Source of the DNA: an uncultured beta proteobacterium
GTDB taxonomy: Bacteria > Pseudomonadota > Gammaproteobacteria > Burkholderiales > Burkholderiaceae_F
NCBI GenBank assembly: GCA_963801035.1
Contig: CAWDDF010000010.1
Location: 212,496 to 276,495 of the forward strand
Reading direction: 5' to 3'
DNA length: 64,000 bases
The notes beneath the pieces were generated by a model that had not been told where the DNA came from, did not search any database, and worked only from the letters and a program-made list of their open reading frames with translations. Below, piece by piece: positions 1 to 64,000 of the stretch (positions are counted from its first letter, which is position 1; each line of letters begins with the position of its first letter). Made by a program: the position numbers and the translations under genes.

Positions 1-230
1 TTGACGTATAGCTGCGGAACCGTCGGCCAGCTGGAAAAATCCTTGACGCCTTGCCGCACGTCGTCGTCGTCGAGCACGTTGACGGTGATGAGGTTCTTGA
101 CACCCGACTGCTTGAGCAGCGCAATCGCGCGGCCGGAAAATCCGCACTGCGGAAACTGCGCGGTGCCCTTCATAAACAGCACGACGGGGTTCTCGGACAC
201 GGTTTTCTTGATGAAGTCTGTAGGGTTCAT
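1..230 (-). CDS. grxD: Grx4-family monothiol glutaredoxin (partial, 3' end beyond left edge)
   Basis: Reverse-strand ATG at 230..228. My translation is MNPTDFIKKTVSENPVVLFMKGTAQFPQCGFSGRAIALLKQSGVKNLITVNVLDDDDVRQGVKDFSSWPTVPQLYV, which carries the CGFS active site. The frame stays open to position 1. It is absent from the ORF track because it has no stop inside the window. Confidence 0.85.
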   Translation of the reverse strand, partial: MNPTDFIKKTVSENPVVLFMKGTAQFPQCGFSGRAIALLKQSGVKNLITVNVLDDDDVRQGVKDFSSWPTVPQLYV

Positions 231-291
231 GGCATGCACTCAGATGGGATTTTCCGAGTGTAGCGAGCAGTCAGGACACGTCAAACGAGCG

Positions 292-1129
292 TCAAGCGAG
301 ATGTGCCACCGTCGCGCGGTCAAGTTCGGCGAAGTCGACCATTGTGCGCACATCGCGCCATGTCGCCGGATTGAACAGGGCTCGAACTGCCTCGCCCTGC
401 TCATAGCTGTGTTCGAGCGCCAAAGTGCCAGCCCGGCAGCAGATGCCGCGGCGCGCTTTCGATGATCTGCTGCAGACACGCCAGGCCGTTGCCTCCGGCG
501 ACCAGCGCGGTCTGCGGTTCGAAACGCAGCGCTTGCAGGTGAGAGTCGCCCACGGCCACGTAGGGCGGATTGCTGACGATCAGGTCAAAGCGCTGATCCG
601 AAAGCGCAGAAAACCAGTTTCCTTTACGAAACGAGACGGTGTCCACGCGCCATTTCGCAGCGTTTGCACGCGCGACTTCGAGCGCATCGTGCGAGACGTC
701 AGTCGCGGTTACGTTCCATGTAGGGCGCTCCAGCGCGATGGTGATCGCAATGCAGCCGGAGCCGGTTCCAAGATCGAGCACGCGCGCTCCATCTTTAAGC
801 CCTGTGGCCAGCGCCACCTCTACCAGCAGCTCGGTTTCGGGTCGAGGTATCAGAACGGCCGGGGACACCTCGAACACGCGTCCGTAAAACTCCTTTTCAC
901 CGAGCACATAGGCAAGCGGCTCGCCGCGATGGCACCGATGAACGAGCTGCGCCAGCGCCTGCACGTCGGCCGCAGCAACGGGCAATTCGGGTTGTGCAAT
1001 CAGCCGCTCACGCGTGACGCCGAGCTGGTGCGCCAGCAGTGCACGCGTTTCCAGCCTGGACAGCGGGCTCGCAGCCAACAGCTCGCCGACGCTCTGCGCG
1101 CCGGCGACTGATGCGTCATTGAACGGCAT
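292..1129 (-). CDS. prmC: Release-factor glutamine N5-methyltransferase PrmC/HemK, interrupted by one apparent frameshift near 430-440
   Basis: Track ORF 401..1129 has the SAM-binding stretch [13 protein letters not shown] and the NPPY motif (IVSNPPYV). It ends abnormally at ...[18 protein letters not shown] different frame continues with [46 protein letters not shown] (stop 292..294), which is the expected PrmC C-terminus. The gene sits directly downstream of prfA. Confidence 0.85.
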
Positions 1130-2201
1130 CGCCCAGCGCCGCCAGCAGCTCAGCCTGATGTTCGGCGGCCAGTTTCTCGGTCAGCTCGTCGAGATCGCCG
1201 TCCATGATGGCGTCGATTTTGTACAAGGTCAGGTTGATGCGGTGATCGGTCACCCGTCCTTGCGGAAAGTTGTACGTGCGGATGCGCTCCGAGCGATCGC
1301 CCGATCCGATCAGCGTCTTGCGTGTCGAGGCTTCCTTGGCCTGCTGATCGCGCGTTTGCTGATCCTTGATGCGAGCCGCAAGAATCTTCATCGCGCGCTC
1401 GCGGTTCTTGTGCTGCGATCGGTCGTCCTGGCACTCGACCACGATATTGGTCGGCAAATGCGTGATGCGCACCGCACTCTCGGTTTTGTTGACGTGCTGG
1501 CCACCCGCACCTGAAGCGCGAAAGACATCGATCCGAATCTCGCTTGGATCGATCTTCACATCATCGATCTCGTCGGCCTCGGGCAGCACCGCCACCGTGC
1601 ACGCGGACGTATGAATGCGGCCCTGCGCTTCGGTCACCGGCACGCGCTGTACGCGATGGCCGCCCGATTCGAACTTCAGCTTCGAGTACGCGCCGGTGCC
1701 CACCAGTCGCACGATGACCTCCTTGTAGCCGCCCATGTCGGACGAGCTTTCGGAAATCATCTCGCTCGCCCAGCGATGACGTTCGGCGTAACGCATGTAC
1801 ATGCGCAGCAGGTCCCCGGCAAACAAGCCGGATTCGTCGCCGCCGGTGCCCGCGCGTATCTCGAGAAAGATGTTGCGGTCATCGTTCGGATCTTTCGGCA
1901 ATAGCAGCGATTGGAGTTCACTTTCGAGCGCTGCGATGCGCGTTTTGGAAGAATCGATCTCTTCTTCGGCGAGCGCCTTCATCTCTGGTTCGGACAGCAT
2001 CTGCTGCGCGCTTTGCAAGTCGCTCTCGGCCCGACGGTAGTCGTGAAACCGGCTGACGACGGGCTCGATCTCCGACCGCTCCTGGCCCAGCGCGCGGAAG
2101 CGATTCATATCGCGCGCTGCGTGCTCGTCCGACAAGTGCACGTCGATTTCATCGAGCCGCTTTGCAAGCTGCTCGAGTTTGGTTCGCATCGAGGGTTTCA
2201 T
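1116..2201 (-). CDS. prfA: Peptide chain release factor 1
   Basis: Track ORF 1116..2240. The GGQ motif ([22 protein letters not shown]) and an RF1-type PVT tripeptide ([14 protein letters not shown]) are present. The likely start is the internal ATG at 2201 ([12 protein letters not shown]). Lies in hemA-prfA-prmC gene order. Confidence 0.95.
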
Positions 2202-2257
2202 GGGCCAGATTAGACCGCATGTGCGGCCGACGTCGCACATGCAACGGCTTTGTTCTT

Positions 2258-3532
2258 TTATTCCGAGTAGAAGCGGGCCAGAAGTGCCTGCAGACGCTCA
2301 TGCTCGGCGTCGTCGCCGGCGGCGCGCAGCGCGCTCATTGGGTCGTGCAGGAATTTGTTGGTCAGTGCATGCGACAGCTGCTCGATCACGCGCTCTGGCG
2401 GCTCACCCTTCGCCAGCAGTCTCATCGCGCGCTGCAGCTCGCGCGCGCGCAGCGCGTCGGCGCGGCCGTGCAGATCCTGGATTGTCGGCACGGCGCGGCG
2501 CACGCGAATCCACTCTTCGAAGTCGCGCACCCGAGACTCGATGATGGCCTCGGCTTGTGCGACAGCGGCCTGCCGCGTGTCATTTCCGCTCGCGACTACT
2601 TTGCCGAGATCGTCGACCGTGTGTACGTAGACGTCGTCAAGCCGTGCAACTTCCGGTTCGACGTCGCGCGGTACCGCGAGGTCAACGATGAACATCGGCT
2701 TGTGCCGGCGCGTGCGAATCGCACGCTCGACCATGCCGAGTCCGATGATCGGCAGCAGGCTGGCGGTACAAGACACGACGATGTCGAACTTCGCCATCGC
2801 TTCGGGCAGGTCGCCGAGCTTCATTGACTTGCCATGCAGACGCGTCGCGAGTGCTTCGGCACGGTCGAGTGTCCGGTTTGCCACCGTGATCGACTTCGGC
2901 CGCTGCGCGGCAAAGTGCGTTGCGGTCAGGTCGATCATTTCGCCGGCGCCGACAAACAACACATGGCTTTCGCCGAGCTCACCGAAAATCTTGCGTGCGA
3001 CGCGCACTGCTGCCGCTGCCATCGACACTGACTGTGTTCCGATTTCAGTCGTTGAGCGAACTTCTTTTGCAACGGCGAACGTACGCTGGAACAAATGGTT
3101 CAGCATCAAGCCAAGCCCGCCGGCGCTGCGAGCGAGCTTCTCGGCTTCCTTCATCTGGCCGAGAATCTGCGGCTCACCCAACACCATCGAATCAAGCCCG
3201 CTCGCCACGCGGAACGCGTGCCGTACCGCATTGACATGCGGCAGCACGTACGAATGTCTCTGCAATTCGTCCAGATCCAGCCGGCGCTCGGCGGCGACAA
3301 ACTGGTGTAACGCTTGCTGCGCCACCTCGGGCTCTTCGACCGCGCAGTAGAGCTCGGTCCGATTACAGGTGGAGACGATGGCTGCCTCGCTGACGTTACC
3401 GCCGGCAGGGGCGCTCAAACGCTCGCGCAGTCGGGCAATGGTCGCGCCGACCTCATCGGCCAAGAAGGCCACACGCTCGCGCACAGCCAGCGGCGCGGTG
3501 GTGTGATTGAGCCCGAGAGTAAGGAGCTGCAT
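2258..3532 (-). CDS. hemA: Glutamyl-tRNA reductase
   Basis: 424-aa ORF with a typical HemA N-terminus ([23 protein letters not shown] ... STCNRTELY) and an NADPH Rossmann segment ([12 protein letters not shown]). Located upstream of prfA. Confidence 0.95.
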
Positions 3533-3728
3533 CGACGATTGCGCTGGCCGCTATCGCGCGCCGGGATCCTCGTTGGGAACCGGAGAATTATAGGGGCGCA
3601 GCGCTCTGCGGGCTCAATCGAAAGCGATGATGAACCGGGGCTGGCCGCAGTTAATCGGATTACCATGCTGCGGCGCACGCCCTCGTTTTCACGATCTATG
3701 CGCGCGTTAACTCCCTCGGAGCTCAGGT

Positions 3729-4316
3729 TTGGAAAAGACAGCCGTTTTCTTGCCGGTTTTGCTGGGTACCAACCGAAAATTGCGTCGCAGCGTGCACGTT
3801 GCGCACTGGTTGCATGCGGCGATGTCGGCGCGGCCCGATATCGAAACCGAGCTGTTCGACGTTGCAGACTTCGCGCTTCCGCAAGACGACTATGGCCTCG
3901 ACATCAAGCACCAGTTTCCGAAATGGCGCGACACGATCATTCGTGCCGACGGCCTCGTCATCGTCGCACCCGAATACAACCATGGTTACCCCGGTTCGTT
4001 GAAGAGCGTGCTCGATCTGCTGTTGAAGGAGTACGTCCACAAGGCCGTCGCGCTGGTCGGCGTCTCTGCCGGTAGCTGGGGAGGAACGCGGGTCATCGAG
4101 GCGATGGTTCCAATGGTGCGCGAGCTGGGCCTTGCGGTGACATTCACCGACCTGCAGTTTCCGACGGTGCAAAAAAAATTCGACGACACCGGCAAGCTCC
4201 TCGATGAGGCCTACAGCACTCGCGTCCAGGCCTTTCTTGACGAGGCCGTCTGGATGAGCCGAACCTTGAAATGGGGACGCACGAACCTGCCGTCGAAGCA
4301 TCACCCGACGATCTGA
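3729..4316 (+). CDS. NAD(P)H-dependent FMN reductase family protein
   Basis: 195-aa ORF with a TTG start. The motif VIVAPEYNHGYPGSLKSVLDLL is typical of the FMN_red family. Confidence 0.7.
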   Translation: MEKTAVFLPVLLGTNRKLRRSVHVAHWLHAAMSARPDIETELFDVADFALPQDDYGLDIKHQFPKWRDTIIRADGLVIVAPEYNHGYPGSLKSVLDLLLKEYVHKAVALVGVSAGSWGGTRVIEAMVPMVRELGLAVTFTDLQFPTVQKKFDDTGKLLDEAYSTRVQAFLDEAVWMSRTLKWGRTNLPSKHHPTI

Positions 4317-4330
4317 AGGCTACGTAATCC

Positions 4331-4891
4331 ATGGCTTCCACTTCATCCGCCAGACGTGAACGTCGAGCAAAGAGCGCGAAGCCGAACGCAGCCTCCAATC
4401 TAGTTCCCGGGACGCGCCGGGATATCGTGCAGATTGCCAGCGAATGCCGACAGCTTGTCACGCGCCGCGCGTTGATCTCTGCCGGCGCGTCGGTGGTGCC
4501 GATGCCGGGAGTCGATGTTGCGGTCGACATCACCGTGCTGCTGAGGATGATCGAACAGATCAATGAACGCTTCGGGCTGACGCTGGAGCAGATCGAGCAG
4601 CTCGCGCCGCAAAGAAGGCTCTTTGCCTACAAGGCTGCGATGGCCGTCGGCAGCGTGTTGATCGGTCGCATCGTCACGCGCGAGCTCGTCATCAAGGTGC
4701 TGAAAACCGTGGGCGTCAGGCTGAGCGTCAAACAGGCGGCGAAGTACGTTCCATTTGCCGGGCAGGCGGTTGCAGCATCGCTGTCATTCGCCGCGCTGAA
4801 AGCGCTTGGCGACCGGCATGTAGAAGATTGCGTGCGAGTCGCCCAAACGCTGATTGATATTCGCGACGACAGTGTCGTCGCGACGTATTGA
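4331..4891 (+). CDS. Hypothetical protein, DUF697-like (YcjF-type) segment
   Basis: 186-aa ORF. The stretch ISAGASVVPMPGVDVAVDITVLLRMIEQINERFGL resembles the DUF697 core. This is motif-level evidence only. Confidence 0.4.
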   Translation: MASTSSARRERRAKSAKPNAASNLVPGTRRDIVQIASECRQLVTRRALISAGASVVPMPGVDVAVDITVLLRMIEQINERFGLTLEQIEQLAPQRRLFAYKAAMAVGSVLIGRIVTRELVIKVLKTVGVRLSVKQAAKYVPFAGQAVAASLSFAALKALGDRHVEDCVRVAQTLIDIRDDSVVATY

Positions 4892-4894
4892 AAA

Positions 4895-5524
4895 CTAGAT
4901 CACCTTGTCGTTGGCCAGCGTCGCGCTGATCGTCTTCGCAAAGTCCTGAATCGTCTGCTGCATGGATCCGGTCGGTGTCGTCGTCGACGAACCCGACCAG
5001 AGCAGCAGATACTCCTTGGCGTCGAACAGCCGAGTTTCGACGAGCACGTTCTGCACGGTGTAGACGCTGGGCGGAAACGCGTACGCGGCAGACCAGTAGC
5101 TATGGTAGTAGCCGTAGAAACCCGGCCATCCAAACCCCCACGGCGGGCCGGCGACGTATCCCGGCGACACACGCACTTCGTTGGTGACGCTAACCGTGCG
5201 CGAAATCAGTACTGAATCCGCGCCGGCAGCCGCCACGGCCGCTTGTATCTTCTGTTGTTCGGCGGGCCCTTCCTCGGGTACGGACTTATACGACTGCACC
5301 GCCTTGACGCCGCGCGCGCTCAGTTCCGCGACCATTGCGTCTTCGTAGATGCGCCGTGCGGTCGAATCGCGGTTGATGCCCATCACCATGACGCTCTTGA
5401 CCGGCAGACGGTTGCCTGCCTGCGGGTTCACCCACCTTGCGTTCAGTTCGGTGCTGGTTCCGCAACCCGAGAGCGTCATGATGGCTGCCACCACCAATGC
5501 CGCACCTGCCAGTCTTCTGTTCAT
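4895..5524 (-). CDS. Putative lipoprotein
   Basis: The N-terminus MNRRLAGAALVVAAIMTLSGCG has a signal peptide and a lipobox (LSGC). It is the last gene of the co-directional ABC/amidohydrolase cluster. Confidence 0.6.
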   Translation of the reverse strand: MNRRLAGAALVVAAIMTLSGCGTSTELNARWVNPQAGNRLPVKSVMVMGINRDSTARRIYEDAMVAELSARGVKAVQSYKSVPEEGPAEQQKIQAAVAAAGADSVLISRTVSVTNEVRVSPGYVAGPPWGFGWPGFYGYYHSYWSAAYAFPPSVYTVQNVLVETRLFDAKEYLLLWSGSSTTTPTGSMQQTIQDFAKTISATLANDKVI

Positions 5525-5549
5525 GGCTGTCTCCTAACCTTTGACGTGA

Positions 5550-6584
5550 TCACAACGTCGTTTCATAACGTCCCAGGCGCACTTGAGTATTACCAGGCTT
5601 CAGGTGTCGCAACGAAGGCATCACCAGCACGGTGTCGTCATAGGGTGCCACCCAGACTTTCTCGCCATCGCGTGCAATAGGCATGCCGGCTTTCGGAACT
5701 ATTCCAAGCCCTTCGAGCGGCACGACGAACTCAAAGTTCATCGACTGCGCAACTACGGGCTCGGTGACTCGAATGACGCGTTGTTGAGCCGGCGGTTTGA
5801 TCTTCAACTTCGATTTGATTGACTCGAACGGCACGCTGCCGGTGGCTGCGAGAAACCGAAGCGTCGTGTCGACGGCCACGTCGACCGATGACTTTTCCCA
5901 ATGCTGTCCACACTCGATCAACAGAGCCGCACGCGGACTTTCAGGATCGTTGAAGCTGCCGCGGTCGCGCATCCGCACGCCTGCCGGATGGCCGGTGTCG
6001 AGCAGCAGATCGGCCGGCAATCCGACCTTGCGCGCGAGCTCGACATGCTTGTCGACGATGCCGCACACCATGATCGGGCGGCAAGGCTCATGCATCGAGT
6101 GAATGTCGAGTAGATAGTCAGCAGCGTCGACAAACGGCTGCAGTTGGCGCGCCCGGCGCAGCTCCGCAGAGTCGCGAGCGCCGAACAGAACATCATCGCC
6201 CCATACGCGGTTGTAATCCTCGTCGATGTAGCGCGATGCGTCCGGGTCGTCAAAATCGAAACGCGCGTAGGCGTTGACGTTCGCAAACGCCAGCACCAGT
6301 TTGCCGGCGGCCGGCTTGATCCGCTCGCGGAACAGGTAGTCAAGTGCGTAAGCACCGCAAAACTCGTTGCCGTGCGTCAGCGCCTGCACCATGACGGTCG
6401 GGCCGGGGCGGCCTGAGTCGAGCACGTGCACGTAGTCGACTCCCGTGTCGCCCTGCTTGTATTTGGCGATGTCGGGCGGCTGCACCTCGACCGGATGATG
6501 GCCGCTCACAGGTGTGGCGAGGCGTTGAGTGACAGCTTCAGGCACGTCGACCTTCCTTTCCGATGTAGTCCACGATCGCTTCAA
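5550..6584 (-). CDS. Succinylglutamate desuccinylase/aspartoacylase (AstE/AspA) family zinc hydrolase
   Basis: 344-aa ORF with the HGNE zinc-ligand motif (ALTHGNEFCG) and a later IHSMHEP. The start is uncertain because the long ORF overlaps the upstream gene by 47 nt. Confidence 0.75.
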   Translation of the reverse strand: MKRSWTTSERKVDVPEAVTQRLATPVSGHHPVEVQPPDIAKYKQGDTGVDYVHVLDSGRPGPTVMVQALTHGNEFCGAYALDYLFRERIKPAAGKLVLAFANVNAYARFDFDDPDASRYIDEDYNRVWGDDVLFGARDSAELRRARQLQPFVDAADYLLDIHSMHEPCRPIMVCGIVDKHVELARKVGLPADLLLDTGHPAGVRMRDRGSFNDPESPRAALLIECGQHWEKSSVDVAVDTTLRFLAATGSVPFESIKSKLKIKPPAQQRVIRVTEPVVAQSMNFEFVVPLEGLGIVPKAGMPIARDGEKVWVAPYDDTVLVMPSLRHLKPGNTQVRLGRYETTL

Positions 6585-7398
6585 TCAGATTCTGCAGCGC
6601 ACGCTGCAGCTGTGAGAAGCCAGCATGCCGCTCGCGCTTGGCCTCATCCATGTAGAGCCGTTTGTTGATCTCGACCTGCAGGCTATGGCGCCGATCGGCG
6701 GGCTGCGAATAAGCCTTTATCAGCTCGACACCCTTGTACGGGTCATTGACGGTGACCAGGTAGCCCATCGACCCCAACGTGGCACGCACGAACTCGGTGA
6801 ACGCCGGATCGCACGTTGTGCCATCACGATCGCCAAGAACAAAATCCGGGCGCGCCGAGCCGTGCCCTCCTTCCCCCATCTTTCCTGCCACCGAGTTCAT
6901 CGAATGACAGTTGAGGTGATACACCGAGCCAAAGCTCGCATGCGCATCGTCGATCGTGCCTTTGAGAGCTCGATGGTAAGGAGTGTGATGGCGCTCGATT
7001 CTCGCCAGCACTTCATCAACCTTCAGCTTGCGCCCGTAGATGGCGCGACCATCGTCGAGTGTTCTCCATATCAGCGCTTTGCCGATGCGTGCCTTGCCGC
7101 TCGGCACGTGCGCGCGCGGCCATTTGCCGCCTTCGATCAAGTCAAGATCGATGTCGCCCGCATGCCGGTTCGGGTCGAGATACGTGCGCGGCGTCTGTGC
7201 GGCCAGTAAAGAAATGCCGAGCTCGGTCGCCGGCATATACAGCTCGTCGACAAAACAATCTTCACCATCGCGCAGATCGAACTCGGAGACGACCGCATCG
7301 AAGTCCGGTGGAAATTCGAATCCCGAGTGCGGCGAGTCGAGCACCAGCGGTACGCGCGGCTGTTGCGGTCCATACAAGCGGAACGTCGTGTCGTTCAT
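6538..7398 (-). CDS. N-formylglutamate amidohydrolase (HutG-like) family protein
   Basis: Track ORF 6538..7527. Motifs LVLDSPHSGFEFP, NDPYKG and SLQVEINKRLYMDE are present. The preferred start is ATG 7398 (MNDTTFRLYG), which forms an ATGA overlap with the stop of the upstream ATPase gene (7395..7397). Confidence 0.8.
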   Translation of the reverse strand: MNDTTFRLYGPQQPRVPLVLDSPHSGFEFPPDFDAVVSEFDLRDGEDCFVDELYMPATELGISLLAAQTPRTYLDPNRHAGDIDLDLIEGGKWPRAHVPSGKARIGKALIWRTLDDGRAIYGRKLKVDEVLARIERHHTPYHRALKGTIDDAHASFGSVYHLNCHSMNSVAGKMGEGGHGSARPDFVLGDRDGTTCDPAFTEFVRATLGSMGYLVTVNDPYKGVELIKAYSQPADRRHSLQVEINKRLYMDEAKRERHAGFSQLQRALQNLIEAIVDYIGKEGRRA

Positions 7399-8390
7399 TG
7401 CAATGAAACAGTTCTCACATCGTTCAGATGGCACGCCGACCAGCGCGCGGGTGCGATCTCGCGTAAGGCTGGCACTTCGACCGAACAACGCGGCATCGCG
7501 TGCGGGCAGCGCGGATGAAAGTGACATCCCGTCGGGGGTGCCAGCGGCGACGGGATTTCGCCCCTGATCGGAACGAACGCGCGCCGCTTGCGATCAATGC
7601 GCGGCACCTCGGTCAGCAGCGCCTGCGTGTACGGATGGTTGGGCGCCGCAAACAGCGCTTCCGTGGCTGCGATCTCGACGATGCGGCCGAGGTACATCAC
7701 GACCACTCGGTCCGACAGGTGCCGTACCACGCCGAGGTCATGGCTGATGAATAAATACGTCAGCTGAAACTGATCGCGCAGATCCATGAACAGATTCAGC
7801 ACCTGCGCCTGGATCGAGACGTCGAGGGCGGCTACCGCCTCGTCGCAGACGAGAAACTCAGGCTTGACCGCAAGTGCGCGCGCAATGCCGATGCGTGCCC
7901 GCTGCCCGCCCGAAAACTGATGCGGATAGCGTCGCACGTAACCGGGGTCGAGCCCCACCCGCTTCAGCAACTGCGCGACGTAGTCCTCGATCTGCTTCGC
8001 GTCGATCAGTCCGTGCACGCGCGGCGCTTCGCCGATGATCTGCGCGACTCGCATGCGCGGATTCAGCGATGCAAAAGGGTCCTGAAAAATCATCTGGATC
8101 GGGCGCCGGGCGCCGTTGATGTGCGCCACCGGCTCGCCTCGATACCGCACGACACCGTCGCTCGGTGCGTACAGGCCGCAGGCGACGCGGCCTAGCGTCG
8201 ACTTGCCGCAGCCCGATTCGCCGACCAGCCCAACGACTTCACGCTCGTTGACTGTAAAGCTCACTCGATCGACCGCGTGCACTGTGTGCTCGCTGACCTT
8301 TGCGCCCAAGCGTCGGGCGAATTTCTCGATGACGTCGAGGCGCTTCGAGAAGCGCTTTGACACGCTGTCGAACTCAAGCAGTGAGCTCAT
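7395..8390 (-). CDS. Peptide-type ABC transporter ATP-binding protein (DppF/OppF-like)
   Basis: Walker A GESGCGKST, signature FSGGQRARI, Walker B LVCDEAVAALD, and a C-terminal oligopeptide-type tail (PNHPYTQALL ... CHFHPRCP). The reading frame is intact. Confidence 0.9.
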   Translation of the reverse strand: MSSLLEFDSVSKRFSKRLDVIEKFARRLGAKVSEHTVHAVDRVSFTVNEREVVGLVGESGCGKSTLGRVACGLYAPSDGVVRYRGEPVAHINGARRPIQMIFQDPFASLNPRMRVAQIIGEAPRVHGLIDAKQIEDYVAQLLKRVGLDPGYVRRYPHQFSGGQRARIGIARALAVKPEFLVCDEAVAALDVSIQAQVLNLFMDLRDQFQLTYLFISHDLGVVRHLSDRVVVMYLGRIVEIAATEALFAAPNHPYTQALLTEVPRIDRKRRAFVPIRGEIPSPLAPPTGCHFHPRCPHAMPRCSVEVPALREIAPARWSACHLNDVRTVSLQ

Positions 8391-9406
8391 CGACTGTTTC
8401 CGAATACTGCAACGGGAAGTAGCACCGCAGCTCGCGGCCGCCCACCTGCGTCAGCGCCGGCATCACTTCGCATGGTTCCGCTGCACGGGGACAGCGTTGC
8501 CTGAACGCGCATCCCGGCCCGAGCGTAATCAGCGAGGGTGTCGAGCCGCTGATCTGCCGCAGACGCTGACCCGGCGCGGTCGCCGCGGGTACCGAGTCGA
8601 GCAGTCCGCGCGTGTAAGGATGACGCGGCGTCTCCAGTACATCGTCGGCCGCACCGAGCTCGACGATGCGGCCTGCATACATCACCGCGATGCGATCGGC
8701 GAGTCCGGCGACCACCGCCAGGTCGTGCGTGATCCAGATCAGCGCGGTGCCCGACTCGCGCACCAGCTTCTGCATCTCGTACAGGATCTGCCCCTGCACG
8801 GTGACGTCGAGCGCCGTGGTCGGCTCGTCGGCGATGATCAGGTCCGGGCTGTGCAGCAGCGCGATCGCAATCGCCACGCGCTGACGCATGCCGCCCGAGA
8901 ACTGATGCGGATACTGCGCGAGACGTTCGGCAGGCGACGCGATGCCGACACGGCTCAGCGTTGCATTGCCCGCTGGCGCGCCGACTCACGCGATACGTTT
9001 TCATGCGCAAGCACCGTTTCTACCATTTGCGTCTCGATCGACAACACCGGATTCAGCGTCATCATCGGATCCTGGAAGATCATTGCGATGCGCTTGCCGC
9101 GCAGCTGCCGCGCGAGTGCGGGCCGTCCCAGCTAGGCGTCCCGGGGGGCGGACGCGGCGGGGAACCTGCGCCGATCAGCTCGATGCCGTCGAATACGATG
9201 CTGCCGGCCGCGATACGGCCCGGCGGATCGATCAAACCGATGATCGAAAATCCGGTCACCGATTTTCCGGAGCCCGATTCACCGACCAGTCCAAGCACCT
9301 CGCCGCGCTGAAGATCGAACGAAACGTCGGCCACTGCGGGCAGCACGCCGTCGCGTGTCAGAAATTCGGTGCGCAGATTGCGCACTGACAGCAGCGCGGT
9401 CATCAC
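8374..9406 (-). CDS. Peptide-type ABC transporter ATP-binding protein (DppD/OppD-like), interrupted by two apparent frameshifts
   Basis: The N-terminal piece 9080..9406 has Walker A GESGSGKSV. I read a middle piece in a third frame (LGRPALARQLRGKRIAMIFQDPMMTLNPVLSIETQMVETVLAHENVSRESARQRAMQR*). The C-terminal piece 8374..8889 has FSGGMRQRV, IIADEPTTALD and PRHPYTRGLL. The shifts lie near the G6 run at 9143-9148 and near 8955-8965. Confidence 0.8.
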
Positions 9407-9418
9407 GATTGCGAATGC

Positions 9419-10342
9419 TTACCTTGCCAGCCGAGGATTCAAAATGTCGCGCAGCTGATCGCCGACCAGGTTGATCGCGAGGATCGTCAGCAGCAGCGCG
9501 ATGCCCGGATACAGGCTGATCCAGTACTTGCCCGACATCAGCACTTCATAGCCATTCGCGATCAGCAAGCCGAGCGAAGGCTCGGTGGGTGGCAGCCCAA
9601 GGCCGAGAAATGACAGTGTTGCTTCGAGCGCGATCGCATGCGCAACCTGAACCGTGCCGACAACGATAAGCGGCGGCAGCGCATTCGGCAGCAAATGCCG
9701 CATCACAATGCGTGCGCCCGACAGGCCAAGTGATCGTGCTGCCTCGATGTATTCCTTGTTGCGCTCGACCAAAGCCGCCGAGCGTGCGGTGCGCGCGTAA
9801 TACGCCCATTGCACCGTCACCAGCGCGATGATGATCTTGTCGACGCCCTTTGCCGAGTACCGCCAGCAGGATCAGCGCAACCAGGATTGCCGGAAAGCCA
9901 AGCTGAATATCGACAATTCGCATCACCAGTTGCTCGAAACGGCCGCCCAGGTACGCAGCGAGCACGCCGAAGATCGAGCCGATCGTCAGCGCGATCGCGC
10001 CGGATAGCACGCCGACCATCAGCGATACGCGCAGCCCGTAGAAGATCGCTGACAGCATGTCGCGTCCCTGGCCATCGGTGCCGAGCCAGTAGGTCATGCC
10101 ATCAACACTCTTTGTCCCGGCGGCTGTCGCGAATCGAGCAGATCGAGCTTCGTCAGATCGTACGGATTCTGCGGCGCGATCCACGGAGCGAACAGTGCGA
10201 TGGCCACCACTACCAGCAGCATTGCCAGTCCGAACATCGCAATCTTGCTTTCGGCAAACTGCGACGCGAACCGGCGCCATGGCAACTGCGCGCGATCGAC
10301 GGTGTCGATTGCGATGGGGGACTCGATCGGCGCTGCGCTCAT
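9419..10342 (-). CDS. Peptide-type ABC transporter permease (DppC/OppC-like), interrupted by two apparent frameshifts
   Basis: Three collinear pieces are visible. The N-terminal piece is 10094..10342 (…FAPWIAPQNPYDL…). The middle piece lies inside the 9546..10520 frame (MTYWLGTDGQGRDMLSAIFYGLRVSLMVG…). The C-terminal piece is 9419..9820 (…EYIEAARSLGLSGARIVMRHLLPN…). The shifts lie near 10112-10120 and 9846-9848 (aaaggg run). Confidence 0.8.
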
Positions 10343-10348
10343 GCTGAC

Positions 10349-11327
10349 CTACTGCTGAATGTCCGCGAGGCGGACACGCGGGTCGAGCGCCGAATACATC
10401 AGATCGACCACCAGGTTGATCGTGATGAACATGAACACGACGACCAGCAAATATGCGACGACGACCGGGCGATCGAGCTGAAAGATTGAATCGATCACCA
10501 GCTTGCCCATGCCGGGCCACGCGAAAATGGTTTCAGTGACGACCGCGAATGCAATGACCGAACCGAGCTCGAGCCCGATCACGGTGATCAGCGGAATCAT
10601 GATGTTCTTCAGCAAGTGGACGCCGATCACGCGCCGGTTGGTCAATCCCTTCGCGCGCGCGAACTTGATGTAATCGAGCAGGCTTTGCTCGCGCACCTGC
10701 GCGCGCGTCAGCCGGATGATCAGCGACAGCTTGAACAGCGCCAGATTGATCGCAGGCAGCAGTGCGTACTTCAACCCTTCAACATTGAAGATCGACAGTT
10801 GCAGTCCGAGCACGTCGGTGGTCGGTCCGCGCCCGGTCGACGGCAACCAACCGAGCTGCACAGCGAATATCAGAATCAAGATGAGACCGACCCAGAAGGT
10901 CGGCAGCGAAAAACCGAGAATCGATCCGGCCATGATTGCTTTGGCGCCTGCGCTGTGGGGTCGCAATCCTGCGTAAAGCCCCAAAGGAATTCCGAGTACG
11001 ACCGCGATCACCATTGCCAGAAATGCGAGCTCGAGCGTTGCCGGCATGCGCTCGAAAATCACTTCGAGCGCGGGCCGTGCGTAAACGAACGAGTTGCCGA
11101 GGTTGCCGGTGAACGCGCCACCGATAAAGCTTAGGTACTGTTCGTGAATCGGCTTGTCGAGTCCGAGCGCCTTGCTTGCGCGCTCCTTCTCGATCTGATC
11201 GGCGGCAGGATTGACGAGAATTTCTACCGGATCGCCGATCAGATACAGACCCGGCAAAGACAAGCAGCGACGTGACGGCGAGAACCAGCGCAGTCTGCGC
11301 CAGGCGCCGCAGAACGTAGACGGTCAC
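10349..11327 (-). CDS. Peptide-type ABC transporter permease (DppB/OppB-like), interrupted by one apparent frameshift
   Basis: The N-terminus MTVYVLRRLAQTALVLAVTSLLVFAG lies in the 10779..11327 frame. It continues as LYLIGDPVEILVNP… in ORF 10349..11263. The shift is at the ccggg run near 11250-11252. Confidence 0.8.
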
Positions 11328-11361
11328 GGGTGAGCGACGGGCAGCCGGCTATGTCAACACG

Positions 11362-12969
11362 TCACTTCTTCGCGGCCGACATCGCGGCACCCTCGGGCCG
11401 CACGTCGTATGCCAGCGTGTATTGATCGGCGCGCGCCCGGTAGCTAATCCCTTGCCGCGTCGCCCAGGTGCTGACTTCGTAGTGCAGCGGCACAATTCCC
11501 ATCAGCTCGCCCACTGCCTTTTCGGTCGCGCGCGCGAGCATGATGCCGCGCTTGGTGTCATCAATCGTTGTCATCGCCTGCGTCAGCAGCGCGTCGACGC
11601 CGGGATCGGAGAAGCGGCCGCGATTGGCAGCGCCCATGCCCTGTTTGGCGTCGAACGTCGCAAGCAAAGAGCGCAATGGCGACGACACTTCGCCGCTGTC
11701 AGCGCCCCAGCCCGCCAGCAGGAAGCTGAACTCCAACTTGGAGCCGCGCGAAAAGAACACATTGGACGGCATCGTCTCGAGCTTGGTCGGAATGCCGCCA
11801 CGCGACAGGAACTGCGCGACCGCCTGCGCAACGGCCGCATCGTTGATGTAGCGATTGTTCGGCGCGTGCAAAGTCAAGCCGAATCCGTTCGGATAACCGG
11901 CCTCCGCCAGCAGCTTCTTCGCGGCTGCCGGATCGTACTTATCGGGCTTCAGCGTCTTGCTGGTGCCGAAGAACTGCTCAGGCAACAGTTGACCTGCTGG
12001 TACCGCTTGCGTCTCCATGATGCGCGATACGATCGCGTCGCGATCGATCATCTTGGAGATCGCCTGCCGTACCCTCGGATCGCGCAAAGGATTCGCTTCA
12101 AGCGGCTTGCCGTCGACCGTTGTCACGAACGGCGAGTTCTTATCGCGGTTCGAATCCAGATGCAGATAGATGATGCGATTCGACACCGCCGATGACAATG
12201 AAACGCGCTTGTCTTTCTTCAGCTGCGCAATATCTGCCGTCGGCACTCCCTCGATCATTTGTACATCACCGGCCAGCAGCGCGGCAACCCGCGCCGGCGC
12301 GCTGGTAATCATCCGAAAGCGCACGTTGTCCCATGCGGGCTTAGGCCCCCAGTACTGATCGTTGCGTTTCAGTACGACGCGGTCGCCGGCGACGTATTCG
12401 GCGTAGCGAAATGGACCGGTGCCGACCATCGCCTTGCCTGAGTTGAATTCCTCAGTCTTCGCGCCGTCGGCCACCGACTTCGGCACGATGGCAACAGACA
12501 CCATGTCGTACGGCAGCAGCGGATGCGGCTTGTCGGTTTTGAGGCGGAGCGTGAATTTGTCAGGCGTCTGGATGTCGATGATCGGGCGGACGAAGCTGGC
12601 GAACGACGCCGGAGAATTCGGCACGTTCGGTACGCGCTTGAAGGTCGCGATCACGTCATCAACGGTGAAGTCCTGACCATTGTGGAACTTGACTCCCTTG
12701 CGCAGCTTGATCTCCCACTCGGTGTCGGACAGCGGCTTCCATGATTCCGCCAGACTCGGCAACAGCGCGGTCTGCTTTTCGTCCTGCTTGATCAGCGTCT
12801 CAAACACGTGGCGCGCGATCTGGTTGTTCGGCGTCAGGTTGTGAAAATGCGGATCGAGCGACGTGATCGGCGACGACAGTCCTATCGTCAAGTCAGCGGC
12901 CCGCGCTAGGCCAATCGTTGCAAAGGACACGATAAGTGCGAAAAAAGCGCGCAGAATGGTGCTGGGCAT
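11362..12969 (-). CDS. ABC transporter substrate-binding protein, family 5 (DppA/OppA-like)
   Basis: 535-aa ORF with a signal peptide (MPSTILRAFFALIVSFATIGLARA). Its length and sequence are typical of peptide/nickel-type binding proteins. It is the first gene of the operon. Confidence 0.9.
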   Translation of the reverse strand: MPSTILRAFFALIVSFATIGLARAADLTIGLSSPITSLDPHFHNLTPNNQIARHVFETLIKQDEKQTALLPSLAESWKPLSDTEWEIKLRKGVKFHNGQDFTVDDVIATFKRVPNVPNSPASFASFVRPIIDIQTPDKFTLRLKTDKPHPLLPYDMVSVAIVPKSVADGAKTEEFNSGKAMVGTGPFRYAEYVAGDRVVLKRNDQYWGPKPAWDNVRFRMITSAPARVAALLAGDVQMIEGVPTADIAQLKKDKRVSLSSAVSNRIIYLHLDSNRDKNSPFVTTVDGKPLEANPLRDPRVRQAISKMIDRDAIVSRIMETQAVPAGQLLPEQFFGTSKTLKPDKYDPAAAKKLLAEAGYPNGFGLTLHAPNNRYINDAAVAQAVAQFLSRGGIPTKLETMPSNVFFSRGSKLEFSFLLAGWGADSGEVSSPLRSLLATFDAKQGMGAANRGRFSDPGVDALLTQAMTTIDDTKRGIMLARATEKAVGELMGIVPLHYEVSTWATRQGISYRARADQYTLAYDVRPEGAAMSAAKK

Positions 12970-13081
12970 GACGCCTCCTGGCTCGGGAAGACGCTAGCTT
13001 AGCGGGCCGCGGGCACGGCGTGTGCGAGCAAAGCGCAAAGAGCCACGCAGCGACTGTGGCAAGCATGGGAACGAAGAGCGC

Positions 13082-16000
13082 ATGGCTGAGCCGGATGTAG
13101 GTATCGAGAAGACCAGGGCGAAATCGAAGGCGACCACCGAGAAGCCGATGCCCTCTGGCGGTTCGACCGCGTTCGCCGAAGGCGAGCTTTCGCCCGATCA
13201 CGCCGAAGTCGAATATGCCGAACTGATCGACAACGTTGTTCCGACGCGCGGCTACGAAATGCTGCCGCTGGTGGGACTCGGCGGCTCAGCCGGCAGCATT
13301 CAGGCACTGCAAACTTTTTTCCGTGGGATGCCGGTTGATTCCGGATTGGCCTATGTCGTCATCCTGCATCTATCGTCCGAGCATGAAAGCTCGCTCGCCG
13401 AGCTGCTGCAGGGCTCGACCCAGATGCCAGTGGTGCAGGTCAATGCCACAGCGAAAGTGGAGCCCGACCATGTCTATGTGATCCCACCAGGCAAGCAGCT
13501 CGCCTCGGCGGATGGTCACCTGGAGTTGGCCGATTTGCCGACTGATCGCGGGCGCCGGTTGGCCGTCGATCTGTTCTTCCGCACGCTGGCAGATACCCAC
13601 GGTCCGCATGCGGCGGCGATCGTTCTGTCCGGCGCCGACGGTGACGGCGCAATTGGCATCAAGCGCATCAAAGAGCGCGGCGGGTTGACCATCGCGCAAG
13701 ACCCTGACGAAGCCGAACATCAGGGCATGCCGCGTTCGGCGATCAATACCGGCATGGTCGACTGGGTGCTGCAGGTCGGGCAAATGCCAGAGCGGCTCGT
13801 TAAGTACTACGAGCTGGCAAAGCGGGTGGCATTGCCGCCTGAAGATGGCCCGCAACCCGCCCAGCCGACGGCGCGTCCGTCAGTGGGCGAGGCGGAGACA
13901 GCATTGCGCGAAGTCCTTGCGTTCTTGCGCAACCGTACCGGGCGCGACTTCTCTTATTACAAGCGCGCGACGATTTTGCGGCGCATCGGCCGCCGCCTGC
14001 AGGTCAACGGTCTCGATGATCTGCCGGCATACCTTGAATTTCTGCGTCTGCATCCGGGTGAAACCGGCGCGCTGTTGCAGGATATGTTGATCAGCGTGAC
14101 CAATTTTTTCCGCGATCGCGAAGCCTTCGATGCGCTTGAATCAGAAATCCCGTACTTGTTCAGAGATAAGCGGGCCGGCGACACCGTTCGCGTGTGGGTG
14201 CCCGGATGCGCAACCGGCGAGGAAGCGTATTCGATCGCAATGCTGCTATCCGAGCATGCGCGAAAGATAGATGCGCCTCCGCAGATCCAGGTCTTTGCAA
14301 CGGACCTCGACGAAAGCGTCATCAGAAGCGCGCGTGATGGCAGTTATCCCGACACCATCGCCGCTGACGTTTCGGAGGAACGACTCAGGCGCTGGTTTCT
14401 AAAAGAAGCGCGTGGGTATCGAGTACGACGCGAGATTCGGGAGCTCGTGCTTTTTGCTCTGCATGACGTGCTGAAGGACTCGCCGTTTTCACGGCTCGAT
14501 CTGGTCTCCTGCAGAAACCTGCTCATTTATCTGACAAACGAAGCACAGTCGCGTGCATTCGACATCTTTCATTTTGCGTTGCGTCCGGGCGGCCGTTTGT
14601 TTTTGGGAACCTCAGAGTCCATTGAAAACGACGGAGTTCTCTTTTCGACACTCGATAAAAAGTACCGTATTTACGCGCAAAGACCCGGCGCCCGTATGAC
14701 GTTACCGGTGCCGATCGGCACCAGCGCTCTGGCGAGGGCGTTGGAGTTGAAAGAAAAGATAACGGATCGGCCTGCGCTGCCCAAAGAACAGCGTACCAAC
14801 GGCGATGCGCTGGAGGGCGAGCGCGTTGCGGGCGCCGATCGACATCGGAGTCACAACCCGAGGAACTGCATTACAAACTTATCGAGCGCTTTGCTCCGCC
14901 GTCGATTCTGGTTAACGGCCAGTACGACATCGTGCATATGTCCGACGAAGCCGGCAAGTTCCTGCAATTCTCCGGAGGCGAGCCAACGCGAAATTTGCTG
15001 CAACTCGTACATCCGATGCTGCGGCTCGATTTGCGTGCGGCGTTATTCAGCGCCGCGCAATCGCAGAGGCAGGTGGACGCCTCAAACGTTGTCGTCGACT
15101 TGAACGGCAATCGCAAAGTGGTCGACCTCCACGTTTTCCCTGCCGGCGACCTGGCTCCGGAGCACTTGCTGGTCAAGTTCGATTTGCATCCGCTGACACC
15201 CGAGATGATTGCCGATCGGATGCGCAACGCGGAGCTGGACCAGGTTTCGCACCAGCTCGAGCTCGAGCTGGAGCGTACGAAGGCGCAGCTGCGTGACACC
15301 GTCGAACAGTCCGAAGCGTCCACCGAAGAGCTGAAAGCCAGCAACGAAGAGTTGCAGGCGATGAACGAAGAGCTGCGCTCGGCCACAGAAGAACTCGAAA
15401 CCAGCCGAGAAGAGCTGCAGTCGATCAACGAGGAGCTGGCGACCGTCAACCTCGAGCTGAAGAACAAGGTTGATGAGCTCGGCCATTCGAACTCGGACTT
15501 GCATGTCCTGATGGCGGCCACCGCGATCGCGACGATATTTCTTGATCGCGATTTGCGCATCCTGCGCTATACGCCGCCGGCTGTCGAACTGTTCAATCTG
15601 ATCCCGACCGACATGGGCCGGCCGCTGTCCGATTTGACGCATCGGCTCGACTATCCCGAGATCGAGCGCGACGCGCGTCGTGCGCTTGGCGAGCTGCTTC
15701 CTTCCGAGCGCGAAGTACAGGCGGGCGACCGTTGGTTCCTTGCGCGCACATTGCCTTATCGAACAGCCGATGACCGTATCGGAGGCGTTGTCCTGACTTT
15801 TGTGGACATTACCGAGCGTCGCCACGCGGTGGAAACGCTGCGCGCACTACAGGAAGAGCAGGCATCGGATCTTGCAGCAACGCTGAAGCTGCAGGAATTG
15901 AGCTCCAGACTGCTGAATTCGGTAGAACTGCAGCCTTTGCTCAGGCAGCTGCTCGACGCAACGATTGAAATGCAGGGCGCTGATTTCGGTTGCGTGCAGT

Positions 16001-17895
16001 TGTACAACGCAGAGAAACGGAACCTCGAGATGGTTGCACAGCGCGGTTTCGATCCATCGCTTCTGAATCGTTTTGAAAAGCTTGGACTCGACCGAACGGG
16101 AGCTAGCGGGCGGTCAATTTCCAAGCGAGGGCGGATCGTCGTGCCCGATGTCAACGAGGACGAAAGCTACAAGCCGTTGCGGACATTCGCCGCGGAGGCG
16201 GGTTACCGCGCGGTGCATTCGATACCGCTGTTCGACCGCAATGATCAGCCGCTTGGAGTCTTGACGACGCATTTCCGTCAGCCGCACAAACCGTCCGAAC
16301 GCGAACTCAGGCTGACCGATCTGTACGCCCGGCAGTTTGCCGATGTGATTGCGTTCAAGATTGCCGAGCAGAGCGTTCGCGCGTCCGAAGAAGCATTCCG
16401 CGCGATGGTGGAGCAGACGACGCTGGGCGTCCTTCGATGCGCCTTTTCAGGCCGAATACTGTTTGCGAATCAGCGCTTATGCGAAATTGTCGGCCATTCA
16501 GCGGAACAGCTTCATCAACTTCGTCTACAGGAGATCACACATCCCGACGATCTCTCTGCGAGTGAGAGATCGTTTGCTCGGCTCGCGCGCGATGGGACGC
16601 CGTTCCAAATGGAACAGCGCCTTATCCGCGGCGACGGAAGCCTGGTGTCGGTATCGCTAAGCGTCTCCGTTTTGCGCGATCGGGACGGACGGCCACAAAC
16701 CGCGACGGCAATGGTGCTCGATTTGACCGAACGCAATCGAGCGCTAGAAGCGTCCCGCGAAAGCGAAGAGCGGCTGAGGCTGGTCATTGAAAATGCGCGC
16801 GAATATGCAATTTTTGCCCTCGATCTTGACCGACGAATCACGAGCTGGAACTCGGGTGCGCAGCGACTGCTTGGATATTCTGAACACGAGATCATCGGGC
16901 AGCTCGGGGACGTTATTTTCACGCCCGAGGATCGCGCGGCGGGTGCGGCTGAACACGAGGCAGAAGTTGCGTTTGCCGAAGGCCGATCCGCCGACGAGCG
17001 CTGGCACGTACGCAAGGACGGCAGCCGGTTCTGGGGCAGCGGCGCCATGATGGCGATGCACGATGCCAACAATCAAACGATCGGCCTGCTGAAAATCTTT
17101 CGCGATGAAACAGCGGCGCGCGAAACCAATGACGCGCTTGCCCGCAGCGAAGCGGAACTGATGCGCGCGCTCAAGGACAATCAGTTTGCACGCAATGAGC
17201 TCGAAGCCGCGAGTCGTGCCAAGGACCGGTTTCTCGCGGTGCTTTCACACGAGTTGCGCACGCCGTTGACGCCGGTAGTGATGGCGGTTCAAACGCTGGT
17301 GCGTCGCCCTGACATTCCTGATCCGGCACGAGAAGCGCTCGAGATGATCCGGCGCAACGTCAAGATCGAATCGCATTTGATCGATGACCTGCTGGACCTG
17401 ACGCGAGTCACGCGCGGCCAATTTGAAATTGTGACCGAACCGATGGACATCCATGCGGCCATTAACGGCGCGGTGGAGATCTGCGAGTCCGATATTCGGG
17501 GCAAGGATCAAACGCTGACGATCGCGCTCGATGCCGACACGCATGTCATCAACGGCGATTACACGCGACTGCAGCAGGTGGTCTGGAACCTGCTAAAAAA
17601 TGCGTCAAAGTTCACTCGCCGAGGCGGGGCAATTCGCCTTACGACTGCCAGCGGGGGTAAAAAATTCTGCCTAACAGTGTCGGACAACGGAATCGGCATC
17701 GATCCGACCGCTCTTCCGACAATTTTTGAAGCGTTTACACAGGGCGGTGAGTGGGTGTCACGTGAATACGGCGGCTTAGGCCTTGGACTTGCTATCTCTA
17801 AAGCCACGATCGAAGCGCACGGCGGAAACATCAAGGTTGAAAGCGGCGGGACGGGACAGGGGTCCACTTTTACTGTTGAGCTGCCGTTGGTTTGA
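13082..17895 (+). CDS. Hybrid CheB methylesterase / CheR methyltransferase / coiled-coil / PAS-GAF-PAS-PAS / histidine kinase, interrupted by one apparent frameshift near 14800-14860
   Basis: ORF 13022..15103 has a CheB-like segment (GGSAGSIQALQTFF…VVILHLS) and a CheR segment (FFRDREAF…VWVPGCATGEEAYSIAMLL). ORF 14932..17895 continues upstream in its own frame as EELHYKLIERFAPPSILVNGQYDIVHMSDEAG. It then has an EEL-rich coiled coil, PAS/GAF modules, the H-box SHELRTPL and the ATPase G-box GGLGLGLAISK. The start ATG 13082 (MAEPDV) is my choice. Confidence 0.85.
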
Positions 17896-17912
17896 AATAC
17901 GGCATTTGCAAA

Positions 17913-18374
17913 ATGCGAACAAACGCTAACCCGGCACCCGGCGCCGCCACGGGCTTGCGGGTCTTTGTTGTTGAAAATCACGCGGATACCCGCGAATTCC
18001 TGACGTTCATGCTGGAAGAGCTCGGGCATACCGTGATGGTGGCGGATTCGATGAGTCGTGCCCTGCGTGACGTACCGGCAGCGAACTGCGACGTTCTGAT
18101 TTCCGACATCGGCTTGCCGGACGGGGACGGGTGGCAGCTACTCGCCCGCCTTGAGCTACAGAAGCCGGTCTACGCAATCGCGATGAGCGGCTTTGGAATG
18201 ACGTCCGATCGCTTGCGAAGCAAGGCGGTGGGATATCGGCACCATCTGGTCAAGCCGATGGGGCTCGAGCAACTCGAAAATATCTTGAAAGACGCGGCTA
18301 CTGAACTGGAGGAGTCGGAACGCGGCGAGGCGGTCGGCGCCGCTCCGTTGCGTGGTGCCGCGGGCGTCGGGTAG
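17913..18374 (+). CDS. Single-domain response regulator (CheY-like receiver)
   Basis: The receiver signature is present: VFVVENHADTREF…DVLISDIGLPDGDG…AIAMSGFG…LVKP. It lies immediately downstream of the kinase. ATG 17913 is preferred over the TTG at 17892. Confidence 0.8.
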   Translation: MRTNANPAPGAATGLRVFVVENHADTREFLTFMLEELGHTVMVADSMSRALRDVPAANCDVLISDIGLPDGDGWQLLARLELQKPVYAIAMSGFGMTSDRLRSKAVGYRHHLVKPMGLEQLENILKDAATELEESERGEAVGAAPLRGAAGVG

Positions 18375-18384
18375 GTGGATTAAG

Positions 18385-18789
18385 TCAAACGATCTTCAGG
18401 ATCGCGCTGGCGGTAACGACAACGTCTGGGCCAACGGTCAGTTGGCCCTCGGTAAACGACAAGGTTGCAGTACGACGTACCACACGCCCTCGTGCTTCAA
18501 CGAATGCGGGCGGACGTACGGCGTTCAGGAACCGCACATCGATCTGAATCGTCACGCACGCTCGGCGGTCCGCGTCCTCCCAAGCAATCGCGCTTAGCGC
18601 GTGATCGATCAGCGTCATCAGCAGCCCGCCGTGCACGATGCCGGCGGGGTTCGTGTGCTGTGACGTCGGAACCAACCCATACGCCCAGCTTTCATTTTCC
18701 CTGCGCGTCCACAGCGGCCCAACGGTGCCGATAAACCCATCCAGCGTGCGCTGTTTCCAGCCTGAAGCGCTCGGATCATCAACGTCCAT
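18385..18789 (-). CDS. PaaI-family hotdog-fold thioesterase
   Basis: 134-aa ORF with the GIVHGGLLMTLIDHALS motif typical of PaaI/YbdB thioesterases. Confidence 0.7.
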   Translation of the reverse strand: MDVDDPSASGWKQRTLDGFIGTVGPLWTRRENESWAYGLVPTSQHTNPAGIVHGGLLMTLIDHALSAIAWEDADRRACVTIQIDVRFLNAVRPPAFVEARGRVVRRTATLSFTEGQLTVGPDVVVTASAILKIV

Positions 18790-18791
18790 CG

Positions 18792-19625
18792 TCAGCTGTT
18801 CTCCAGTACCGATTCGGACAGAGCCTGCGCTTCGACCTGCATGTGCTTCGCCAGCGCAACGCTGCGCGCAGCGTCGAGCTGATGCGCAACCCCCGCGGCG
18901 ACGATTGCATGGCTGACACGCTTCGAGGTATCAAACAAAGGCACGGCGACGATCGTCACGCCGTTGATGTAGTTGCCACGATCGATGCTGTAACCCTTAC
19001 GACGTACCGCTTCAACCTCGGTGCGCCAGGTTTTCAGATCGGGCGCGTTCTGCCATCGCAATCGTTTGAATCCCTGCTCGATCTCGTTCCATGGTCGATC
19101 GCTGAACGCCGCGTTCAGGCGCCCGGTTGCACTGATCAGCGCAGGAAAGCGACTGCCGACATCCAGATGCAGGCTAAACGGCATCTGCGAGCGCGAAAGA
19201 GTGACGACAACCATGTGCTCGAGTCCGACGATCTCGACGCCGATCGCCGTGACACCCCACTCACGCGACAGCCGATCGAGAACGGGCTGCGCGACATTCG
19301 CAAAGCTGTTGCGCTCGATCACGCTGCGCGCCAGTGAAAGCATTCCTACGCCGAGCTTGTAGCGCTTGGTCTCGGCGTCGACCGTTACGAGCCGCTCCTG
19401 CACCAGCACCCGCAGGATGTGCAGGCACGTACTGGTGACAAGCCCGAGCGATTGTGCAATCGCCTTGACGCCCATCGGAGACGAGCTCTTACCAAGCAAA
19501 CGAAGGATCGCAATCGACCGGCTGACGGCAGGTACCGGGCGAACCCGCGGGGCTTTGGCGGCGGCTTCAGCCGGCTTTGGCTTGCGCGAAGGGGCTTGCT
19601 GAACTCTCACCGCTACGGTCGGCAT
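18792..19625 (-). CDS. IclR-family transcriptional regulator
   Basis: The N-terminal wHTH is present (SRSIAILRLLGKSSSPMGVKAIAQSLGLVTSTCLHILRVLVQERLV), followed by an IclR effector domain of the expected length. It is divergent from the acyl-CoA operon. Confidence 0.9.
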   Translation of the reverse strand: MPTVAVRVQQAPSRKPKPAEAAAKAPRVRPVPAVSRSIAILRLLGKSSSPMGVKAIAQSLGLVTSTCLHILRVLVQERLVTVDAETKRYKLGVGMLSLARSVIERNSFANVAQPVLDRLSREWGVTAIGVEIVGLEHMVVVTLSRSQMPFSLHLDVGSRFPALISATGRLNAAFSDRPWNEIEQGFKRLRWQNAPDLKTWRTEVEAVRRKGYSIDRGNYINGVTIVAVPLFDTSKRVSHAIVAAGVAHQLDAARSVALAKHMQVEAQALSESVLENS

Positions 19626-19726
19626 CGCTGATTTATTTGTTTTGTATTAGTACAAACAAGCGTTGTATTTGACAACTGTATTCAATTCGCTGATCATTTG
19701 CAACTCGCTTTTCTTGCGGGTCCCAC
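19626..19726. promoter_or_regulatory. Divergent IclR / acyl-CoA-ligase control region with imperfect palindrome and TGTATT triplet
   Basis: An AT-rich 101-bp gap. It has an imperfect inverted repeat TTGTTTTGTA-TTAG-TACAAACAA (about 19637-19659). TGTATT occurs three times (19643, 19664, 19677). A consensus -35 TTGACA lies at 19669-19674, but I see no convincing -10. Confidence 0.35.
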
Positions 19727-21303
19727 GTGACCAAGCTCACCGAATACACGTCGTACGCGGACGCTCAGCGGTACTGCACTTCCGACAAGCTGTGGGAGCT
19801 GTTCGACGGCGATCGCGACCGCCTGAACATCGCGCACGAGTGCATCGATCGTCATGTGTCCGAAGGTCGCGTCGCGGTAATCCTGGCGCACGCCGACGGC
19901 CGCGACGAGCTGATCACGTTCGAGCAGATCGCGCGCCAATCGGCGCAATTTGCCAACTATCTTGCAGCGCAGGGAATCAAACCCGGTGACCGGGTCGCAG
20001 TGATGCTGGAGCCGTCGCACGCCTTCTACGTCGCGATGTTCGGCGCGATCAAGTACGGCGCGATCGCGGTGCCGCTGTTCACGCTGTTTGGTCCCGACGG
20101 TATTCGTCTTGCGGGTGCAGGACTGCGCGCCGCAGCTGCTAGTCACCAATGCGGAGAAAGCACCGTTGGCGCAGGGCCTGGGAACCGTGAAGGTCATCGT
20201 CGCAGACGACCGTTTCCTCGCGGATCTGGCCGGACTATAGCGATCAGTTCACTCCGATGACGCGCGCCGACGACGTCGCGATATTTCAGTACACGTCCGG
20301 CACGACGCGCGAGCTTCCGGAAGCGGTCAAGCATTCGCATCGGGCCCTCGTGACGTTAATGCTTGCGGCGTTGTACGGAACCGGATTGCGCCCGAACGAT
20401 CGATTCTTCTGTCCGTCGTCGCCTGCATGGGGGCACGGTTTGTGGCACGGGACACTTGCGCCGCTCGCGCTCGGCATCACGATCGGCGCGTTCTCCGGCA
20501 AATTCAACGCTGAGCGATTGCTAAAGGCTCTGCACGATCATCGCTTTACCAATCTGTCGGCTGCCGCGACGCATTACCGGATGATGCGCAACTCGGGCGC
20601 CGCATCGAAGTACACGTACTTCCTGCAGAAACTTTCCTTCACCGGCGAGCCCATCGACAGCGAGACCGCGACGTTCGCCGAGACGACTTTCAAGCATCCG
20701 GTCTGCAGCATGTACGGTACGACCGAGATCGGCGTGATCCTGGTCAACTATCCGGGCGCCGAGGATTTCACGGTAAAGCCCGGCTCGCTGGGCAAACCGA
20801 TCCCGGGCGGCAAGGTAGAGGTTCAGGACGCGAATGGCACCGCCTGCGCGCCAGGCGTCGTCGGTGAACTGAAAGTGTGGCGCCGTGACACCTGGATTCC
20901 GACGAAGGATCTCGGTCGCGTCGACGAAGACGGTTATTTTTATCATGCAGGTCGTGCCGACGACGTGATCATCTCGGCCGGCTGGACGATGAGCGCGGTT
21001 GAAATCGAAGACGCGATCCTGAAGCATCCGCAGGTGCAGGAAGCGGCGGCGATCGGCGTGCCCGACGCGTTGCGCGGCCAGGTCGTCAAGGCGTTTGTCG
21101 TCGCATCGCGCAACGGCGACGACACGTTTATCGAAGAAATACAGCAGCTGGTGCGAACACGGCTCGCCGCGCACGAGTATCCGCGCCAGATCGCATTCGT
21201 CTCCGAGCTGCCAAAAACTCCCGCGGGCAAGGTTCACCGCAAAGTGCTGCGTGAGCGCGAGCTCGCCGCATTGGCGGCTTCGGCCGACGCCGCGCCGTAC
21301 TGA
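19727..21303 (+). CDS. AMP-dependent acyl-CoA synthetase/ligase, interrupted by two apparent frameshifts
   Basis: Frame A runs from 19727 to about 20100. Frame B, which I read, gives RVQDCAPQLLVTNAEKAPLAQGLGTVKVIVADDRFLADLAG. Frame C (ORF 20257..21303) extends upstream as DYSDQFTPMTRADDVAIFQYTSGTTRELPEAVKHSH, the AMP-binding core. The C-terminus has PKTPAGKVHR. The shifts lie near 20100-20112 and 20228-20236. Confidence 0.85.
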
Positions 21304-21325
21304 CTTAACCGACAGGAAAATATCG

Positions 21326-22480
21326 ATGGAAGTGCTGACACCTACGAAAAAAGTTACTCGCGAGTTTCCGAAGATCACTGAAAAGGGGCTCGACGATCTT
21401 CGCGGTCGCATTGGCCAGCCGGTGACGGGCACGGTCGAACCGTGGTGCTACGAGGCCACGCGCGACAACATTCGCCACTACGCGCACGGCATCGGTGACG
21501 ACAATCCGTTGTGGTGCGATCCGGAGTACGCGGCCAAGACGAAGCACGGCGGCATCCTCGCGCTGCCGAGCTTTCTGTTTGCGACCAGTCGCATCATTTC
21601 CGGATATGTCGGCGGGCTTCCGGGCGTGCATGCGATGTGGTCAGGTGCCGACTGGAACTGGCACATGCCGGTCCGCCGCAACGACGTGATCTCGACCGAG
21701 GCACGTTTGAAGGAATTGATTGAGCATCAGACACGCTTCGCCGGCCGCGCAGTCCAGCAGATCTATCACGTTGACTTCTACAACCAGCACGGCGACAAGG
21801 TGGCCGATGCAGATAGCTGGTGCTTCCGCACCGAACGCGACCATGCGCGCGAAAAGGGCACGAAGTACAAGGAGGTTCGTGCGCGCGAGCCGCGCCGTTA
21901 CACCGACGCCGAGCTGCAGGAAGGCTACAAGCTGTACGCGAACGAGCAGATACGCGGCGCAACTCCGCGCTACTGGGAAGACGTGAAGGAAGGCGAAGCA
22001 CTGCCGGTGATGTTCAAAGGTCCGATGACCGTGACCGGATTCATTGCATTCGCGCAAGGGTGGGGCGGGCTTTACATCCGCGCCAACAAGCTTGCGTGGA
22101 AACTAATCGACGCGCATCCGGGTGCAGGCATCAAGAATCGCTTTGGAATCCCGGACGTGCCTGAGCGCGTCCATTGGGAAGAGGACTTCGCGCTCGAGGT
22201 TGGCGCACCCGGTGCGTACGACTACGGTCCGGAGCGCTGTTCATGGCTGACGCACCATCTCACCAACTGGATGGGCGATGCTGGATTCCTGCGCAAGGCG
22301 CACTGCAAAGTGCGCCGTCACAATCCCGAAGGCGATCTGCTGTTCATCAAAGGCAAAGTCAAGCGCAAGTTTGTCGAAGACGGACGCAAGCTGATCGAGA
22401 TCGAGCAAGAGGGTCATAACCAGGACGATGAGTTATCGGTGGTGGGCTCTGGCATCGTGGAGTTACCCGCGCGTCAGTAG
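21326..22480 (+). CDS. MaoC-like (hotdog) acyl dehydratase/hydratase, double-domain
   Basis: Track ORF 21095..22480. ATG 21326 (MEVLTPTKK) follows an aggaaaa RBS-like stretch. The motif YAHGIGDDNPLWCDPEYA is typical of MaoC/FAS1-type dehydratase N-regions. Confidence 0.65.
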   Translation: MEVLTPTKKVTREFPKITEKGLDDLRGRIGQPVTGTVEPWCYEATRDNIRHYAHGIGDDNPLWCDPEYAAKTKHGGILALPSFLFATSRIISGYVGGLPGVHAMWSGADWNWHMPVRRNDVISTEARLKELIEHQTRFAGRAVQQIYHVDFYNQHGDKVADADSWCFRTERDHAREKGTKYKEVRAREPRRYTDAELQEGYKLYANEQIRGATPRYWEDVKEGEALPVMFKGPMTVTGFIAFAQGWGGLYIRANKLAWKLIDAHPGAGIKNRFGIPDVPERVHWEEDFALEVGAPGAYDYGPERCSWLTHHLTNWMGDAGFLRKAHCKVRRHNPEGDLLFIKGKVKRKFVEDGRKLIEIEQEGHNQDDELSVVGSGIVELPARQ

Positions 22481-22506
22481 CACGAATAAAACGAGCGAGG
22501 CGACAG

Positions 22507-23673
22507 ATGACCGAAGCGACGGCTGCGCCCGACGTCACGTCTACCGGTGCTCTGGCAGGCGTGCGAGTGATCGACCTGTCACGCGTGCTTGCCGGGCCGT
22601 TGTGCACGCAGATGCTCGCCGATCATGGCGCCGATGTCATCAAGGTGGAACCGCCGTCCGGCGACGAGACGCGCTTGCTGGGGCCGCCGTTCACTGCAAC
22701 AGGCGATGCCGCGTATTTTTCTTCGGTTAACCGCGGCAAGCGCGCGATCAGTCTCGATCTGTCGAGCACGGCCGGGCGCTCTGTACTCGAGCGGTTGCTC
22801 GAAGACGCCGATGTCTTGGTCGAAAATTTTCTTCCGGGCACGACGAAGCGCTGGGGTCTCGACTACGAGACGCTGTCGCGTCGTGACCCGCGGCTGATCT
22901 ACTGCAGCATCAGCGGCTTTGGCGCCGATGGTCCGCTCGGCGGATTGCCCGGTTACGACGCGGTATTGCAGGCAATGTGCGGCTTGATGAGCATCAACGG
23001 CACGCCGGAGTCTGGCCCGATGCGAATGGGAGTTCCCGTCGTCGACCATCTGACGAGCTACACCGCGCTGACTGGCATCTTGATGGCGCTCTACGTACGA
23101 GCGCAGACCGGCAAAGGGCAGAAAGTCGAAGCGACATTATTCGATGCGGCATTGAGTCTGCTCGTTCCTCATGCTGCAAATTGGTTCTATTCAGATCGAA
23201 CGCCCGGACTTCTCGGCAATGCGCATCCGAATATCAGCCCGTACGACAAGTTCAAGGCGCGCGATGGCGAGTTGTTTCTCGGCGTTGTCAACGACGGCCA
23301 GTTTCGCCGTTTATGCGAGCACATTCGCCGCACGGATCTGCTCGACGATCCGCGATTCGCGACCAATGCGCTGCGCGTGCAAAACGTCGCCGCGCTGCGC
23401 GTCGAGCTCGAAGGCACGCTTGCTTCGATGCCCGTCGAAGCGCTTTGCCGCGACCTGATGGCGAGTGGGGTGCCCGCGGGCCCGGTTCATTCAGTACCCC
23501 AGGCATTTTCGCAGCCGCACGCGGCGCATCGCGCGATGCAGGTAAGCAAGGGTGACTACCGAGGGATAGGGGTGCCGGTGAAGCTATCGGCCACTCCCGG
23601 CCAACCGGGACGTCGGCCGCCGCGTTTCGACGAACACGCAGACACAGTTGCTGAAGCAAATATCGTGAAGTAA
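22507..23673 (+). CDS. Family III CoA-transferase (CaiB/BaiF)
   Basis: The N-terminal signature is GVRVIDLSRVLAGPLCTQMLADHGADVIKVEPPSGDETR. At 388 aa the length is typical. Confidence 0.9.
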   Translation: MTEATAAPDVTSTGALAGVRVIDLSRVLAGPLCTQMLADHGADVIKVEPPSGDETRLLGPPFTATGDAAYFSSVNRGKRAISLDLSSTAGRSVLERLLEDADVLVENFLPGTTKRWGLDYETLSRRDPRLIYCSISGFGADGPLGGLPGYDAVLQAMCGLMSINGTPESGPMRMGVPVVDHLTSYTALTGILMALYVRAQTGKGQKVEATLFDAALSLLVPHAANWFYSDRTPGLLGNAHPNISPYDKFKARDGELFLGVVNDGQFRRLCEHIRRTDLLDDPRFATNALRVQNVAALRVELEGTLASMPVEALCRDLMASGVPAGPVHSVPQAFSQPHAAHRAMQVSKGDYRGIGVPVKLSATPGQPGRRPPRFDEHADTVAEANIVK

Positions 23674-23689
23674 ATACAGGAGACAAAAG

Positions 23690-24652
23690 ATGAAATTTTG
23701 GAAAGTCATCGGCGCTGCGTTGATCGCGCTGGCATCAACAACCAACGCCGCCGCGCAGGGGTACCCAAACAAGCCTGTACGCATCATCGTCGCGTATCAG
23801 GCGGGGCAGGGAACCGATGTCGCAACGCGTTACATCGCCGAGCAACTATCGAAGAGCCTGGGTCAGAACTTTTTCGTGGATAACCGACCGGGGGCCGGAG
23901 CCAACCTTGGCACGATGGCGGCGGCGCGCGCACCGGCGGACGGCTACACGCTGACGATGGGCACGAATGCCACGCATGGCGTCAATCAATTTCTGTACAA
24001 CAACATCGGCTTCGATCCGGAGAAGGACTTCGAGCCGATCATTCTGACGGGCACCTTTCCAATGGTGATTTCGGCCAGCCCAACGACTCCGGTCAACTCG
24101 GTGGCAGATCTGGTGGCAGCTGCCAAGACCAATCCAAAGTCGGTGGATATCGCTCTGCCGAGCACGACGGCCCGTCTCGTATTTGAATTCCTGAAAGAAC
24201 GCAGCAATGCACCGCTGTTTGGCGTTCCGTACAAAGGGTCGAGCAGTGCAATGACTGAAGTGATGGGCGGGCAAATACCATTGACCATTGATACCGTCAC
24301 TGCATCGCGACCACTGATTGAAAGCGGAAAGCTAAAGGCGATTGCGGTTACGTCGTCGAAGCCGAGCGAGCTGCTGCCGGGAGTCAAGCCGGTCGCTGAG
24401 CAAGGCATGCCCGGCTTTGAAGTGCTTGCATGGAATGCGCTTTATGCACCGAAAGGAACTCCGGCCGCGATCATTCAGTTGTTGAACGCCGAGATGCAGA
24501 AAATCATGGCGCAGCCCGAAACGCGCCAGAAGTTGCTGTCGCTGGGTTTCGAACGCGGTGGCGGCACGGCGGAGCAGCTCGCGGAATTCGGTCGTGCCGA
24601 GCGTCGTAAGTGGGGGCCGATCATTACGAGTGCCGGAATCAAGGCTGAGTAA
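23690..24652 (+). CDS. Bug-family (TctC-like) tripartite tricarboxylate transporter substrate-binding protein
   Basis: A signal peptide is followed by YPNKPVRIIVAYQAGQGTDVATR…, the classic Bug/TctC start. Length is 320 aa. Confidence 0.9.
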   Translation: MKFWKVIGAALIALASTTNAAAQGYPNKPVRIIVAYQAGQGTDVATRYIAEQLSKSLGQNFFVDNRPGAGANLGTMAAARAPADGYTLTMGTNATHGVNQFLYNNIGFDPEKDFEPIILTGTFPMVISASPTTPVNSVADLVAAAKTNPKSVDIALPSTTARLVFEFLKERSNAPLFGVPYKGSSSAMTEVMGGQIPLTIDTVTASRPLIESGKLKAIAVTSSKPSELLPGVKPVAEQGMPGFEVLAWNALYAPKGTPAAIIQLLNAEMQKIMAQPETRQKLLSLGFERGGGTAEQLAEFGRAERRKWGPIITSAGIKAE

Positions 24653-24663
24653 TAGCGTGACGC

Positions 24664-24685
24664 GCGCGGCTGTGCGCAGCCGCGC
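24664..24685 (+). terminator. GC-rich stem-loop downstream of the Bug gene
   Basis: A perfect 9-bp inverted repeat, GCGCGGCTG-tgcg-CAGCCGCGC, lies 12 nt after the stop at 24652. There is no U-tract. Confidence 0.4.
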
Positions 24686-24697
24686 ACGCACAACCGC

Positions 24698-24717
24698 TTC
24701 TGCTGATCGCAGCAGAA
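24698..24717. terminator. Second stem-loop in the convergent intergenic region
   Basis: An 8-bp inverted repeat, TTCTGCTG-atcg-CAGCAGAA. Confidence 0.3.
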
Positions 24718-24760
24718 CTTCGCGCGCTTCCTCACGCGCTTCACGCCAGCTGTTAAAGAA

Positions 24761-24782
24761 AAAGCCCGCCGAGGCGGGCTTT
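24761..24782 (-). terminator. Rho-independent terminator for the PEP-CTERM gene (possibly bidirectional)
   Basis: The hairpin is AAAGCCCGC-cgag-GCGGGCTTT. On the minus strand it is followed by TTTTTCTTT. It lies 20 nt past the stop at 24803. Confidence 0.65.
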
Positions 24783-24802
24783 CCTCAGTGCCATGCGATC
24801 AA

Positions 24803-25388
24803 CTACACAGCTTGACCGCTCTGACGCCGAAAACAACTGGCCACTACCAGGGCCATACCCAGCAGCGCCAGCGTGCCAGGCTCTGGAACTTGGCCACCGC
24901 CCGGGATCCCGTAGAAATTGACGTGAGACAGGCCACCACCTTGTTGGTCCGTTTTGATGAGGTCCCAATCGTAGACGCCAGAGGCCAGCATTGATTTCAG
25001 CGAGTAGACGAACCATTCGTCGGGATTGTTGCCAGTGCCAAACTTGAAGGCGACGGCGATATCGCTGTAAATATCCCACAGGGAACCATCAAACGTAAAT
25101 GTCCCCCACGCCTCGGTTTGGTTGTTATCTTGTAGTAAATAACAGTTCGTCTTTGCTGATGAAATCGTAAGCACCACCAACGCCGTCAAGGAACAAATCG
25201 TTCCCCTCATTACCCGTCAGGTTGCCCACACCCGCATCCAGGCAGGCCGAAACGATGTCACTGTCGACAAGCATGTGGTAATTGGTGACGACCTGGCAAA
25301 GAACGGGAGCGGCGCTAGCCGTCCCAGTCATCATTAACCCAATCAGCAGGCTCGCCGCTAATCCCTTTAGCTTTTTCAAAGTTCGCAT
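24803..25388 (-). CDS. PEP-CTERM-anchored secreted protein, interrupted by one apparent frameshift near 25140-25150
   Basis: The N-terminal piece has a signal peptide (MRTLKKLKGLAASLLIGLMMTGTASA; ATG 25388 follows a gagggaag RBS). The C-terminal piece ends in VPEPGTLALLGMALVVASCFRRQ, which is a PEP-CTERM sorting signal. The gene is visibly more AT-rich than its flanks. Confidence 0.75.
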
Positions 25389-25781
25389 GTTCGTTACTTC
25401 CCTCAAGAGTTGTTACCCGCCAACCTTGAAGGTGCATGAACTGTTCCAACGTGAAATTTGGTCAACGAAACAAGCGCGTGGTTTTTTGTACCCACTGTGC
25501 ACTGCTGAAGACGTAAGTTTTCTCGACAGCGTGTGAGGACTCACGCGTGGCGCGCTAATCGAGACGGATGTAACGGATTCGCGCCGTTTAAATTGAGCGT
25601 GATCGCGCCGAGAAATCAGCAGCGCGTCGCGCAGTGCGTCACAGTTAATCGATACGCGGCGATCTGATTCAACATGCGCAAACGTTTCAGCGCATGGCGC
25701 ATTGACAGCGCGGCGGAGATAACGACATCCTTCGCCGCAATGTTGACGCGATGCCGAAGTGACGTGCGATCGACAGCAGAG

Positions 25782-27212
25782 CTAGCGGCGGCCGTTGCTC
25801 CGCTTCGGCGATTGCAATTCGGCCAGCATGCGACGCGTTTGATCGAGAATGCGGCCGTCGATCTTGTCTACATGTAAGTCCCGTAGCAGCGCTTCGAGCT
25901 CCGTACGCGCTGGTGCGGTCTGCCCCGCGTTGGCAAGCAGCACGGCGTGCATATAGCGCCACACGGAAATATCGCCCGAGCGCACGGTCGACCGCGGAAA
26001 GAGCCAGTCGAACGTGGCCAGATGCGCATCGGGCGGCAGGATCGCAAGGAAGGACGAACGATCATCAATCGTGAACAGGTACGGGTAATACGCCGCGCTC
26101 CATAGACGATTGCGAAGCGAATCGGTTATCGCTTCGCCCGAGAGCCGCATATCGTTGGCCACGATGACCGCATAAGGCACGAACTTCGCACGCGACAGGC
26201 TGCCGCCGAATTGCATCGAGCGGACGAACTCGCGCTCGCGGCCACTCGCGACCGCCCTCTCGAAGTGCTGGCGTGCTTCCGAGTCCCGATCGCGAAACCA
26301 CAGATGTTGGCCCCACATCGCGTGGGCATAGACGTTTTCCGGCTCCTCTTTGATTGACCGCTGGAACTGCGCCGCCGGGTCACCGGCGGCAGCGCCTTCG
26401 CGTGCCAGTAGATAGTCAGCCCAGCCTAGGTGCGCGAATAGATCCGCTGCATGCTGCCCGGTCGCGTTAGGCAGCGCTGCCACCAGTACCGGCTGCACCC
26501 GCTTGACGATATCGGCGAATGTCTGCTCGCCGACGCGGATGCGAATCTCACGCAGCCACCGCATGCCGCAGTGCTCGCGCGCGCGATGCAGCGCTGCATC
26601 CGACGGATAGCGCGCGACCAGTTCGTCGAAGCGGTTCCACGCCGCTGCATGGGAGCCGGACATGCACAGCTCTGCGGCTGATGCGGTCTCGCGGGCTGTT
26701 TGCTCGTGCTGCGCTCGCTCGGCCGCGCGCTGTTGCCACACGTAGGCGAACGCGCCAGCACCCATCGCCGCGACGACGGTGAGACCAATCACCGTAAACA
26801 GCAGCGGCCGGGCGCCGCGGTTTCCCATCTGGGTGACCGCGGCCAGCGTTTCGGCGACCAGCTCACCCTGCGGTTGCAGCAGAGTCACGGCCTTCAGATA
26901 GGGCGGGATCGACGCCATCGGGGTCGGTGCGACGACCACCGGCAACACGCGACCGCGTGGGTGGCGCCAGCGTTGCTGCGCTAGATTCAACTCGGCGAGT
27001 GCGTAGCTACCGGCCGCGACCGATTCCGGCGAGACGAGGAAGATGAACACGTCGCACTCGGCGATCGCCTCGCGCAGCTCGGCATCGAAAGGCTGGCCCG
27101 GTTCGAGTTCATGGCGGTCGACAAAGCAGTGATGACCTTCGGCGTCAAGGGCAAGCTGCAACCGCTCGCACAGGTCTCGGTACTTTGACGAATATGAGAT
27201 GAAGATATCCAT
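25782..27212 (-). CDS. Membrane-anchored TIR-domain protein with C-terminal helical-repeat (TPR-like) extracytoplasmic region
   Basis: The N-terminus is MDIFISYSSKYRDLCERLQLALDAEGHHCFVDRHELEPGQPF…CDVFIFLVSPESVAAGSYALAEL (TIR_2 pattern with a candidate catalytic Glu). A single TM helix follows (LLFTVIGLTVVAAMGAGAFAYVW), then about 300 aa of alpha-helical repeat-like sequence. Its start is 26 nt downstream of the stop of the second tube gene. Confidence 0.8.
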   Translation of the reverse strand: MDIFISYSSKYRDLCERLQLALDAEGHHCFVDRHELEPGQPFDAELREAIAECDVFIFLVSPESVAAGSYALAELNLAQQRWRHPRGRVLPVVVAPTPMASIPPYLKAVTLLQPQGELVAETLAAVTQMGNRGARPLLFTVIGLTVVAAMGAGAFAYVWQQRAAERAQHEQTARETASAAELCMSGSHAAAWNRFDELVARYPSDAALHRAREHCGMRWLREIRIRVGEQTFADIVKRVQPVLVAALPNATGQHAADLFAHLGWADYLLAREGAAAGDPAAQFQRSIKEEPENVYAHAMWGQHLWFRDRDSEARQHFERAVASGREREFVRSMQFGGSLSRAKFVPYAVIVANDMRLSGEAITDSLRNRLWSAAYYPYLFTIDDRSSFLAILPPDAHLATFDWLFPRSTVRSGDISVWRYMHAVLLANAGQTAPARTELEALLRDLHVDKIDGRILDQTRRMLAELQSPKRSNGRR

Positions 27213-27238
27213 CGGCTCGGCTCGACAACCCAGGTCGG

Positions 27239-27676
27239 CTACGACCTCTTCCGACGCGTCGGCGTTGCCGAACCGAATGACGCCGAAAATGCGTCAATCT
27301 CGAGCTCGAGAGTTTCAACCAATGGCTCGTTGCCGAGCGCGTTCAGGTGTGACAACGAGTAGCCACTCGGGCGGGCGTTATCGAACGTCCAGCGATTGGC
27401 GTCAGCTCCACGCTCATCGATTAACACCACGGTAACGGCTCGCTTCGGCGCGGTTCGAGATGTCCGGGACTGATCCCACCATGCGTACCATTCCGGTGAA
27501 CGGGTCACGCCGCGCCTGAGGATCAGCGGCCCGTACTGAATGGCCTTCGACTTGCGTGGACCGGTAATCAAGCGTGCTTCCGGGAAAATCACCTCGACCG
27601 CGCCGGTTTCTTGCAACCCGTCGATCTCGATGCGAAAGCGCATGTTGCCGAACGGCTCACGCTCCGCAGTTTTCAT
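27239..27676 (-). CDS. Phage tail-tube-like protein (T4 gp19 / TIGR02241 family), paralog 2
   Basis: MKTAEREPFGNMRFRIEIDGLQETG…LILRRGVT…VTVVLIDERG…LNALGNEPLVETLELE. It shares the RFR-IEIDGLQ, L-RRGVT and LNA-GNE…E-LEL blocks with paralog 1. ATG 27676 is chosen inside track ORF 27239..27763. Confidence 0.75.
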   Translation of the reverse strand: MKTAEREPFGNMRFRIEIDGLQETGAVEVIFPEARLITGPRKSKAIQYGPLILRRGVTRSPEWYAWWDQSRTSRTAPKRAVTVVLIDERGADANRWTFDNARPSGYSLSHLNALGNEPLVETLELEIDAFSASFGSATPTRRKRS

Positions 27677-27720
27677 ACGCAAATCGATTGTGTCCAGTGC
27701 GCTTTCGGGATCGTCTCGGC

Positions 27721-28155
27721 TCACGACACTCGTTCGATGCCCTCGTTCGCGAGCTCCAAGCATTCGATGAAAACCTCATTACCTTTGGCGTTGAGATCGC
27801 TCGGATCGTATTTTGTCGGCCATGCGTTAGTCACGACAAAGCGTGCTCTGTCGTCGCCGCCTTCGCCCAAGACAACGATCACGACATTTCTTCGATTCGT
27901 GTTCAGTTGACCTTGGACGATCTGCTGGTGCCACTGGAACAGTTCGAGCGAATCAGTCACGCCGCGTTTCAGGGTGACGTTTCCGAACTTGGTGAGTCCA
28001 GATAACTTTCGTACACGTAAAGGCTCGTTTCCCTCGCGATAGTCTATTGCTTCGGTAGTTGTGGCACCGATCGCGACTTCGCTAAAGCCGGCCACCTGCA
28101 GCCCATCGATCTCCAACCGGAATCGAGCATTGCGTAGCGGGTCTTGGCGTGCCAT
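27721..28155 (-). CDS. Phage tail-tube-like protein (T4 gp19 / TIGR02241 family), paralog 1
   Basis: MARQDPLRNARFRLEIDGLQVAGFSEV…IDYREGNEPLRVRKLSGLTKFGNVTLKRGVTDSLELFQW…VVIVVLGEGG…LNAKGNEVFIECLELA. This pattern is typical of eCIS/Afp1-type tube proteins. A GGAG RBS lies 7-8 nt upstream of the start. Confidence 0.8.
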   Translation of the reverse strand: MARQDPLRNARFRLEIDGLQVAGFSEVAIGATTTEAIDYREGNEPLRVRKLSGLTKFGNVTLKRGVTDSLELFQWHQQIVQGQLNTNRRNVVIVVLGEGGDDRARFVVTNAWPTKYDPSDLNAKGNEVFIECLELANEGIERVS

Positions 28156-28333
28156 CGGTTACTCCGTGCTGATAACAGGTTTGTTGTACTCAAAACGACA
28201 TTGTCGATTATTCACATCAATGGTGACGTAAAACCATTATTCCCTGCGCGGTGTTGGCAGACTATTCTCCGTGCTCGAAGCCGCCGGCGTTTTACGAAAC
28301 GAGCGGCTCGTAACATTGATGGGGAACTCTGCA

Positions 28334-30883
28334 ATGAAACGGTTGACGTATGCGGTCGCGCTGGTGGCAATGTGCATGGCGATCGGAGTCGCCGCCGTTT
28401 CGAGAGACACTGCGCCGCCGTGGGTCGTGGCGCAAGCTCCGGCGGCTACTCCCTCGGCTCCTGCCCCAGAGAGCGCGAGTAAATCAACGCCTGACCACCC
28501 GGGCTTCTACCTTGGCGAGGCGCAGCTGACTGCATCGGAGCGCGCCGGGCGCGAGATTTGGTACAAGGCCACTGCCGGAAACGCGCGCTTTCACACCTAT
28601 GTCTTTCAGCAGCGTGTCAACGTACTGATCGACTGGTATCGCGTGCTCAACGCGAAAGAACGCGGCGACCGCTTCGCTGCGTGGGGAATCATCAATGACC
28701 CGGGCTGCTGCATGCCAGGATCGAAGGATTGTCCGGCGACCAGCCTCGAGCAGACCTACGGATTCGAGTGGTGCCCGGGCGACGACGAGTTGCTGAAGTT
28801 CGTCGGACGCGCCGGCTATCGCGATCCGGCGTGCGACTTCAACGAAGCGCCGATCGATCCCGCCGATTTGCACCACAAGGCAAAGGACCAGCGTCAGTCG
28901 TCGTGCGACCTCGCGTTTGGTACTTCAACCGGAGGATTGGGCTATCGCAAGTTTCCGAATCCGCGCTTCGACCGGGCGCGCTGGCTCAAGGTCAATGGCA
29001 GCCTCGCGAGCTGGGAAGGTTATCGAGGCGCACTGTCGAAGGATCCGAAGTCGAGCGATTCGGCCCTGAACCGCTTGGCTGACGGTTCGATCGAGCCGCC
29101 GTTTCTGATCGGAACGACCTGCGGCTCGTGCCACATTTCGTTCGATCCGCTGAATCCTCCGAAGGACCCAGCCAATCCGGAGTGGGCCAACCTGAAAGGC
29201 GGTCTTGGCAACCAGTACTCGCGCGTATCGGAGATCCTGACCTCTGGCATGTCGGGCGCGACGCTCGAAGCGCAGATGTTCGCGCATGCGCGCCCGGGTA
29301 CGTCGGACACTTCTGCCATCGCGACCGACCAGGTGCACAACCCCGGCACGATGAATGCGATTATCAATACAAAGGTGCGGCCGACCTTCGCGGGCGAAAA
29401 TGTCACCCGTTGGCGCAAGGCGGCGAGTTGCTCGCAGCAGGACGCCAATTGCTGGTGCGAGCCCGGCCGCGACAACAAGTGTTGGCAGCGCGGTGCTGCG
29501 ACCGAGACCGTGCATCACATCCTCAAAGGCGGCGAAGACTCGATCGGCGCGCTCGAGGCGATCCAGCGCGTGTACTTCAACATTGGCTCGTGCTCCGAGC
29601 AGTGCTGGGTGAACCATTTGACGGACCTGCGCCAGCTCGATCCGACCCAGCGCAATTTCGGACAAACGCCGTTCGACATCGGTCAGTGCCGACGCGACTG
29701 TCCGAACTTCCGCGCGATCGAAGATCGCTTGCCCGACATCCTTGCGTTCTTGACGTCGAAGGAAACCGATGCGACAGACCTCGCTGTTGCTCGAGCCAAC
29801 GCGAAGCAGGCGGTGAATGCCAAAGCCGCATACACGAGCGCGGATTTGCACCGCGATCTCGATAAGCAGTTCGGCGCCAATGCCGTTGCGCGTGGACGCG
29901 AAGTGTTTGCGACCACGTGCGCGCGCTGCCATTCGTCGATCGCAGAAACGCCGGAAAATACATTCAAGAATCGCGACTTCAGCGCCGTCGGCGCAAATGG
30001 CATGCGCACCGACTGGTTGGGGTCCGACCGGGCGACGCTGGCGACCGAAGTCGGTTCCAATCGCTGCCGCGCATTGCATTCGAACCATATGAACGGGCAA
30101 ATATGGCAGGAGTACGGCTCCGAGACGCTGCGTGCGCGGCCGACCGATCCGAACATCAAGGAACCGCACGATGGCGGCCGTGGCTCTTATCGCAACATCT
30201 CGCTGCTATCGCTGTGGGCGCACGCGCCGTTCATGCACAACAATGCGATCGGTCCCGAGCTCTGCGGTCAGCCGGCCAACAAGGCCAACCAGTTCTATCG
30301 CTCGCCGTACGTCGACGAGAACAAGAAAACGCTGCCGGCCGACAAGGCGCCCGCGTGCTGGGCTTATGACCCGAGCGTCGACGGCCGTTTCAAGCTGTAC
30401 GTCGCATCGATGGAAGAACTGCTGAACCCGAGCAAGCGTGTTCCGAAGCTGTCGCGCTTCGATAAGGACGTGCGCATCGCGCTCGGGCCGCGAACCTGGG
30501 ACGGCAAGGAAGAGAAGCAGATTCTGGGTTTCACGCTGGTGTTGCCGGCGGGAACCGGTGTCGGCGCGATGGCAAGCTTCCAGCACAAGGCCTTCGTCAA
30601 CGACCTGATCGTCGCCAAGCTAAGACCCGACGAACTCAATGCAAAGCTGACGAAGCAACTCGGCGAAGCCGAAGGCAAGCGAGTCGCTGCCGATCTGCAC
30701 GCTGTCACCAGTGAGATCGCCAAGGACCCGGAGCATTTGGTCGATGCGGTCAAGCGGTATCCGCGTCTGGTCGAGGTGTATAGCTCGTGTACCGCGGATA
30801 TCGAAAATACCGGCCATCGCTTCGGTGAGGATCTGCCGGACGCCGACAAGAAGGCGCTTATCGCCTTTCTGGCCACACTATGA
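28334..30883 (+). CDS. Secreted di-haem c-type cytochrome, CCP/MauG-like C-terminal region
   Basis: Signal peptide MKRLTYAVALVAMCMAIGVAAV. Two CxxCH motifs: CGSCH at 29120-29134 and CARCH at 29918-29932. LSLWAHAPFMHNNAIGP and the C-terminal DADKKALIAFLATL resemble cytochrome c peroxidase family endings. Confidence 0.7.
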   Translation: MKRLTYAVALVAMCMAIGVAAVSRDTAPPWVVAQAPAATPSAPAPESASKSTPDHPGFYLGEAQLTASERAGREIWYKATAGNARFHTYVFQQRVNVLIDWYRVLNAKERGDRFAAWGIINDPGCCMPGSKDCPATSLEQTYGFEWCPGDDELLKFVGRAGYRDPACDFNEAPIDPADLHHKAKDQRQSSCDLAFGTSTGGLGYRKFPNPRFDRARWLKVNGSLASWEGYRGALSKDPKSSDSALNRLADGSIEPPFLIGTTCGSCHISFDPLNPPKDPANPEWANLKGGLGNQYSRVSEILTSGMSGATLEAQMFAHARPGTSDTSAIATDQVHNPGTMNAIINTKVRPTFAGENVTRWRKAASCSQQDANCWCEPGRDNKCWQRGAATETVHHILKGGEDSIGALEAIQRVYFNIGSCSEQCWVNHLTDLRQLDPTQRNFGQTPFDIGQCRRDCPNFRAIEDRLPDILAFLTSKETDATDLAVARANAKQAVNAKAAYTSADLHRDLDKQFGANAVARGREVFATTCARCHSSIAETPENTFKNRDFSAVGANGMRTDWLGSDRATLATEVGSNRCRALHSNHMNGQIWQEYGSETLRARPTDPNIKEPHDGGRGSYRNISLLSLWAHAPFMHNNAIGPELCGQPANKANQFYRSPYVDENKKTLPADKAPACWAYDPSVDGRFKLYVASMEELLNPSKRVPKLSRFDKDVRIALGPRTWDGKEEKQILGFTLVLPAGTGVGAMASFQHKAFVNDLIVAKLRPDELNAKLTKQLGEAEGKRVAADLHAVTSEIAKDPEHLVDAVKRYPRLVEVYSSCTADIENTGHRFGEDLPDADKKALIAFLATL

Positions 30884-31788
30884 GGCTCAGCGCCATGAAT
30901 CAAACTCATAGGACGTCGTTGCTGTTAGTCGCAATTGCAGCGTCCGTCGCGCTGGCGGGTTGCGGTGACACGCCTCCCGCAGGAATCAAATTTGGTCCGT
31001 ATCAGGCGGGCCATGCGTCGAAGCCCGACCTCGCGCGCGTCGAGCACGAATTTCCGCTCGCTCGCAGCGATCTCGCGCAACTGACACCCGGCGCGCTGAA
31101 GTCGTACGACCAGGAGCAGATGGATCAGATCTATGCGCGCCTAACTGCGGGGCCGATTCCTGATGGTGCTTACGAAGGCGACCTGTTTTTCCCCAAGGGA
31201 ATTTCAGGTGATCGTCGCATACGGGAGATCATCGGTGGCCTGTCCGGACTCGCAGCCGGGGTTGGCACGGCCAAGGTAGAACTTGTGGGCAAGCATCTAT
31301 GGCGCGGCAAAGTGTTCTACCGCGACGAGTTGGTGCTCAGAAATCGGATCGACGATACGTCGCTGTTGAAGCCGTTGATCGACGGTGATCTGTCGACGAT
31401 TCCGAAGGTCACGGTTGGCGGCAAGGATCAATGGCTGATGTTCCCCGCGCGCCTTTATTGCGGGCAGAGCCTGCTCGATTCGCGCAGAGAGTCAGTCATC
31501 ATCGACTACTTCTACACCGACGAAATTCCAGGCTATCGCGAGCGCCCCGATTTTCTCGCGGGACGTCGTGGCCTGCAGGTGCGCGATGAGATCCGCATGG
31601 TGCGGCCTGGCTTCTATTTGGGGCGCGCTTACATCGGAAAGATTTTTCTTCTTAATTTCACGCTCTACAACAAGGAAGTCGCCGAGCGAGACGGTGGCAC
31701 GTTTACCAAAGGCGAACCGGTCAAGGAAGACTGCTGGCAAGGCACGCAGCAGCGACCCCTGCTAACAGCGGTGACGGCTTCGAAGTGA
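30880..31788 (+). CDS. Lipoprotein of unknown function
   Basis: The ATG overlaps the upstream stop (ATGA at 30880-30883). The signal peptide and lipobox read …LLLVAIAASVALAGCG. There is no haem motif. Confidence 0.6.
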   Translation: MRLSAMNQTHRTSLLLVAIAASVALAGCGDTPPAGIKFGPYQAGHASKPDLARVEHEFPLARSDLAQLTPGALKSYDQEQMDQIYARLTAGPIPDGAYEGDLFFPKGISGDRRIREIIGGLSGLAAGVGTAKVELVGKHLWRGKVFYRDELVLRNRIDDTSLLKPLIDGDLSTIPKVTVGGKDQWLMFPARLYCGQSLLDSRRESVIIDYFYTDEIPGYRERPDFLAGRRGLQVRDEIRMVRPGFYLGRAYIGKIFLLNFTLYNKEVAERDGGTFTKGEPVKEDCWQGTQQRPLLTAVTASK

Positions 31789-33698
31789 GATGGCGGGCGT
31801 GGCCGATGTGGAAGCAGCGCGCGGCGACACTTGTCTTGACTGTCACCGCGCTTGCCGTGCCCGTTAGCGGCGCTGCTGCGCCCGCATGGGCGATAGACCC
31901 GGCAGATCCTGGCGCGAATCGGCCCGCGCTAGGGCAATCGTTGTTCGACCAAATCACCGCGGAAGGCGTGCCGTTTCCATTCGACGCACTCGTGCGCAAG
32001 ATTGAAAACACCGCAGGCTGCCAATCAGGTAAGTGCATCACTTCTGCGCTGGTTCCATTTAGCCGTTCGCTGCAGCGAATGGCTGCAGCTCCAGACTTTT
32101 TTTCTTTCCCACGCGTCATTGCGGCAATGACCGCCGATGGCAGCAGCCACCTGCTCGTCAAGGATCGCGTTTACCTCGGTTATCAAGAGCGTGCAGGTCT
32201 GATCGAAGTCATCAGCTACAACGAGGCAGCTGCCCGATTCGAGTTTCAGCTGGTGCGCAACTATCGCTCACAAGGCAACCCGGAGACGGTTTACGCGAGC
32301 CGCGCCATCTGTACTGCATGCCACCAGAACCACGGGCCAATTTTTTCTCGGCAGCAATGGGACGAAACGAATGCCAACCCGCGCGTTGCGGCTCGACTCG
32401 CGTCGGCAAACGGCCAAGCACGCGAGCAGATGTACGGCGTGACGATTCGGCGCGGCGTTGACTTGCCTAACGCGATCGACGATTCAGCAGATCGAGCCAA
32501 CCTGTTTGCGGTGGTGCACCGTATCTGGCGCGACGCATGCGACGCTGCGTGCCGCGGCGATGCTCTGCAGGCAGCTCTGCAATATCGGTTGTCACAAGAG
32601 CAGGGATTCGAGGCCAAACCTGCTTTCGCTGGAGCACTGGCTCAGCGCTTTGCTGCGCGATGGGCGAGCGGGCTGGCGATTCCGAATCCCGATCTTCCGA
32701 ACCGTGATCCGCTTGCATCTGCTGACGCGCACGATGTGGGTGCCGCTTTCGAAGCACTGGCCCCCAGACCGCCAATTGAAATCTGGAGGGGCGACGATGC
32801 GCTTCTGGTATCCCGGTTCGTTGCCGGCCTCGCGTCGTTGCTCGCCGAAGTCGACATACGCGAGCTTGACGCCGCCCTGACGCGCCGCGCGTCCGAAGCG
32901 GTTCGACGCAAATACACCGCGCGCTGTTCGCTGAATGGCGAACGTTTTGAATGCACAGGTGACGTAAGTCTGAGCGGTACCCATTCGATGATCGATCGCT
33001 TGTCGCTTGGCGGCAAGGAGTTGACGCGACTCGAACTGCGCAACGGCGCTGTGAGGCGCCAGGGTATGACCGCGCGCACGGTGAGCGGCGATGCGATCGA
33101 GCGCATCGAGCTGCCGCGCCGAGGCAGCTCGGGCACCGCGATCGTCACAGTCGTCGAGGACTTCGCTCCTGCTCGCGCTTCAGTAGCAAAAGGTGATTGG
33201 AGCGGGCCGTCATTTACACGCGCGCGCGTGCGAGCGACCCTGGGGTTGCCGCCGATGAATGCGTGTTGCGGGCCGCGTACTTCAGCGGCCCCCGCTGAAG
33301 ATGCGATCGTCGCATCGTCAGTTCCTGCACAAGCCACCGCATTCATTGCGCCGTGCGCAGCTTGCCATCGAACGGCAGAGCGCTCGCCGCCTAACTTTCT
33401 TGCCGGCGATGCACAGCGAGTCAGCGCCAGCCTTGCTCAGTGCGCGCCCCGGATGTTCGTACGTCTTTCGATGTGGCAGTCATCTGCAGCGTCACGCGCC
33501 AAGGTGCCGATGCCGCCGCCGCGCGCGTCGCATGGCGGCAACGTATCGCTGCAGACCACCCCCGATTCGTCGGTGTCGGCGTTGCAGGGGGCCGTTGCCG
33601 AGTGGTTGCGCGCCGAGTCAGGGCAGGCGCCCGACCTTGGCGCGATGTTGGCACGCGGCTATGAAAACTTACGGCCCTGCCTAGCGGCGAGTCAATAG
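31785..33698 (+). CDS. Secreted di-haem c-type cytochrome of unknown function
   Basis: GTGA overlap with the upstream stop; an alternative ATG is at 31806. The signal-like N-terminus is MWKQRAATLVLTVTALAVPVSGAAAPAWA. CxxCH motifs are CTACH at 32310-32324 and CAACH at 33354-33368. Confidence 0.65.
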   Translation: MRWRAWPMWKQRAATLVLTVTALAVPVSGAAAPAWAIDPADPGANRPALGQSLFDQITAEGVPFPFDALVRKIENTAGCQSGKCITSALVPFSRSLQRMAAAPDFFSFPRVIAAMTADGSSHLLVKDRVYLGYQERAGLIEVISYNEAAARFEFQLVRNYRSQGNPETVYASRAICTACHQNHGPIFSRQQWDETNANPRVAARLASANGQAREQMYGVTIRRGVDLPNAIDDSADRANLFAVVHRIWRDACDAACRGDALQAALQYRLSQEQGFEAKPAFAGALAQRFAARWASGLAIPNPDLPNRDPLASADAHDVGAAFEALAPRPPIEIWRGDDALLVSRFVAGLASLLAEVDIRELDAALTRRASEAVRRKYTARCSLNGERFECTGDVSLSGTHSMIDRLSLGGKELTRLELRNGAVRRQGMTARTVSGDAIERIELPRRGSSGTAIVTVVEDFAPARASVAKGDWSGPSFTRARVRATLGLPPMNACCGPRTSAAPAEDAIVASSVPAQATAFIAPCAACHRTAERSPPNFLAGDAQRVSASLAQCAPRMFVRLSMWQSSAASRAKVPMPPPRASHGGNVSLQTTPDSSVSALQGAVAEWLRAESGQAPDLGAMLARGYENLRPCLAASQ

Positions 33699-33711
33699 AA
33701 AGGAGATTGTT

Positions 33712-35299
33712 GTGAACGAGCCGTTTGATGAACCACGCGCGCACGGCTGGCTCACTCGCTTGTACCGTCATCGCTGGGTACGTGTCGTGATGCTCGCTCT
33801 CGCAATTCCGACTGCTGCGGCATTGGTGTTCGCGATCCTGCTGTGGCAACGCTTCGGCAGCGATCGTGCCGTCGAATACGCGGCGGTCGAAGAACACTTC
33901 AAATACGGATCGACCGGCGGTGAGCGCGCGTCGGGATTTCCGTATTGGATCTTCAAGGCAATGCCGGGTGTGTGCTCGAAGCATCTGCCGGGGGGCTATG
34001 CATCGCTCGGCTTCGTGTACGAGGAGGGCAAGGACTTGCCGATAGGCATGTCGATGCGCAACTACCAGGGTATCGATCGCACGTTTCTGAACTGCGCGGT
34101 ATGCCATGTCAGCACTGTGCGCGATACGCCGGAGTCAAAGCCGCGCATCGTTCTTGGCATGCCCGCGAATACTTTCAACCTGTTCGGCTTTCAAAGGTTC
34201 GTCTTCGACTGCGCACGCGATCCAAAATTTTCGACCGAGCTACATCATTGCCGAGATCGAGCGGCTGATGACCGACAAAGGCGAGAAGCTCGGGCTGCTC
34301 GATCGCCATCTGGTGTACCCGGTCGCCGTCGCATTGATGCGCGAGCGGCTGATGATGCTTTATGGACGGCTCGGCCCGTTGCTGCAGGACACTGACTGGG
34401 GGCCGGGCAGAACCGACACGTTCAATCCGAACAAGATCCTTTTCAACTTTCCGCTGGACAAAATTCCTGAGCGCGAGCGCAACGCCGCGGTCGACTTTCC
34501 GTCGATCTGGCTGCAGAAGCCGCGGCAGGGAATGCAGTTGCATTGGGACGGCAACAATGTGATGTCCGAGGAGCGCAACAAGAACGCAGCGTTCGGTACC
34601 GGGACAACACCGCCGACGATCGACCTCGCTGCCATTGCCCGCCTCGAACAATGGCTGCTAACGGCGGAGCCGTTGAAGTATCCGTACCCGATCGATGCGG
34701 CCAAATCGGCGCGCGGGCGTGAGATCTACACCGAATATTGCGCGGGCTGCCACGGCGCCGACGGCCGCACCTTCAGCGCGGCCGCTGGAACACAGACGCG
34801 TGAATGTGTGAACACGACTGTCAGCGATGACGATCTTTACGGCCCGCAGGTCGGCAAGATCACGCGCATCGAGCACATCGGCACCGATCGGCATCGGCTC
34901 GATTCGTTTTCGTACGACGTCGCGGTGCACCTCGGCACCGTGTACGCCGGTTATCCGCATCGCTACTGCCACTATCGCAAGACCTACGGCTACGCGAACA
35001 TGCCGCTCGACGGCATATGGCTGCGAGCACCGTATCTGCACAACGGTTCGGTGCCGACGCTGCGCGCGCTGCTCGAGCCGGCGAAACGCCCGGCGGTGTT
35101 TTATCGCGGCAACGACGTCTATGACCAGCAGGACGTGGGCTTCGTGGCCGATCTCCCTGAGCAGGCAGGGCGCCGCTTTTCCACTTACGACACAAAAAAA
35201 CCCGGCAACTCGAATGCTGGCCACGAAGGCAAGCTTTACGGTACCGAGCTGAGCCCGGGCGACAAGGATGCATTGATCGAATTCATGAAGACGTTCTAA
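33712..35299 (+). CDS. Membrane-anchored di-haem CCP/MauG-like cytochrome, interrupted by one apparent frameshift near 34222-34232
   Basis: An aaggag RBS lies 6 nt before GTG 33712. There is an N-terminal TM helix. CAVCH is at 34093-34107 and CAGCH at 34739-34753. LRAPYLHNGSVPTLRALL and the C-terminal DKDALIEFMKTF are present. It is collinear with the intact paralog at 35310. The frames switch at the ccaaaattttcg run. Confidence 0.75.
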
Positions 35300-35309
35300 G
35301 GATCAAACG

Positions 35310-36770
35310 ATGGCCGTTAAGAACAAGTCGGGTTGGAACTGGAAAAAGATTCTTGGCCTGTTTTTGATATTTGGCGTCGTATTCGGCTTTTACGGTTGGT
35401 ACAAGTTCTTTCGCGAGGAACCTCAGGAAGCCTGGATGACCGCAACGCCTGAGATGCGCTTCCGCTATGGCTCGATCGGCGGCGAGCGCGACGCAGGAAT
35501 CCCGTACTGGATCTTCTATGTGTTGCCGCGGCTTTTCCCAGAGAAGCTGCCGGGTCCCGGCGGCTACGCGTCGCTCGGCGTGTCATGGGAGCAGGGCAAA
35601 GAGCTGCCGATCGGCTTCACCAAAAAAACGATCGGGTTCCCGCGCGTGGGCAACAACTGTGCGGCGTGCCACACGACCAACTATCGCGCGGCGCCGAATG
35701 AAAACCCGGTGTTTCTGAATGCGGGGCCGGGACACACGCTGAACCTGGAAGCGTTCTTCCGCTTTCTTGTCGATTGCGCCAAGGATCCGCGCTTCAATGC
35801 CGACAACCTGATGCGAGAAATCAATCTCGTGACCGATCTGCCGTTCGACGACGCGCTCGCCTATCGCTTTCTGATCATTCCGATGACAAAGAAGCGATTG
35901 CTCGAGCGCGAGGCGCAGTTCGCTTGGATCTACCGCAAGGATTTTCCTGATTGGGGGCGTGGTCGGGATGATTCGATGAACTTGACGAAGTACTTCATGC
36001 TCAATCTGCCAATGGACAACACGTTCGGGCCCGGAGACATTCCGTCGATCTGGAACCTGAAGAAGTACAACGTCGCTGGAACCACAATGAACTGGTCGGG
36101 CGACAGCCACGACGCGTATTCGGTGATCATCGATTCCGCGCTGGGTGTGCTCGGCGCGCCGCCAAAGAGTAACGACGAGTTTCTCGAGCAGATCAATTGG
36201 CTGCAGGATTACCTGAGCAATAAGCCAGCGCCGAAGTATCCATTCGCCATCGACGCTGCACGCGCCGAGGCCGGGAAAGCGGTCTTCGACCAGCAATGCG
36301 CGACATGCCACACCAGCGACAAAACAGGTCGCCGCATGCCGCTCGCCGGCATCGATACCGATCGCGGACGAATGGATACATGGAACAAGGACAACGCAAT
36401 CGCAGCTAACAAGGTCGTGACCGAAATGGGCATCATTCGCAAGGGACTGGTTGAAGCGCCACTCGATGGATACAACCCGCCGTTTCTCGACGGCGTCTGG
36501 GCGCGCGGACCGTACCTACACCACGGCGCGGTGCCTACGCTGCGCGATCTGCTAGAACCTCCGGCGAACCGTCCCAAGGTTTTTTGGCGCGGCTACGACC
36601 TTTACGACCAGAAGAATGTCGGCTTTATCTCGAACGGTCCGGAGGCCGAGCGCGTCGGTACGAAGTTCGATACCAGCGCGCTGGCCAACGGCAACGGCGG
36701 TCACGTTTTTGGCACGACGCTGCCGGCCGTGGAGAAGGAGAGTCTGCTTGAGTACCTGAAGACGCTGTAA
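35310..36770 (+). CDS. Membrane-anchored di-haem CCP/MauG-like cytochrome (intact paralog)
   Basis: N-terminal TM helix ILGLFLIFGVVFGFYGWYKFF. CAACH is at 35658-35672 and CATCH at 36297-36311. ARGPYLHHGAVPTLRDLL and the C-terminal EKESLLEYLKTL are present. Blocks shared with 33712..35299 include F-YGS-GGER and G-PYWIF. Confidence 0.8.
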   Translation: MAVKNKSGWNWKKILGLFLIFGVVFGFYGWYKFFREEPQEAWMTATPEMRFRYGSIGGERDAGIPYWIFYVLPRLFPEKLPGPGGYASLGVSWEQGKELPIGFTKKTIGFPRVGNNCAACHTTNYRAAPNENPVFLNAGPGHTLNLEAFFRFLVDCAKDPRFNADNLMREINLVTDLPFDDALAYRFLIIPMTKKRLLEREAQFAWIYRKDFPDWGRGRDDSMNLTKYFMLNLPMDNTFGPGDIPSIWNLKKYNVAGTTMNWSGDSHDAYSVIIDSALGVLGAPPKSNDEFLEQINWLQDYLSNKPAPKYPFAIDAARAEAGKAVFDQQCATCHTSDKTGRRMPLAGIDTDRGRMDTWNKDNAIAANKVVTEMGIIRKGLVEAPLDGYNPPFLDGVWARGPYLHHGAVPTLRDLLEPPANRPKVFWRGYDLYDQKNVGFISNGPEAERVGTKFDTSALANGNGGHVFGTTLPAVEKESLLEYLKTL

Positions 36771-37028
36771 TGCTCTTGTTGAGCCATGCAGTGCACGCAT
36801 CAGCCGGTCGGATCGGACTGGCAACTTCACGCGAGCCCCACCCTGACTGTGGTGAGGTAAGTGCGGTTCGGCGAGTCGATTCACGCGGGGTTGACGCAGC
36901 GACCGGGATCCCGGGAACCATGGAGCGGAGCGACCACCGCAGTTGTCGACGCGGGGCTGGCGGCTGTGAGCCTTTCACTTGCAACCGAATGGCAGTAGAT
37001 TCGAATGCGAGGTTGAGGGACGTGGCTG

Positions 37029-40000
37029 ATGCAAATGCATAACTTTGACGCACCGGTACGACCGCTTCATCTCGCGGCCGTGCGAGACGCCGCGTTACTG
37101 ACGATCTCGTTGTCGGATTTGCGCTCGATCGCGATCGTCGAACCTGTGGCGATGGGTCCTGATGCGCTCGAAGACCTTGCGCGTTCCGTCGAGCGACTGC
37201 ACGACCTGCCCGTCGGTAACAGCCAGCAGGTCGCGGAGGCAGGCAGTCTCATCTTCCGCACGCTTTTCCCTGGACGTATCGGCGCTACTTTGCATAGCAG
37301 TCCCCCGCGCGAGCTCCACCTGCAGTTGAGCGCGCCGGTGACTGGCATTGCGTGGGAACTAGCGTTCGATGGCACCAGCTTTCTCGGCACCAAGTTCAGC
37401 GTGTCCCGATACATAGCTGGCGAGGATGAGGTGGCACCGGCCCACTCCTGGGCACCGCTCGAAGAGGCATGCAGAGTCTTGCTGGTCAGCGACGACTCGC
37501 ACTCGACGCAAGCGAGCGCTTATCAAGATCGCATATTGAATTCGCTTCGTGCATTGAAAGAACTTTCACCAACGGCGGCCACAGTCGCAGAACTCAGCCG
37601 AGGGCAATTGCACGACCTAATTGCAGCTTCCGACGTCGTGCATTGCACCGGCTCGCCTGGCGGAGCGCGCGTCTTGCTGGCCGATCTGGCGGCGCTTGCT
37701 CATCCGCCACGGCTGGTCGTCTATGAGTTATACGGCGACCGGAGCACCACCGCCGAGATCAGCACCGATGACGCGGTGCGGCTGTGCGCCGATGCGTCTC
37801 GTATCGGTATCAATGTTGTGATTCGCGCGACGACACCAGGGGACGCGAGCAGTGTGGAGTTCATCATCGACCTCTACCGGCACATCGTGTCGGGCATGAC
37901 CTTCGCCAGCGCCACGCAGCAGGCGCGCGCGGCCAGCGCCGCGAGGAGTGATGCCTGCCGCGTCGATGACCTTTTGGCCATGTATTGCGGTGACAGTGGC
38001 GCGGCGGCATTCGCCCGCGTCGAACGCGACAGCCGCGACGACAGTCAGCGTCAAATCACAATCATGTCGCACGATCTCGTGAACTCTACGCAGCTTATCG
38101 CGCGGCTTGGCGCAGAGGAATACACGGAGTTGCTCGAACGCTATCACGGGGTTTGCGCGCGCATCGTTCGGCGCTATGGCGGGATCAGCGACGAACCGCA
38201 GGGCGATGACGGAATAATGTGTTACTTCGGCACTCCCTTAGCTGACGAAGACGCCAGCGCCCAGTCGATACGAGCCGCACTCGAGATTGTTCAGGCGCTA
38301 GAGGGGTTCGGCGTCGGTGTGCGGGTCGGTATTAGCACTGGGCGCGTAGTGATTCGCGCGGGTCAGCCGGTAGGAGTTGCAGTACACCTAGCGGCGCGGC
38401 TCCAAAGCGTTGCCGAGCCAGGAACGATCGTCGTCAGCAACGCCACGCAGCGCTTGACCCAAGGCCGGTTCGAGTTCGAGCCGATAGCGTCCGCGTTGCA
38501 CCTGAAGGGCATCGCCGAACCGATAGTGGCGTTTCGCGTCGTTAGCGAGCTGCGATTCTCAACTTCCAGTCGATTCGATGCGGCGTTAAGCCTCACACCC
38601 TTCATCGGGCGCGATCGAGAGGTCGCCGTGCTCGAAGGATATTGGCAAACCACTTGCCGGGGTGCCGCGCAAGCGGTGCTACTGACTGGCGAAGCAGGCA
38701 TCGGAAAGTCGCGCCTGGTACGAGAATTTAAAAGCTCGCTGGCGGCGCGAGAGACGCCGACCATAGAATGTCGATGCTCGCCCTATCACACCAGTAGCGC
38801 GTTCTATCCGGTCATCGGCTGGCTGCGCCGCTTGCTGGAAATCCAGGACCACGATGCGCCAGAAACCAGGCTGGCGAAGATCGAGGACAGCGCAGTGGCC
38901 ACGCTCGGCGTTGAGGATGCGGTGACAACCATCGCAACACTCCTGTCAGTGCCACTCGACGGTTTGCGTTCCCCACCGAAACGCTCGCCCGAAAAGCAAC
39001 GGCAGCTGACACTTGATGTACTGGTGCAGTGGATCAAAACAATAGTGCAGGCAGGCCCGCTCTGCGTGTTCATCGAGGATGTGCAATGGCTCGATCCCTC
39101 GTCGCGCGAATTTCTGGAGCGATTGATGGCAAGCGCGAGTTCTTTGCCATTGATGACAATCTTGACGCTGCGTACTGAAGCTGTGGCACCTCGCGCCGAA
39201 GTGCGCATGACATGGGGCGCTTCCTTCCCTTACTCGGAGCTGCCATTGCGCGGCCTGTCCTCGGCTGCTGCACGCACTATGGTGCTGAAGGCCTGTGGCG
39301 ATGCGCGCCTGTCCCAGGAGATGGTGCGCCTGCTCGCCGAGCACGCTGACGGCGTACCCCTATTTATCGAAGAGTCGACACGCATGGCGGTCGAAGCAGT
39401 GCCCGAACAGGGTGAGCTGCAAGCCGCCGCGCTGCTGCGTAGTCCGGTGCCGCCCACGATCCACGATCTGCTGATGGCGCGGCTAGATCGCGTCGCCGCG
39501 GCCAAGCAAATTGCTCAGGTCGGTGCCACGATTGGACGCGAGTTCTCACGGGCGCTGATCGAATCGGTGCTGCAGCACGAGGCAGCGGGTATCGACGCCG
39601 GCGGCTTGCGATCCAAGCTTGACATGCTGGTGCAATCCGGCCTGCTGGTTTCCAGAGGCGGCGGACCGGATGAAGGCTATTTTTTCAAGCACGCACTGGT
39701 GCGCGACACCGCCTATCAATCGCTGTGGGAGAGAGACCGGCAGCGGTTGCACTGCGTTATTGCAAACGTTGTTCAGCACCAATTCGCCGCCCTGGCTGAA
39801 GCTCAACCTGAGCTGCTCGCGTATCACTACACCGAAGGCCGCATGGCCGGTGATGCGGTCGCGTATTGGGAAAAGGCAGCCCGGCGTGCCGCAGCTCGTT
39901 CGGCGCATCTCGAAGCCATCACTCATTTGAATAATGGCTTGGCGCTGGTTGGGAACCTGCCCGACGCGCAGGAGCGCGGCCGTGCCGAACTGCGAATGCA

Positions 40001-41204
40001 GCTGCTGCTCGCATCTCGGCTCATCGCAACCGAAGGGTACGGAGCGGAGCGCGTCGAGCGCGTGTATGCGCGCGCGGAAGTGCTGGCTCGGCAAGCCGGC
40101 GACGAAGTTGCGCTGACAAAAGTGCAGTTAGGTCTTGAGGGTTATCACTTCATGCGCGCCGATTTCGACAAGGCCCATGCCATTACGCTTAGCACTGCGG
40201 CGATGGTCATTCGCTCACCTGACCCGATGCCGAAGATCCAGTCGATGTGGGCGGTGTCAAACATCCTGTTTCATCAGGGCGAGGTACGCGCTGCGGTTGA
40301 TCACATGGACGACTGCCTGCGCGCCTATCAGCGCATCGAACACCGACCGGGCGCGGTGCAGGATCCGGGCGTGATGTGTCTGTGCTATTCGGCTTGGGGA
40401 AAGTGGGAGCTCGGATACCCGGACGAGGCCCTGCGCCGCGCGCGGCAAGTTGTCGCCCTCGCCGAAAAAATCGATCACCGCTTTAGCATGGGCGAAGCCT
40501 GGGGCTTCTGCACGACCGTACATTACTTCAGAGGCGAATACGAACAGGCGCTGCGATGCGCTGAGCGCGCGATCGAGATCTGTGAGGACAGTGGATTTGT
40601 GGTGTGGTTGGCGCATGCGAAGGTGATGCACGGGCGGCTGGTGGCAGAGCTCGCCGGCGCCGACGCAGGCGTTGCGGAAATGCAGCAGGCGTATCAGATG
40701 TGGTCTTCGACCGGCGCCGTGGTGACGCAGGCGTTTTACCTCGCAATGCAGGCGGAAGGTTTGTCACTCGCCGGCAAGCCCGACGAGGGCATAGCCGTGC
40801 TGGACATCGCATTTGACATCGTTCAGAAGGTCAAGGAGCGATACTACGAAGCCGAAATTCGCAGGCTGCGCGGAGAGCTTATGCTGCAATCGGCAGTGCG
40901 TTGGCGCGATGCGGCTGCCGAAGCCGAGCAGTGGTTTACTGGCGCGCTTGAGTTAGCTCGCGAGAAAGAACTGCGGTCGCTGGCGTTGCGCAGCGCAATG
41001 AGCCTGGCGCAGCTATGGCGAGCGCAAGGCCGAGGGAGTGACGCGCAGATGTTGCTCGAAAAAGAGGTCTCATGGTTCAGCGAAGGGCTCGATACGAGCG
41101 ATCTGCGGCGCGCCCATCGGCTGATGAGGCGTAGTGAGCAAACTAATGACAAGTCTTGGCTAACCAAGTCGCTTCACACGCCGAAAGCACGGCTGGTGCA
41201 GTAG
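37029..41204 (+). CDS. Multidomain signalling protein: degenerate CHAT-like N-domain / class III nucleotidyl cyclase / AAA_16-type STAND ATPase / TPR array
   Basis: Residues ~95-325 follow a CHAT pattern (GIAWELAFDG; DVVHCTGS; LVVYELYGD where the catalytic Cys is expected; GINVVIRATTPGDASSVEFIIDLYRHIVSGMTFASA). The cyclase core is ITIMSHDLVNST…QGDDGIMCYFG…VGISTGRVV…VAVHLAARL (~38052-38543). The P-loop is LLTGEAGIGKSRL (~38688-38711). The C-terminal ~500 aa look TPR-like. Confidence 0.8.
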   Translation: MQMHNFDAPVRPLHLAAVRDAALLTISLSDLRSIAIVEPVAMGPDALEDLARSVERLHDLPVGNSQQVAEAGSLIFRTLFPGRIGATLHSSPPRELHLQLSAPVTGIAWELAFDGTSFLGTKFSVSRYIAGEDEVAPAHSWAPLEEACRVLLVSDDSHSTQASAYQDRILNSLRALKELSPTAATVAELSRGQLHDLIAASDVVHCTGSPGGARVLLADLAALAHPPRLVVYELYGDRSTTAEISTDDAVRLCADASRIGINVVIRATTPGDASSVEFIIDLYRHIVSGMTFASATQQARAASAARSDACRVDDLLAMYCGDSGAAAFARVERDSRDDSQRQITIMSHDLVNSTQLIARLGAEEYTELLERYHGVCARIVRRYGGISDEPQGDDGIMCYFGTPLADEDASAQSIRAALEIVQALEGFGVGVRVGISTGRVVIRAGQPVGVAVHLAARLQSVAEPGTIVVSNATQRLTQGRFEFEPIASALHLKGIAEPIVAFRVVSELRFSTSSRFDAALSLTPFIGRDREVAVLEGYWQTTCRGAAQAVLLTGEAGIGKSRLVREFKSSLAARETPTIECRCSPYHTSSAFYPVIGWLRRLLEIQDHDAPETRLAKIEDSAVATLGVEDAVTTIATLLSVPLDGLRSPPKRSPEKQRQLTLDVLVQWIKTIVQAGPLCVFIEDVQWLDPSSREFLERLMASASSLPLMTILTLRTEAVAPRAEVRMTWGASFPYSELPLRGLSSAAARTMVLKACGDARLSQEMVRLLAEHADGVPLFIEESTRMAVEAVPEQGELQAAALLRSPVPPTIHDLLMARLDRVAAAKQIAQVGATIGREFSRALIESVLQHEAAGIDAGGLRSKLDMLVQSGLLVSRGGGPDEGYFFKHALVRDTAYQSLWERDRQRLHCVIANVVQHQFAALAEAQPELLAYHYTEGRMAGDAVAYWEKAARRAAARSAHLEAITHLNNGLALVGNLPDAQERGRAELRMQLLLASRLIATEGYGAERVERVYARAEVLARQAGDEVALTKVQLGLEGYHFMRADFDKAHAITLSTAAMVIRSPDPMPKIQSMWAVSNILFHQGEVRAAVDHMDDCLRAYQRIEHRPGAVQDPGVMCLCYSAWGKWELGYPDEALRRARQVVALAEKIDHRFSMGEAWGFCTTVHYFRGEYEQALRCAERAIEICEDSGFVVWLAHAKVMHGRLVAELAGADAGVAEMQQAYQMWSSTGAVVTQAFYLAMQAEGLSLAGKPDEGIAVLDIAFDIVQKVKERYYEAEIRRLRGELMLQSAVRWRDAAAEAEQWFTGALELAREKELRSLALRSAMSLAQLWRAQGRGSDAQMLLEKEVSWFSEGLDTSDLRRAHRLMRRSEQTNDKSWLTKSLHTPKARLVQ

Positions 41205-41221
41205 ACGCCCCAGGAGGCAAC

Positions 41222-43150
41222 ATGGTCGAGGTGGTCGAAGTCAATCTAAACGCATTCGACGAGCTGATGCGAAACAAGCCGTACGCTGCAAATCGTTTGC
41301 TTTTCGACTGGTTGAGCGATGACAGGCGTCGCCTGGACCTGTACGAGGCGTTACGCGACCGACGGGTTCTAAAGTTTCAAAGCCGCGCCGAGATCAAAAA
41401 CCCACCGCCGCAGCCACCGACGTTCAGGCAAGACGTTTTTTTAGTGGCTTCGGCCGATCTGATCAAGGAAGCGCTGTCGGACTCGGCCAGATTCAGCAAC
41501 ACACCGTACGCCGCGCTTGGAACCGGCACGTTCATGTTGGCACTGAACGACCGCGATCCGGCGCATCCGAAGCAACGTGCCTTCGTAATTGACGCCCTTA
41601 AATCAGCATCTGACCCTGAGCATCTAACGGCGCTGATCAGGACCGCATTCCGAGTCGCGGCTACGCTGCCACTGAAAAAGTCAGAGTTCGACCTCGCGCA
41701 ACTCGCGGAACAAACAGCGTTGCGCTTTGCCGGCCTGATGTTCGGATATTTGGCCAGTGACCATCCGATGCTCGAGAACACGCTTAGCAGAGCGTTTCGC
41801 GGTCTTAACTATCAGATTCTCGCGCGGCACTTTGTCAGCGAACCCGGTACGGTTCCGGATGCCACCGGGGCAATGGGAGCGCTGCTCACGCGCACTGCGG
41901 CGCTGATCGACCAGTATGCCTCCTCCGGGGTTCCGTCAGAGCAAAAGGAGCTCTACGAGAAGATCGGGCTCAAGAACTTCAGCCCGGCGTTCGAAGTGAT
42001 GGGCCAGCATCCCGCCGAACTCTCCGGCACCGAGCGTGCTATCGCAGCGGTGGGCACGCTTGTCGGCATCATTGGCAACGTACAGGCAAGCGTCTGCATT
42101 GCCGTCAACCAGATCTTCGAGGATAAAGAGCTACCCGAAGTTGCGCGAGCGGCACGCGATGACGACTTCGTTATCCAGCGGGTCGTACGCGCGCTAAAGC
42201 AGCATCCGCCTGCTGCCTTTTTGCCACGCCAGGCTATCAAAGATACCGAGCTTGGCGGTGAGAAAATTCCGAAGGATTCGGTTCTGATCCTGGCAATGGG
42301 AGCCGCCAACGATGAAGCGTTGATCTTCGGCGGTAACAACGATTCATATGGGCATCGATGCCTCGGCAAACATCTCGCGTTACCGCTTATAGTGAGCATG
42401 GTCAAGCAAGTCGTGCTGCTGCCCGGACTCGCTCGTACAAAAGACGTTGTGACGGGCGACCCGATTCGACTTTCAAAGTCGTGGGGGTTCAAGTGCGAGA
42501 AGTTTCCGCTGCGCTACGACCGCGACCAGGTGCTGATACAGCAGCCGCTGAACGTCATCATGAACGTTAAGCAACCGGTACCCGAGAACGCCGCGAAGCT
42601 GAAGCTTGTGATCAAGTACGGCGCGCCTCAGATTGAAAGCAGCCTAACGGCGTCCCGGCATGTGCATTTCGCGTGGTTCGTTTTTCTCGAGAACGACACC
42701 AAGCTTGCCTTGTTCACGACTTACGATGGAGATTTCGACGCCTACATCGAGCACTTCGCATTGCAAGTAGGTCCACTGTTTGACAGGTTGTTGGAACACA
42801 TCGAGGATGCGCCGCCGCGTCCCGTAAGGCAATTCCCCAAGGAGTTCGTCGAAACGATTCGGCGCTACAACGAGGCGCCGGTCGAGGGCTACTTCTTTAG
42901 CGCCTATACGAAGCAAAGCGTAGCGGCAATCCAAGGCGCCGCTACAGCCGCCGAAAAAACCCGGAAAGCGGTTTTACAGAAAGCACTGCGTATGACACTC
43001 GTCGAATCGGCAAATATTGAGCACATCGCAAAACCCGTCGCAGCGCGCCGGCCGTCGGGGATAGATCTCGAAGCCGCACAGATCCAGCGCATTGTCGTCG
43101 TCTGGGTACCGGTCGCAGTGCGCCCGCCACTTCGTGCTGGCAATTGCTGA
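41222..43150 (+). CDS. Atypical cytochrome P450-like domain plus unassigned ~150-aa domain; reading frame runs into the Dyp N-terminus
   Basis: An aggagg RBS precedes ATG 41222. The P450 Cys-ligand loop is FGGNNDSYGHRCLGKHLALP (Cys codon 42359-42361). LKQHPPAAFLPRQAIKDTELGGEKIPKDSVLIL matches the K-helix/meander region. The I-helix region GIIGNVQ lacks the usual acid-alcohol pair. The frame-1 tail IDLEAAQIQRIVV looks like a Dyp N-terminus. Confidence 0.65.
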   Translation: MVEVVEVNLNAFDELMRNKPYAANRLLFDWLSDDRRRLDLYEALRDRRVLKFQSRAEIKNPPPQPPTFRQDVFLVASADLIKEALSDSARFSNTPYAALGTGTFMLALNDRDPAHPKQRAFVIDALKSASDPEHLTALIRTAFRVAATLPLKKSEFDLAQLAEQTALRFAGLMFGYLASDHPMLENTLSRAFRGLNYQILARHFVSEPGTVPDATGAMGALLTRTAALIDQYASSGVPSEQKELYEKIGLKNFSPAFEVMGQHPAELSGTERAIAAVGTLVGIIGNVQASVCIAVNQIFEDKELPEVARAARDDDFVIQRVVRALKQHPPAAFLPRQAIKDTELGGEKIPKDSVLILAMGAANDEALIFGGNNDSYGHRCLGKHLALPLIVSMVKQVVLLPGLARTKDVVTGDPIRLSKSWGFKCEKFPLRYDRDQVLIQQPLNVIMNVKQPVPENAAKLKLVIKYGAPQIESSLTASRHVHFAWFVFLENDTKLALFTTYDGDFDAYIEHFALQVGPLFDRLLEHIEDAPPRPVRQFPKEFVETIRRYNEAPVEGYFFSAYTKQSVAAIQGAATAAEKTRKAVLQKALRMTLVESANIEHIAKPVAARRPSGIDLEAAQIQRIVVVWVPVAVRPPLRAGNC

Positions 43151-44411
43151 CCCGGTTCGGGCGCGGCGATGGCTAGCCGCGGTGGCAAATGAAATCACGC
43201 TGGCGTCGAACAAGGACCCTAAGGACCGTCACGATAAGACCGAGCACATCAACGTCGGCTTTACGTATCGCGGTTTACGGAGCCTGCAGTTGGACGCGAA
43301 GTACTTGTCGATCTTCCACGTCAAGGCCCCCGCCTTCACCGAAGGCGCGTGGTTCCGCGCGGCGCGCAGACTCGGCGACACCCTCGAGAGCGACACGGAT
43401 TTCTGGGACGATCCGTTCCAGCCGGACTCATCGCACGTGATACTGCTGTTGCACGCCGAATCTGAAGAGGCACTGGACGATACGGTCAAGCGACTCAGGG
43501 AATATGGCGGTGCCGATGGGCTGTCAGGTTGGGACGAAGCATTCGACGCCGCGCACATTACCGACGACCCGGATGACCGGCGCGCGCACTTCGGGCTGAA
43601 GGACGGCATTACCCGGGTTCACATCGAGGGCATCTACCAAGGCGACGATCCGAACATGCACAAACCGGGCGAGCTGCTGCTCGGCTACACGAATGACGAA
43701 GGGTTTAACCCATGGGTGCTGGCCAAGCAGCCCGATGAAGTCGGCGAATTCTTCAAGGACGGCAGCTTCGGTGTGTTTCGCAAGATGGAGCAGGACGAAG
43801 CGGCATTTAACACGTTCGTCGGTCTGTGCGCCGCTGCGCTGGGAGAAACTCGCGAATACGTCCTCTCCAAGTTCGTCGGGCGCTGGCCCGATGGCCAGGT
43901 AATTGACGCGAAGTCGCATTCGATCCCGCCGAAAGCTTTGCCCAAAGGTGGCCGCGTTGACGATTTTGACTTCAGTCAGGACGATCGTGCTATTGGCTGT
44001 CCGTTCGGCTCGCACATCCGGCGCATGAATCCCCGAAAAGACGCCGTCGTTCCATTTCGCCGGCGGCCGCTGATACGGCGTGGTATGCCCTACGGCAAGG
44101 CATTCGCGAAAGGTAGCGAGTCGGAAAAGCGCGGCTTGATGGGTTTGTTTTTCTGCGCCAGCATCGAAGATCAGTTCGAGCACCTGGTTGCCGAGTGGGC
44201 GGAAAAGAATCCGATCGGGATCAATAATCAGGGCGATTGCAAGGATCCACTGACAGGAAGCCATGGGGCAGCGCCGTCGATCTTTGATATTCCGATGCCC
44301 GATGGGTCGTCGCGCAAGATCGTCGGCTTTCGCCCCTTTGTCATCACCCGCGGCACGCTGTACGCGTTTTTCCCCACCAAGCCGGCGTTGCAGGCGATCT
44401 CCAAGAACTGA
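43092..44411 (+). CDS. Dyp-type haem peroxidase (probably fused to, or frameshifted from, the preceding ORF)
   Basis: The GxxDG motif is HFGLKDG (Asp codon ~43602). The proximal-His motif is GCPFGSHIRRMNPRKD (His ~44013). RRGMPYG is present. The N-terminal SGYRSQCARHFVLAIADPVRARRWL continues the upstream frame's …AAQIQRIVV. Confidence 0.8.
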   Translation: MSSSGYRSQCARHFVLAIADPVRARRWLAAVANEITLASNKDPKDRHDKTEHINVGFTYRGLRSLQLDAKYLSIFHVKAPAFTEGAWFRAARRLGDTLESDTDFWDDPFQPDSSHVILLLHAESEEALDDTVKRLREYGGADGLSGWDEAFDAAHITDDPDDRRAHFGLKDGITRVHIEGIYQGDDPNMHKPGELLLGYTNDEGFNPWVLAKQPDEVGEFFKDGSFGVFRKMEQDEAAFNTFVGLCAAALGETREYVLSKFVGRWPDGQVIDAKSHSIPPKALPKGGRVDDFDFSQDDRAIGCPFGSHIRRMNPRKDAVVPFRRRPLIRRGMPYGKAFAKGSESEKRGLMGLFFCASIEDQFEHLVAEWAEKNPIGINNQGDCKDPLTGSHGAAPSIFDIPMPDGSSRKIVGFRPFVITRGTLYAFFPTKPALQAISKN

Positions 44412-44471
44412 GCACATCGGCGCACGCCCAGGAAGCGTCTGTCGCGACTACCACGGTTGGCTGCCCGAACT

Positions 44472-46473
44472 ATGCAAGCGGTGCGCGCGCGCATAAAGCG
44501 ATGGTTAAACCGCCGTGAAGACACGGGTTGTGAGCAAGGTAAGCCCGATCCCGAACCCGAACCCTTTGTCGACAAGGCGCCGCCCGATCGCTTTTGCGAT
44601 CTCGTGCTGACGGGCGGTGTTACCAGCGGCGTCATTTATCCGTCCGTCGCCGTCGAGTTAGCACGCCATTACCGCTTCAAGAACATCGCCGGCACTTCGG
44701 CGGGCGCCATCGCGGCAGCCTTGACGGCGGCGGCGGAATACGCGCGGCGCAAGAGTCTTCCCGGCAGATTTGAGGCATTGAGCGACGTTCCGAAGCGGCT
44801 AGCCGAGGAAGGTCAACGGCAAGACGCGCTTGCTGTCGCTATTCCAACCGTCTCCGAAAACGAAGCGCCTATTCGGGCTTTTTCTTGGCATGTTGAACAA
44901 GAGCGAGGCCGGATCAGGAATGACATGGTCTGGCATGCTCGCCTGGACACTGGTAAAGCAATACTGGTTTGCGTTGGTTGTGCCGCTGCTGCTGGGATTG
45001 GCGCTCGCGTACGCGGTCACGCCGCGCTGGCTTGCGGTGATGGTCGGCCTCTGCGCCTTCGTTACCGCCGGTGTGATATGCGTTGCCCACCGTGTGTACA
45101 GAGACCTGAATGACGGCATGATTTCCAACGGGTTCGGTCTATGCAAAGGAAGCGAAACCAGCGATCCCGAGAATCCCGCTTTGACCGACTGGCTGCACGA
45201 AAATATTCAGAAGATGGCCGAAAAGGCCGACGCAGAGCCGCTGACTTTTAAAGATCTGTGGCGCGCGGAGCCATTACCAGAGTGGCTGGCTGACTTCTTC
45301 CCGCCCGACAAAGGAAGGGCAATCAATCTGCAGATCATTACCGCGAACCTGACCCATGGCCGTCCCTACCGTCTGCCGTTGGATGACGACTCGACCCGTC
45401 TTTTTTTCAAGGAAAGCGAGTGGCGAACATACTTTCCCGCCGGCGTGATGACGCACCTCTTGAAAGACAACGTCTCGCCGCGGTATGCGCCACGCGACAG
45501 CTCGGAGCCGCCCATTGATGGCGACACCGAAGGTCTGCGTGAGCTTCCAAAAGACAAGCTTCCGATCGTAGTTGCCGCGCGCCTGAGCCTGAGCTTCCCG
45601 TTTCTTTTTTCGGCGGTTCCCCTTTGGGCCATCGACTTCGAGCCAAAGATCGAAGTCGACAAAACGCACCGAAGAAAGCTGCGGCGGTGCTGGTTTTCTG
45701 ACGGCGGCATCTGCTCCAATTTTCCGATCCATCTATTTGATGCCTTCCTGCCCAAATGGCCGACCTTTGGCATTTCTTTGGGCCGACGCAGCCCGTTTCG
45801 CCCCGCCGAGCGCACTTGGTTGCCTGACTTTCATAACGAGGGGAGCGCGGACGCTTGGAACCGCTTCGATGATGAAACATCGCTGGCGACCGGCAAGCCG
45901 CGCAAATCGCTGCAGCGGCTCGTCGGTTTCGCGATGAGCATCATCGCGACAGCCAAGGACTGGAATGACAACACCGAGATGCGAATGCCAGGCTACCGCG
46001 ACCGCGTCGTTCGCGTCGGGTTCTGCGACGGTGAGGGAGAATTGAATGTCAGGCTGGACGATAAGGAGATCCTGCGGCTTGCCAGAGACTATGGCACCGC
46101 GGCGGGTAAAAAGCTTGTGGATAGATTCATCGGTCGGGACCCGGACTGCCCTTCGCAGGCCTGGAGAGATCATCGATGGGTGCGCTTCAATGTATTGCTG
46201 CAATCACTGCGCGAGCGCGTCAATATGATCACGCTGGCAGCGGAAGCAACGCCATACACGCAGCCGCTGAAGGAGCAGATCGCCAAAGCGTTCGCGGCGC
46301 GCCCGCTGTACGGCGTTAGGGATCATGAAGCGCCGTTGAGCGCGGCACAGGCCGACGCACTGGACGGGCTGCTCAATGCAATGATTGAACTTGAGCGGCA
46401 GTTCGAGAAGTATGCCGCGCAGCAGCCGTATCAAGCGGAGCCGAGGCCAAGCTTGAGAAATCGTCCGCCCTGA
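44472..46473 (+). CDS. Patatin-like phospholipase with internal TM hairpin and long C-terminal domain, interrupted by one apparent frameshift near 44805-44830
   Basis: Oxyanion region LVLTGGVTSGV. Nucleophile elbow GTSAG (Ser ~44697). Asp of the dyad in WFSDGGICSNFPIHLFD (~45700). Hydrophobic stretches are WFALVVPLLLGLALAYAV and LAVMVGLCAFVTAGVICVA. The two track ORFs (44457..45113 and 44830..46473) are collinear. Confidence 0.8.
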
Positions 46474-46490
46474 TAATCGCCGAGACATCG

Positions 46491-46682
46491 CTATCGGGTT
46501 CTGAGCGAAGTAACCGGCCTTAGGGTCGGTTCAACACATACTGCTTCCACGACACTCCGCCGGCGATGCTTTCCTTGTCTCGAATCATGTGACTCGCCGA
46601 ACACGTCGCGCAGATCGCGACACAGGTGCCCTGCAACGTACTGATCTGGATGTCGACGGTAGCTAACGAAGATCTTCGTCAT
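46491..46682 (-). pseudogene. TIR-domain gene remnant (N-terminal ~55 aa only, frameshifted)
   Basis: MTKIFVSYRRHPDQYVAGHLCRDLRDVFGES continues in another frame as MIRDKESIAGGVSWKQYVLNRP*. This covers only the TIR beta-A/alpha-A/beta-B region. The rest is missing, because the convergent patatin gene ends at 46473. Confidence 0.6.
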
Positions 46683-46748
46683 TACTCAACAATCCGTCGC
46701 GGGCATTGCAGTTTCAACGCGAATATTCGGCAAAGGCTGACTGACCGA

Positions 46749-49700
46749 TCAGTTCGTCCTGCCATACGTCTGCAGTTTCGCCAGCAGCTCTCCGGCTGCG
46801 CGACCCTCGCCGCCTGTAGCGCGCGCTGCGTACTTCGGCAGCACGAACGACGCCTGGTCGATTACCGAGCTCCACATCGAAGGCGCGCTGACGCGGGCGA
46901 ACAGATCCTCGAATTCCTGCTCGATCTCGGGGCGCTCGGCCGCGAGACGCCGCTCTGCGATCGCGATGTACATGCGCAACTCGATGACGCCAACGAAACT
47001 CCAGAAGTCAGGATCGTCTCGCGCCTTGGCCGCGAGACTGTCCCTTATTTCTGCCAACACCGAGTCGTCGAACTTGTGCGAGCTTCTGTTTCCTGCATCG
47101 ACGATCAGCTCAGCCGCCATCCGATTCAGCGCCGGATAAAACAGTGCTGAGCGATCGGTAGCGCGCGCGAGTGCCTCTGCTCGCGCATACGCTGCCTTCA
47201 TGCCGCTAATGGCGGTGAGCTCTTTGTCCGGCTTTCCGGCCGCTGCTTCAATCAACGCGAGTCGCTTCCACGCGGAGCCGCAAAGATTCTCACGCTCGAT
47301 CGAGGGCTGCAGCCTGGTCAGTCCTTCGAGCAAATCGAGCGCGGCCTTGACTTCCGCTCGCGCGTGCTCCAGTTGCGCCGCACTCGGCTTGGCTTTACCG
47401 GTGTGAGCCTGCTCTACAACTTGCAATGCAAGTCGCGAACGCAGGTTGCCGAGTTGTTCGCCCGCCTTGATCGAAGCGCTTCCATCGTTGGCGGCGAGCG
47501 CTTTGCGGTACCACGCGATTGCCGACGCGAAGTCTTTCGTCTCGGCCCACGCGACGCCGTAGGCCTCGGCCACCGCCCCCATGTCACCCCAGTGTTTTCC
47601 GAATTGCTCTTCGAGGTGGCGGATCTTCTCGCGCTGAGTCTCTTTGTCCGCTTTCTGGTAGCGGCTCTTTATCGCCAGTGATTCGAGCGCAAGCGTTAGC
47701 GCGACGGGGGACGCGACACCGGCAAACTCATCGGCCAGGGGCGGAGAGGGGTGCTGTGCATCGCCGACGCCGCGGCGGAAAACCCAGTCAGGATCGCCGT
47801 AGCACTGGTAGGCGCCCCACGTGTTACCTCCTCGCGCGTGCGCTGCGGTGCGCGCTGCCGCCACGGCGTCGATGAAGCGGCGGCCGCATAGCAATGCGTC
47901 GTAGAACGTCGTCGCAAAGATCATTGCAGGCTCGTCTTCAACCGCCCAACCGGCAGCGACGACGCAACGCACGCCGATCTTGATCAGCTCTTCGGCGACG
48001 TTCGCGGCGAAACGCGACCGGTCGTAAGAGCCCGTAAGCACCTCGCTTGGATTGCGTGCCGCCAGATGGCAGCAGTTGACGAACACCAGCTCCGGCACTG
48101 CACGCATGTTGCGAATCTCGCGCGTGCCGAGAAACGAGTCGCCCGACAGCACGACCCCGCGGGGATTGACGAGCTGCTGCAAGGGGTCATCTTGCTTTTT
48201 CGGAATCGGACCCGCCATCTCCGGCGGCTCGCCGTGGCCAGCGATGTGCACGATGCGCCAGTCGCGCTCCATCAACGTGTTGATGACGGTGAGCGCGTCG
48301 GCACCGAACTGCTGCGGGTCATCGGGGCTGATCAGCGCCTTCACTTGTTGCGCGCCAACCGTCTTCAAACGCTCTGCGACCGCGTTCGCCTCGATGCGCG
48401 CGCCGATCAGGCGCGGGTACCGGCTATCGCATTTGGGTTCGCCGATTACGAGCACGCTCGCATCGGCGTCGGCGTCGACGATCTGTTGGCGAAACTCTGC
48501 CGTCCGCAGCTTGCGCAGAAGCTTCGCGCGAATCGCCCACGGCGGCTGGTCGTGCGACGTGGCGCCTTGGTCGGTGTCGAGCAGCTCCCAGGGAATTCCG
48601 GCGGTGCCGCTGTCGAGCTCCATCACCATTTCGGTGGTCCCGCCGAGGAACGGCTCCATCTCGACCGGCACCAGCAGCTGGAACAGCGTGCGGCCGATAC
48701 GCCGATCGGTGTTCTGATCGTTCGATGCGCTGGCTACCAGCTCGCGCAGCAGCGGCCCCTGTGTGGCCTGTGCACGAACTTCAGTTCGCGCCCGCTTGGT
48801 ATCGAGCGTGTACGCGATCATGGCGTCGTTGTGCAGGCCGAGTTGTGTGACGGCCGAGATGAAGTCGTAGTTGACACCTCGATAGCTCGAGTCGAGCGGC
48901 CTCCGCAGCGCGCCGGTCCCTTGGCGCACGACGTCGGTGACCGCATAGCGGCCCGGTGTTGCCGTGTCCTGCACCTGCAACGAACGCCAGGCCTCGGTCG
49001 CGCGGTCGAGATACAGCTCGACCAGATGCAGGTGGCCGACGCGAGGCCAGCGGCGAACGGGGCGCTTGCTGTCGGCTGCGCGCTCCAGGGTCTCCTTTTC
49101 ATTGGCCTCACGCAGACGATCGTCCGCCTCACGCACGCCTTGTACGACGAGCTGCGCCGACTGGCCCACGGTGATCCCGGTACCGCCGCTGCCGATCATC
49201 GTGGCCGCGAGCTCGAACAGAGCGGGAGCGTCGGCGTTGGTCTCGCCGATACGTTGTGCCCATGCGATCGTCGCTTGCCGCACCGTGTGAACAAGCTCAG
49301 CGGGGGAAAGTTTGCCTTCCTCACCGAGGCCGACCACGACCACCGCTTCAGGTCGCGGCGGCAGCCACGGGTTGTCCGGATCTGCCTGCATATTGATGAA
49401 CACCTGGTGCGTGCCGGTCGGTACCGGGTATAGGCCGACCTTCAGCGCGTCTTCCATCGCGCCGCCTATCAGCTGGTTCATCACGGCTTCGGTGCCCGAC
49501 AAACGCAGAGAGCGATAGTGTCCGATCAATAACGGCTCGCGGATGAAACGAAGGTCGCCATTGACGACCGTGACTTGCAACGCGGCGCCGCGCGCGGCCG
49601 GACCGGCGATGGTCTGCCGATCGTCGAGCGAAAGCAGTTCGCGCGCGTTCTCCGGCGGCGGTCCGGTCACCCGGGTGCGTGACGGCCGGCTGCGTACATG

Positions 49701-52377
49701 CGCGACCGGTGCGGTTGCGCCGCGAACCTCCGCCTCAGCAAACGGCTGCAGCAAACCCGTAGTGCCGGTGCTCAGCAGTTCCACGTAAGCGGGAAACGCC
49801 GCCTTCTCGTCCGGCAAGCCGCCATGCTCGCAGTCGAGTTGCCACGTGCGGACACCCGGCAGGCGCGCGCTCGTAATCGTCACACGGCCGTCGCCGTGAT
49901 TCGGCGCGTCGAGATACACAAGCCCTTCGTCGCCGATCTCGTAGCCATCGGGTGTGAAGCGCGCTTGACCCACGACGAGCTTCACCTTGTCGCTGAACGA
50001 GGCCAGGTCGGCTGCTATCTGCGCATCCAGGCGCTGGCGCAGGGCCAGCGCGCGGTCAAGCACGGACTGTGGCGGCACGCCCCAGGTGCACGACTCTATC
50101 TGCAGTCCTTCGTGGTGCCACCAACTGTTCTCGCGCACGCGTTTCAGATCCTCGTCGGCGAGCGCCTGCCACGTCGCGTGTTGGTCGAGCGCAAGCTTGG
50201 TGTCTAGCAGCCCGGCCTGCAGTTGAATGAATCCCGGCATCCGAGCCATCAGCGCGCGCGCGGTGCGATCCTGAAACGGTGCGCCGAAAGTCACCAGCAG
50301 ATTGCCGAACGTGTCGTCGCCGGATAGCACCTGCATCGGAGCCCACGAACCGCCGTTCGGCGTGCCTAGCATCAACAAGCGCGCATCGGGGTGCGCCATC
50401 ATCCGCTGCCAAACCTTCGGCTTCTCGAGCTGCATCGTGCGCGCGAGCACTCCGCCCATCGAGTGAGCGAGCAGGCGGACCGGCTTACCGCTCGCCTTGC
50501 GTGCGTCGAGCGCGGCAGTGACCGCGTCTGCCAGACGCGCCGCTTCGTCTTCTATCGGACGCCGCCAATCGAACGCGAATTCGATGACCTCGTGCGTCTT
50601 TGCCAGATACTCGCCGAGGTCGTCATAGCTCATCCCGACTGGCCCGTCGGGCTCGACACCGTCGGGCTTGCCGGTGTAGTCGAGCTTCTTGAGGCCGTTG
50701 ATCAGGCGCCAGCCGAGCCAGATGCGTTTGCCGTTGACCTTTAGGTTGCTGCCCAAGATGCCGGGCAGCACGAACACCGCTGGCTTGTCGCTCGCGGGCT
50801 TGCCGTCGTCGGCTCCGCGTATGCGGCCACGCACGCCGGTGGCCGATTCGCCGGACCACGACAGCGGCCCAATGACGCGAAAGCCGGTGGGCATGTCTTG
50901 CGTGAGCGCGTTGACAATGGCTTCGGCCGTGCGCTCGTTGCTGAAATAGTTGAAGTGCGAAACCTTGCCGCCCTGGTCGAGCACGAACGTCGCCCCGGCG
51001 GCACGTGGAGCACCGCCGTACATCGAACGCGTCTGAACCACCAGGTCGTTATCGGTCCAGTAAAACGAATCGGCCAGCAGCGTCTTCAGCCACGACATCA
51101 CCGAGTCGCCCTCGATGTCGCCGGCCACCACGCGCAATTCGCCCGGGATCGGCTCGTCTACCGCATGCAGCCAGCGCACCAGCGGACTGTCGGGAATCTG
51201 CGCCGCGAGGCCGGGAATCTTGTCGGGGTCTGCGCGTCGCTGTGCCACCTCTCCCAGGAAGTCGACGAGCACGGGCGCGACCGGAATGCCGGCCAGTTCC
51301 AGGGTCCACTTGAACACCGACAAGTACGCGTCGAGTCGCTTGGACGCGAGCAGCGTGCCGCGCGCCGGGCATGCCACGCGCACGATGCGCTCGACCTTGA
51401 TACCGCGTGTTTTCACCTCGTCGACGAGCGTCTTCAGCGCATCGCGCTGCGCTTTGTATTCGGTGCCCTTGAACAATGCCGTGTCGTCGGGGCTCAGCTT
51501 CGGGTTTGCACAAACGCGCGCCAGTACTTCCGCCACCAACCCGCCGCGCGAATGAGTGACCAAGTGCAGGCGCGCTCCCTTGGGCAGCGCCTGCACGAGC
51601 GTCAACGCATTGCTGATCGGGCCAACGCCCAGCGTCGGATGCTCGAGTCCATAAACTCGGTCGGCATACTTTGCGAACAGCGTGCGCACGTGCTGTGGGT
51701 ACTGCGACCACAGTTTGGAAAATGAGCCGCTGGTCGTCGTGAACGTGCCATGCACGAACACCAGCAGCGGCCCGCCGTCGGCCGCGGCCGGCGCCTGCGC
51801 AAGCGGCTTGCCGGTGCCCTTCAGCGGCGGCAGCGATTCGCGCGGCAATGCATACAGGCCAGCGGTTACCTGATTGTCGACACGTTGCACCGCCTTCGTG
51901 ACTACGAAGTCGGCTGCATCGCCTTTGCTGACGCCGGTGACCACCTCGATCGCCGACAGCAACACGTCGCCCAGGAAGCCGCGGGTCGCACCACGGACTG
52001 GCGCTTCTTTCTCGAGTCCGCGCCAACGCAGTTGCGCGGGAACTCGTACCTCGTTGGGTCCCGGTTGATCAACACCCTGCTCCGCGAGTTCGTTTGATTT
52101 GGCCTTGCTGACCCAGCATCAGGTCGCGTGCGTTTTCGGGATGCAGGGTCAGTGCCGGTCCGCCTGCGATGTGCAGCACGACAACGTCCTCGCCAGGCAT
52201 CGCTGCAACGCGTACCTCGGCACCGACGCCGCGCTGCGCGCCAACGCGTACGGATTGCTTCAGAACTCCGCTGGTCAGCCCCGCCGGCAGCGGTGCGGCC
52301 GCCGCGCCGCGCGTTGCGGCGGGCTGCTCCTGTCCGGGAACGAGAAAGACAATCGGCTGTGCAGCGGTCGTTGCCAT
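46749..52377 (-). CDS. Giant multidomain protein: N-terminal leader domain / two lipase-like alpha/beta-hydrolase modules / LAP-N (macro-fold)-like module / CHAT protease / C-terminal helical repeats; one apparent frameshift between 52072 and 52118
   Basis: Track ORF 46749..51965 (1738 aa) has several motifs. Hydrolase 1 is LLVFVHGTFT…LVTHSRGG (Ser ~51551). Hydrolase 2, LCAT/PGAP1-like, is FVLPGILGS…FDWRRP…LLAHSMGG (Ser ~50462). The LAP-N-like pattern is VTVVNGDL…LLIGHY…AVVVVGLGEEGKLSPAELVHTVRQA. The CHAT dyad is RIVHIAGHG (~48236) and LVFVNCCHLA (48069-48074). Its frame stays open upstream to 52118 and overlaps the end of ORF 52069..52467. The latter's internal ATG at 52377 (MATTAAQPIVFLVPG) has an aagga RBS and sits 19 nt after the amidase stop. 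Confidence 0.75.
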
Positions 52378-52396
52378 CCGTCGATTCCTTATGACT

Positions 52397-53104
52397 TTAG
52401 CGGCGTACGAGCGTCGAGCGCGTGCGCGCTCGAGTTTTCTTCTTCGGCGCTTTGTGCATGACGCCAACTTTCACCGCGCCGCGCTGAACCGCCATCGCGG
52501 GCGCGTTGCGATCGAGCGCGCGGCCGGCGATTGCCGCCAGTGGAAACGCGGGCCCAGGATCCTGCTTGCGTCCGCGCGCGATGTCTTCGTGGCCGAGCAC
52601 GTCCTGCAGTCCGTAGTAGTCGACTAGCAGCTTGGCCAACTCGTGCGCACGCTCTATCTGCACTTCGGTGTAGACGTGCCACGGCCGCGTGCCGCCGCCG
52701 TGTTTGTGCTCTGCGAGCATCACATCGCCTGCACCGTATTCCTTGCCGAACCACGCGATGAACTTGTCGCCGACCCTATTCAACCAACCGGCATTGTCCA
52801 TCTCAATGCCGATCGAAGCGCGGTTCAGCCCCACGAGTCCATTCCACTGGCTGACTCCGGCATGCCAGGTGACGATGTTGAACGGCGCGAGTTGCACGAT
52901 GCGCCCGTCGCGCGACACCACCAGATGTGCAGACGCGTTTCCCTGCGGCTTGCGAGTGCACAGCGACTCGACCGAGCTGTCGGCCGACCGGCCCGCCGTG
53001 TAGTGGAACACCAGAAAGCGTGCTTTCAATTCGCCGCCGCAGTTCGGCGTGGCGCGGAAGCTCACGCCGTCTCCGATCAGCCGATGATTCTCGATGCTCA
53101 GCAT
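52397..53104 (-). CDS. N-acetylmuramoyl-L-alanine amidase (Amidase_2; AmpD/PGRP-type)
   Basis: Track ORF 52397..53296. The preferred start is ATG 53104 (MLSIENHRLIG), 7 nt after the caspase stop. Motifs are FLVFHYTAG…ASAHLVVSRDGRIVQL…TWHAGVS…SIGIEMDN…GHEDIA…KQDPGPAFP. Confidence 0.85.
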   Translation of the reverse strand: MLSIENHRLIGDGVSFRATPNCGGELKARFLVFHYTAGRSADSSVESLCTRKPQGNASAHLVVSRDGRIVQLAPFNIVTWHAGVSQWNGLVGLNRASIGIEMDNAGWLNRVGDKFIAWFGKEYGAGDVMLAEHKHGGGTRPWHVYTEVQIERAHELAKLLVDYYGLQDVLGHEDIARGRKQDPGPAFPLAAIAGRALDRNAPAMAVQRGAVKVGVMHKAPKKKTRARTRSTLVRR

Positions 53105-53111
53105 GGACGGC

Positions 53112-54030
53112 TTACACCGTAAATGGACGCTGCGCGACGAAGCGCGCGACGTCGCCGAGCAGATACAGATTCGGCGTCTGTCCTGGCGGCATGCCGGCCC
53201 GGATAGCGGCGTGAAAACTTGCGTAGTTTCCTTGGTAGGCGCCGCGGTTCCACACTTGCAACAGCTGCCCCGTAAAGGCGCCGTTATAGTCGCCATCCAT
53301 CGACGTCTGGTTGTCCTGGCAGCCGGAGATAAGAATCACTGCGGCTTTGAACTTGCGCACGATCGCACTGACGCGACCGCTGCTTACGCTGAGGTTCGAC
53401 AGCACCGCATCCGGATCAGCGATACTGGCTTTGCCGGCATTCTTGGCGATGTCGGCCTGCAGCTTGTCGTAGAACTTTTGATGCTGCTCGTATGCCCGGC
53501 GCCCGACCTCGACCGGCATCATCTTTGAGCGACCAATGACTAACGTGCCATCTGCATTCGGCCGACGAGCGCGCGTGACGGTGCCGGAGTGGCAGCTGTC
53601 GGATAACACGAGGATGCGCACGCCCGTCGGCGAAGCGGCTCAGCTCGTAGTACAGCTCGTCGTCGATCAGCTGACCGTCGTACAGACACCAAGTCTCGTC
53701 CTGCTTGTCGGATTCGTCGCCGGTGATGTCGGGCACCTGGCCGCCATGACCCGAGAAGGTGAGGAAGAAAAAGTCTCCTGCACGCAGCGACTTGGCGGCA
53801 TCACGAATGCCGGCCAGTATGTTCGCGCGCGTGCCCTTCTTCGTCAGCAACACGCTCGTCTTCATGCCCTGCGCTCGGGCAAGCGCAGCCAAGTCGTGCG
53901 CGTCGAATTCACACGCCGCGAGAGGTCCGCTCCAGCCGCCGTAGGCCGAAGGGCTCACCGTGTTCAGACCAATATTCAGCGACAGCGCCCGCGGCTTGGT
54001 CGCGAGTGCCTTGCGTCGTTTGCCTGCCAT
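53112..54030 (-). CDS. Caspase-fold (peptidase C14) protease, interrupted by one apparent frameshift near 53620-53632
   Basis: ATG 54030 ([23 protein letters not shown]) follows a gggaggag RBS. The catalytic His is in [11 protein letters not shown] (~53746-53748). After the shift at a gacggg run the frame reads [13 protein letters not shown], with the catalytic Cys at 53592-53594. Confidence 0.8.
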
Positions 54031-54204
54031 GCGCTCCTCCCTTACTTTCTTGGGCTCGATCATCGCCACAATCGATCGCCTCGGCAACCGCTTACATCGA
54101 TGAGTGCGTCGTGAAAAATGGACAAGATGCTTGTTGACTACTGCGTTAACGTTCGCGAAACGTGACCATGACGCTCTTCGAATCCCGGTAGCCACGTCAT
54201 CGCC

Positions 54205-55989
54205 ATGTTCGGTCCCCGCCTGTTCGTCAGCTACCGCCGCGCCGACTCGGAGGCCACCGCTGGCCGCCTGTTCGAGGCGCTGAGAGCGCGGTTCGGAGAT
54301 CGCGTGTTCTTCGATACATCCAGTATTCCGTACGGAGAAGACTTCCGACGCGTGATACGAACGCGCATAGCCGCGAGCGACGTGGTGCTTGTCGTCATCG
54401 GAAAACAATGGCTCACTGCCGCCGACGAGCGCGGGCTCAGGCTGCAGCAGCCGGACGATCCGGTTCGCTTCGAGATCGAAACCGCACTCGCGCGCGACTC
54501 GGTGCGAGTAGTGCCGGTGAGAATTGATCACGCTGAGCCGCCGCCCGAGTCGGCCCTGCCGGCGTCGATTGGCGCGCTGGCGGCGCTGAACATGGCGCAG
54601 CTGCGCAACGAAACGTTCGACGTCGATTTCAACGCGCTGGTCGAACAACTGCACGGTCGGATGCCCGGCGACGTCGTCCGCGAGCTCGACTGGAGCAGTC
54701 GCGTCAAGGCGACAGCAGCGGCGTTTCCAATCGCGGCGATAGCGATTGCACTGCTGGCGCTGCTGGTTGCATGGTCAGGCGCACTCGACCTGTTGCACAT
54801 CGACACGCATGTGCAACGGCTCTTGCTCGCTGCCGGCGCCCGCAATGCCGGTGAGCCGGTACTGCTGGTGGGCATCGACGCAGCAAGCGAGCGTGAGCGT
54901 GGCAGACCCTTTGGGCCCGCTGAGCATGTGGCCGCCTGGCGCCGCGACCACGCGCGCCTGATCGATCGTGCTGCGCTCGCTGGCGCTAAGGCCGTGGTGT
55001 TCGATATTTTTTTCGAACGCACGACCGATGCCGATGCCGAGCTCGCCGCTGCTGCGCGTCGCGCCGCCAAAGGAGCAACACCGACGCGTGTGGTCTTCGG
55101 CGTGCGCCGCCTCGCAGGCGACGCGCCCGAATTGCCGCCGATCCTCCGCGACGCTGGGCAATGGGGGTCGCTGTGCCTGATCGACCGCGGTGGTGGTGCT
55201 TTGTGGTCGACGCCGCTTGCAATCGCGCAGCGCAGCAGCACGCGCGCCGGCGACTCGGTTGCAGCGGTACATCCAGCGCTGTCTTTGGCGGCTCTGGTGG
55301 GCGAACCGCTACGCGCAGCCGATCTGTCCCGGCGTGAGCTGCGATTCGACGGGCCGCTGCGTCTAACGCCGGTTCGCTTCAGTACGGTCGAGCCGACGCG
55401 GCTCGACCATCCTTCGTGCCCCATCGCGCGTGACGGCGACGACCAGTTGACGCTGCTGCTGCGCGTTGCCCCGGCTGGGCACTGGCGCGACGCGGCGCGC
55501 CAAGTGTCGTACGCCGACGCGCTGGATTCGGCGCGCGTCGGCGACGATCGCTTCAAAGGCCGTGTCGTCCTCGTTGGAGCGATGGCGCTCGAGCGTCCCG
55601 AAGCGAACGCCGACATCCACATCGTTCGCGAAGGCTTTGTGCCTCGCCAAGTGTTCGGCGTCGAACTGCAGGCCGACGCCATCGCGACACTCGCCAGTGG
55701 CCGCGTGCCGCAACTGCTTACCGTCGGGGGTCATTTCGCTACGACCCTGCTGGCCTGCGCTCTCGGGGCGGTAGCTGCGCTCGGGTTGTATCGCCAACCG
55801 CGATGGTGGCGCCGTGGTGCGCTGCTTGCGCTGATGCTCGCCTGGATGCTCGTTGCGTGGTGGCTAGCGACGCGCGACATCGTGATCAACGCAGCGCATG
55901 ATGTGATCGCGATGCTGCTGTCGTATCTTGCGCTGCGCGCGACGCAATGGTTCGCGCGCACCTTCCAACGCGTGCGGAGACCGACATGA
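54205..55989 (+). CDS. TIR-domain protein fused to a CHASE2 extracytoplasmic sensor domain (multi-pass membrane protein)
   Basis: The TIR domain is [47 protein letters not shown]…[12 protein letters not shown]…[14 protein letters not shown] helix follows. The CHASE2 pattern is [12 protein letters not shown]…[29 protein letters not shown] … [18 protein letters not shown]. There are C-terminal TM helices. Confidence 0.85.
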
Positions 55990-56651
55990 GTACCTCAGCC
56001 AGTTGTCTGTGTCGCTGGCCTACATTCCTGGCGCTGGTGTTGACGCTGGCCGGCAGCGCCAACGCGCAAACCGCGTTGCCGCCGGCGCAGTTGTGGCAGA
56101 TCGCACGCGAAGTGCCCGGCGCCGACCCGCGCTGGCAGCGCATCGACGCCGACAAGACCGCGGTGCGGGTATGGCGCGGCGGTCGCGAGATTGCGGTTCA
56201 GCGACTAATGACCTTGCTGCCGGGCGACGAGTTAGAGACGGGTCAGAACGTAGCCGTGGTACTTCGCTTTCGCGATGCCGGCGAGACGTTGATACATAAA
56301 GGCACGCGTGTGCGAATCGGCTCGCTCGAAGTCGTTTTCGGGCGCGTGTTCGCGCAGTTGCGGAATCGGTTCACGGTGTCGAGCCAGACTGTCGTTGCTG
56401 GCGTCGAGGGGACGCGTTTTCTGTTCGAGGTCGGTCGCGATCGTGCGGTGCGGATCGCGGTGGCCGACGGTGCAGTCGTGTGCCGTTCGCCGAAGGACGC
56501 ATGGGCGCCGGTGCGGCTGCGTGGCAACGAGTCGCTGTTGGCGCGCTACCCGGGCCGTGGGCCGCCAGCAGTGGGGAAGGCAGACGCGCGCGAGATGCGC
56601 GCGTACGAGGAACTGTCGCTGCAAATTGGTCGCGCGACCGCTGCAAGATAG
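55986..56651 (+). CDS. Secreted FecR-domain protein
   Basis: ATG 55986 overlaps the TIR-CHASE2 stop (ATGA). The signal peptide is …WPTFLALVLTLAGSANAQ. The FecR-type beta-rich core is GDELETGQNVAVVLRF…TVSSQTVVAGVEGTRFLFEV. Confidence 0.8.
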   Translation: MSTSASCLCRWPTFLALVLTLAGSANAQTALPPAQLWQIAREVPGADPRWQRIDADKTAVRVWRGGREIAVQRLMTLLPGDELETGQNVAVVLRFRDAGETLIHKGTRVRIGSLEVVFGRVFAQLRNRFTVSSQTVVAGVEGTRFLFEVGRDRAVRIAVADGAVVCRSPKDAWAPVRLRGNESLLARYPGRGPPAVGKADAREMRAYEELSLQIGRATAAR

Positions 56652-56663
56652 TAGAAGCGGCCA

Positions 56664-57257
56664 GTGAAAAAGATGGCAACGCCGCGGCTCATATTTTTGT
56701 TTAGCGGTCACATGATCGACAAGCTGGGCCGTAGGCATCCGCGGTTTCCGCCCGAGTGCGAGCCGAGCGTCGCCGCTGCAATCGACGCCAAGCTAACCGA
56801 GCTGGGTGCTGATGCTAATGATTTGGGAATTACTCAGGGTGCGTGCGGAGGCGATCTGCTGTTCGCCGAAGCCATGTTGAAGCGCGGTGCAGCGCTGGAG
56901 CTGCATTTGCCGCTTACTGAAGAAGTGTTCATTAACCGGTCGGTCGATTTCGAGAAGGCGTCGCTCAATAGTCCCGACCGCTGGCGCGATCGGTTTCTCG
57001 CTGTCCGGCGCCATCCGTCCGTTGCTGTGACTGTGATGAGCAACGACGGCCAAGCGTCAGACGATGTATTCGAACGCTGCAATCTGTGGATGGTCGAGCG
57101 CGCACTTTCCTTCGGCGCCGACAAAGTGCGCTTTATCTGCGTGTGGAACGGCGAAGGCGGCGACGGGCCGGGTGGCACAGAACACATGCGTAAAGCGGTG
57201 GAGCAAAGCGGCGGCGCGCAGTACTGGATCGATACTCGCAAACTGTGTCAGCAATAG
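56664..57257 (+). CDS. Hypothetical protein, possibly SLOG-fold (LOG/DprA/YpsA-like Rossmannoid)
   Basis: 197 aa. LIFLFSGHMID…GITQGACGGDLLFAEAMLKRGAALELHLP resembles the (S/Q)G-x-x-G-x-D…A glycine-rich loop of SLOG families. A later motif is VWNGEGGDGPGGTEHM. This is weak, motif-level evidence only. The start could be GTG 56664 or ATG 56673. Confidence 0.35.
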   Translation: MKKMATPRLIFLFSGHMIDKLGRRHPRFPPECEPSVAAAIDAKLTELGADANDLGITQGACGGDLLFAEAMLKRGAALELHLPLTEEVFINRSVDFEKASLNSPDRWRDRFLAVRRHPSVAVTVMSNDGQASDDVFERCNLWMVERALSFGADKVRFICVWNGEGGDGPGGTEHMRKAVEQSGGAQYWIDTRKLCQQ

Positions 57258-57311
57258 CGCGGCCAAACATCACCAACAAACAATTCTTCCCCGTCATTGC
57301 AAGGAAATTCG

Positions 57312-58187
57312 ATGCCCGACAATCTGCAGCCCATCACGCAGGTCGACTCCGCTGCGTTCGAAAGACCGGAGTTCCAGCAATCATTGAACGACTATTCCCG
57401 AGTATTCCTCGCGGAAGGCGATTCGTGGTTCAGCTACGGTTCGACGAAGTTCCGCAATACATTTACTTCGATGGAGTTGCCTTACCCCGCCTGTGTGCTC
57501 AATATTTCCGAACCCGGCGACACGCTGCGTCGAATGCACGAGACAACTCGCAATCGGCAGTTCTACTTTTATCTGCGAAACAAGAGCGGGCGACGCTGGA
57601 ACGCAATTTTTCTTTCTGGTGGTGGCAATGACCTGATGGACGCTTTGTGGAACAAGGAGGCGCAGCGCTCTGAAATATTGGTTAGGCCGAACGCGCCGGG
57701 AAGCATCGACCAATCGAACCTGCGCTCAGTGATTAACGAGGACGCTCTCGATGCACTGCTTAACTACATCAAGGTCAACGTCGCTCAGATCGTCGCGCAG
57801 GGACGCGACGGTCCAGGCAGCGACAGCCAGGGTGTTCCGCTGCTGATGCACACCTACGCGCTGGCGCAACCTCGTAACGCGCCGGTGCGGCACGTGGGAG
57901 GAGGGCCCTGGCTCTTTCCGGCGTGCGTATGGCTGGGGATCGATTCGGCGCTGTGGTTGGACCTTAGTCGGTTGCTGCTGGAAGAGCTCGCTGCGTGCAT
58001 CAGGTCAATCGACCTGCCAAATTTTCATGTTGTCGATACGTTGAAACTGACTACGACACTGATACCAGCCGCTGCTGGGACTACGGGAGATTCAAACGAC
58101 TGGGACAATGAAATTCATCCCAATCGCGGCGGCTACAAAAAACTCGCTGCCACCTGGACGGAGGAGATCGCCAAGATACTTCCCTGA
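57312..58187 (+). CDS. SGNH/GDSL-type hydrolase (esterase/lipase fold)
   Basis: ATG 57312 follows an aagga RBS. Block I is FLAEGDSWFSYG. Block III is IFLSGGGNDLMD. Block V-like is WDNEIHPN. Confidence 0.7.
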   Translation: MPDNLQPITQVDSAAFERPEFQQSLNDYSRVFLAEGDSWFSYGSTKFRNTFTSMELPYPACVLNISEPGDTLRRMHETTRNRQFYFYLRNKSGRRWNAIFLSGGGNDLMDALWNKEAQRSEILVRPNAPGSIDQSNLRSVINEDALDALLNYIKVNVAQIVAQGRDGPGSDSQGVPLLMHTYALAQPRNAPVRHVGGGPWLFPACVWLGIDSALWLDLSRLLLEELAACIRSIDLPNFHVVDTLKLTTTLIPAAAGTTGDSNDWDNEIHPNRGGYKKLAATWTEEIAKILP

Positions 58188-58451
58188 TGCAGGAACGCAG
58201 TAGCGCTTGACACGATTCTTGACTACGTCCTCAAGGTGCGTCATCGAACCCCACGCGCCCTCGCTGTCGAGCACTGCGCGATGGATTTGAGTTCGTATAA
58301 CACGCCAGAATCTGGCTCCTTGAGTCTCCTCGCGCAAGTGTCAGGTCGATGCGCCTGGAGCGCGAATAAGCAGTAGTCGCTCAGCAGATTCGCTTTTACA
58401 CTCGGCAGCGAAGGCCGGGGCTGCGGCGGGCCCGGGCAAGCGGAGGTGCCG

Positions 58452-59429
58452 ATGGCCGACTTGTTCGTCAGCTATTCGCGCGAAGACAAGGCGCGGGCAG
58501 CCGAAGTCGTGCGTCTGCTTGAAGACTATGGGTGGGACGTTTTCTGGGATCAGGAAACGCGCGCGGGTGAGCTGTGGCCGGAGGTGCTCGAAGAAGAGCT
58601 CGGTAGGGCGCGCTGCCTGGTGGCGCTGTGGACCACTACCTCGATTGCGAGCCGCTGGGTTCGCATAGAGGCATACGAGGCGCTACAAAGCGAAAAGCTG
58701 GTACCGGTGCTGCTAGATAAAGTGCGGCCACCGCTCGAATTCCGGCAGACACAGACTTTCGATCTTATCGGCTGGAACGGTGACCGCGACGATGCTCGAC
58801 TAGCGCATTTTTTGGCAGATCTGACGTCACTTGTGAAGGCGCCCAGTTCAGACCGTGCGTCACCTCGAGCTCAGATCGTCGTTCCAACCACACTGCGTCG
58901 TCCGATGCCGCCCGCGACGCCAACGAATGAGGCGCATGCAGGCAGTGGCAAGGCCGATGCGCAATCTGCAGCGATTGGTTCCCAACCTCAGGAGACTCGC
59001 CGCTCTGCTTCTTCGTCGCGAGCTTCCGGGTCGACAGCTCCTTCCTCGCGCGGTCTCGTTATCGGTTTTGGCGTCACTGCGGCGGTCGCTGCTGCTGTCT
59101 GGTTGATCAGCACGATGGACTTTTCCGCCGAATCGAGTCCGCCGATCGAGGCAAAACAGTCGTTGCAGACAACACCGGCTGCACCGTCGACCAGCGTTGC
59201 CGCGCCGGTGCCTCCGACTGTCCAGCCAGCACCTGCCACGCCCCCGCCTGCTCAGACGGCTGCCATTGCCCCAGGTACATCCCCTCCGCAGGGTTCCAAA
59301 CCTGCTGCTAAGCAGCCGTCAAAGTTGCGGTCGTCTCGTTGCCTGGCGATCGAGGAAAAGTTTCAGCAAACCGGACAGATAACGGTGACCGAGCGAGACC
59401 TTCTTCGCAGCAAGGAGTGCCAATCGTGA
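58452..59429 (+). CDS. TIR-domain protein with TM helix and Pro/Ala-rich extracytoplasmic tail
   Basis: A GGAGG RBS precedes ATG 58452. The TIR domain is MADLFVSYSREDKARAAEVVRLLEDYGWDVFWDQETRAGELW…CLVALWTTTSIASRWVRIEAYEAL. The TM helix is LVIGFGVTAAVAAAVWLIS. A P/A/T-rich linker and a short Cys-containing C-terminus follow. Confidence 0.85.
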   Translation: MADLFVSYSREDKARAAEVVRLLEDYGWDVFWDQETRAGELWPEVLEEELGRARCLVALWTTTSIASRWVRIEAYEALQSEKLVPVLLDKVRPPLEFRQTQTFDLIGWNGDRDDARLAHFLADLTSLVKAPSSDRASPRAQIVVPTTLRRPMPPATPTNEAHAGSGKADAQSAAIGSQPQETRRSASSSRASGSTAPSSRGLVIGFGVTAAVAAAVWLISTMDFSAESSPPIEAKQSLQTTPAAPSTSVAAPVPPTVQPAPATPPPAQTAAIAPGTSPPQGSKPAAKQPSKLRSSRCLAIEEKFQQTGQITVTERDLLRSKECQS

Positions 59430-59437
59430 AAGCGTCG

Positions 59438-60742
59438 ATGATTGCCATTAGATCGCTCACGCAAGCGAGCCGATCGTGTCGCATAACTGTGCTCATCGCA
59501 TTCTGCGCAACTTCTATAGCGGGCTGCGCGGTGCCGCCGACTGCAGCTCCTCCGCCAGCGGCGGCGACTGCGCCGACGCCCGCACTAGCGCCACCGCCGG
59601 CCGCGCCCGCGCCGGTCGCAGTACCTAGCGCGCCGGCGCCCCCTGCAGTGCTGCCACTCGAAGATGCGCTGCTGGCAGCGGCCAACAACCTGTTTTCGAC
59701 GGCTTCAACCGCGCTCGCTGCGCCGCCCGCGCAAAGGGTCGTCGTGATCGATCCGCTGGTTGATGGTGTCTCGCATATACAAACTGTCACCACGCAGTCG
59801 CTTGAAACAAAAATCCAAGGACTGGTGAAAGCGAAGTACCCGGGCTTTGACGCGCAGCCGTTTTCGCGCGCGTCGGTAAGGCAGGCGCCGATCGTGCTCG
59901 TCGGAACTTTCACGGCGATCGATCTGAAGAACCAGACCGGCGGCGCGCGCGACGCTTTTCGCATCTGCTTGGCATTGGCCGATTTGAAGTCTGGGCTGAT
60001 CGTTGCAAAAGGGGTTGCCCGCGCAAAGATCGAAGGCGTGAACCTGACGCCGCTCCCGCATCTTCAGGATGCGCCGGCGTGGACTAAGGATCCTTCTGTC
60101 GACGCCTATGTCCGAACCTGCCAGGCAACGAAGCCAGGCGACCGCATTGACCCGGCATACCTGGACGGAATTCTCGCGGCCTCCTTGATCGCTGAAGCGA
60201 GCGACCTCTTCGACGCCGGCCGCTACCAGGAGGCAATCGACGTCTACCGCAGCGCACTTTCAACTCCCAAGGGCGATCAACTGCGCGTGCACAACGGCAT
60301 TTACAGCGCGAGCTGGAAGCTCGGCCGTCGCGCCGATGCCGAGCGCGCGTTCAGTGAAGCCGTAAGGGTAGGACTTGCGAACAATCGGCTGGGGGTGAAG
60401 TTTCTGTTCCGCCCCGGCACGACTGAGTTCGTGACCGATCCGCGACTGAACGCGCCGTATCCAATGTGGATGAGCCAGATTGCACAGCGCGCCACCGCAC
60501 AGGCTGCTTGCCTTCAAGTAGTCGGGCACACCAGTCCAACCGGACCTGAACCATTAAACGAGCGGCTGTCGGTGCTGCGGGCCGAGAATGTCAAGATTCG
60601 GCTCGAGCGCGAATCGCCAAAACTCAAAGGACGCATCATCGCAAGCGGCGCCGGCTCGCGAGAAAAACTCGTGGGCACCGGCACCGATGATGTGCGCGAT
60701 GCACTTGACCGGCGTGTCGAGTTCAAAGTCGTGCCCTGCTGA
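59438..60742 (+). CDS. Lipoprotein with Pro/Ala-rich linker, TPR-like segment and OmpA-like peptidoglycan-binding C-terminal domain
   Basis: The lipobox is in MIAIRSLTQASRSCRITVLIAFCATSIAGC. The OmpA_C pattern is LQVVGHTSPTGPEPLNERLSVLRAENV…ALDRRVEFKVV. It starts 9 nt after the TIR gene stop; an alternative GTG start overlaps that stop. Confidence 0.75.
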   Translation: MIAIRSLTQASRSCRITVLIAFCATSIAGCAVPPTAAPPPAAATAPTPALAPPPAAPAPVAVPSAPAPPAVLPLEDALLAAANNLFSTASTALAAPPAQRVVVIDPLVDGVSHIQTVTTQSLETKIQGLVKAKYPGFDAQPFSRASVRQAPIVLVGTFTAIDLKNQTGGARDAFRICLALADLKSGLIVAKGVARAKIEGVNLTPLPHLQDAPAWTKDPSVDAYVRTCQATKPGDRIDPAYLDGILAASLIAEASDLFDAGRYQEAIDVYRSALSTPKGDQLRVHNGIYSASWKLGRRADAERAFSEAVRVGLANNRLGVKFLFRPGTTEFVTDPRLNAPYPMWMSQIAQRATAQAACLQVVGHTSPTGPEPLNERLSVLRAENVKIRLERESPKLKGRIIASGAGSREKLVGTGTDDVRDALDRRVEFKVVPC

Positions 60743-60915
60743 GTTGCTTGCGTCAGTGCCTCATACCTCGGCGCGTCGTACGGTAACGTCGAAGAAGGAA
60801 TTGCCGAGGTAGTGGGCGTTGATCTTCCCGCCCGAACCGCGATCTGGCGATCGACTTCCCGCTTCACTGCAAGGTCTGCGAACCATGCGGGCAGCATTAC
60901 AAGGGACTGATTTAT

Positions 60916-60991
<76 letters not shown>

Positions 60992-61101
60992 TTTTGTACG
61001 TGAGTCACCGGATGGCGGTTGAGGCTTGCATGCTGCCGCCATCGCGAAGGGCGCGAAGTATAGCGGGCCGCTAGGGCCGCAGCGGCATAATCCCTCGCTA
61101 A

Positions 61102-62289
61102 ATGGTTGCGTCATCGTTCGACATTGCTGTGGTCGGTTCGGGGATTCCGGGACTGGCTGCCGCACTTGGGTTCGCTCAGCAAGGGCTTAGCGTTGCGTTA
61201 ATCGGACCTCGGCCGAAACCGCATGCGCCGACTGGTTCCGCACCGTTCGATCCGCGCATTTACGCGATGGCTCCGTCGAGCGTCGCGTTACTCGAAGCCC
61301 TCGGCGTTTGGGGCAGTATCGATCAGCAACGTGTGTGTGCAGTCGAGCACATGCGCGTCTTCGGGGACGACGGTCCGCAGCTCGCATTCGATGCCTATGG
61401 CGCGACGGTGGAGCGCCTTGCGACGATTGTCGAAGAACGCGAGCTGCTGCGCGTGCTCGATGCTGCCTGCGGCTTTCAGCCGACGATCAAACGGATCTCT
61501 TCGTCGTTCGTTTCATTCGCTGCAAACCCCGATGCAGTCGACGTCGCGCTCGAAGGCACATCAGTCGTTGTCAAGCTTCTGATCGGTGCCGACGGTGCGA
61601 ACTCTTCGGTGCGCGCAGCTGCCGGTATCAGTGCGACGATCAAGTCATACGATCAAACGGCAATCGTTGCGAATTTCGAGTGCACACGTCCGCATCTGAA
61701 CACCGCGTGGCAATGGTTCACCGACGAGGGTGTCGTGGCCCTACTGCCGCTTCCTGGCGAACGCGTGTCGCTGGTGTGGTCGGCACCTCAACAGCTTGCT
61801 TCCGAGCTGGCGGCGCTGGAGCCCAATCAATTGGCGACTCGAGTTGCCGAGCGCTGCGCGTCGACTGCGGGCGACTCGGCGAGCATCGGTCCGTTGACGG
61901 CAATCGGGTCGTCGCACACGTTCCCATTGCAACAGATCGCCGTGTCGCGTCTGATTGGCTCGCGCATGGCGCTGGTCGGCGATGCGGCGCACGTGATCCA
62001 TCCGCTTGCAGGTCAAGGACTCAATCTTGGATTGCAGGACGTCGCGCTGCTACACGACGTCATACGCGCGCGCGAGCCGTTTCGCGATGTTGGCGACCCC
62101 GTCGTGCTGAGACGTTACGAGAGGGGACGTGCCGAGGCACTCGGTTTGATGCGGTTTACGACCGACTCGCTGGCGCGTTTGTTCGCGTTCGACGACCCGC
62201 TGGTGCGCCGCTTGCGCAACGCCGGTTTGGCTGCCGTGAACCGCCTGAGTCCGCTGAAAAACGCCTTAATTCGCCGGGCGCTCGGTTGA
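61102..62289 (+). CDS. UbiH/UbiF/VisC/COQ6-family FAD-dependent monooxygenase
   Basis: The FAD dinucleotide fold is FDIAVVGSGIPGLAAALGFAQQG. The family motif is LVGDAAHVIHPLAGQGLNLGLQDV. Confidence 0.9.
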   Translation: MVASSFDIAVVGSGIPGLAAALGFAQQGLSVALIGPRPKPHAPTGSAPFDPRIYAMAPSSVALLEALGVWGSIDQQRVCAVEHMRVFGDDGPQLAFDAYGATVERLATIVEERELLRVLDAACGFQPTIKRISSSFVSFAANPDAVDVALEGTSVVVKLLIGADGANSSVRAAAGISATIKSYDQTAIVANFECTRPHLNTAWQWFTDEGVVALLPLPGERVSLVWSAPQQLASELAALEPNQLATRVAERCASTAGDSASIGPLTAIGSSHTFPLQQIAVSRLIGSRMALVGDAAHVIHPLAGQGLNLGLQDVALLHDVIRAREPFRDVGDPVVLRRYERGRAEALGLMRFTTDSLARLFAFDDPLVRRLRNAGLAAVNRLSPLKNALIRRALG

Positions 62290-62377
62290 ACTGGATCAAC
62301 GGCAGGTGGTCTACCCTGACTGCTGGCCCGCTCTCATTACACTCGCGGCTCGCCGCTGGATGCCGGAGATCAAAGAC

Positions 62378-63151
62378 ATGAAATGCCCGATTCGATTCGC
62401 TGCCGTGGCCGTGTGGTCGACCACGACGCTGCTGGCTTGCTCATTGGCCTTGGCACAGATGCCGGCGAAGCCGATCGACAACAAGAACGCCCCGGCTGCC
62501 GGCAGTCCGGAAGCGCAGGTTGCAGCGCGCTTTACCGAAAAATCCGGCGGGCAAAAGCCCGATCAAGTGTTCAAAGGCCGCGGTGGTTTGTACGAAGTGT
62601 TAATTGGCGGCCAGATTTATTACGTCGATTCCGATGTGTCCTTCGTACTTGCCGGGCGCATGTTTGATCCGCGCACTCGCGAAGACCTGACACAAAAGCG
62701 GCTCGACGTTGCGCTCAAGGTTGATTTCAAGTCGTTGCCGCTCGATCGCGCGGTGAAGACAGTGCGCGGCGACGGCTCGCGTGTGATGGTGACGTTCGAG
62801 GATCCTAACTGCGGCTACTGCAAGCGTCTTTGGCAGAGCATGGCTGAACTGAAGAACGTGACGATTTACACGTTCCTTTATCCGATCCTGTCTCCGGACT
62901 CGATGGAAAAATCGAAAGCGATCTGGTGTTCGAAGGATCGCGCTGCGAGCTGGGATGAGCACATGGTGCAGAACAAGACGCCGGCGGCGGCTGCAGCGGA
63001 TTGCAAGAATCCGCTCGAGCAGAATGTTGCTTTGGGTCAGCAACTCGGCATTAACGGCACGCCGACGATCGTGTTTGCCGACGGTACGCGCAGTGCCGGC
63101 GCGATGCCGGTGCCTGCCATCGAACAGCGTTTGGCTGCCGCTAAGAAATAG
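62378..63151 (+). CDS. DsbC/DsbG-family periplasmic thiol:disulfide interchange protein
   Basis: ATG 62378 follows a ggaga RBS. The signal peptide is MKCPIRFAAVAVWSTTTLLACSLALA. The CxxC active site is in FEDPNCGYCKRL. The C-terminus has GINGTPTIVF (cis-Pro loop region). Confidence 0.85.
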   Translation: MKCPIRFAAVAVWSTTTLLACSLALAQMPAKPIDNKNAPAAGSPEAQVAARFTEKSGGQKPDQVFKGRGGLYEVLIGGQIYYVDSDVSFVLAGRMFDPRTREDLTQKRLDVALKVDFKSLPLDRAVKTVRGDGSRVMVTFEDPNCGYCKRLWQSMAELKNVTIYTFLYPILSPDSMEKSKAIWCSKDRAASWDEHMVQNKTPAAAAADCKNPLEQNVALGQQLGINGTPTIVFADGTRSAGAMPVPAIEQRLAAAKK

Positions 63152-63164
63152 TTACTGCCAATAG

Positions 63165-64000
63165 TTAAGGCTGCGGCAGCAGCGATTCCGGCGTGCTGCC
63201 CTTTGGCACCAGTAGCCACGCCTGGCCCTCGTACTTTTGACGGCCCGCGCGCTCACCCGCCGCGGGCCCAAAGCCCCAGAAAAAATCGAACCGCAGCGGA
63301 CCGCGAATTGCGCCGCCCGTGTCCTGCGCCATCATCGGCCGCACAAGTGAAGCTTTTGAATCGCGGGCTTTTGAATCGGAAGCTTGCGAATTTGGATCGG
63401 TCGTTGCCAACACGACCGGCGCGCCGAGCGGAATGAAGCGCGCGTCAGCGGCGACCGAATACCCTGGCGTCAGCGCGACGCCAAGCGCGCCCAGCGGGCC
63501 GGCGCTGGCATTGCCCAGCGGCAGCTCGCGAAAGAACACGAAGCTGGAGTTGTAGTTCAGTGCTTCCTTCAAACGTGCCGGGTTACGTTGCGCCCAAGCC
63601 TTGATGCCTTGCATAGACGCCTGATCGATCGTCAATTGGCCCTGATCGACCAACCAGCGGCCGAGCGATCGGTACGGATGGCCGTTTTGATCGCCGTATC
63701 CGACGCGCACGGTTGTGCCGTCGTCAAACTGCACGCGCCCTGAGCCCTGGATCTGCAGGAAGAACGCTTCGATCGAATCGTCCACCCATAACAGCTCTTG
63801 CCCAGCCAATGCGTTGGAGTCGGTGATCTCCGCGCGAGTCGCATACGGAACGATGCGGCGCCCTTGTACCTTGCCGCGCAGGCGCATGTTGCCGAGCTCC
63901 GGATAAACGGACGCGAGGTCGACGACAATCAAGTCATCCGGCACGCGATAAATCGGGACCGCGTACTTGGCGGTGCGTACGCGGCTGCCGCGCAGCAAAG
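63165..64000 (-). CDS. mltA: Membrane-bound lytic murein transglycosylase A (partial, 5' end beyond right edge)
   Basis: The MltA/3D-domain pattern is VALTPGYSVAADARFIPLGAPVVLAT…MMAQDTGGAIRGPLRFDFFWGFG. The ORF stays open to the window edge. Confidence 0.85.
   Translation of the reverse strand, partial: LLRGSRVRTAKYAVPIYRVPDDLIVVDLASVYPELGNMRLRGKVQGRRIVPYATRAEITDSNALAGQELLWVDDSIEAFFLQIQGSGRVQFDDGTTVRVGYGDQNGHPYRSLGRWLVDQGQLTIDQASMQGIKAWAQRNPARLKEALNYNSSFVFFRELPLGNASAGPLGALGVALTPGYSVAADARFIPLGAPVVLATTDPNSQASDSKARDSKASLVRPMMAQDTGGAIRGPLRFDFFWGFGPAAGERAGRQKYEGQAWLLVPKGSTPESLLPQP
63351..63395. repeat. Imperfect 15-bp tandem triplication inside mltA
   Basis: The units are agcttttgaatcgcg / ggcttttgaatcgga / agcttgcgaatttgg. 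They encode NSQAS-DSKAR-DSKAS in the MltA linker on the minus strand. Confidence 0.5.

What the first reader, a model, noticed from the sequence alone, without database searches (positions are those of the whole stretch)
25782..28155. Orphan tail-tube paralog pair in a three-gene operon with a membrane-anchored TIR protein
Two diverged T4 gp19/TIGR02241-type tube proteins share the blocks RFR-IEIDGLQ, L-RRGVT and LNA-GNE..E-LEL. They are followed after 26 nt by a TIR-TM-helical-repeat protein on the same strand. No sheath, baseplate, spike, tape-measure, AAA+ ATPase or capsid gene lies within about 25 kb on either side. This is therefore not an eCIS, T6SS or prophage tail module. A tube pair retained alone and coupled to a TIR effector suggests exaptation, perhaps as an oligomerising scaffold, a decoy/sensor for phage tail assembly, or a conduit partner. 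That interpretation is speculative. The gene trio itself is directly visible.
Basis: partly seen in the sequence, partly recalled or inferred. Interest (0 to 1): 0.8.

Follow-up and report, generated by a model that had tools for sequence, protein, structure and literature searches.

The report
Orphan injection-tube gene pair beside membrane TIR
The three genes are real and intact. However, the pair of injection-machine tube genes is a free-standing cassette found in many unrelated gene neighbourhoods, and the membrane TIR protein is a separate widespread family, so only one narrow group of soil Betaproteobacteria has them joined in one probable operon.

Summary
On the minus strand lie tube1 (27721-28155), tube2 (true start 27682, to 27239) and, 26 nt later, a 476-aa TIR-transmembrane-TPR-like protein (25782-27212). 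No other contractile-injection (CIS) gene was detected in the 64-kb window.

- **Tube pair:** tube1 is 76% identical to tubes inside complete eCIS loci. tube2 belongs to a small family of 86 clusters. In all seven genomic contexts examined, tube2 follows a tube1-type gene with no sheath or baseplate nearby and with unrelated downstream genes.
- **TIR protein:** it belongs to a large, mostly Burkholderiales family. 56 of 62 species-level loci have no tube gene.
- **The trio:** it occurs only in the clade whose TIR is at least 79% identical. It was broken up in one sublineage.
- **Selection:** all three genes are under purifying selection (dN/dS 0.04-0.26).

Best reading: two pre-existing modules were juxtaposed and are probably co-transcribed. 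Neither module generally requires the other.

Two results keep real coupling open. A KSB1 genome independently has a tube gene directly upstream of a TIR-less homologue of the membrane protein. One genome shows all three genes decaying together. The function of the orphan tube cassette is unknown.

The parts
27721..28155 (-). tube1: Afp1/Pvc1-type CIS inner-tube protein, 144 aa
   Evidence: PF06841 E 3e-40 and TIGR02241 E 7e-40. 76% identical to the tube gene inside two complete eCIS loci. Best solved relatives are the AlgoCIS tube 7adz (7e-22) and the Anabaena tCIS tube 7b5h. dN/dS 0.04-0.19. GGAG lies 10 nt upstream of the ATG.
27239..27682 (-). tube2: diverged tube paralogue, 147 aa from ATG 27682. 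It lacks the ~13-residue 'IDYREG..P..VRKL' segment and has a basic C-terminal tail RRKRS.
   Evidence: PF06841 E 2e-18. AF2 pLDDT 82 with Foldseek hits to tCIS tube, Afp5, Pvc5, AlgoCIS and Hcp. The family has only 86 clusters. It follows a tube1-type gene in every context examined. Alignment. dN/dS 0.17-0.26.
25782..27212 (-). TIR-TM-TPR-like protein, 476 aa, whole gene
   Evidence: More than 328 full-length homologues. AF2 pLDDT 90. dN/dS 0.12-0.17.
26823..27212 (-). TIR domain (residues 1-130), predicted cytoplasmic; invariant Glu74 in 'SYALAEL'
   Evidence: TIR_2 E 2e-20. E74 is invariant in 51 homologues. It aligns with the Glu of the 'WCxYEL' motif of TLR TIR domains. Weak hits to ThsB and SAVED-TIR models cover the TIR domain only.
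26739..26804 (-). Single transmembrane helix (residues ~137-158)
   Evidence: Kyte-Doolittle 19-residue maximum 2.14 at residue 137. It forms part of a long helix 138-184 in the model.
25803..26735 (-). C-terminal all-alpha TPR-like domain (residues ~160-470), inferred periplasmic. Conserved motifs 'ADLxAHLGW', 'AHAMWG', 'FVRxLQ'. C183 and C215 are invariant in the TIR-fused Burkholderiales forms.
   Evidence: No Pfam family above threshold. 630 representative clusters at E<=1e-3, mostly ~350 aa (tail+TM+domain) or ~475 aa (TIR+TM+domain). Cross-phylum alignment. Foldseek gives only generic TPR hits at E~1e-3.
28156..28270 (.). 115-nt divergent intergenic region between tube1 and the RoxA-like gene; presumed promoter region of the operon
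   Evidence: Sequence. No consensus sigma-70 match on the minus strand. In L034, loss of this region together with the tube1 5' end goes with decay of all three genes.

Best explanation
The locus is a composite of two modules that exist independently elsewhere. They were brought together in the ancestor of one genus-level clade of soil Betaproteobacteria (Burkholderiales).

**Module 1: an orphan CIS tube cassette (tube1 then tube2).**
- tube1 is an almost unchanged Afp1-type inner-tube subunit.
- tube2 keeps the Hcp/gp19 barrel but has lost one ~13-residue surface segment.
- Inference: the two form Hcp-like rings or a short hetero-oligomeric stack. tube1 would be the stacking subunit and tube2 an adaptor or cap-like partner.
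- What the cassette does without a sheath in cis is unknown.

**Module 2: a stand-alone inner-membrane TIR protein.**
- It has a cytoplasmic TIR domain with the catalytic-position Glu, one TM helix, and a TPR-like domain that I infer to be periplasmic.
- Inference: it acts as a transmembrane sensor-effector. A periplasmic or envelope cue would drive oligomerisation and switch on NAD+ cleavage or signal-nucleotide production by the TIR domain. This parallels the TIR-CHASE2 protein encoded elsewhere in the same window.

**In this clade** the TIR gene sits 26 nt behind tube2 and is probably transcribed from the tube promoter. Neither module generally needs the other.

**Shown:** gene identities, folds, selection, distribution and contexts.
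**Inferred:** ring formation, membrane topology, sensing, NADase activity and co-transcription.
For: **The tube cassette is autonomous.**
- All seven distinct contexts of tube2-type genes have tube1 followed by tube2, with no CIS genes within +-8-10 kb.
- The downstream genes are unrelated: the TIR-TM protein here, Rick_17kDa_Anti, DUF6988/GmrSD_N, Peptidase_S8, none (next gene convergent), GST_C, and ApbA.
- The tube2-type family is small, 86 clusters. tube1-type proteins merge into eCIS tubes, 76% identical to two complete eCIS loci.

**The TIR family is autonomous.**
- 62 Burkholderiales species loci were recovered, 56 of them with at least 1 kb upstream. Only the 6 in the clade with TIR >=79% identical carry tubes.
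- L002 and L003 show the gene alone, in shared synteny.
- The domain without TIR is widespread in Acidobacteriota, Gemmatimonadota and Bacteroidota. None of the 80 metagenome loci has a tube.

**The junction is not fixed.**
- In L039, three opposite-strand genes separate the TIR gene from the tube pair. L004 (TIR 93% identical) has no tubes within 10 kb.
- The TIR protein shows no clade-specific indel.
- The tube-side flank (RoxA-like, p302, p637) is syntenic across the clade. Retention of the trio is therefore explained by general vertical synteny.

**Topology argues against direct contact.** The tubes have no hydrophobic or signal segment. The domain shared with the L066 homologue lies beyond the TM helix.

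**All three genes are functional.** dN/dS is 0.04-0.26.

**Co-transcription is plausible.** The gaps are 38 nt and 26 nt with no terminator-like site between genes. In L034, loss of the tube1 5' end is accompanied by decay of the whole unit.
Against: - A second, phylogenetically distant adjacency exists. In L066 (KSB1 MAG) a tube gene is followed 14 nt later by a TIR-less homologue of the TM-TPR-like protein, with no CIS genes nearby. By my rough estimate, two independent immediate same-strand adjacencies between two uncommon families are unlikely by chance (expectation below 0.01).
- The trio persists across synonymous divergence of about 0.9 in at least six species.
- In L034 all three genes are damaged together. 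This is also what a single functional system would show.
- Genome-level co-occurrence of the two families could not be tested.
Confidence: 0.5

Rival explanations
1. The three genes form one functional system in this clade. The exapted tube ring or stack would work with the membrane TIR protein. It might be a six-fold cytoplasmic platform or clamp controlling TIR oligomerisation and NADase activity. Alternatively it might be a partner of the membrane anchor, with the TIR domain as an added output.
For: - The genes lie close together on the same strand (38-nt and 26-nt gaps) with no terminator-like site.
- The arrangement is retained in L001, L005, L006, L007 and L010, and in many metagenome contigs, at dS of about 0.9.
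- L066 shows an independent tube to TM-TPR-like adjacency in a different phylum.
- All three genes decay together in L034.
- All three are under purifying selection.
Against: - Most members of each family occur without the other.
- The L066 partner has no TIR and only a ~25-residue cytoplasmic tail. Any shared interaction could not involve the TIR domain.
- The shared TPR-like domain is predicted to lie on the opposite side of the membrane from the signal-less tube proteins.
- L039 and L004 show the link can be broken while intact tube genes (L039) or an intact TIR gene (L004) are kept.
- The TIR protein shows no clade-specific change.
- Synteny of the flank explains retention.
Confidence: 0.28
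2. The tube pair, possibly with the downstream gene, is an accessory spare-parts module for a complete eCIS encoded elsewhere in the genome. This would resemble orphan hcp/vgrG-effector clusters of T6SS. The TIR protein could then be an associated toxin.
For: - tube1 is as similar to tubes of complete eCIS loci (76%) as those tubes are to one another. It shows very low dN/dS, as if it still had to fit a sheath.
- In L083-85 the orphan pair lies 4 kb from an orphan Phage_base_V spike that is 42% identical to the eCIS spike, next to candidate effectors.
- A TIR-domain eCIS-associated toxin, EAT15, is known (PMC11297309).
Against: - No CIS gene lies in 64 kb here, or within +-10 kb of any orphan pair examined, apart from the spike in L083-85.
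- tube2-type genes were never seen inside an eCIS locus.
- The TIR protein has a TM anchor and a 310-residue extra domain, and its family is mostly found without any tube. It is therefore a poor lumen cargo.
- The downstream genes of other pairs include housekeeping types such as ApbA and GST.
Confidence: 0.14
3. The tube genes are a decaying remnant of a lost eCIS or prophage tail and have no present function.
For: - No CIS partners occur nearby.
- L034 carries damaged copies.
- Frameshifts are seen in some long-read MAG copies: L005 tube1 and L006 tube2.
Against: - Purifying selection is strong. dN/dS is 0.04-0.19 for tube1 and 0.17-0.26 for tube2 over dS of about 1.
- The same two-gene cassette is intact in seven unrelated contexts.
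- No phage relative exceeds 35% identity.
- Frameshifts in nanopore-derived MAGs may be sequencing errors.
Confidence: 0.03

Closest known systems
eCIS of the Afp/PVC type: inner tube Afp1/Pvc1 (NCBIfam CIS1) and tube adaptor Afp5/Pvc5 (CIS5)
   Same: - tube1 is 76% identical to the tube gene that follows the sheath gene in two complete eCIS loci.
- Both proteins match PF06841 and the CIS1/CIS5 models.
- The tube2 model superposes on Afp5, Pvc5, the tCIS and AlgoCIS tubes and Hcp.
- The pair may descend from the 'tube ... Afp5-like tube' genes of such a locus (inference).
   Different: - No sheath, baseplate, spike, cap, tape measure or AAA+ ATPase was found in the window.
- Scores are far below the NCBIfam equivalog cut-offs: 88 versus 220 bits, and 80 versus 260 bits.
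- tube2 is no closer to the eCIS Afp5-like gene (31%) than to the Afp1-like gene (34%).
- tube2 lacks a segment that both of those have.
- tube2-type genes were seen only in orphan pairs.
Orphan hcp / auxiliary hcp-vgrG-effector clusters of T6SS
   Same: Tube-family genes are encoded away from any main cluster and are sometimes next to candidate effector genes. L083-85 even has an orphan spike nearby.
   Different: - The tube family is different: gp19/Afp1, not Hcp.
- No main cluster is known for these genomes.
- The unit is always a fixed heterologous pair.
- The neighbour here is a membrane-anchored protein rather than a small soluble cargo.
Bacterial TIR NADase proteins: Thoeris ThsB, the eCIS-associated toxin EAT15, and TIR-CHASE2 membrane sensors
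   Same: - A TIR_2 domain with Glu at the catalytic position.
- Weak matches to ThsB, SAVED-TIR and FxsC models over the TIR domain.
- The same window encodes a TIR_2+CHASE2 membrane protein with a comparable 'TIR inside, sensor outside' layout.
- EAT15 shows that TIR toxins can be tied to eCIS (PMC11297309).
   Different: - No ThsA, SAVED or other Thoeris/CBASS partner is present.
- The locus is not beside an eCIS.
- The C-terminal TM+TPR-like domain matches no Pfam family.
- That domain defines its own family of 630 representative clusters, most of them without TIR.
- The family sits in conserved housekeeping-like synteny rather than in defence islands.

Membership tests
CIS/phage inner-tube family (PF06841, TIGR02241; Afp1/Pvc1/gp19/Hcp-like) | Profile match above the curated cut-off | tested here: met
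   PF06841: tube1 137.5 bits and tube2 67.2 bits against a cut-off of 28.2. TIGR02241: tube1 136 bits against 62.4, met. tube2 57.6 bits, just below the cut-off.
CIS/phage inner-tube family (PF06841, TIGR02241; Afp1/Pvc1/gp19/Hcp-like) | Hcp/gp19 beta-barrel fold | tested here: met
   tube2 AF2 model (pLDDT 82) hits 78 PDB chains at E<=1e-3, all in the top 45 being tube, adaptor or Hcp chains. tube1 was not modelled; its fold is inferred from 76% identity to eCIS tubes and from PDB sequence hits 7adz and 7b5h.
CIS/phage inner-tube family (PF06841, TIGR02241; Afp1/Pvc1/gp19/Hcp-like) | Assembles into stacked hexameric rings inside a sheath | not testable with these tools
   Needs expression and EM. 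Multimer modelling was not available.
Extracellular contractile injection system (Afp/PVC-type) locus | Sheath gene (PF04984) next to the tube gene | tested here: not met
   No sheath was found in 64 kb or in the L001 annotation. True eCIS loci L086, L087 and the P0238 contig have one directly upstream of the tube gene.
Extracellular contractile injection system (Afp/PVC-type) locus | Baseplate and spike genes (gp25, gp6-like, VgrG/gpD, Phage_base_V, PAAR, CIS_tube initiator) | tested here: not met
   None by tblastn with L086 and L083 proteins. None by Pfam.
Extracellular contractile injection system (Afp/PVC-type) locus | AAA+ ATPase and Pvc16-type cap | tested here: not met
   The only AAA-type hit in the window is an AAA_16 STAND-like cyclase/TPR protein at 37029-41204.
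T6SS-style orphan tube-effector module (analogy only) | A complete main cluster elsewhere in the same genome | not testable with these tools
T6SS-style orphan tube-effector module (analogy only) | Adjacent gene is a soluble cargo small enough for the tube lumen | tested here: not met
   The neighbour is 476 aa with a TM helix and a 310-residue TPR-like domain.
TIR-domain NAD+ hydrolases | TIR fold or profile | tested here: met
   TIR_2 74 bits against a cut-off of 28. Foldseek hits to TIR domains of TLR15, TLR1, RPS4 and SPARTA.
TIR-domain NAD+ hydrolases | Catalytic glutamate in the 'S.W...E' helix | tested here: met
   E74 is invariant in 51 homologues. It aligns with the Glu of 'WCQYEL' in the TLR15/TLR2 TIR domain. 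This is sequence-level evidence only.
TIR-domain NAD+ hydrolases | NAD+ cleavage or cyclic ADPR-isomer production | not testable with these tools
   A biochemical assay is needed.
Thoeris defence system | ThsB-type TIR gene next to a ThsA (SIR2 or Macro/SLOG) effector gene | tested here: not met
   Only weak TIR-domain-level matches to ThsB models (E 1e-6 to 5e-2). No ThsA-like gene lies within +-10 kb.
eCIS-associated toxins (e.g. EAT15, TIR) | Encoded within a few genes of an eCIS operon | tested here: not met
   No eCIS operon is present in the window. The definition comes from PMC11297309.

The most novel reading that the evidence does not exclude
The tube1-tube2 cassette is a domesticated, sheath-independent derivative of an eCIS that has spread as a two-gene unit through soil Betaproteobacteria. 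It would have a real functional affinity for the TM-TPR-like membrane protein family, shown by two independent gene fusions of neighbourhood (this clade and KSB1). In this clade the Hcp-like ring would then act as a cytoplasmic partner, either platform or gate, of a membrane TIR sensor. That would be a new kind of envelope-linked TIR signalling or abortive-infection module built from injection-machine parts.
Probability: 0.22. Interest if true: 0.75.

Novelty: new variant of a known kind. Interest (0 to 1): 0.5.

Why it matters
Orphan hcp genes are well known for T6SS. My searches of the held literature found no description of a conserved stand-alone pair of eCIS-type tube genes.

The pair has three notable properties:
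- It has a dedicated second paralogue, tube2, seen only in such pairs.
- It is under purifying selection.
- It sits in housekeeping neighbourhoods.

This points either to an unrecognised sheath-independent role for tube proteins or to a hidden layer of in-trans eCIS accessories. Separately, the TM-TPR-like domain defines a large uncharacterised family (630 representative clusters). Its TIR-fused form is a conserved membrane TIR protein present in cultured Piscinibacter and Rubrivivax strains, so it can be studied experimentally.

The value here lies mainly in separating the two modules and flagging each.

Tried and rejected
- **Exact-sequence look-up of the TIR protein** found nothing. The 99%-identical P0001 was used instead.
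- **Search for further CIS genes:** tblastn with the 18 proteins of eCIS locus L086 and the seven genes of the L083 orphan-pair locus hit only the two tube genes in the window. Apart from the tube genes themselves, it found no CIS structural gene in the TIR-family loci; the few hits were to eCIS_core, sigma-54 activator, gp6-like and Rick_17kDa queries.
- **Tube HMM search** of all TIR-family and TPR-like-family loci (167 loci) found tubes only in the trio clade and in L066.
- **Upstream genes as hidden tube paralogues:** the 151-aa gene upstream of the L066 tube and the 127-aa gene upstream of the L170 pair were tested. hhalign probability was below 1% and Pfam gave no hit. Rejected.
- **Shared upstream regulatory motif** among orphan pairs: none was visible beyond close relatives.
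- **Assigning tube2 to the Afp5/CIS5 adaptor class:** sequence and fold hits do not discriminate it from Afp1-type. Left open.
- **Neighbour-joining tree of tube1-type proteins:** known orphan pairs do not form one clean clade apart from eCIS tubes. The sequences are too short for firm conclusions.
- **Prophage origin:** the best phage tube is 35% identical, and no close tube2 occurs on plasmids. Rejected.
- **PDB search with the TIR domain alone** found nothing. A profile search was needed.
- **Foldseek on the C-terminal domain** gave only generic TPR superhelix hits.
- **Thoeris, CBASS or retron membership:** only domain-level TIR similarity. Rejected.
- **Literature searches** for tube+TIR, orphan eCIS tubes and membrane TIR-TPR proteins found no prior description.


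Full report
**1. What is there**

Three genes lie head to tail on the minus strand.
- tube1: 27721-28155, 144 aa.
- tube2: the ORF runs 27239-27763. Homologues start about 10 residues before the conserved 'PFGNMRFR', which places the start at ATG 27682 (147 aa), 38 nt after the tube1 stop.
- A 476-aa protein: 25782-27212, starting 26 nt after the tube2 stop.

No terminator-like site separates the genes.

Both small proteins match Phage_T4_gp19 above the curated cut-off (E 3e-40 and 2e-18). Both also match TIGR02241 and the NCBIfam CIS1/CIS5 models.

An AlphaFold model of tube2 (pLDDT 82) superposes on the tube and tube-adaptor proteins of the Anabaena tCIS, Afp, PVC and AlgoCIS, and on Hcp.

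The third protein has three parts:
- an N-terminal TIR_2 domain (E 2e-20);
- one strongly hydrophobic helix at residues 137-158;
- a confidently modelled all-alpha, TPR-like C-terminal domain (pLDDT 90).

Glu74 is invariant in 51 homologues. It aligns with the conserved Glu of the 'WCxYEL' helix of TIR domains, which is the catalytic position of TIR NADases.

**2. No injection machine in the window**

Three searches found no sheath, baseplate, spike, PAAR, cap or CIS ATPase anywhere in the 64 kb:
- tblastn with the proteins of one complete eCIS locus;
- Pfam scans of the called genes on both sides;
- the precomputed annotation of a 99%-identical contig.

**3. Where the tube genes come from**

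tube1 has thousands of homologues, and the best 120 are all 72-99% identical. Two of these, each 76% identical to tube1, lie in complete eCIS loci. Their gene order is AAA ATPase, Pvc16, two unknowns, sheath, tube, a ~135-aa gene, DUF6760, Afp5-like tube, CIS_tube initiator, gpD, spike, PAAR, gp25 and a gp6-like giant. No phage tube exceeds 35% identity.

tube2 belongs to a much smaller family of 86 clusters. It lacks a ~13-residue segment ('IDYREG..P..VRKL') that both the Afp1-like and the Afp5-like eCIS proteins have. In some members, including this one, it ends in a basic tail.

**4. The tube pair is a free-standing cassette**

Every tube2-type gene whose context I could read follows a tube1-type gene, with no CIS genes around and with unrelated neighbours:

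| Loci | Neighbours of the pair |
|---|---|
| This clade | TIR-TM protein downstream |
| L083-85 | Rick_17kDa_Anti protein downstream; orphan Phage_base_V spike 4 kb away |
| L168 | DUF6988 and GmrSD_N downstream |
| L170 | Peptidase_S8 downstream |
| L172, L173 (Casimicrobiaceae) | Nothing downstream; the next gene is convergent |
| L174 | Pair sits at the end of a cytochrome oxidase operon, before a GST gene |
| L176-179 | ApbA downstream |

Pairwise dN/dS is 0.04-0.19 for tube1 within the trio clade and 0.17-0.26 for tube2 there. Values rise to about 0.3 and 0.5 respectively in comparisons with the most distant orphan pairs. These are functional genes, not a decaying remnant.

**5. The TIR protein is a separate family**

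More than 328 full-length homologues exist. Among species-representative genomes, 62 Burkholderiales loci were recovered, including cultured Piscinibacter and Rubrivivax strains. 56 of these have at least 1 kb of upstream sequence. Only six carry tube genes, and all six fall in the clade whose TIR protein is at least 79% identical to the window's. More distant homologues stand alone in a shared, housekeeping-like synteny.

The TM-plus-TPR-like part also occurs without TIR, as ~350-aa proteins in Acidobacteriota, Gemmatimonadota, Bacteroidota and KSB1. It defines a family of 630 representative clusters with no Pfam model. dN/dS for the TIR gene is 0.12-0.17.

**6. How the trio arose and how stable it is**

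Within the clade, the flank on the tube side (RoxA-like gene and two unknowns) is syntenic. The trio has therefore been inherited vertically.

In the sublineage with the most similar TIR proteins, the link is broken:
- L039 (TIR 90% identical) has three opposite-strand genes between the TIR gene and the tube pair.
- L004 (TIR 93% identical) has no tubes within 10 kb.

The TIR proteins of the trio clade are collinear with the stand-alone ones. The simplest history is that two pre-existing modules were juxtaposed once, and the TIR gene then came under the tube promoter.

One Illumina-assembled genome (L034) fits a single transcription unit. Its tube1 has lost the 5' end and upstream region, tube2 has a frameshift, and the TIR gene is frameshifted and truncated.

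**7. What argues for more than coincidence**

In a KSB1 MAG (L066), a single gp19-type tube gene is followed 14 nt later by a TIR-less member of the same TM-TPR-like family. No CIS genes lie within 10 kb. The proteins are only 42% and 33% identical to those in the window, so this is an independent or very old association.

None of the 80 metagenome loci most similar to the L066 protein has a tube. By my own rough estimate, two immediate same-strand adjacencies between two uncommon families are unlikely by chance.

Against a direct physical link:
- The shared domain is predicted to lie on the far side of the membrane from the signal-less tube proteins.
- The L066 protein has only a ~25-residue cytoplasmic tail.

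I could not test genome-level co-occurrence.

**8. Most likely mechanism**

Shown: the identities, folds, selection and distribution above.

Inferred:
- tube1 and tube2 form Hcp-like rings or a short stack, with tube2 as a non-propagating adaptor or cap-like partner.
- The TIR protein is a transmembrane sensor-effector. Its periplasmic TPR-like domain would control oligomerisation and so the NAD+-cleaving activity of the cytoplasmic TIR domain. The TIR_2+CHASE2 protein encoded at 54205-55989 in the same window has the same overall layout.
- In this clade the two modules are co-transcribed but not interdependent.

| Reading | Confidence |
|---|---|
| Two independent modules, juxtaposed and co-transcribed | 0.50 |
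| True three-gene system | 0.28 |
| Accessory module for an eCIS elsewhere in the genome | 0.14 |
| Decaying remnant | 0.03 |

**9. Comparison with what is known**

- The tube proteins are members of the CIS inner-tube family. The profile and fold tests are met.
- The locus is not an eCIS. The sheath, baseplate, spike and ATPase tests are not met.
- The nearest functional analogy is the orphan hcp or auxiliary clusters of T6SS.
- A TIR-domain eCIS-associated toxin, EAT15, is known (PMC11297309). The protein here is membrane-anchored and not next to an eCIS.
- It is not Thoeris, because no ThsA partner is present.
- The literature searches found no description of orphan eCIS tube pairs or of this TIR-TM-TPR-like family.

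**10. Verdict**

The proposed coupling between tubes and TIR is a clade-specific arrangement rather than a general system. The more interesting results are the conserved orphan tube1-tube2 cassette and the uncharacterised membrane domain family. I rate this a new variant of known kinds, with interest 0.5.

Noticed in passing
window 54205-55989 (+) and 55947-56651 (+): A second membrane-associated TIR protein (TIR_2 + CHASE2, 594 aa) is followed by a FecR-domain protein. This genome encodes at least two proteins with the layout 'TIR inside, sensor domain outside'.
   Followed up: partly
window 46749-51965 (-): A 1738-aa giant protein combines a DUF7379/LCAT/PGAP1-type alpha/beta hydrolase, CHAT protease and TPR-S domains, which looks like a conflict-system architecture. 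In L002 the stand-alone TIR homologue is followed by an LCAT/DUF7379/PGAP1 gene.
   Followed up: no
window 37029-41204 (+); L004 6680-9679 (-); L039 6687-9929 (-): The window encodes a 1391-aa protein with Guanylate_cyc + AAA_16 + TPR domains. By my reading of its translation (not Pfam-scanned), a ~1000-1080-aa gene with what looks like the same cyclase-ATPase-TPR layout sits directly upstream of the TIR gene in the rearranged relatives L004 and L039.
   Followed up: no
L083-L085, about 5588-9705 (-) relative to the tube pair at 10001-10914: Another orphan tube pair is divergent from an operon encoding a tyrosinase, a repeat protein with an HExxH motif (by eye a beta-propeller/Zn-peptidase; no Pfam hit), a 199-aa unknown and an orphan Phage_base_V spike. 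The spike is 42% identical to an eCIS spike. The whole looks like an auxiliary cluster of CIS parts.
   Followed up: partly
L066 8989-10996 (+): The KSB1 MAG carries, in order, a 151-aa unknown gene, a single gp19-type tube gene and a 360-aa TM-TPR-like protein without TIR. The genes are tightly spaced and no CIS genes lie within 10 kb.
   Followed up: partly
L034 2684-4395: In an Illumina-assembled Burkholderiaceae MAG all three genes of the trio are damaged together: a 5' truncation of tube1, a frameshift in tube2, and a frameshift plus truncation in the TIR gene.
   Followed up: partly
window 28271-36770 (+): A cluster of large secreted-looking proteins lies divergent from tube1 and is syntenic across the clade. 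The last two (397 and 486 aa) carry RoxA-like dihaem cytochrome c domains. The first three (870, 302 and 637 aa) have no Pfam hit, although I labelled the 870-aa one RoxA-like.
   Followed up: no
window 24803-25406 (-): Two small overlapping ORFs lie in a lower-GC patch downstream of the TIR gene (GC 0.57). The 135-aa one has a weak PEP-CTERM match.
   Followed up: no

Follow-up and report, generated by a model that had tools for sequence, protein, structure and literature searches.

A STAND-type nucleotide cyclase, a cytochrome P450, a DyP-type haem peroxidase and a patatin-like phospholipase constitute a real and apparently undescribed gene cassette, no description of which was found in the literature searched. 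It is present in about 45 loci, is almost wholly confined to Burkholderiales, and one copy lies in the window, by which we mean the whole stretch of 64,000 nucleotides analysed. The reading that we tentatively prefer, giving it slightly less than an even chance, is a STAND-gated cNMP signalling module together with a peroxide-driven, membrane-associated lipid-modifying enzyme complex, of which the window would hold one damaged or mis-assembled copy.

A recurrent gene cassette in Burkholderiales

The cassette core consists of the genes for the STAND-cyclase, the P450 (with its C-terminal ABM-like domain) and the DyP, which are neighbouring and co-directional in all of the approximately 45 loci with sufficient sequence (40 genome loci, L005-L044, the metagenome loci L001, L003, L045, L047 and L048, and the contig of P0003); the STAND homologues (38-57% identity) adjoin the P450 throughout, neither haem enzyme is absent from any locus, and only L014 and L037 have a permuted gene order. 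The optional part is made up of the patatin gene, which comes next in about 65% of the loci and is absent from about one third, and a regulator pair. Conservation of this neighbourhood in other genomes had been named in the first-pass annotation as a check on its proposal of a single operon, and the proposal gains further weight from the junctions in relatives, which are short or consist of 4-nt stop/start overlaps, from natural fusions of P450 to DyP (P0003, P0005, P0013) and of DyP to patatin (P0322, P0323, P0356, P0364, P0365, P0370, P0376), and from the identities of STAND, P450 and DyP to those of the window, which covary across loci (r = 0.72-0.76). In L047 a DyP-patatin fusion has the full cassette around it. 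Isolates with the cassette include Rhizobacter GCA_001424785.1 and Rhodoferax ferrireducens BE313. Conserved synteny, overlaps, fusions and covarying identities therefore support the four genes as one operon-like functional unit.

Recurrence of this gene set in about 45 loci puts the arrangement far outside what chance would give. That unrelated or decaying genes, sharing no function, came together fortuitously, as the frameshifts in three of the four window genes might suggest, is extremely improbable, contradicted as it already is by the synteny and fusion data and by overlapping junctions, covarying divergence and conserved catalytic residues.

Organization of the window copy

The features of the window copy are as follows (coordinates, strand, description).

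36771..46748, strand not assigned: cassette slot; nucleotide similarity to related genomes ends exactly at its edges
37029..41204, +: STAND-type sensor/cyclase gene; intact ORF of 1391 aa with Guanylate_cyc (aa 339-494), AAA_16 (aa 524-711) and TPR
37029..38042, +: degenerate CHAT-like N-domain, aa 1-338; Pfam CHAT on homologues, catalytic Cys lacking
38043..38510, +: class III nucleotide cyclase domain, aa 339-494; Pfam and motif conservation
38073-38075 and 38205-38207, +: cyclase metal Asp codons (motif)
38385-38399, +: cyclase HLAAR motif
38598..39161, +: AAA_16 (STAND) NTPase domain, aa 524-711; Pfam
38688-38711, +: Walker A, GxAGxGKS, conserved across 34 homologues
39066-39083, +: Walker B, hhhhD..W.D, conserved across 34 homologues
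40026..41201, +: putative C-terminal TPR sensor/partner-binding region; Pfam TPR_12, TPR_10, TPR_2
41212-41217, +: Shine-Dalgarno AGGAGG, read from the sequence, its end 4 nt upstream of the P450 start codon
41222..42532, +: cytochrome P450 haem domain, aa 1-437; AlphaFold model, profile search, invariant residues
42071-42088, +: I-helix motif IGNVQA, aligned to canonical AGNETT
42359-42361, +: haem ligand Cys380, invariant
42533..42991, +: ABM-like (dimeric alpha+beta barrel) domain at the P450 C-terminus; structure model, not in Pfam
~42987, +: extra T relative to L045 (DNA alignment), removing the P450 stop (TGA, 42993-42995)
42992..44411, +: DyP-type haem peroxidase gene; native ATG at 42992, ORF as read 43092-44411, frameshift at ~43100
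~43100, +: extra base in GTCGTCGTC relative to L045 (DNA alignment), shifting the DyP frame
43602-43604, +: DyP distal Asp (motif)
44013-44015, +: DyP proximal His (motif)
44079-44081, +: DyP distal Arg (motif)
44472..46473, +: patatin-like phospholipase gene; Pfam Patatin, frameshift at ~44812-44822, stop at 46473
44610-44630, +: patatin oxyanion motif TGGVTSG
44697-44699, +: patatin catalytic Ser, Ser76 (GTSAG motif)
44965-45018 and 45028-45087, +: two predicted patatin TM helices, read in the sequence as hydrophobic stretches and not called by a predictor
45700-45702, +: patatin Asp (SDGG motif)

All genes are co-directional on the + strand, and no terminator-like site was seen on that strand in the intergenic gaps of the block. 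The gene boundaries given in the first-pass annotation were confirmed, namely the STAND stop at 41204 followed after 17 nt by the P450 ATG at 41222, the DyP stop at 44411 and the patatin ATG at 44472, and the patatin serine which it put at about 44697 is the GTSAG serine. Its block of genes is thus in place, but neither the "P450-Dyp" nor the "patatin" is one open frame. P450 (41222-43150) and DyP (43092-44411) occupy separate ORFs that differ in frame and have a 59-nt overlap, and the patatin is split between 44472-45113, with the Ser motif, and 44830-46473, with the Asp motif. That annotation had neither the frameshifts nor the ABM-like and CHAT-like domains.

Single-base insertions affect three of the four cassette genes in the window (P450, DyP and patatin). 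The P450 and DyP shifts were placed by DNA alignment to L045, an intact relative with 84% amino acid identity in which the P450 stop overlaps the DyP ATG as GTATGA; with that stop removed, the window P450 frame runs on to 43150. The patatin shift was placed with the intact 666-aa homologue P0264; the reconstructed protein has the same length, and the two share 75% identity over 99% of the query. Comparison with two relatives shows a fourth single-base insertion, at 34240, by which an upstream RoxA-like gene is split. Read from sequence, these insertions may be either assembly errors or real pseudogenisation, and with three of its four genes frameshifted the window copy may be inactive.

The STAND-cyclase protein

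The fusion of a STAND/TPR sensor to a cyclase, as originally annotated, is borne out by Pfam matches within a single ORF (Guanylate_cyc, 1.2e-10; AAA_16, 6.4e-24; TPR_12), the domain order being degenerate CHAT-like, class III cyclase, AAA_16/STAND NTPase and TPR. The NCBIfam model TIGR03903 (TOMM kinase/cyclase) covers aa 300-1328 with 488 bits, below its cut-off of 705.75 bits. The N-domain is the least conserved region (30% mean pairwise identity); Pfam CHAT matched 9 of 11 homologous N-domains (best E 2.9e-7) and did not match that of the window, the two N-domain subtypes are homologous (hhalign probability 99.8%), and no Cys was read at the CHAT cysteine position in the N-domain sequences.

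The cyclase domain is the most conserved region (56% identity), and its two metal Asp residues and its transition-state Arg are kept. Where a specificity Lys would be expected it has Glu or Asp, the other specificity residue, Asp, has become Gln, and a nearly invariant His stands in for the catalytic Asn, so that both the product and the level of activity are uncertain. The nearest solved structure is the cyclase domain of Mycobacterium tuberculosis Rv1900c (1ybt, 1.3e-15), which likewise has His at the Asn position. The TPR region, with 52% mean pairwise identity, is conserved on a par with the enzymatic parts and is not hypervariable, which argues for the binding of a conserved ligand rather than of an arms-race target.

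The haem enzymes and the ABM-like domain

The AlphaFold model of the P450 haem domain (pLDDT 77.5) has P450BioI, CYP134A1 and GcoA as its best PDB matches, with a target-normalised TM-score of about 0.72, and P450s were the sole matches in a profile search of PDB. Residues G285, N286, Q288, H378, C380 and G382 are invariant in 20 homologues. As the first-pass annotation had noticed, the I-helix acid-alcohol pair is missing: in the alignment the Glu of AGNETT corresponds to Val287 and the Thr to Gln288. No ferredoxin or reductase family recurs among the clustered neighbours or the 25 most frequent of 100 flanking-ORF Pfam families. Since the enzyme lacks both oxygen-activating residues and a conserved redox partner, peroxide is the likeliest oxidant or ligand, and we propose a peroxide-type P450; the protein could also be non-catalytic or a haem sensor.

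The C-terminal domain of the P450 has no match in Pfam. Its model (pLDDT 87.9) is closest to ABM/LsrG-type barrels, with probabilities up to 1.0 and weak E values of 0.01-0.1. A search of representatives gave 645 relatives, among them standalone, tandem and N-terminally DyP-fused copies, and L050 has a tandem copy immediately upstream of a DyP gene; the domain hence recurs as a DyP partner beyond the cassette.

The DyP matched Pfam DyP_N (2.3e-9) and TIGR01413 (5.7e-18). In the PDB it is nearest to 8re3/8re2 (1e-34), followed by D-type/fungal-type DyPs and by DyP2, which places it closest, by sequence, to the C/D-type (fungal-type) DyPs. Across 36 homologues, conservation of the motifs HFGxxDG, CPxGxHxRRMNPR and RRGxPY is 95% or higher, and the peroxidase site is complete at motif level. 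No signal peptide was seen on reading the sequence, consistent with a cytoplasmic enzyme.

DyPs of the C/D type oxidise bulky aromatics and ABM folds often work on polyketide, quinol or aromatic substrates, while the nearest NCBIfam model of the STAND protein is the TOMM-associated one and a LigB-type dioxygenase gene follows the cassette in the Rhodoferax loci. The cassette might accordingly oxidise a small molecule, aromatic or a secondary metabolite, under a pathway-specific STAND regulator paralleling LAL/MalT-type regulators or the TOMM kinase/cyclase protein, with the patatin as an esterase and not a phospholipase. We hold this to be very unlikely, for the LigB neighbour is limited to one closely related clade, no PKS, NRPS, RiPP precursor or transporter recurs among the neighbours and flanking Pfam families, and the predicted TM helices of the patatin, together with DyP fusions in several lineages, point to a membrane substrate.

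It is also conceivable that the haem proteins act upstream of the sensor in the detection or detoxification of H2O2 or organic (lipid) hydroperoxides, with the patatin stripping oxidised acyl chains for membrane repair and the STAND-cyclase signalling to CRP-type regulators via cNMP. The complete DyP site and the probable dependence of the P450 on peroxide would suit such a response to peroxide or redox stress, as would the CRP-type regulator linked to the cassette, and sensing by protein-protein contact would agree with the tight translational coupling and the conservation of the TPR region. Nevertheless, we consider it quite unlikely: the cassette is rare and sporadic, in about 40 of 185,579 species representatives, the flanking Pfam families show no recurring antioxidant gene or known regulator of peroxide stress, exchange of a cassette in one slot is unusual for a housekeeping stress system, and bacterial membranes in which monounsaturated acyl chains abound peroxidise poorly.

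Patatin, regulators and genomic context

Pfam Patatin matched at profile positions 1-47 in the first patatin ORF and 89-190 in the second. The reconstructed protein (666 aa) aligns end to end with its homologues, its oxyanion, Ser and Asp motifs are conserved, and nothing was found by Pfam in the C-terminal 217 aa.

A CRP-like gene adjoins 14 loci and encodes cNMP_binding and HTH_Crp domains with a GE...RSA phosphate-binding cassette; most patatin-bearing loci, including the window, have no such gene nearby. The second optional regulator gene has a weak Pfam link to GerE.

The flanks of the slot are 85% (30480-36770) and 78% (46749-50546) identical in nucleotide sequence to those of L040, and L029 matches 32415-36771 at 85% identity, but neither genome shows such similarity in the interior. 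In the same slot L040 and L029 carry a version of the four genes with 38-42% amino acid identity, inverted relative to the flanks; the whole cassette is thus exchanged and inverted between conserved flanks.

This swap of divergent cassettes is one of several properties suggesting an anti-phage or abortive-infection system, in which the STAND/TPR protein would sense an invader and the patatin, activated directly or via a cyclic nucleotide in the manner of Avs, CBASS or Pycsar, would destroy the membrane, perhaps along with haem radical chemistry. The STAND NTPase, TPR and N-terminal CHAT-like architecture fits, a membrane-anchored patatin (with its predicted helices) is a typical effector type, the taxonomic distribution is sporadic, among the neighbours in the window are three TIR proteins, one caspase-like protein and a hydrolase-CHAT-TPR-S protein of 1738 aa, and the L003 copy adjoins bpMoxR/bpX genes and a contractile-injection locus. 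On the other hand, the flanks of 26 other loci hold mostly housekeeping genes, only four families were matched by PADLOC on 129 flanking ORFs, and the loci of Rhodoferax and Albidiferax keep a stable synteny with ordinary genes. PADLOC did not match the patatin, P450 or DyP, its PycC matches to the cyclase are marginal (22.6 bits, E 1.5e-5), and local profile comparison detected no CAP-type cNMP-binding domain in these three enzymes, to which the Pfam-blank C-terminus of the patatin may be added. Considering also that it is the patatin that is optional and the haem enzymes that are obligatory, that the TPR region is not hypervariable and that the sole recognisable nucleotide reader is a transcription factor, a defence function appears unlikely.

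Proposed mechanism

For the favoured module of cNMP signalling and lipid modification, the natural fusions suggest that P450(-ABM), DyP and patatin form one physical unit at the inner membrane. The unit would work by peroxide chemistry, the patatin freeing acyl chains or lysolipids and both haem enzymes oxidising or rearranging a hydrophobic substrate, whether derived from lipid or not. The DyP-patatin and P450-DyP fusions give indirect support to a lipid or oxylipin-type function; that the substrate is a lipid we infer solely from the association with the patatin, which about one third of the loci lack. A conserved ligand or partner, perhaps the enzymes themselves or what they produce, would bind to the TPR region. 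If class III cyclases and STAND proteins are a guide, NTP-dependent oligomerisation would then bring the cyclase domains together as dimers to make a 3',5'-cyclic nucleotide, probably cAMP or cGMP, and the CRP-type regulator, where one is nearby, would read it through its GE...RSA cassette and change transcription. Control may run from the sensor to the enzymes, or it may be the enzymes that supply the sensor with its input.

Comparison with known systems

The order of class III cyclase, AAA_16 and TPR is common to TIGR03903 and to mycobacterial proteins of the Rv0386/Rv1358/Rv2488c type. The N-terminal kinase of TIGR03903 is replaced here by the degenerate CHAT-like domain, and the bit score stays below the cut-off of that model; the mycobacterial type has a C-terminal LuxR HTH, whereas the cassette protein has the CHAT-like domain and no HTH. 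Non-canonical cyclase specificity residues have been reported for Rv0386, and the cyclase domain itself is closest to that of Rv1900c (LipJ), with the His-for-Asn substitution common to both. To our knowledge, no obligatory P450 and DyP partners are known for these cyclase-ATPase-TPR proteins.

A nucleotide signal to the patatin of the CBASS or Pycsar kind, as first suggested, is not supported, given that the class III domain lies in a STAND protein and is not a CD-NTase, that the patatin is missing from about one third of the loci and that the nearby nucleotide reader is a CRP-family transcription factor. Identity with either system is rejected, there being no CD-NTase and no nucleotide-sensing domain detected in patatin, P450 or DyP. 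With Pycsar, and with Pucsar, its cGMP-producing offshoot (bioRxiv 10.64898/2026.08.12.744502), the cassette shares a class III-homologous cyclase and possibly a 3',5'-cyclic mononucleotide as product. It differs from both in that its cyclase forms a single domain within a STAND protein of 1391 aa, two haem enzymes are obligatory, no effector has a detectable cNMP-binding domain and the only reader nearby is of the CRP type. CBASS with a CapV-type patatin likewise has an operon in which an enzyme that produces a nucleotide is accompanied by a patatin-like phospholipase, but the cassette has no CD-NTase and its patatin is optional, has a predicted two-helix anchor and has no PADLOC match. Like Avs/bNACHT proteins, the STAND protein of the cassette has an output domain at the N-terminus and a repeat sensor at the C-terminus of its NTPase, and it too is expected to be activated by oligomerisation; the cassette, which gave no PADLOC match to Avs or NACHT, differs in its AAA_16 (MalT-like) NTPase, in a TPR region that is not hypervariable and in having a cyclase as output instead of a nuclease, protease or TIR domain.

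The DyP aligns over its full length with C/D-type enzymes (fungal-type, Amycolatopsis DyP2) and shares their distal Asp and Arg and proximal His, but it is always paired with an ABM-like domain, is predicted to be cytoplasmic and is fused to P450 or patatin in some lineages.

The oxylipin enzymes CYP74 allene oxide synthase, fungal Ppo and CYP152 peroxygenases all include a P450 without acid-alcohol pair or redox partner and are tied to an acyl-releasing lipase, and the cassette shares both these traits and the lipase link. The initial analogy to CYP74 is not supported, as the nearest structures and sequences are ordinary bacterial P450s; membership of CYP74 is unsupported by the best matches (P450BioI, CYP134A1, GcoA), and the cassette P450 has no sequence or structural affinity to either CYP74 or CYP152. 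Neither the conserved gene set nor the flanking families met most often include a recurring lipoxygenase or dioxygenase. Fungal Ppo proteins are haem dioxygenase/peroxidase-P450 fusions, and a peroxidase-type haem enzyme fused to a P450 is found in some lineages of the cassette too, in the order P450 then DyP and with a peroxidase of the DyP superfamily in place of the animal-peroxidase/cyclooxygenase type.

Gene layout and frameshifts in the window

Co-directional genes on the plus strand fill positions 37029-46473, and encode a STAND-cyclase, a P450 with a C-terminal ABM-like domain, a DyP peroxidase and a patatin (hereafter the cassette). The first-pass annotation had placed this block correctly, including the short distances from the STAND stop (41204) to the P450 ATG (41222) and from the DyP stop (44411) to the patatin ATG (44472), and the patatin serine at about 44697, which is the serine of GTSAG (codon 44697-44699). 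The open frames that it assumed did not stand, since those of P450/DyP and of patatin are broken. The features are as follows:

Ending at 41204, plus strand: STAND protein of 1391 aa, with Pfam matches to Guanylate_cyc (aa 339-494), AAA_16 (aa 524-711) and TPR
41212-41217, plus strand: AGGAGG between the STAND stop and the P450 ATG
41222-43150, plus strand: P450 ORF
43092-44411, plus strand: DyP ORF, in a different frame from the P450 ORF and overlapping it by 59 nt
44472-45113 and 44830-46473, plus strand: two patatin ORFs, with the Ser and Asp motifs in different frames

In these remaining ORFs Pfam gave a weak P450 match, DyP_N, and a Patatin match divided over two ORFs. As reference for a DNA alignment of the P450/DyP junction we used L045, the closest relative and a contig from a short-read metagenome. 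Its P450 is 84% identical to that of the window, and its P450 and DyP are two separate genes with a stop/start overlap (GTATGA). Relative to L045, the window has an extra T at ~42987, which joins the P450 frame to the DyP start, and a further base inserted at ~43100 puts the DyP out of frame. Given the ATGA overlap in L045 and the two insertions, we rejected the possibility that the window carries a P450-DyP fusion gene broken by a frameshift. Comparison with the intact patatin homologue P0264 (666 aa, equal in length to our reconstruction; 75% identity, 99% coverage) placed the patatin frameshift at ~44812-44822, and a fourth single-base insertion, at 34240, splits a RoxA-like gene upstream of the cassette, as judged from two relatives. 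All four insertions are outside homopolymers. Their rate, about one per 3-4 kb, is similar within the cassette and beyond it, which would be somewhat easier to explain by a noisy long-read assembly than by targeted decay.

Many other same-strand overlapping ORF pairs in the window were rejected as frameshifts, being over-extended starts of separate genes. Another overlap, of ~170 nt and between different frames, involves a CheB-CheR fusion ORF and a PAS/GAF/PAS histidine-kinase ORF (13022-17895, plus strand); this could be a frameshifted long hybrid gene or two genes. The ORF of an AMP-binding enzyme (20257-21303, plus strand) begins at position 160 of the Pfam profile; its N-terminal third may be missing or in another frame, and this may be a further assembly indel. 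A promoter/terminator scan and a search for repeats at the cassette edges were uninformative.

Conservation, fusions and exchange of the cassette

Context look-ups were combined with a scan of 185,579 species genomes, which gave 40 loci. The grouping proposed in the first-pass annotation is conserved in other genomes: all loci of sufficient length have the STAND-cyclase next to the P450 and then the DyP, with a permuted gene order only in L014 and L037, and a patatin follows the DyP in 24 of the ~37 loci that extend far enough. Gene junctions are short, with 4-nt overlaps in several gene calls. Hosts are almost all Burkholderiales (Rhodoferax, Albidiferax, Rubrivivax, Ramlibacter, Polaromonas, Rhizobacter and Pseudaquabacterium), the outlier being one Pseudohongiella; among them there are cultured isolates of Rhizobacter, Rhodoferax ferrireducens BE313, Rhodoferax sp. 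OV413 and Pseudaquabacterium inlustre.

A homologue search with the reconstructed P450-DyP protein as query found many P450s of ~600 aa that share the same C-terminal extension, and three full-length P450-DyP fusions (P0003, P0005 and P0013). Seven DyP-patatin fusion proteins were also found, and in one locus (L047) the order is STAND, P450 and DyP-patatin fusion. Across loci, the identities of STAND, P450 and DyP to those of the window covary (r = 0.72-0.76).

Two related genomes carry the same flanks as the window. Nucleotide identity to L040 is 85% over 30480-36770 and 78% over 46749-50546, and to L029 it is 85% over 32415-36771, the similarity ending exactly at the cassette edges. Between these flanks, L029 and L040 have versions of the same four genes that are only 38-42% identical in amino acid sequence and are inverted relative to the flanks, indicating that the four genes move and are replaced together.

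In 14 loci a gene with cNMP_binding and HTH_Crp domains adjoins the cassette, and a second linked gene is present in 11 (GerE was weakly matched in one gene-call table; the copy in L007 had no Pfam match). Both genes occur mostly in loci that lack patatin, and no CRP-like gene is found within the window's 64 kb. Compared with E. coli CRP, the CRP-like proteins retain its GE...RSA phosphate-binding cassette. The data show a functional unit with an invariant core of STAND-cyclase, P450(-ABM) and DyP, to which the patatin or the CRP-type regulator pair is joined as an alternative or additional module.

The sensor protein

Pfam gave no match in the N-terminal 338 aa of the window's STAND protein, a PDB profile search with this N-domain was also without match, and a word-indexed homologue search returned a single match. 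The domain was identified by scanning with Pfam the homologues taken from the loci: CHAT was recognised in 9 of 11 N-domains (best E 2.9e-7), and the two sequence subtypes are homologous (hhalign 99.8%). Cysteine is absent from the position of the CHAT His-Cys dyad in all N-domains, and the second subtype has also lost the His. Because the catalytic cysteine is absent throughout, the N-domain is best described as degenerate CHAT-like.

In the cyclase domain, the metal and transition-state residues D349, D393 and R457 (in HLAAR) are kept in nearly all of 34 homologues. The specificity Lys is replaced by Glu/Asp, the specificity Asp by Gln and the catalytic Asn by a nearly invariant His, leaving the domain with neither the canonical Lys/Asp (adenine) or Glu/Cys (guanine) pair nor the catalytic Asn. 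The closest solved structure is the cyclase domain of Rv1900c (61 bits), an active enzyme that shares this His. Walker A and Walker B are also kept in the homologues. Mean pairwise identity is highest for the cyclase (56%) and lowest for the CHAT-like domain (30%); at 52%, the TPR region shows no hypervariability.

P450, ABM-like domain, DyP and patatin

The P450 model (pLDDT 77.5) resembles P450BioI, CYP134A1 and GcoA, with a target-normalised TM-score of ~0.72. The haem-thiolate loop HxCLG is present, C380 is invariant, and so are G285, N286 and Q288. Alignment of IGNVQA to the canonical AGNETT bears out the earlier remark that the I-helix acid-alcohol pair (AGx[DE]T) of O2-activating monooxygenases is missing, the two positions being occupied by Val287 and Gln288. 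The analogy to CYP74 drawn from it was rejected: no CYP74 occurs in the PDB sequence search (best 60 hits) or among the Foldseek hits listed (top 50), and both searches returned ordinary bacterial P450s. Asn286 as a special catalytic residue was rejected as well, for it matches the common N of AGNETT. No recurring ferredoxin or reductase family was found among clustered neighbours or the 25 most frequent flanking Pfam families. From these sequence features, the P450 would be a peroxide-using or isomerase-type enzyme.

Residues ~438-590 of the P450 form a separate domain that has no Pfam model. Its predicted structure (pLDDT 87.9) resembles dimeric alpha+beta barrels of the ABM/LsrG type, with high match probability and weak E-values (0.01-0.1) in the fold search. 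Among 1.84 billion representatives, 645 relatives were found, as P450 C-termini, standalone proteins, tandem copies or N-terminal fusions to DyP. A tandem copy in L050 is immediately upstream of a DyP with 31% identity to that of the window; together with the fusions to DyP, this adjacency indicates that the ABM-like domain is a recurrent companion of DyP. Copies outside the cassette include those of L050 (2780-5066) and of the proteins P0207, P0218, P0255 and P0236. The family has invariant His residues (HVHF and IEHF in the window), which could bind a cofactor.

The DyP is closest to D-type and fungal-type DyPs and aligns over its full length to D-type structures; conservation of the motifs HFGxxDG, RRGxPY and CPxGxHxRRMNPR (distal Asp, distal Arg, proximal His) is at least 95% across 36 sequences. 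In the patatin, TGGVTSG (oxyanion), GTSAG (Ser) and SDGG (Asp) are kept in ~20 homologues, and the stretch from the Ser to the Asp motif contains an insertion of two hydrophobic helices; a PDB sequence search with the patatin gave no match.

Neighbourhood of the cassette

The 129 ORFs counted in the flanks of 26 loci belong to heterogeneous, mostly housekeeping families, and only four PADLOC families were matched. The window's own neighbourhood is unlike these flanks, in that it has three TIR proteins, a caspase-like protein and a 1738-aa hydrolase-CHAT-TPR-S protein. The genes noted around the cassette in the window are as follows:

25782-27212, minus strand: TIR-domain protein
28271-30883, plus strand: first gene of the upstream operon, with a cytochrome c haem motif and a weak match to dihaem cytochrome c peroxidase
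30880-31788 and 31785-33698, plus strand: next two genes of that operon, no family matched
34106-35299 and 35310-36770, plus strand: two RoxA-like dihaem cytochrome c peroxidase paralogues, at the end of the operon
46749-51965, minus strand: 1738-aa protein with an N-terminal alpha/beta-hydrolase (DUF7379, LCAT-like lipase), CHAT and TPR-S
53416-54654, minus strand: caspase-like ORF
54205-55989, plus strand: TIR-domain protein, which also carries CHASE2
58446-59429, plus strand: TIR-domain protein
59339-60742: TPR/OmpA (MotB-like) protein, after one TIR gene

The TIR proteins have weak ThsB or SAVED-TIR matches in PADLOC, and with the caspase-like ORF they give this part of the window the look of a conflict-gene neighbourhood. 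The caspase-like and TIR-CHASE2 ORFs overlap by ~450 nt on opposite strands, so at least one of the starts is over-extended. The 1738-aa protein has no match in PADLOC; its gene and that of the patatin converge, and it is conserved in L040.

The upstream operon (28271-36770), whose first RoxA-like paralogue is the gene split at 34240, is co-directional with the cassette and immediately precedes it. It is probably outside the cassette system, because it is a neighbour only in the window, L029 and L040; the RoxA-like genes were rejected as part of the cassette on the same ground, and in L029 and L040 they are on the opposite strand relative to it. The window locus nonetheless concentrates haem peroxidase-type genes.

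In other loci, the context varies: in L003 (1-5835) the cassette comes immediately after bpMoxR, bpX5 and bpX6 genes and is followed by a contractile-injection-system locus (CIS_TMP). A 660-aa protein without Pfam match is divergent, upstream of the cassette or of the regulator pair, in L001 (157-2139, minus strand), L015, L016 and L018. Genes for glycerophosphodiester phosphodiesterase (GDPD) flank three of the loci L005-L044, a small number, and may be relevant to phospholipid breakdown.

The window's neighbourhood, the cassette swap and the STAND/CHAT/patatin logic speak for a defence (abortive-infection) system, which we nevertheless consider rather unlikely given that patatin is optional, flanks in other loci are ordinary, the TPR region is conserved and a nucleotide-sensing effector went undetected.

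A possible role for the cassette

Our tentatively favoured reading, held at slightly less than even chances, is that of a STAND-gated cNMP module coupled to a peroxide-driven, membrane lipid-modifying enzyme complex. Ligand- and NTP-driven oligomerisation would switch on cNMP synthesis, a step suggested by the STAND architecture and by the obligate dimerisation of class III cyclases. The P450, DyP and patatin would act as one complex, since P450-DyP and DyP-patatin fusions exist, and this complex would be at the membrane because patatin carries a putative membrane anchor; the chemistry of the three enzymes would fit peroxide-dependent modification of lipid-derived substrates. A transcriptional readout may be added, as the linked CRP-type regulator suggests. 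Alternatively, the genes might form a module for peroxide sensing and membrane repair, which seems improbable, or a pathway for the oxidation of small molecules, which seems more improbable still.

A bolder version, to which we give little credence, has an NLR-like STAND sensor wired to a phospholipase-peroxidase-P450 metabolon, which would either produce oxidised lipid mediators or promote the peroxidation of lipids. A cyclic nucleotide would serve as the second messenger. If true, it would be a prokaryotic counterpart of the eicosanoid/jasmonate pathways or of ferroptosis-like regulated membrane death, and the P450-DyP and DyP-patatin fusions would form new classes of multi-haem lipid oxygenases that are self-sufficient.

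The analysis defines a compact, transferable cassette that is found in cultured isolates. The physiological inputs of STAND-type cyclases are largely unknown, and the tie of one to a fixed enzyme set offers a concrete handle on what they sense or control. Were the lipid-oxidation reading right, bacteria would have a new route to oxidised lipids under second-messenger control. The P450-DyP and DyP-patatin fusions and the uncatalogued ABM-like domain are of relevance to haem-enzyme biochemistry and biocatalysis.

Comparison with known systems

The first-pass annotation had likened the cassette to CBASS or Pycsar, and the PADLOC and hhalign results led us to reject membership of either. CBASS needs a CD-NTase (cGAS/DncV-like nucleotidyltransferase) to produce the signal and an effector of a known type, such as a CapV-like patatin. 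The five cassette ORFs contain only a class III Guanylate_cyc (Pfam and PADLOC), and neither patatin ORF matches any PADLOC model at E <= 0.01. PycC models of Pycsar match the cyclase marginally (22.6, 16.4 and 14.8 bits; E 1.5e-5 to 3.6e-3), more weakly than the generic Pfam Guanylate_cyc (41.7 bits) and Rv1900c (61 bits), and nothing was matched for the patatin or the haem enzymes. In Pycsar, the effector joins cNMP binding to a TM or TIR module, whereas in the cassette a cNMP-binding domain went undetected: cNMP_binding was absent in Pfam scans of the five ORFs and of the C-terminal 217 aa of patatin, and the hhalign probability of a CAP-type domain was at most 0.4% for patatin, DyP, P450 and STAND. 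As regards Avs/bNACHT, PADLOC gave no Avs or NACHT family, and the Pfam NACHT match (16.7 bits) is below cut-off.

The profile of the TOMM kinase/cyclase TIGR03903 aligns over the cyclase-NTPase-TPR part of the window protein, which scores 488.4 bits, below the curated equivalog cut-off of 705.75 bits. TIGR03903 has an N-terminal kinase, whereas the window protein has the CHAT-like domain instead, the alignment beginning at profile position 233.

The cassette is unnamed in the curated libraries scanned (Pfam, PADLOC and NCBIfam), and no description of the P450/DyP/patatin/cyclase association was found in the full-text literature searched. The individual domains are already known; what is new is that they occur in a fixed combination, that P450-DyP and DyP-patatin are naturally fused, and that an ABM-like domain is associated with DyP. 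A lipid-oxidation function, if demonstrated, might count as categorically new. We class the cassette with STAND-type signalling or conflict modules.

What the first reader, a model, noticed from the sequence alone, without database searches (positions are those of the whole stretch)
46491..58187. Divergent pair of operons joining TIR-CHASE2/FecR envelope sensing to caspase, CHAT, lipase and amidase effectors: candidate undescribed multi-effector conflict system
Two tightly packed operons diverge from a 174-bp gap (54031-54204). The rightward operon has four genes: a TIR domain fused N-terminally to a CHASE2 sensor; a secreted FecR protein whose ATG overlaps the preceding stop (ATGA at 55986); a possible SLOG-fold protein; and an SGNH hydrolase. 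The leftward operon has a caspase-fold C14 protease with an intact His/Cys dyad, then a PGRP/AmpD-type amidase 7 nt downstream. Next comes a ~1.87k-aa protein with two lipase-like modules, a macro-like module, an active CHAT domain and helical repeats, followed by a decayed TIR. Sub-pairings are known individually: CHASE2 with FecR, and TIR with caspase-like proteases (a recently reported Thoeris variant, from my recollection). I know of no described system with this full composition. My inference is a three-step logic. An envelope signal is sensed by CHASE2/FecR. The TIR domain then makes an NAD-derived signal. SLOG/macro-like sensors relay that signal to proteolytic, lipolytic or cell-wall execution.
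Basis: partly seen in the sequence, partly recalled or inferred. Interest (0 to 1): 0.85.

Follow-up and report, generated by a model that had tools for sequence, protein, structure and literature searches.

The report
Membrane TIR sensor beside protease-lipase effectors
A soil Burkholderiales genome carries a membrane receptor built like a Toll-like receptor (outside sensor, membrane anchor, inside TIR enzyme) next to protease, lipase and cell-wall enzymes with predicted nucleotide-binding folds (macro, SLOG), which looks like an undescribed variant of bacterial TIR immune signalling.

Summary
All gene positions, overlaps and catalytic-residue coordinates are correct. TIR_2+CHASE2, FecR, C14, Amidase_2, CHAT and TPR-S are supported by Pfam. 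The two guessed folds hold up: the 197-aa protein is SLOG-like (YpsA/DprA) and the giant protein has a macro fold before CHAT. These are probably long-read assembly errors: a 99%-identical contig breaks the same genes mostly at other sites, and dN/dS is about 0.04-0.08.

Comparative data change the picture. TIR-CHASE2+FecR is an autonomous two-gene module. FecR follows it in all ~35 loci where the contig continues, and about 24 of these sit among housekeeping genes. The giant hydrolase-macro-CHAT-TPR-S protein with a standalone caspase, usually with its own TIR and often SLOG or patatin, is a far larger separate family. The two modules are neighbours in the window's clade. Distant TIR-CHASE2 relatives (about 29-33% identity, four loci) also lie next to these partner families.

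Best reading: a composite Thoeris-like system in which TIR products are read by macro and SLOG domains, with a CHAT-to-caspase cascade. It extends beyond the given coordinates. This is a new variant of a known kind, and untested.

The parts
54031..54204 (.). 174-bp divergent intergenic region between the caspase start (54030, -) and the TIR-CHASE2 start (54205, +)
   Evidence: ORF coordinates and sequence. No sigma-70 consensus promoter or terminator was found. A GGGAGGAG Shine-Dalgarno lies before the caspase ATG.
54205..55989 (+). TIR-CHASE2 membrane protein (594 aa): cytoplasmic N-terminal TIR (about residues 1-150), TM1 (166-199), periplasmic CHASE2 (about 200-510), then three C-terminal TM helices. 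No C-terminal output domain.
   Evidence: Pfam TIR_2 55 bits and CHASE2 81 bits. Four hydrophobic segments. E90 in the DPVRFE motif, and Cys324/Cys405, are invariant in 31 homologs. The nearest solved TIR is the SARM1 NADase.
55986..56651 (+). Secreted FecR-domain protein (221 aa), translationally coupled to the preceding gene by an ATGA overlap
   Evidence: Pfam FecR 24.5 bits against a cutoff of 24. Overlap confirmed. An FecR homolog directly follows TIR-CHASE2 in every locus where the contig allows.
56664..57257 (+). Stand-alone SLOG-fold protein (about 195 aa; likely ATG at 56673) with invariant GACGGD and GDGPGGT motifs
   Evidence: No Pfam, NCBIfam or PADLOC hit. 2,607 homolog clusters. 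AF2 pLDDT 89.5. Foldseek hits to YpsA 2nx2 (E 2.9e-6, TM 0.60/0.65), DprA, ShosA and LOG, and to viral SLOG/DprA-like proteins.
57297..58187 (+). Cytoplasmic GDSL/SGNH-like hydrolase (weak assignment), seen only in the window's clade
   Evidence: Pfam Lipase_GDSL_2 25.1 bits (cutoff 32.9) and Lipase_GDSL 23.3 bits (cutoff 23.6). GDSW motif in the translation. Homologs found only in L001, L002 and L012.
53112..54030 (-). Stand-alone C14 caspase-like protease (305 aa once repaired), GSU0716-like. His lies in FSGHGG and Cys in DSCHSG (53592-53594). It is split by one extra base at ~53627.
   Evidence: PDB 3bij E 2e-84. The extra base is absent from seven homologous loci. The intact 305-aa ortholog is in L006.
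52397..53104 (-). AmpD/PGRP-type N-acetylmuramoyl-L-alanine amidase (235 aa), with no signal peptide
   Evidence: Pfam Amidase_2 94.6 bits. NCBIfam AmpD 79.6 bits, below the 143-bit cutoff. The start lies 7 nt after the caspase stop.
46749..52377 (-). Giant effector of about 1,876 aa, with a frameshift at ~52076. Modules: N-terminal about 100 aa; hydrolase 1 (DUF7379, HSRGG; 50886-51788); hydrolase 2 (LCAT-like, HSMGG; 49806-50798); macro fold (48936-49583); CHAT (47781-48713; His 48234-48236, Cys 48069-48074); TPR-S (46752-47768).
   Evidence: Pfam. Macro fold: AF2 pLDDT 75, Foldseek YmdB/macroH2A/MacroD2 at E about 1e-6. Catalytic motifs invariant or nearly so in 26 homologs. Module coordinates from custom HMMs. 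Frameshift mapped against L006 and others.
46491..46682 (-). Truncated, frameshifted remnant of a TIR gene (about 55 residues recognisable). It lies at the synteny breakpoint with the 99%-identical contig.
   Evidence: BLASTP against the TIR-CHASE2 N-terminus, E 1e-5. A second frame continues the TIR-like sequence. Homology to L001 ends at 46653. Intact TIR genes follow the giant gene in L006, L011, L092, L115 and L120.
58446..59429 (+). Second membrane-anchored TIR protein (327 aa): TIR, linker, one TM helix (202-224), Pro/Ala-rich periplasmic tail
   Evidence: Pfam TIR_2 78.7 bits. Translation shows a WVRIE motif. TM segment. Conserved next to the operon in L001 and L012.
59438..60742 (+). 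Lipoprotein with TPR and an OmpA_C-like peptidoglycan-binding domain. It is the probable periplasmic partner of the TIR-TM protein.
   Evidence: Pfam OmpA 28.3 bits and TPR. Lipobox IAGC in the translation. The pair is kept together, inverted, in L012.
44457..46473 (+). Patatin-like phospholipase (GTSAG and DGG motifs), split by a frameshift near 44830-45113, convergent with the giant gene
   Evidence: Pfam Patatin on both pieces. Translation. Patatin is the commonest neighbour of this SLOG family, in 20 of 38 loci, and precedes TIR-CHASE2 in L025, L032 and L039.

Best explanation
The region is a composite, Thoeris-like TIR/NAD-signalling conflict island assembled from separable modules.

(1) Two membrane-anchored TIR proteins look outward. 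TIR-CHASE2 works with its secreted FecR partner. A TIR-TM protein works with a TPR/OmpA lipoprotein. An envelope or periplasmic cue is proposed to switch on the cytoplasmic TIR, which cleaves NAD+ into an ADP-ribose-derived messenger.

(2) The messenger is read by a macro domain embedded in the giant hydrolase-hydrolase-macro-CHAT-TPR-S protein and by the small SLOG protein.

(3) The activated CHAT protease processes the stand-alone C14 caspase, and possibly frees its own lipase modules. This gives broad proteolysis and membrane lipolysis. Patatin, the AmpD-like amidase and the SGNH hydrolase are accessory effectors.

Shown here: domain and fold identities, membrane topology, conservation of catalytic residues, purifying selection, and recurrent gene neighbourhoods.

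Inferred: the trigger, TIR enzymology, which TIR feeds which sensor, the CHAT-to-caspase order, and a defensive or suicidal outcome.
For: - Domains and folds.
- Topology is TLR-like, with 1+3 TM helices around CHASE2 and the TIR inside. Invariant periplasmic Cys pair and invariant TIR Glu.
- FecR follows TIR-CHASE2 in all ~35 loci.
- Recurrent adjacency of TIR-CHASE2 with the partner families at deep divergence: L035 (giant homolog with macro, same strand as TIR-CHASE2 and FecR); L032 (TPR-S-SLOG, patatin, TIR-CHASE2, FecR in one overlapping operon); L039 (caspase divergent from TPR-S-SLOG, patatin, TIR-CHASE2); L025 (patatin, TIR, TIR-CHASE2); L098. The window's clade includes the rearranged L002.
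- The giant protein's own contexts: TIR within 10 kb in 4 of 6 unrelated loci, C14 in 4 of 6, and C14-giant-TIR operons in L115 and L120.
- In this window the cognate TIR behind the giant gene is a remnant, leaving the membrane TIRs as the nearby intact TIR genes.
- Catalytic Ser/His/Cys invariant or nearly so. dN/dS 0.04-0.08 for the giant gene, caspase and amidase.
- Precedents from papers: the macro domain senses His-ADPR in type II Thoeris and SLOG senses 3'cADPR in type I (10.64898/2025.12.03.692087). A SAVED-CHAT protease activates a caspase-like protease in type III-B CRISPR (discussion of 10.1101/2024.10.24.620036). Caspase domains in conflict systems come with alpha/beta-hydrolase partners (PMC7159879).
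Against: - Most TIR-CHASE2+FecR pairs (about 24 of 35) have no such neighbours and sit among housekeeping genes, so the sensor pair does not need these effectors.
- Most members of the giant-protein and SLOG families have soluble TIRs and no CHASE2: CHASE2 is present in 2 of 38 SLOG loci, both close relatives.
- L006 and L013 keep a separate TIR gene behind the giant gene although TIR-CHASE2 is present.
- No protein reaches the cutoff of any curated Thoeris or PADLOC model.
- The caspase and the giant gene are frameshifted in the window as given.
- The macro model is moderate (pLDDT 75), and no Pfam Macro hit was obtained.
- The locus is chromosomal, flanked on the right by housekeeping genes. 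No known defence system was detected nearby.
Confidence: 0.45

Rival explanations
1. These are independent neighbours, not one system. TIR-CHASE2+FecR would be a self-contained sensor-effector pair in which an envelope cue turns on a TIR NADase that depletes NAD+. The caspase/amidase/giant-protein operon would be a different system that relied on its own TIR, now lost. The two lie together only because conflict genes accumulate in the same variable spots.
For: - The pair stands alone in about 24 of 35 loci.
- The two families differ roughly 30-fold in abundance.
- The region behind the giant gene is a swap hot-spot with different content in the window, L001, L006 and L013.
- L006 and L013 carry a further TIR gene behind the giant gene.
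- The nearest solved TIR is the NAD-depleting SARM1.
Against: - At least four distant lineages independently place TIR-CHASE2 in the same strand run as SLOG, patatin or giant genes, with overlapping or closely spaced ORFs (L025, L032, L035, L039). Chance clustering does not easily explain this.
- The SLOG gene sits inside the TIR-CHASE2 operon throughout the window's clade.
Confidence: 0.3
2. This is a physiological envelope-signalling pathway rather than an immune or suicide system. CHASE2/FecR pairs normally drive kinases or cyclases. Here the output would be a TIR that makes an NAD-derived second messenger, or acts as a scaffold, to regulate envelope remodelling, lipid turnover and muropeptide recycling through the amidase, lipases and proteases.
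For: - FecR+CHASE2-histidine-kinase operons regulate biofilm formation in Burkholderia (PMC5192318).
- Most TIR-CHASE2 loci are in housekeeping contexts such as ATP synthase, queuosine genes and recG.
- The amidase is AmpD-like.
- RlpA-like DPBB/SPOR genes precede the giant gene in L011 and L090.
- The right flank of the window holds MltA, DsbC and ApaG.
Against: - The partner repertoire (multiple TIRs, CHAT, caspase, patatin, TPR-S, SIR2-TIR, nSTAND, Tle1-like lipases) is typical of conflict systems (PMC7159879).
- Gene content around the core is highly variable between close relatives.
Confidence: 0.15
3. The leftward operon is genuinely decaying in this organism. The caspase and giant-gene frameshifts and the TIR stub would be real mutations, so only the rightward operon is functional.
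For: - Two frameshifts and a truncated TIR lie in one operon.
- At the 52076 site both the window and the 99%-identical L001 lack bases relative to intact homologs.
Against: - L001 is in frame at 53627, and breaks the caspase and giant genes at other sites as well (48215, 53785).
- Substitutions between the two contigs are overwhelmingly synonymous (26:3, 7:1 and 4:1).
- Patatin in the window and FecR in L001 are also split. Other contigs named contig_N from the same ENA assemblies have fragmented housekeeping genes. This pattern fits long-read indel errors.
Confidence: 0.12

Closest known systems
Thoeris TIR-signalling defence systems (types I, II and IV; expanded set in bioRxiv 10.64898/2025.12.03.692087)
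   Same: TIR genes with the catalytic Glu lie next to proteins carrying SLOG or macro folds, the two known receptors of TIR-made ADPR derivatives. Effectors are protease and lipase types. A caspase-family protease is present, as in type IV.
   Different: - The TIR is fused to an extracytoplasmic CHASE2 sensor with a FecR partner, so it is not cytosolic.
- The macro domain is embedded in a 1,876-aa two-hydrolase-CHAT-TPR-S protein.
- The caspase is a bare 305-aa C14 domain without the C-terminal sensor domain described for the type IV effector.
- No protein reaches the ThsA/ThsB/ThcB model cutoffs.
- CHASE2 and CHAT are not mentioned in the systematic survey.
FecR + CHASE2 sensor pairs (e.g. 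the Burkholderia BiofilmReg operon, P. aeruginosa PA4035/PA4036; PMC5192318)
   Same: A secreted FecR-domain protein is encoded next to a CHASE2 membrane sensor with 1+3 TM topology, in Betaproteobacteria.
   Different: - Known pairs have a C-terminal histidine kinase (elsewhere a cyclase or GGDEF) as output, plus a response regulator.
- Here there is no C-terminal output and the cytoplasmic module is an N-terminal TIR.
- Gene order is CHASE2 then FecR.
- The FecR protein has no LysM domain hit.
SAVED-CHAT to PCaspase proteolytic cascade of type III-B CRISPR-Cas (as summarised in bioRxiv 10.1101/2024.10.24.620036)
   Same: A nucleotide-sensor domain is fused to a CHAT protease and encoded with a separate caspase-like protease. 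This suggests a two-step protease cascade.
   Different: The sensor is a macro fold rather than SAVED. The presumed signal source is a TIR rather than Cas10. The CHAT protein additionally carries two lipase-like hydrolases and TPR-S. There is no CRISPR locus.
Caspase/alpha-beta-hydrolase effector pairs and TPR/STAND conflict systems of multicellular bacteria (Kaur et al. 2020, PMC7159879; 2021, PMC8195603)
   Same: Caspase-superfamily peptidases are coupled to alpha/beta-hydrolases. TIR, SLOG and macro occur as NAD-linked modules. TPR sensor arrays, nSTAND and cyclase-STAND neighbours are present. A caspase protein with a variable C-terminal CHASE2 domain is mentioned in the 2021 paper.
   Different: Those systems are built around vWA-MoxR, GTPase or STAND cores. 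A search of both papers found no TIR-CHASE2+FecR pair and no hydrolase-macro-CHAT-TPR-S giant.
BcTir/Tpr and related Tir-Tpr, YpsA-Tpr, Patatin-Tpr assemblies (bioRxiv 10.1101/2023.05.26.542521)
   Same: TPR proteins associate with TIR, YpsA-type SLOG and patatin genes. This matches the widespread TPR-S-SLOG + patatin + TIR neighbourhoods found here.
   Different: BcTpr has an N-terminal glycosidase-like domain and a C-terminal TPR. Here SLOG is C-terminal to TPR-S or stand-alone. No CHASE2, CHAT or caspase is involved there.

Membership tests
Thoeris (generic) | TIR-domain protein with the catalytic glutamate | tested here: met
   TIR_2 55 bits. E90 invariant in 31 homologs. The TIR-TM protein has a WVRIE motif.
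Thoeris (generic) | Adjacent effector carrying a domain known to bind TIR products (SLOG or macro) | tested here: met
   SLOG fold of the 197-aa protein. Macro fold inside the giant protein. These are fold predictions only.
Thoeris (generic) | Proteins match curated ThsA/ThsB/Thc models above cutoff | tested here: not met
   The best hit is ThcB4 at 51.6 bits against a cutoff of 220. PADLOC ThsB hits cover only the first 60-80 residues of the TIR.
Thoeris (generic) | Phage-triggered production of an NAD-derived signal, and protection from phage | not testable with these tools
   Needs expression, LC-MS and plaque assays.
Type IV Thoeris (TIR + caspase-like effector) | Caspase-like effector with a C-terminal putative signal-binding domain, encoded next to a cytosolic TIR | tested here: not met
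   The caspase is 305 aa and the C14 domain spans residues 28-287. It is GSU0716-like. There is no extra domain, and the neighbouring TIR is membrane-bound.
CHASE2 sensor proteins | CHASE2 domain flanked by one N-terminal and three C-terminal TM helices | tested here: met
   Pfam 81 bits. TM segments at 166-199, 510-529, 537-557 and 559-577.
CHASE2 sensor proteins | C-terminal cytoplasmic output domain (kinase, cyclase, GGDEF) | tested here: not met
   The protein ends about 15 residues after the last TM helix. The only cytoplasmic domain is the N-terminal TIR.
FecR/CHASE2 gene pair | Secreted FecR-domain protein encoded adjacent to the CHASE2 gene | tested here: met
   Pfam FecR 24.5 bits against a cutoff of 24. 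A signal-peptide-like N-terminus is visible in the translation. Adjacency holds in all ~35 loci.
Peptidase C14 (orthocaspase, GSU0716-like) | C14 domain with the His/Cys dyad in one intact reading frame | tested here: inconclusive
   Domain and dyad are present, but the ORF is broken at ~53627. Seven homologs lack the extra base and dN/dS is low, so the break is probably an assembly error.
CHAT protease | CHAT domain with conserved His and Cys | tested here: met
   Pfam 81.9 bits. The IAGHG and NCCH motifs are invariant in 26 homologs.
SLOG superfamily | Rossmann-like SLOG fold with Gly-rich nucleotide-binding loops | tested here: met
   Foldseek prob 1.00 to YpsA, DprA, ShosA and LOG and to viral YpsA-related SLOG proteins. 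Invariant GACGGD and GGT motifs. No sequence-profile hit to Pfam or PDB.
Macro domain | Macro fold | tested here: met
   Foldseek E 1e-6 to 1e-5, prob 1.00, target-normalised TM 0.6-0.77 to YmdB, macroH2A, MacroD2 and the SARS-CoV-2 macrodomain. The model has pLDDT 75.
Macro domain | Sequence-profile match, or demonstrated ADP-ribose binding | tested here: not met
   No Pfam Macro hit on the whole protein. The profile against PDB sequences found nothing relevant. Binding is not testable here.
SAVED-CHAT/PCaspase cascade | SAVED sensor fused to CHAT, in a type III CRISPR context | tested here: not met
   No SAVED hit. No cas or other known defence model matched the genes scanned between 25 and 61 kb. 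The window was not scanned for CRISPR repeats. Only the sensor-CHAT plus stand-alone caspase layout is shared.

The most novel reading that the evidence does not exclude
TIR-CHASE2+FecR would be a bacterial receptor with Toll-like-receptor topology: an extracytoplasmic ligand sensor with a secreted co-receptor, membrane helices and a cytoplasmic TIR. It would convert an outside cue (phage contact, envelope damage or a competitor's attack) into an NAD-derived second messenger. In some lineages that messenger would fire a macro-CHAT-to-caspase protease cascade and SLOG/patatin lipolysis. This would be the first outside-in TIR signalling pathway in bacteria, and it would link surface sensing to caspase-type execution as in animal innate immunity.
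Probability: 0.3. Interest if true: 0.9.

Novelty: new variant of a known kind. Interest (0 to 1): 0.7.

Why it matters
To my knowledge, characterised bacterial TIR immune systems use soluble cytoplasmic TIR proteins that react to events inside the cell. Here a TIR with an intact catalytic Glu is wired to a periplasmic CHASE2/FecR sensor. The pair is conserved from Betaproteobacteria to Gammaproteobacteria, a Syntrophorhabdus MAG and a Verrucomicrobiales MAG. In the same island a second TIR is membrane-anchored beside a peptidoglycan-binding lipoprotein.

If these TIRs signal, they would show that bacteria can start TIR/NAD signalling from the cell surface, the layout that defines Toll-like receptors. 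The work also defines three things that appear undescribed:
- a very large family (more than 2,400 clusters) of two-lipase-macro-CHAT-TPR-S proteins that travel with a bare caspase and TIR genes;
- a large SLOG family (about 2,600 clusters) that travels with patatin and TIR;
- a plausible macro-CHAT-to-caspase cascade parallel to the CRISPR SAVED-CHAT cascade.

Cultured carriers of the TIR-CHASE2+FecR sensor pair exist (Thauera sinica, Thauera sp. 2A1, Azohydromonas lata), so that pair is directly testable.

Tried and rejected
- Megablast of the 11.7-kb block against PLSDB plasmids found only a 38-bp chance match. There is no evidence it is plasmid-borne.
- Pfam, NCBIfam and PADLOC on the 197-aa protein gave nothing. 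A profile search of PDB sequences gave only chance lipase hits. Only structure prediction resolved it.
- A profile of the giant protein's middle region against PDB sequences gave a chance capsid hit. The CHAT-TPR-S region gave no PDB sequence hit.
- PADLOC and NCBIfam gave no above-cutoff assignment to any named defence system for any gene of the island.
- Literature searches returned nothing for CHASE2+FecR+CHAT, DUF7379, or TPR-S with TIR or CHAT. The search for CHAT domain + TIR + macro gave no relevant paper.
- The idea that the TIR remnant derives from the SIR2-TIR gene of L006 was tested by tblastn. Only an 18-residue weak match was found, so this is not established.
- The first tblastn-only neighbourhood survey missed divergent patatin genes. 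It was replaced by custom HMMs and Pfam scans.
- The promoter/terminator consensus scan of the divergent gap found nothing.
- I first read L001 as fully in frame at 52076. The alignment shows it is also one base short there.

Full report
ANATOMY

A 174-bp gap (54031-54204) separates two divergent gene strings. Rightward lie four genes:
- a 594-aa protein with Pfam TIR_2 (55 bits) and CHASE2 (81 bits);
- a 221-aa FecR-domain protein whose ATG overlaps the preceding stop as ATGA. Its FecR score is 24.5 bits against a cutoff of 24;
- a 197-aa protein with no hit in Pfam, NCBIfam or PADLOC;
- a weak GDSL/SGNH-like hydrolase, just below the Pfam cutoffs.

Leftward lie four features:
- a C14 caspase (76 bits; E 2e-84 to the Geobacter GSU0716 structure 3bij);
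- an Amidase_2/AmpD-like amidase starting 7 nt later;
- a giant protein with DUF7379, LCAT-like, CHAT and TPR-S hits;
- a 63-aa ORF whose first 28 residues match the TIR N-terminus (E 1e-5). It continues TIR-like in another frame before ending.

The caspase His and Cys lie in different ORFs. One extra base at ~53627 is absent from seven homologous loci. The giant protein's first ~100 codons (from 52377) are out of frame with the 1,738-aa ORF, and the break is at ~52076. The patatin gene next door is split too.

A metagenomic contig, L001, is 99.08% identical over 17.3 kb. It differs by 16 one-base indels. It is in frame at 53627 but breaks the caspase, the giant gene and FecR at other places. 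At 52076 both sequences are short relative to intact homologs, by 2 and 1 bases respectively.

Substitutions between the two are almost all synonymous: giant gene 26:3 (dN/dS 0.04), caspase 7:1, amidase 4:1. Contigs from the same ENA assemblies, named contig_N, show fragmented housekeeping genes. I conclude the frameshifts are most likely long-read assembly errors, though this is not proven. An intact version exists in L006 and L013: caspase 305 aa, and a giant gene that in L006 is 1,678+218 aa, split only near its end.

THE TWO GUESSED FOLDS

The 197-aa protein has 2,607 homolog clusters with invariant GACGGD and GDGPGGT motifs. AlphaFold2 gives pLDDT 89.5. Foldseek finds YpsA (E 2.9e-6, TM 0.60/0.65), DprA, ShosA and LOG, and viral DprA-like and YpsA-related SLOG proteins. 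It is a SLOG-fold protein.

The stretch of the giant protein between the second hydrolase and CHAT was modelled at pLDDT 75. It matches macro domains (YmdB, macroH2A1.1, MacroD2, SARS-CoV-2 Mac1, PARP14) at E about 1e-6 to 1e-5 with target-normalised TM 0.6-0.77.

The giant protein is therefore, in order: N-terminal ~100 aa, hydrolase (HSRGG), hydrolase (HSMGG), macro, CHAT (IAGHG/NCCH), TPR-S. All these motifs are invariant or nearly so across 26 homologs down to 55% identity.

TOPOLOGY

TIR-CHASE2 has one hydrophobic segment after the TIR and three at the C-terminus. This is the canonical CHASE2 arrangement, but with no C-terminal output. The TIR is cytoplasmic and CHASE2 periplasmic. Two Cys in CHASE2 and the TIR Glu (E90, DPVRFE) are invariant in 31 homologs down to 29% identity. 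The nearest solved TIR by sequence is the SARM1 NADase.

It is followed by a lipoprotein with TPR and an OmpA_C-like domain. This pair is kept together, inverted, in L012.

COMPARATIVE GENOMICS OF TIR-CHASE2

The family is small: 81 clusters. About 35 distinct loci were examined, from encoding-contig look-ups, a GTDB genome scan and a metagenome scan. An FecR gene directly follows TIR-CHASE2 in all of them where the contig continues.

The carriers include Burkholderiales, Thauera, Accumulibacter, Chromatiales, Thiotrichales, Syntrophorhabdus and Verrucomicrobiales, including cultured Thauera sinica, Thauera sp. 2A1 and Azohydromonas lata.

In about 24 loci the neighbours are unrelated housekeeping genes. 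No CHAT, C14, patatin or TIR family recurs among 156 neighbouring ORFs. The pair is therefore an autonomous module.

The effector genes are adjacent in two sets of loci:
- the window's clade: L001, L002 (rearranged onto one strand), L006, L012, L013, L093, L094 and L098;
- four distant lineages at about 29-33% identity. L035 has TIR-CHASE2, FecR and a 2,097-aa giant homolog with a macro region, all on one strand. L032 has TPR-S-SLOG, patatin, TIR-CHASE2 and FecR with overlapping ORFs. L039 has a C14 gene divergent from TPR-S-SLOG, patatin and TIR-CHASE2. L025 has patatin, TIR, TIR-CHASE2 and FecR.

Repeated assembly with the same partner families at that divergence is hard to explain by chance. 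I regard it as real, though minority, functional coupling.

COMPARATIVE GENOMICS OF THE PARTNERS

The giant protein family is large: more than 2,494 clusters, with hundreds above 55% identity. In six contexts chosen only for contig length:
- TIR genes are within 10 kb in four (L009, L011, L091, L092);
- C14 caspases are within 10 kb in four (L009, L010, L011, L090);
- other neighbours include extra CHAT proteins, Tle1-like lipases, patatin, TPR-S-SLOG fusions and RlpA-like DPBB/SPOR genes.

Operons in the order C14-giant-TIR occur in L115 and L120, and SLOG-C14-giant in L101. The window's leftward operon is therefore the common C14-giant-TIR unit with an inserted amidase and a decayed TIR. The region behind the giant gene differs in the window, L001, L006 and L013, and homology to L001 stops at 46653 inside the TIR stub.

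For the SLOG family, 38 metagenomic loci of at least 5 kb were scanned. Patatin is adjacent in 20. SLOG is fused to TPR-S in 18. A TIR is nearby in 16, the giant protein in 6, C14 in 5, and CHASE2 in only 2, both close relatives.

MECHANISM

Known precedents are as follows. SLOG and macro domains are the receptors of TIR-made signals in type I and type II Thoeris, and a caspase-like protease is the type IV effector (10.64898/2025.12.03.692087; 10.1101/2024.10.24.620036). In type III-B CRISPR a sensor-CHAT protease activates a separate caspase-like protease (same preprint, discussion). Caspase-superfamily domains in conflict systems come with alpha/beta-hydrolase partners (PMC7159879). FecR+CHASE2 pairs are established periplasmic sensor pairs with kinase outputs (PMC5192318).

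Putting these together, the best-supported model has three steps:
- membrane TIRs, or soluble TIRs in other genomes, generate an ADPR-type signal;
- the macro domain of the giant protein and the SLOG protein bind it;
- CHAT then processes the bare caspase and perhaps its own lipase modules, while patatin, amidase and SGNH add lipolytic and cell-wall activities.

The envelope theme supports an outside-in trigger: CHASE2/FecR, the OmpA-type lipoprotein, the AmpD-like amidase and the RlpA-like neighbours elsewhere. None of the enzymology is shown. I put 0.45 on this model and about 0.3-0.35 on the specific link from TIR-CHASE2 to the effectors.

The main rival (0.3) is that the sensor pair is self-sufficient, for example a gated NADase, and merely co-located with the other genes.

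KNOWN OR NEW

No protein reaches the cutoff of a curated Thoeris or PADLOC model. The systematic TIR survey does not mention CHASE2 or CHAT. The only paper found that mentions both CHASE2 and a TIR domain describes a caspase protein with a variable C-terminal CHASE2 domain, not TIR-CHASE2. DUF7379 and TPR-S returned no paper. TPR with YpsA, patatin or TIR assemblies has been noted once.

The principles are known. The membrane-sensor TIR, the giant macro-CHAT effector family and their combination appear undescribed. This is a new variant of a known kind.

LIMITS

- Neighbourhood statistics rest on the best 80 loci per scan, on custom HMMs and on heuristic ORF calls.
- The counts of independent lineages are approximate.
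- The macro model is of moderate confidence.
- The SGNH and FecR assignments are at or below Pfam cutoffs.

Noticed in passing
window 25782-27212 (-): Another TIR_2 protein (476 aa, 74 bits). Its 76%-identical homolog in L002 lies about 2 kb upstream of TIR-CHASE2, so the island holds three intact TIR genes plus a remnant.
   Followed up: partly
window 28271-36770 (+); L010 562-9010; L032 14-6401; L166 18167-20560: A five-gene set: an 870-aa protein with a haem-binding motif, 302-aa and 637-aa unknowns, and two RoxA-like di-haem cytochrome c proteins. It recurs directly next to C14-giant (L010), next to TPR-S-SLOG-patatin-TIR-CHASE2 (L032) and near TPR-S-SLOG/TIR (L166). It may belong to the same neighbourhood. 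Its function is unknown.
   Followed up: partly
window 37029-41204 (+) and 41156-43150 (+): A 1,391-aa protein with a nucleotide cyclase, AAA_16 (STAND-like) and TPR domains, followed by an overlapping 664-aa ORF with no clear family (possibly another frameshift) and a DyP-like gene (43092-44411). This is a conflict-system-type architecture between the cytochrome set and patatin.
   Followed up: partly
window 44457-46473 (+): The patatin-like phospholipase is split by a frameshift near 44830-45113. It carries a hydrophobic stretch long enough for two TM helices (residues 41-90 of the second piece) between the GTSAG and DGG motifs.
   Followed up: partly
window ~52076 and L001 ~7872: At the same site the window lacks two bases and the 99%-identical contig lacks one, relative to intact homologs. 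This suggests a systematic basecalling hot-spot, or possibly a hypermutable site.
   Followed up: partly
window 46653 (inside the TIR remnant): Homology to the 99%-identical contig L001 stops here. L001 has two unrelated unknown genes (173 and more than 637 aa) where the window has the TIR stub and patatin. L006 has SIR2-TIR plus nSTAND1. This is a gene-swap hot-spot behind the giant gene.
   Followed up: partly
L093-L172 (metagenome loci): This SLOG family is very often followed on the same strand by a patatin gene (20 of 38 loci of at least 5 kb) and is frequently fused to an N-terminal TPR-S array (18 of 38). This is a widespread TPR-S-SLOG + patatin (+TIR) unit that I did not find described in this form.
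   Followed up: partly
L011 8779-9867; L090 9225-9926: An RlpA-like DPBB_1 gene (with SPOR in L011) sits immediately upstream of the giant gene, where the window has the amidase. Peptidoglycan enzymes thus recur next to this effector.
   Followed up: no
window 61102-64000; L001 16898-21785: The right flank is ordinary housekeeping: a UbiH-like FAD monooxygenase, DsbC, MltA, ApaG, Rpe and a HAD phosphatase. The island ends at about 60.7 kb.
   Followed up: partly
L009 15710-17758; L091 16916-18970: A recurring downstream string of TPR-S-SLOG fusion, Tle1-like lipase and a second ~1,070-aa CHAT protein follows the giant gene in two unrelated contigs. This is a larger multi-protease version of the system.
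   Followed up: no
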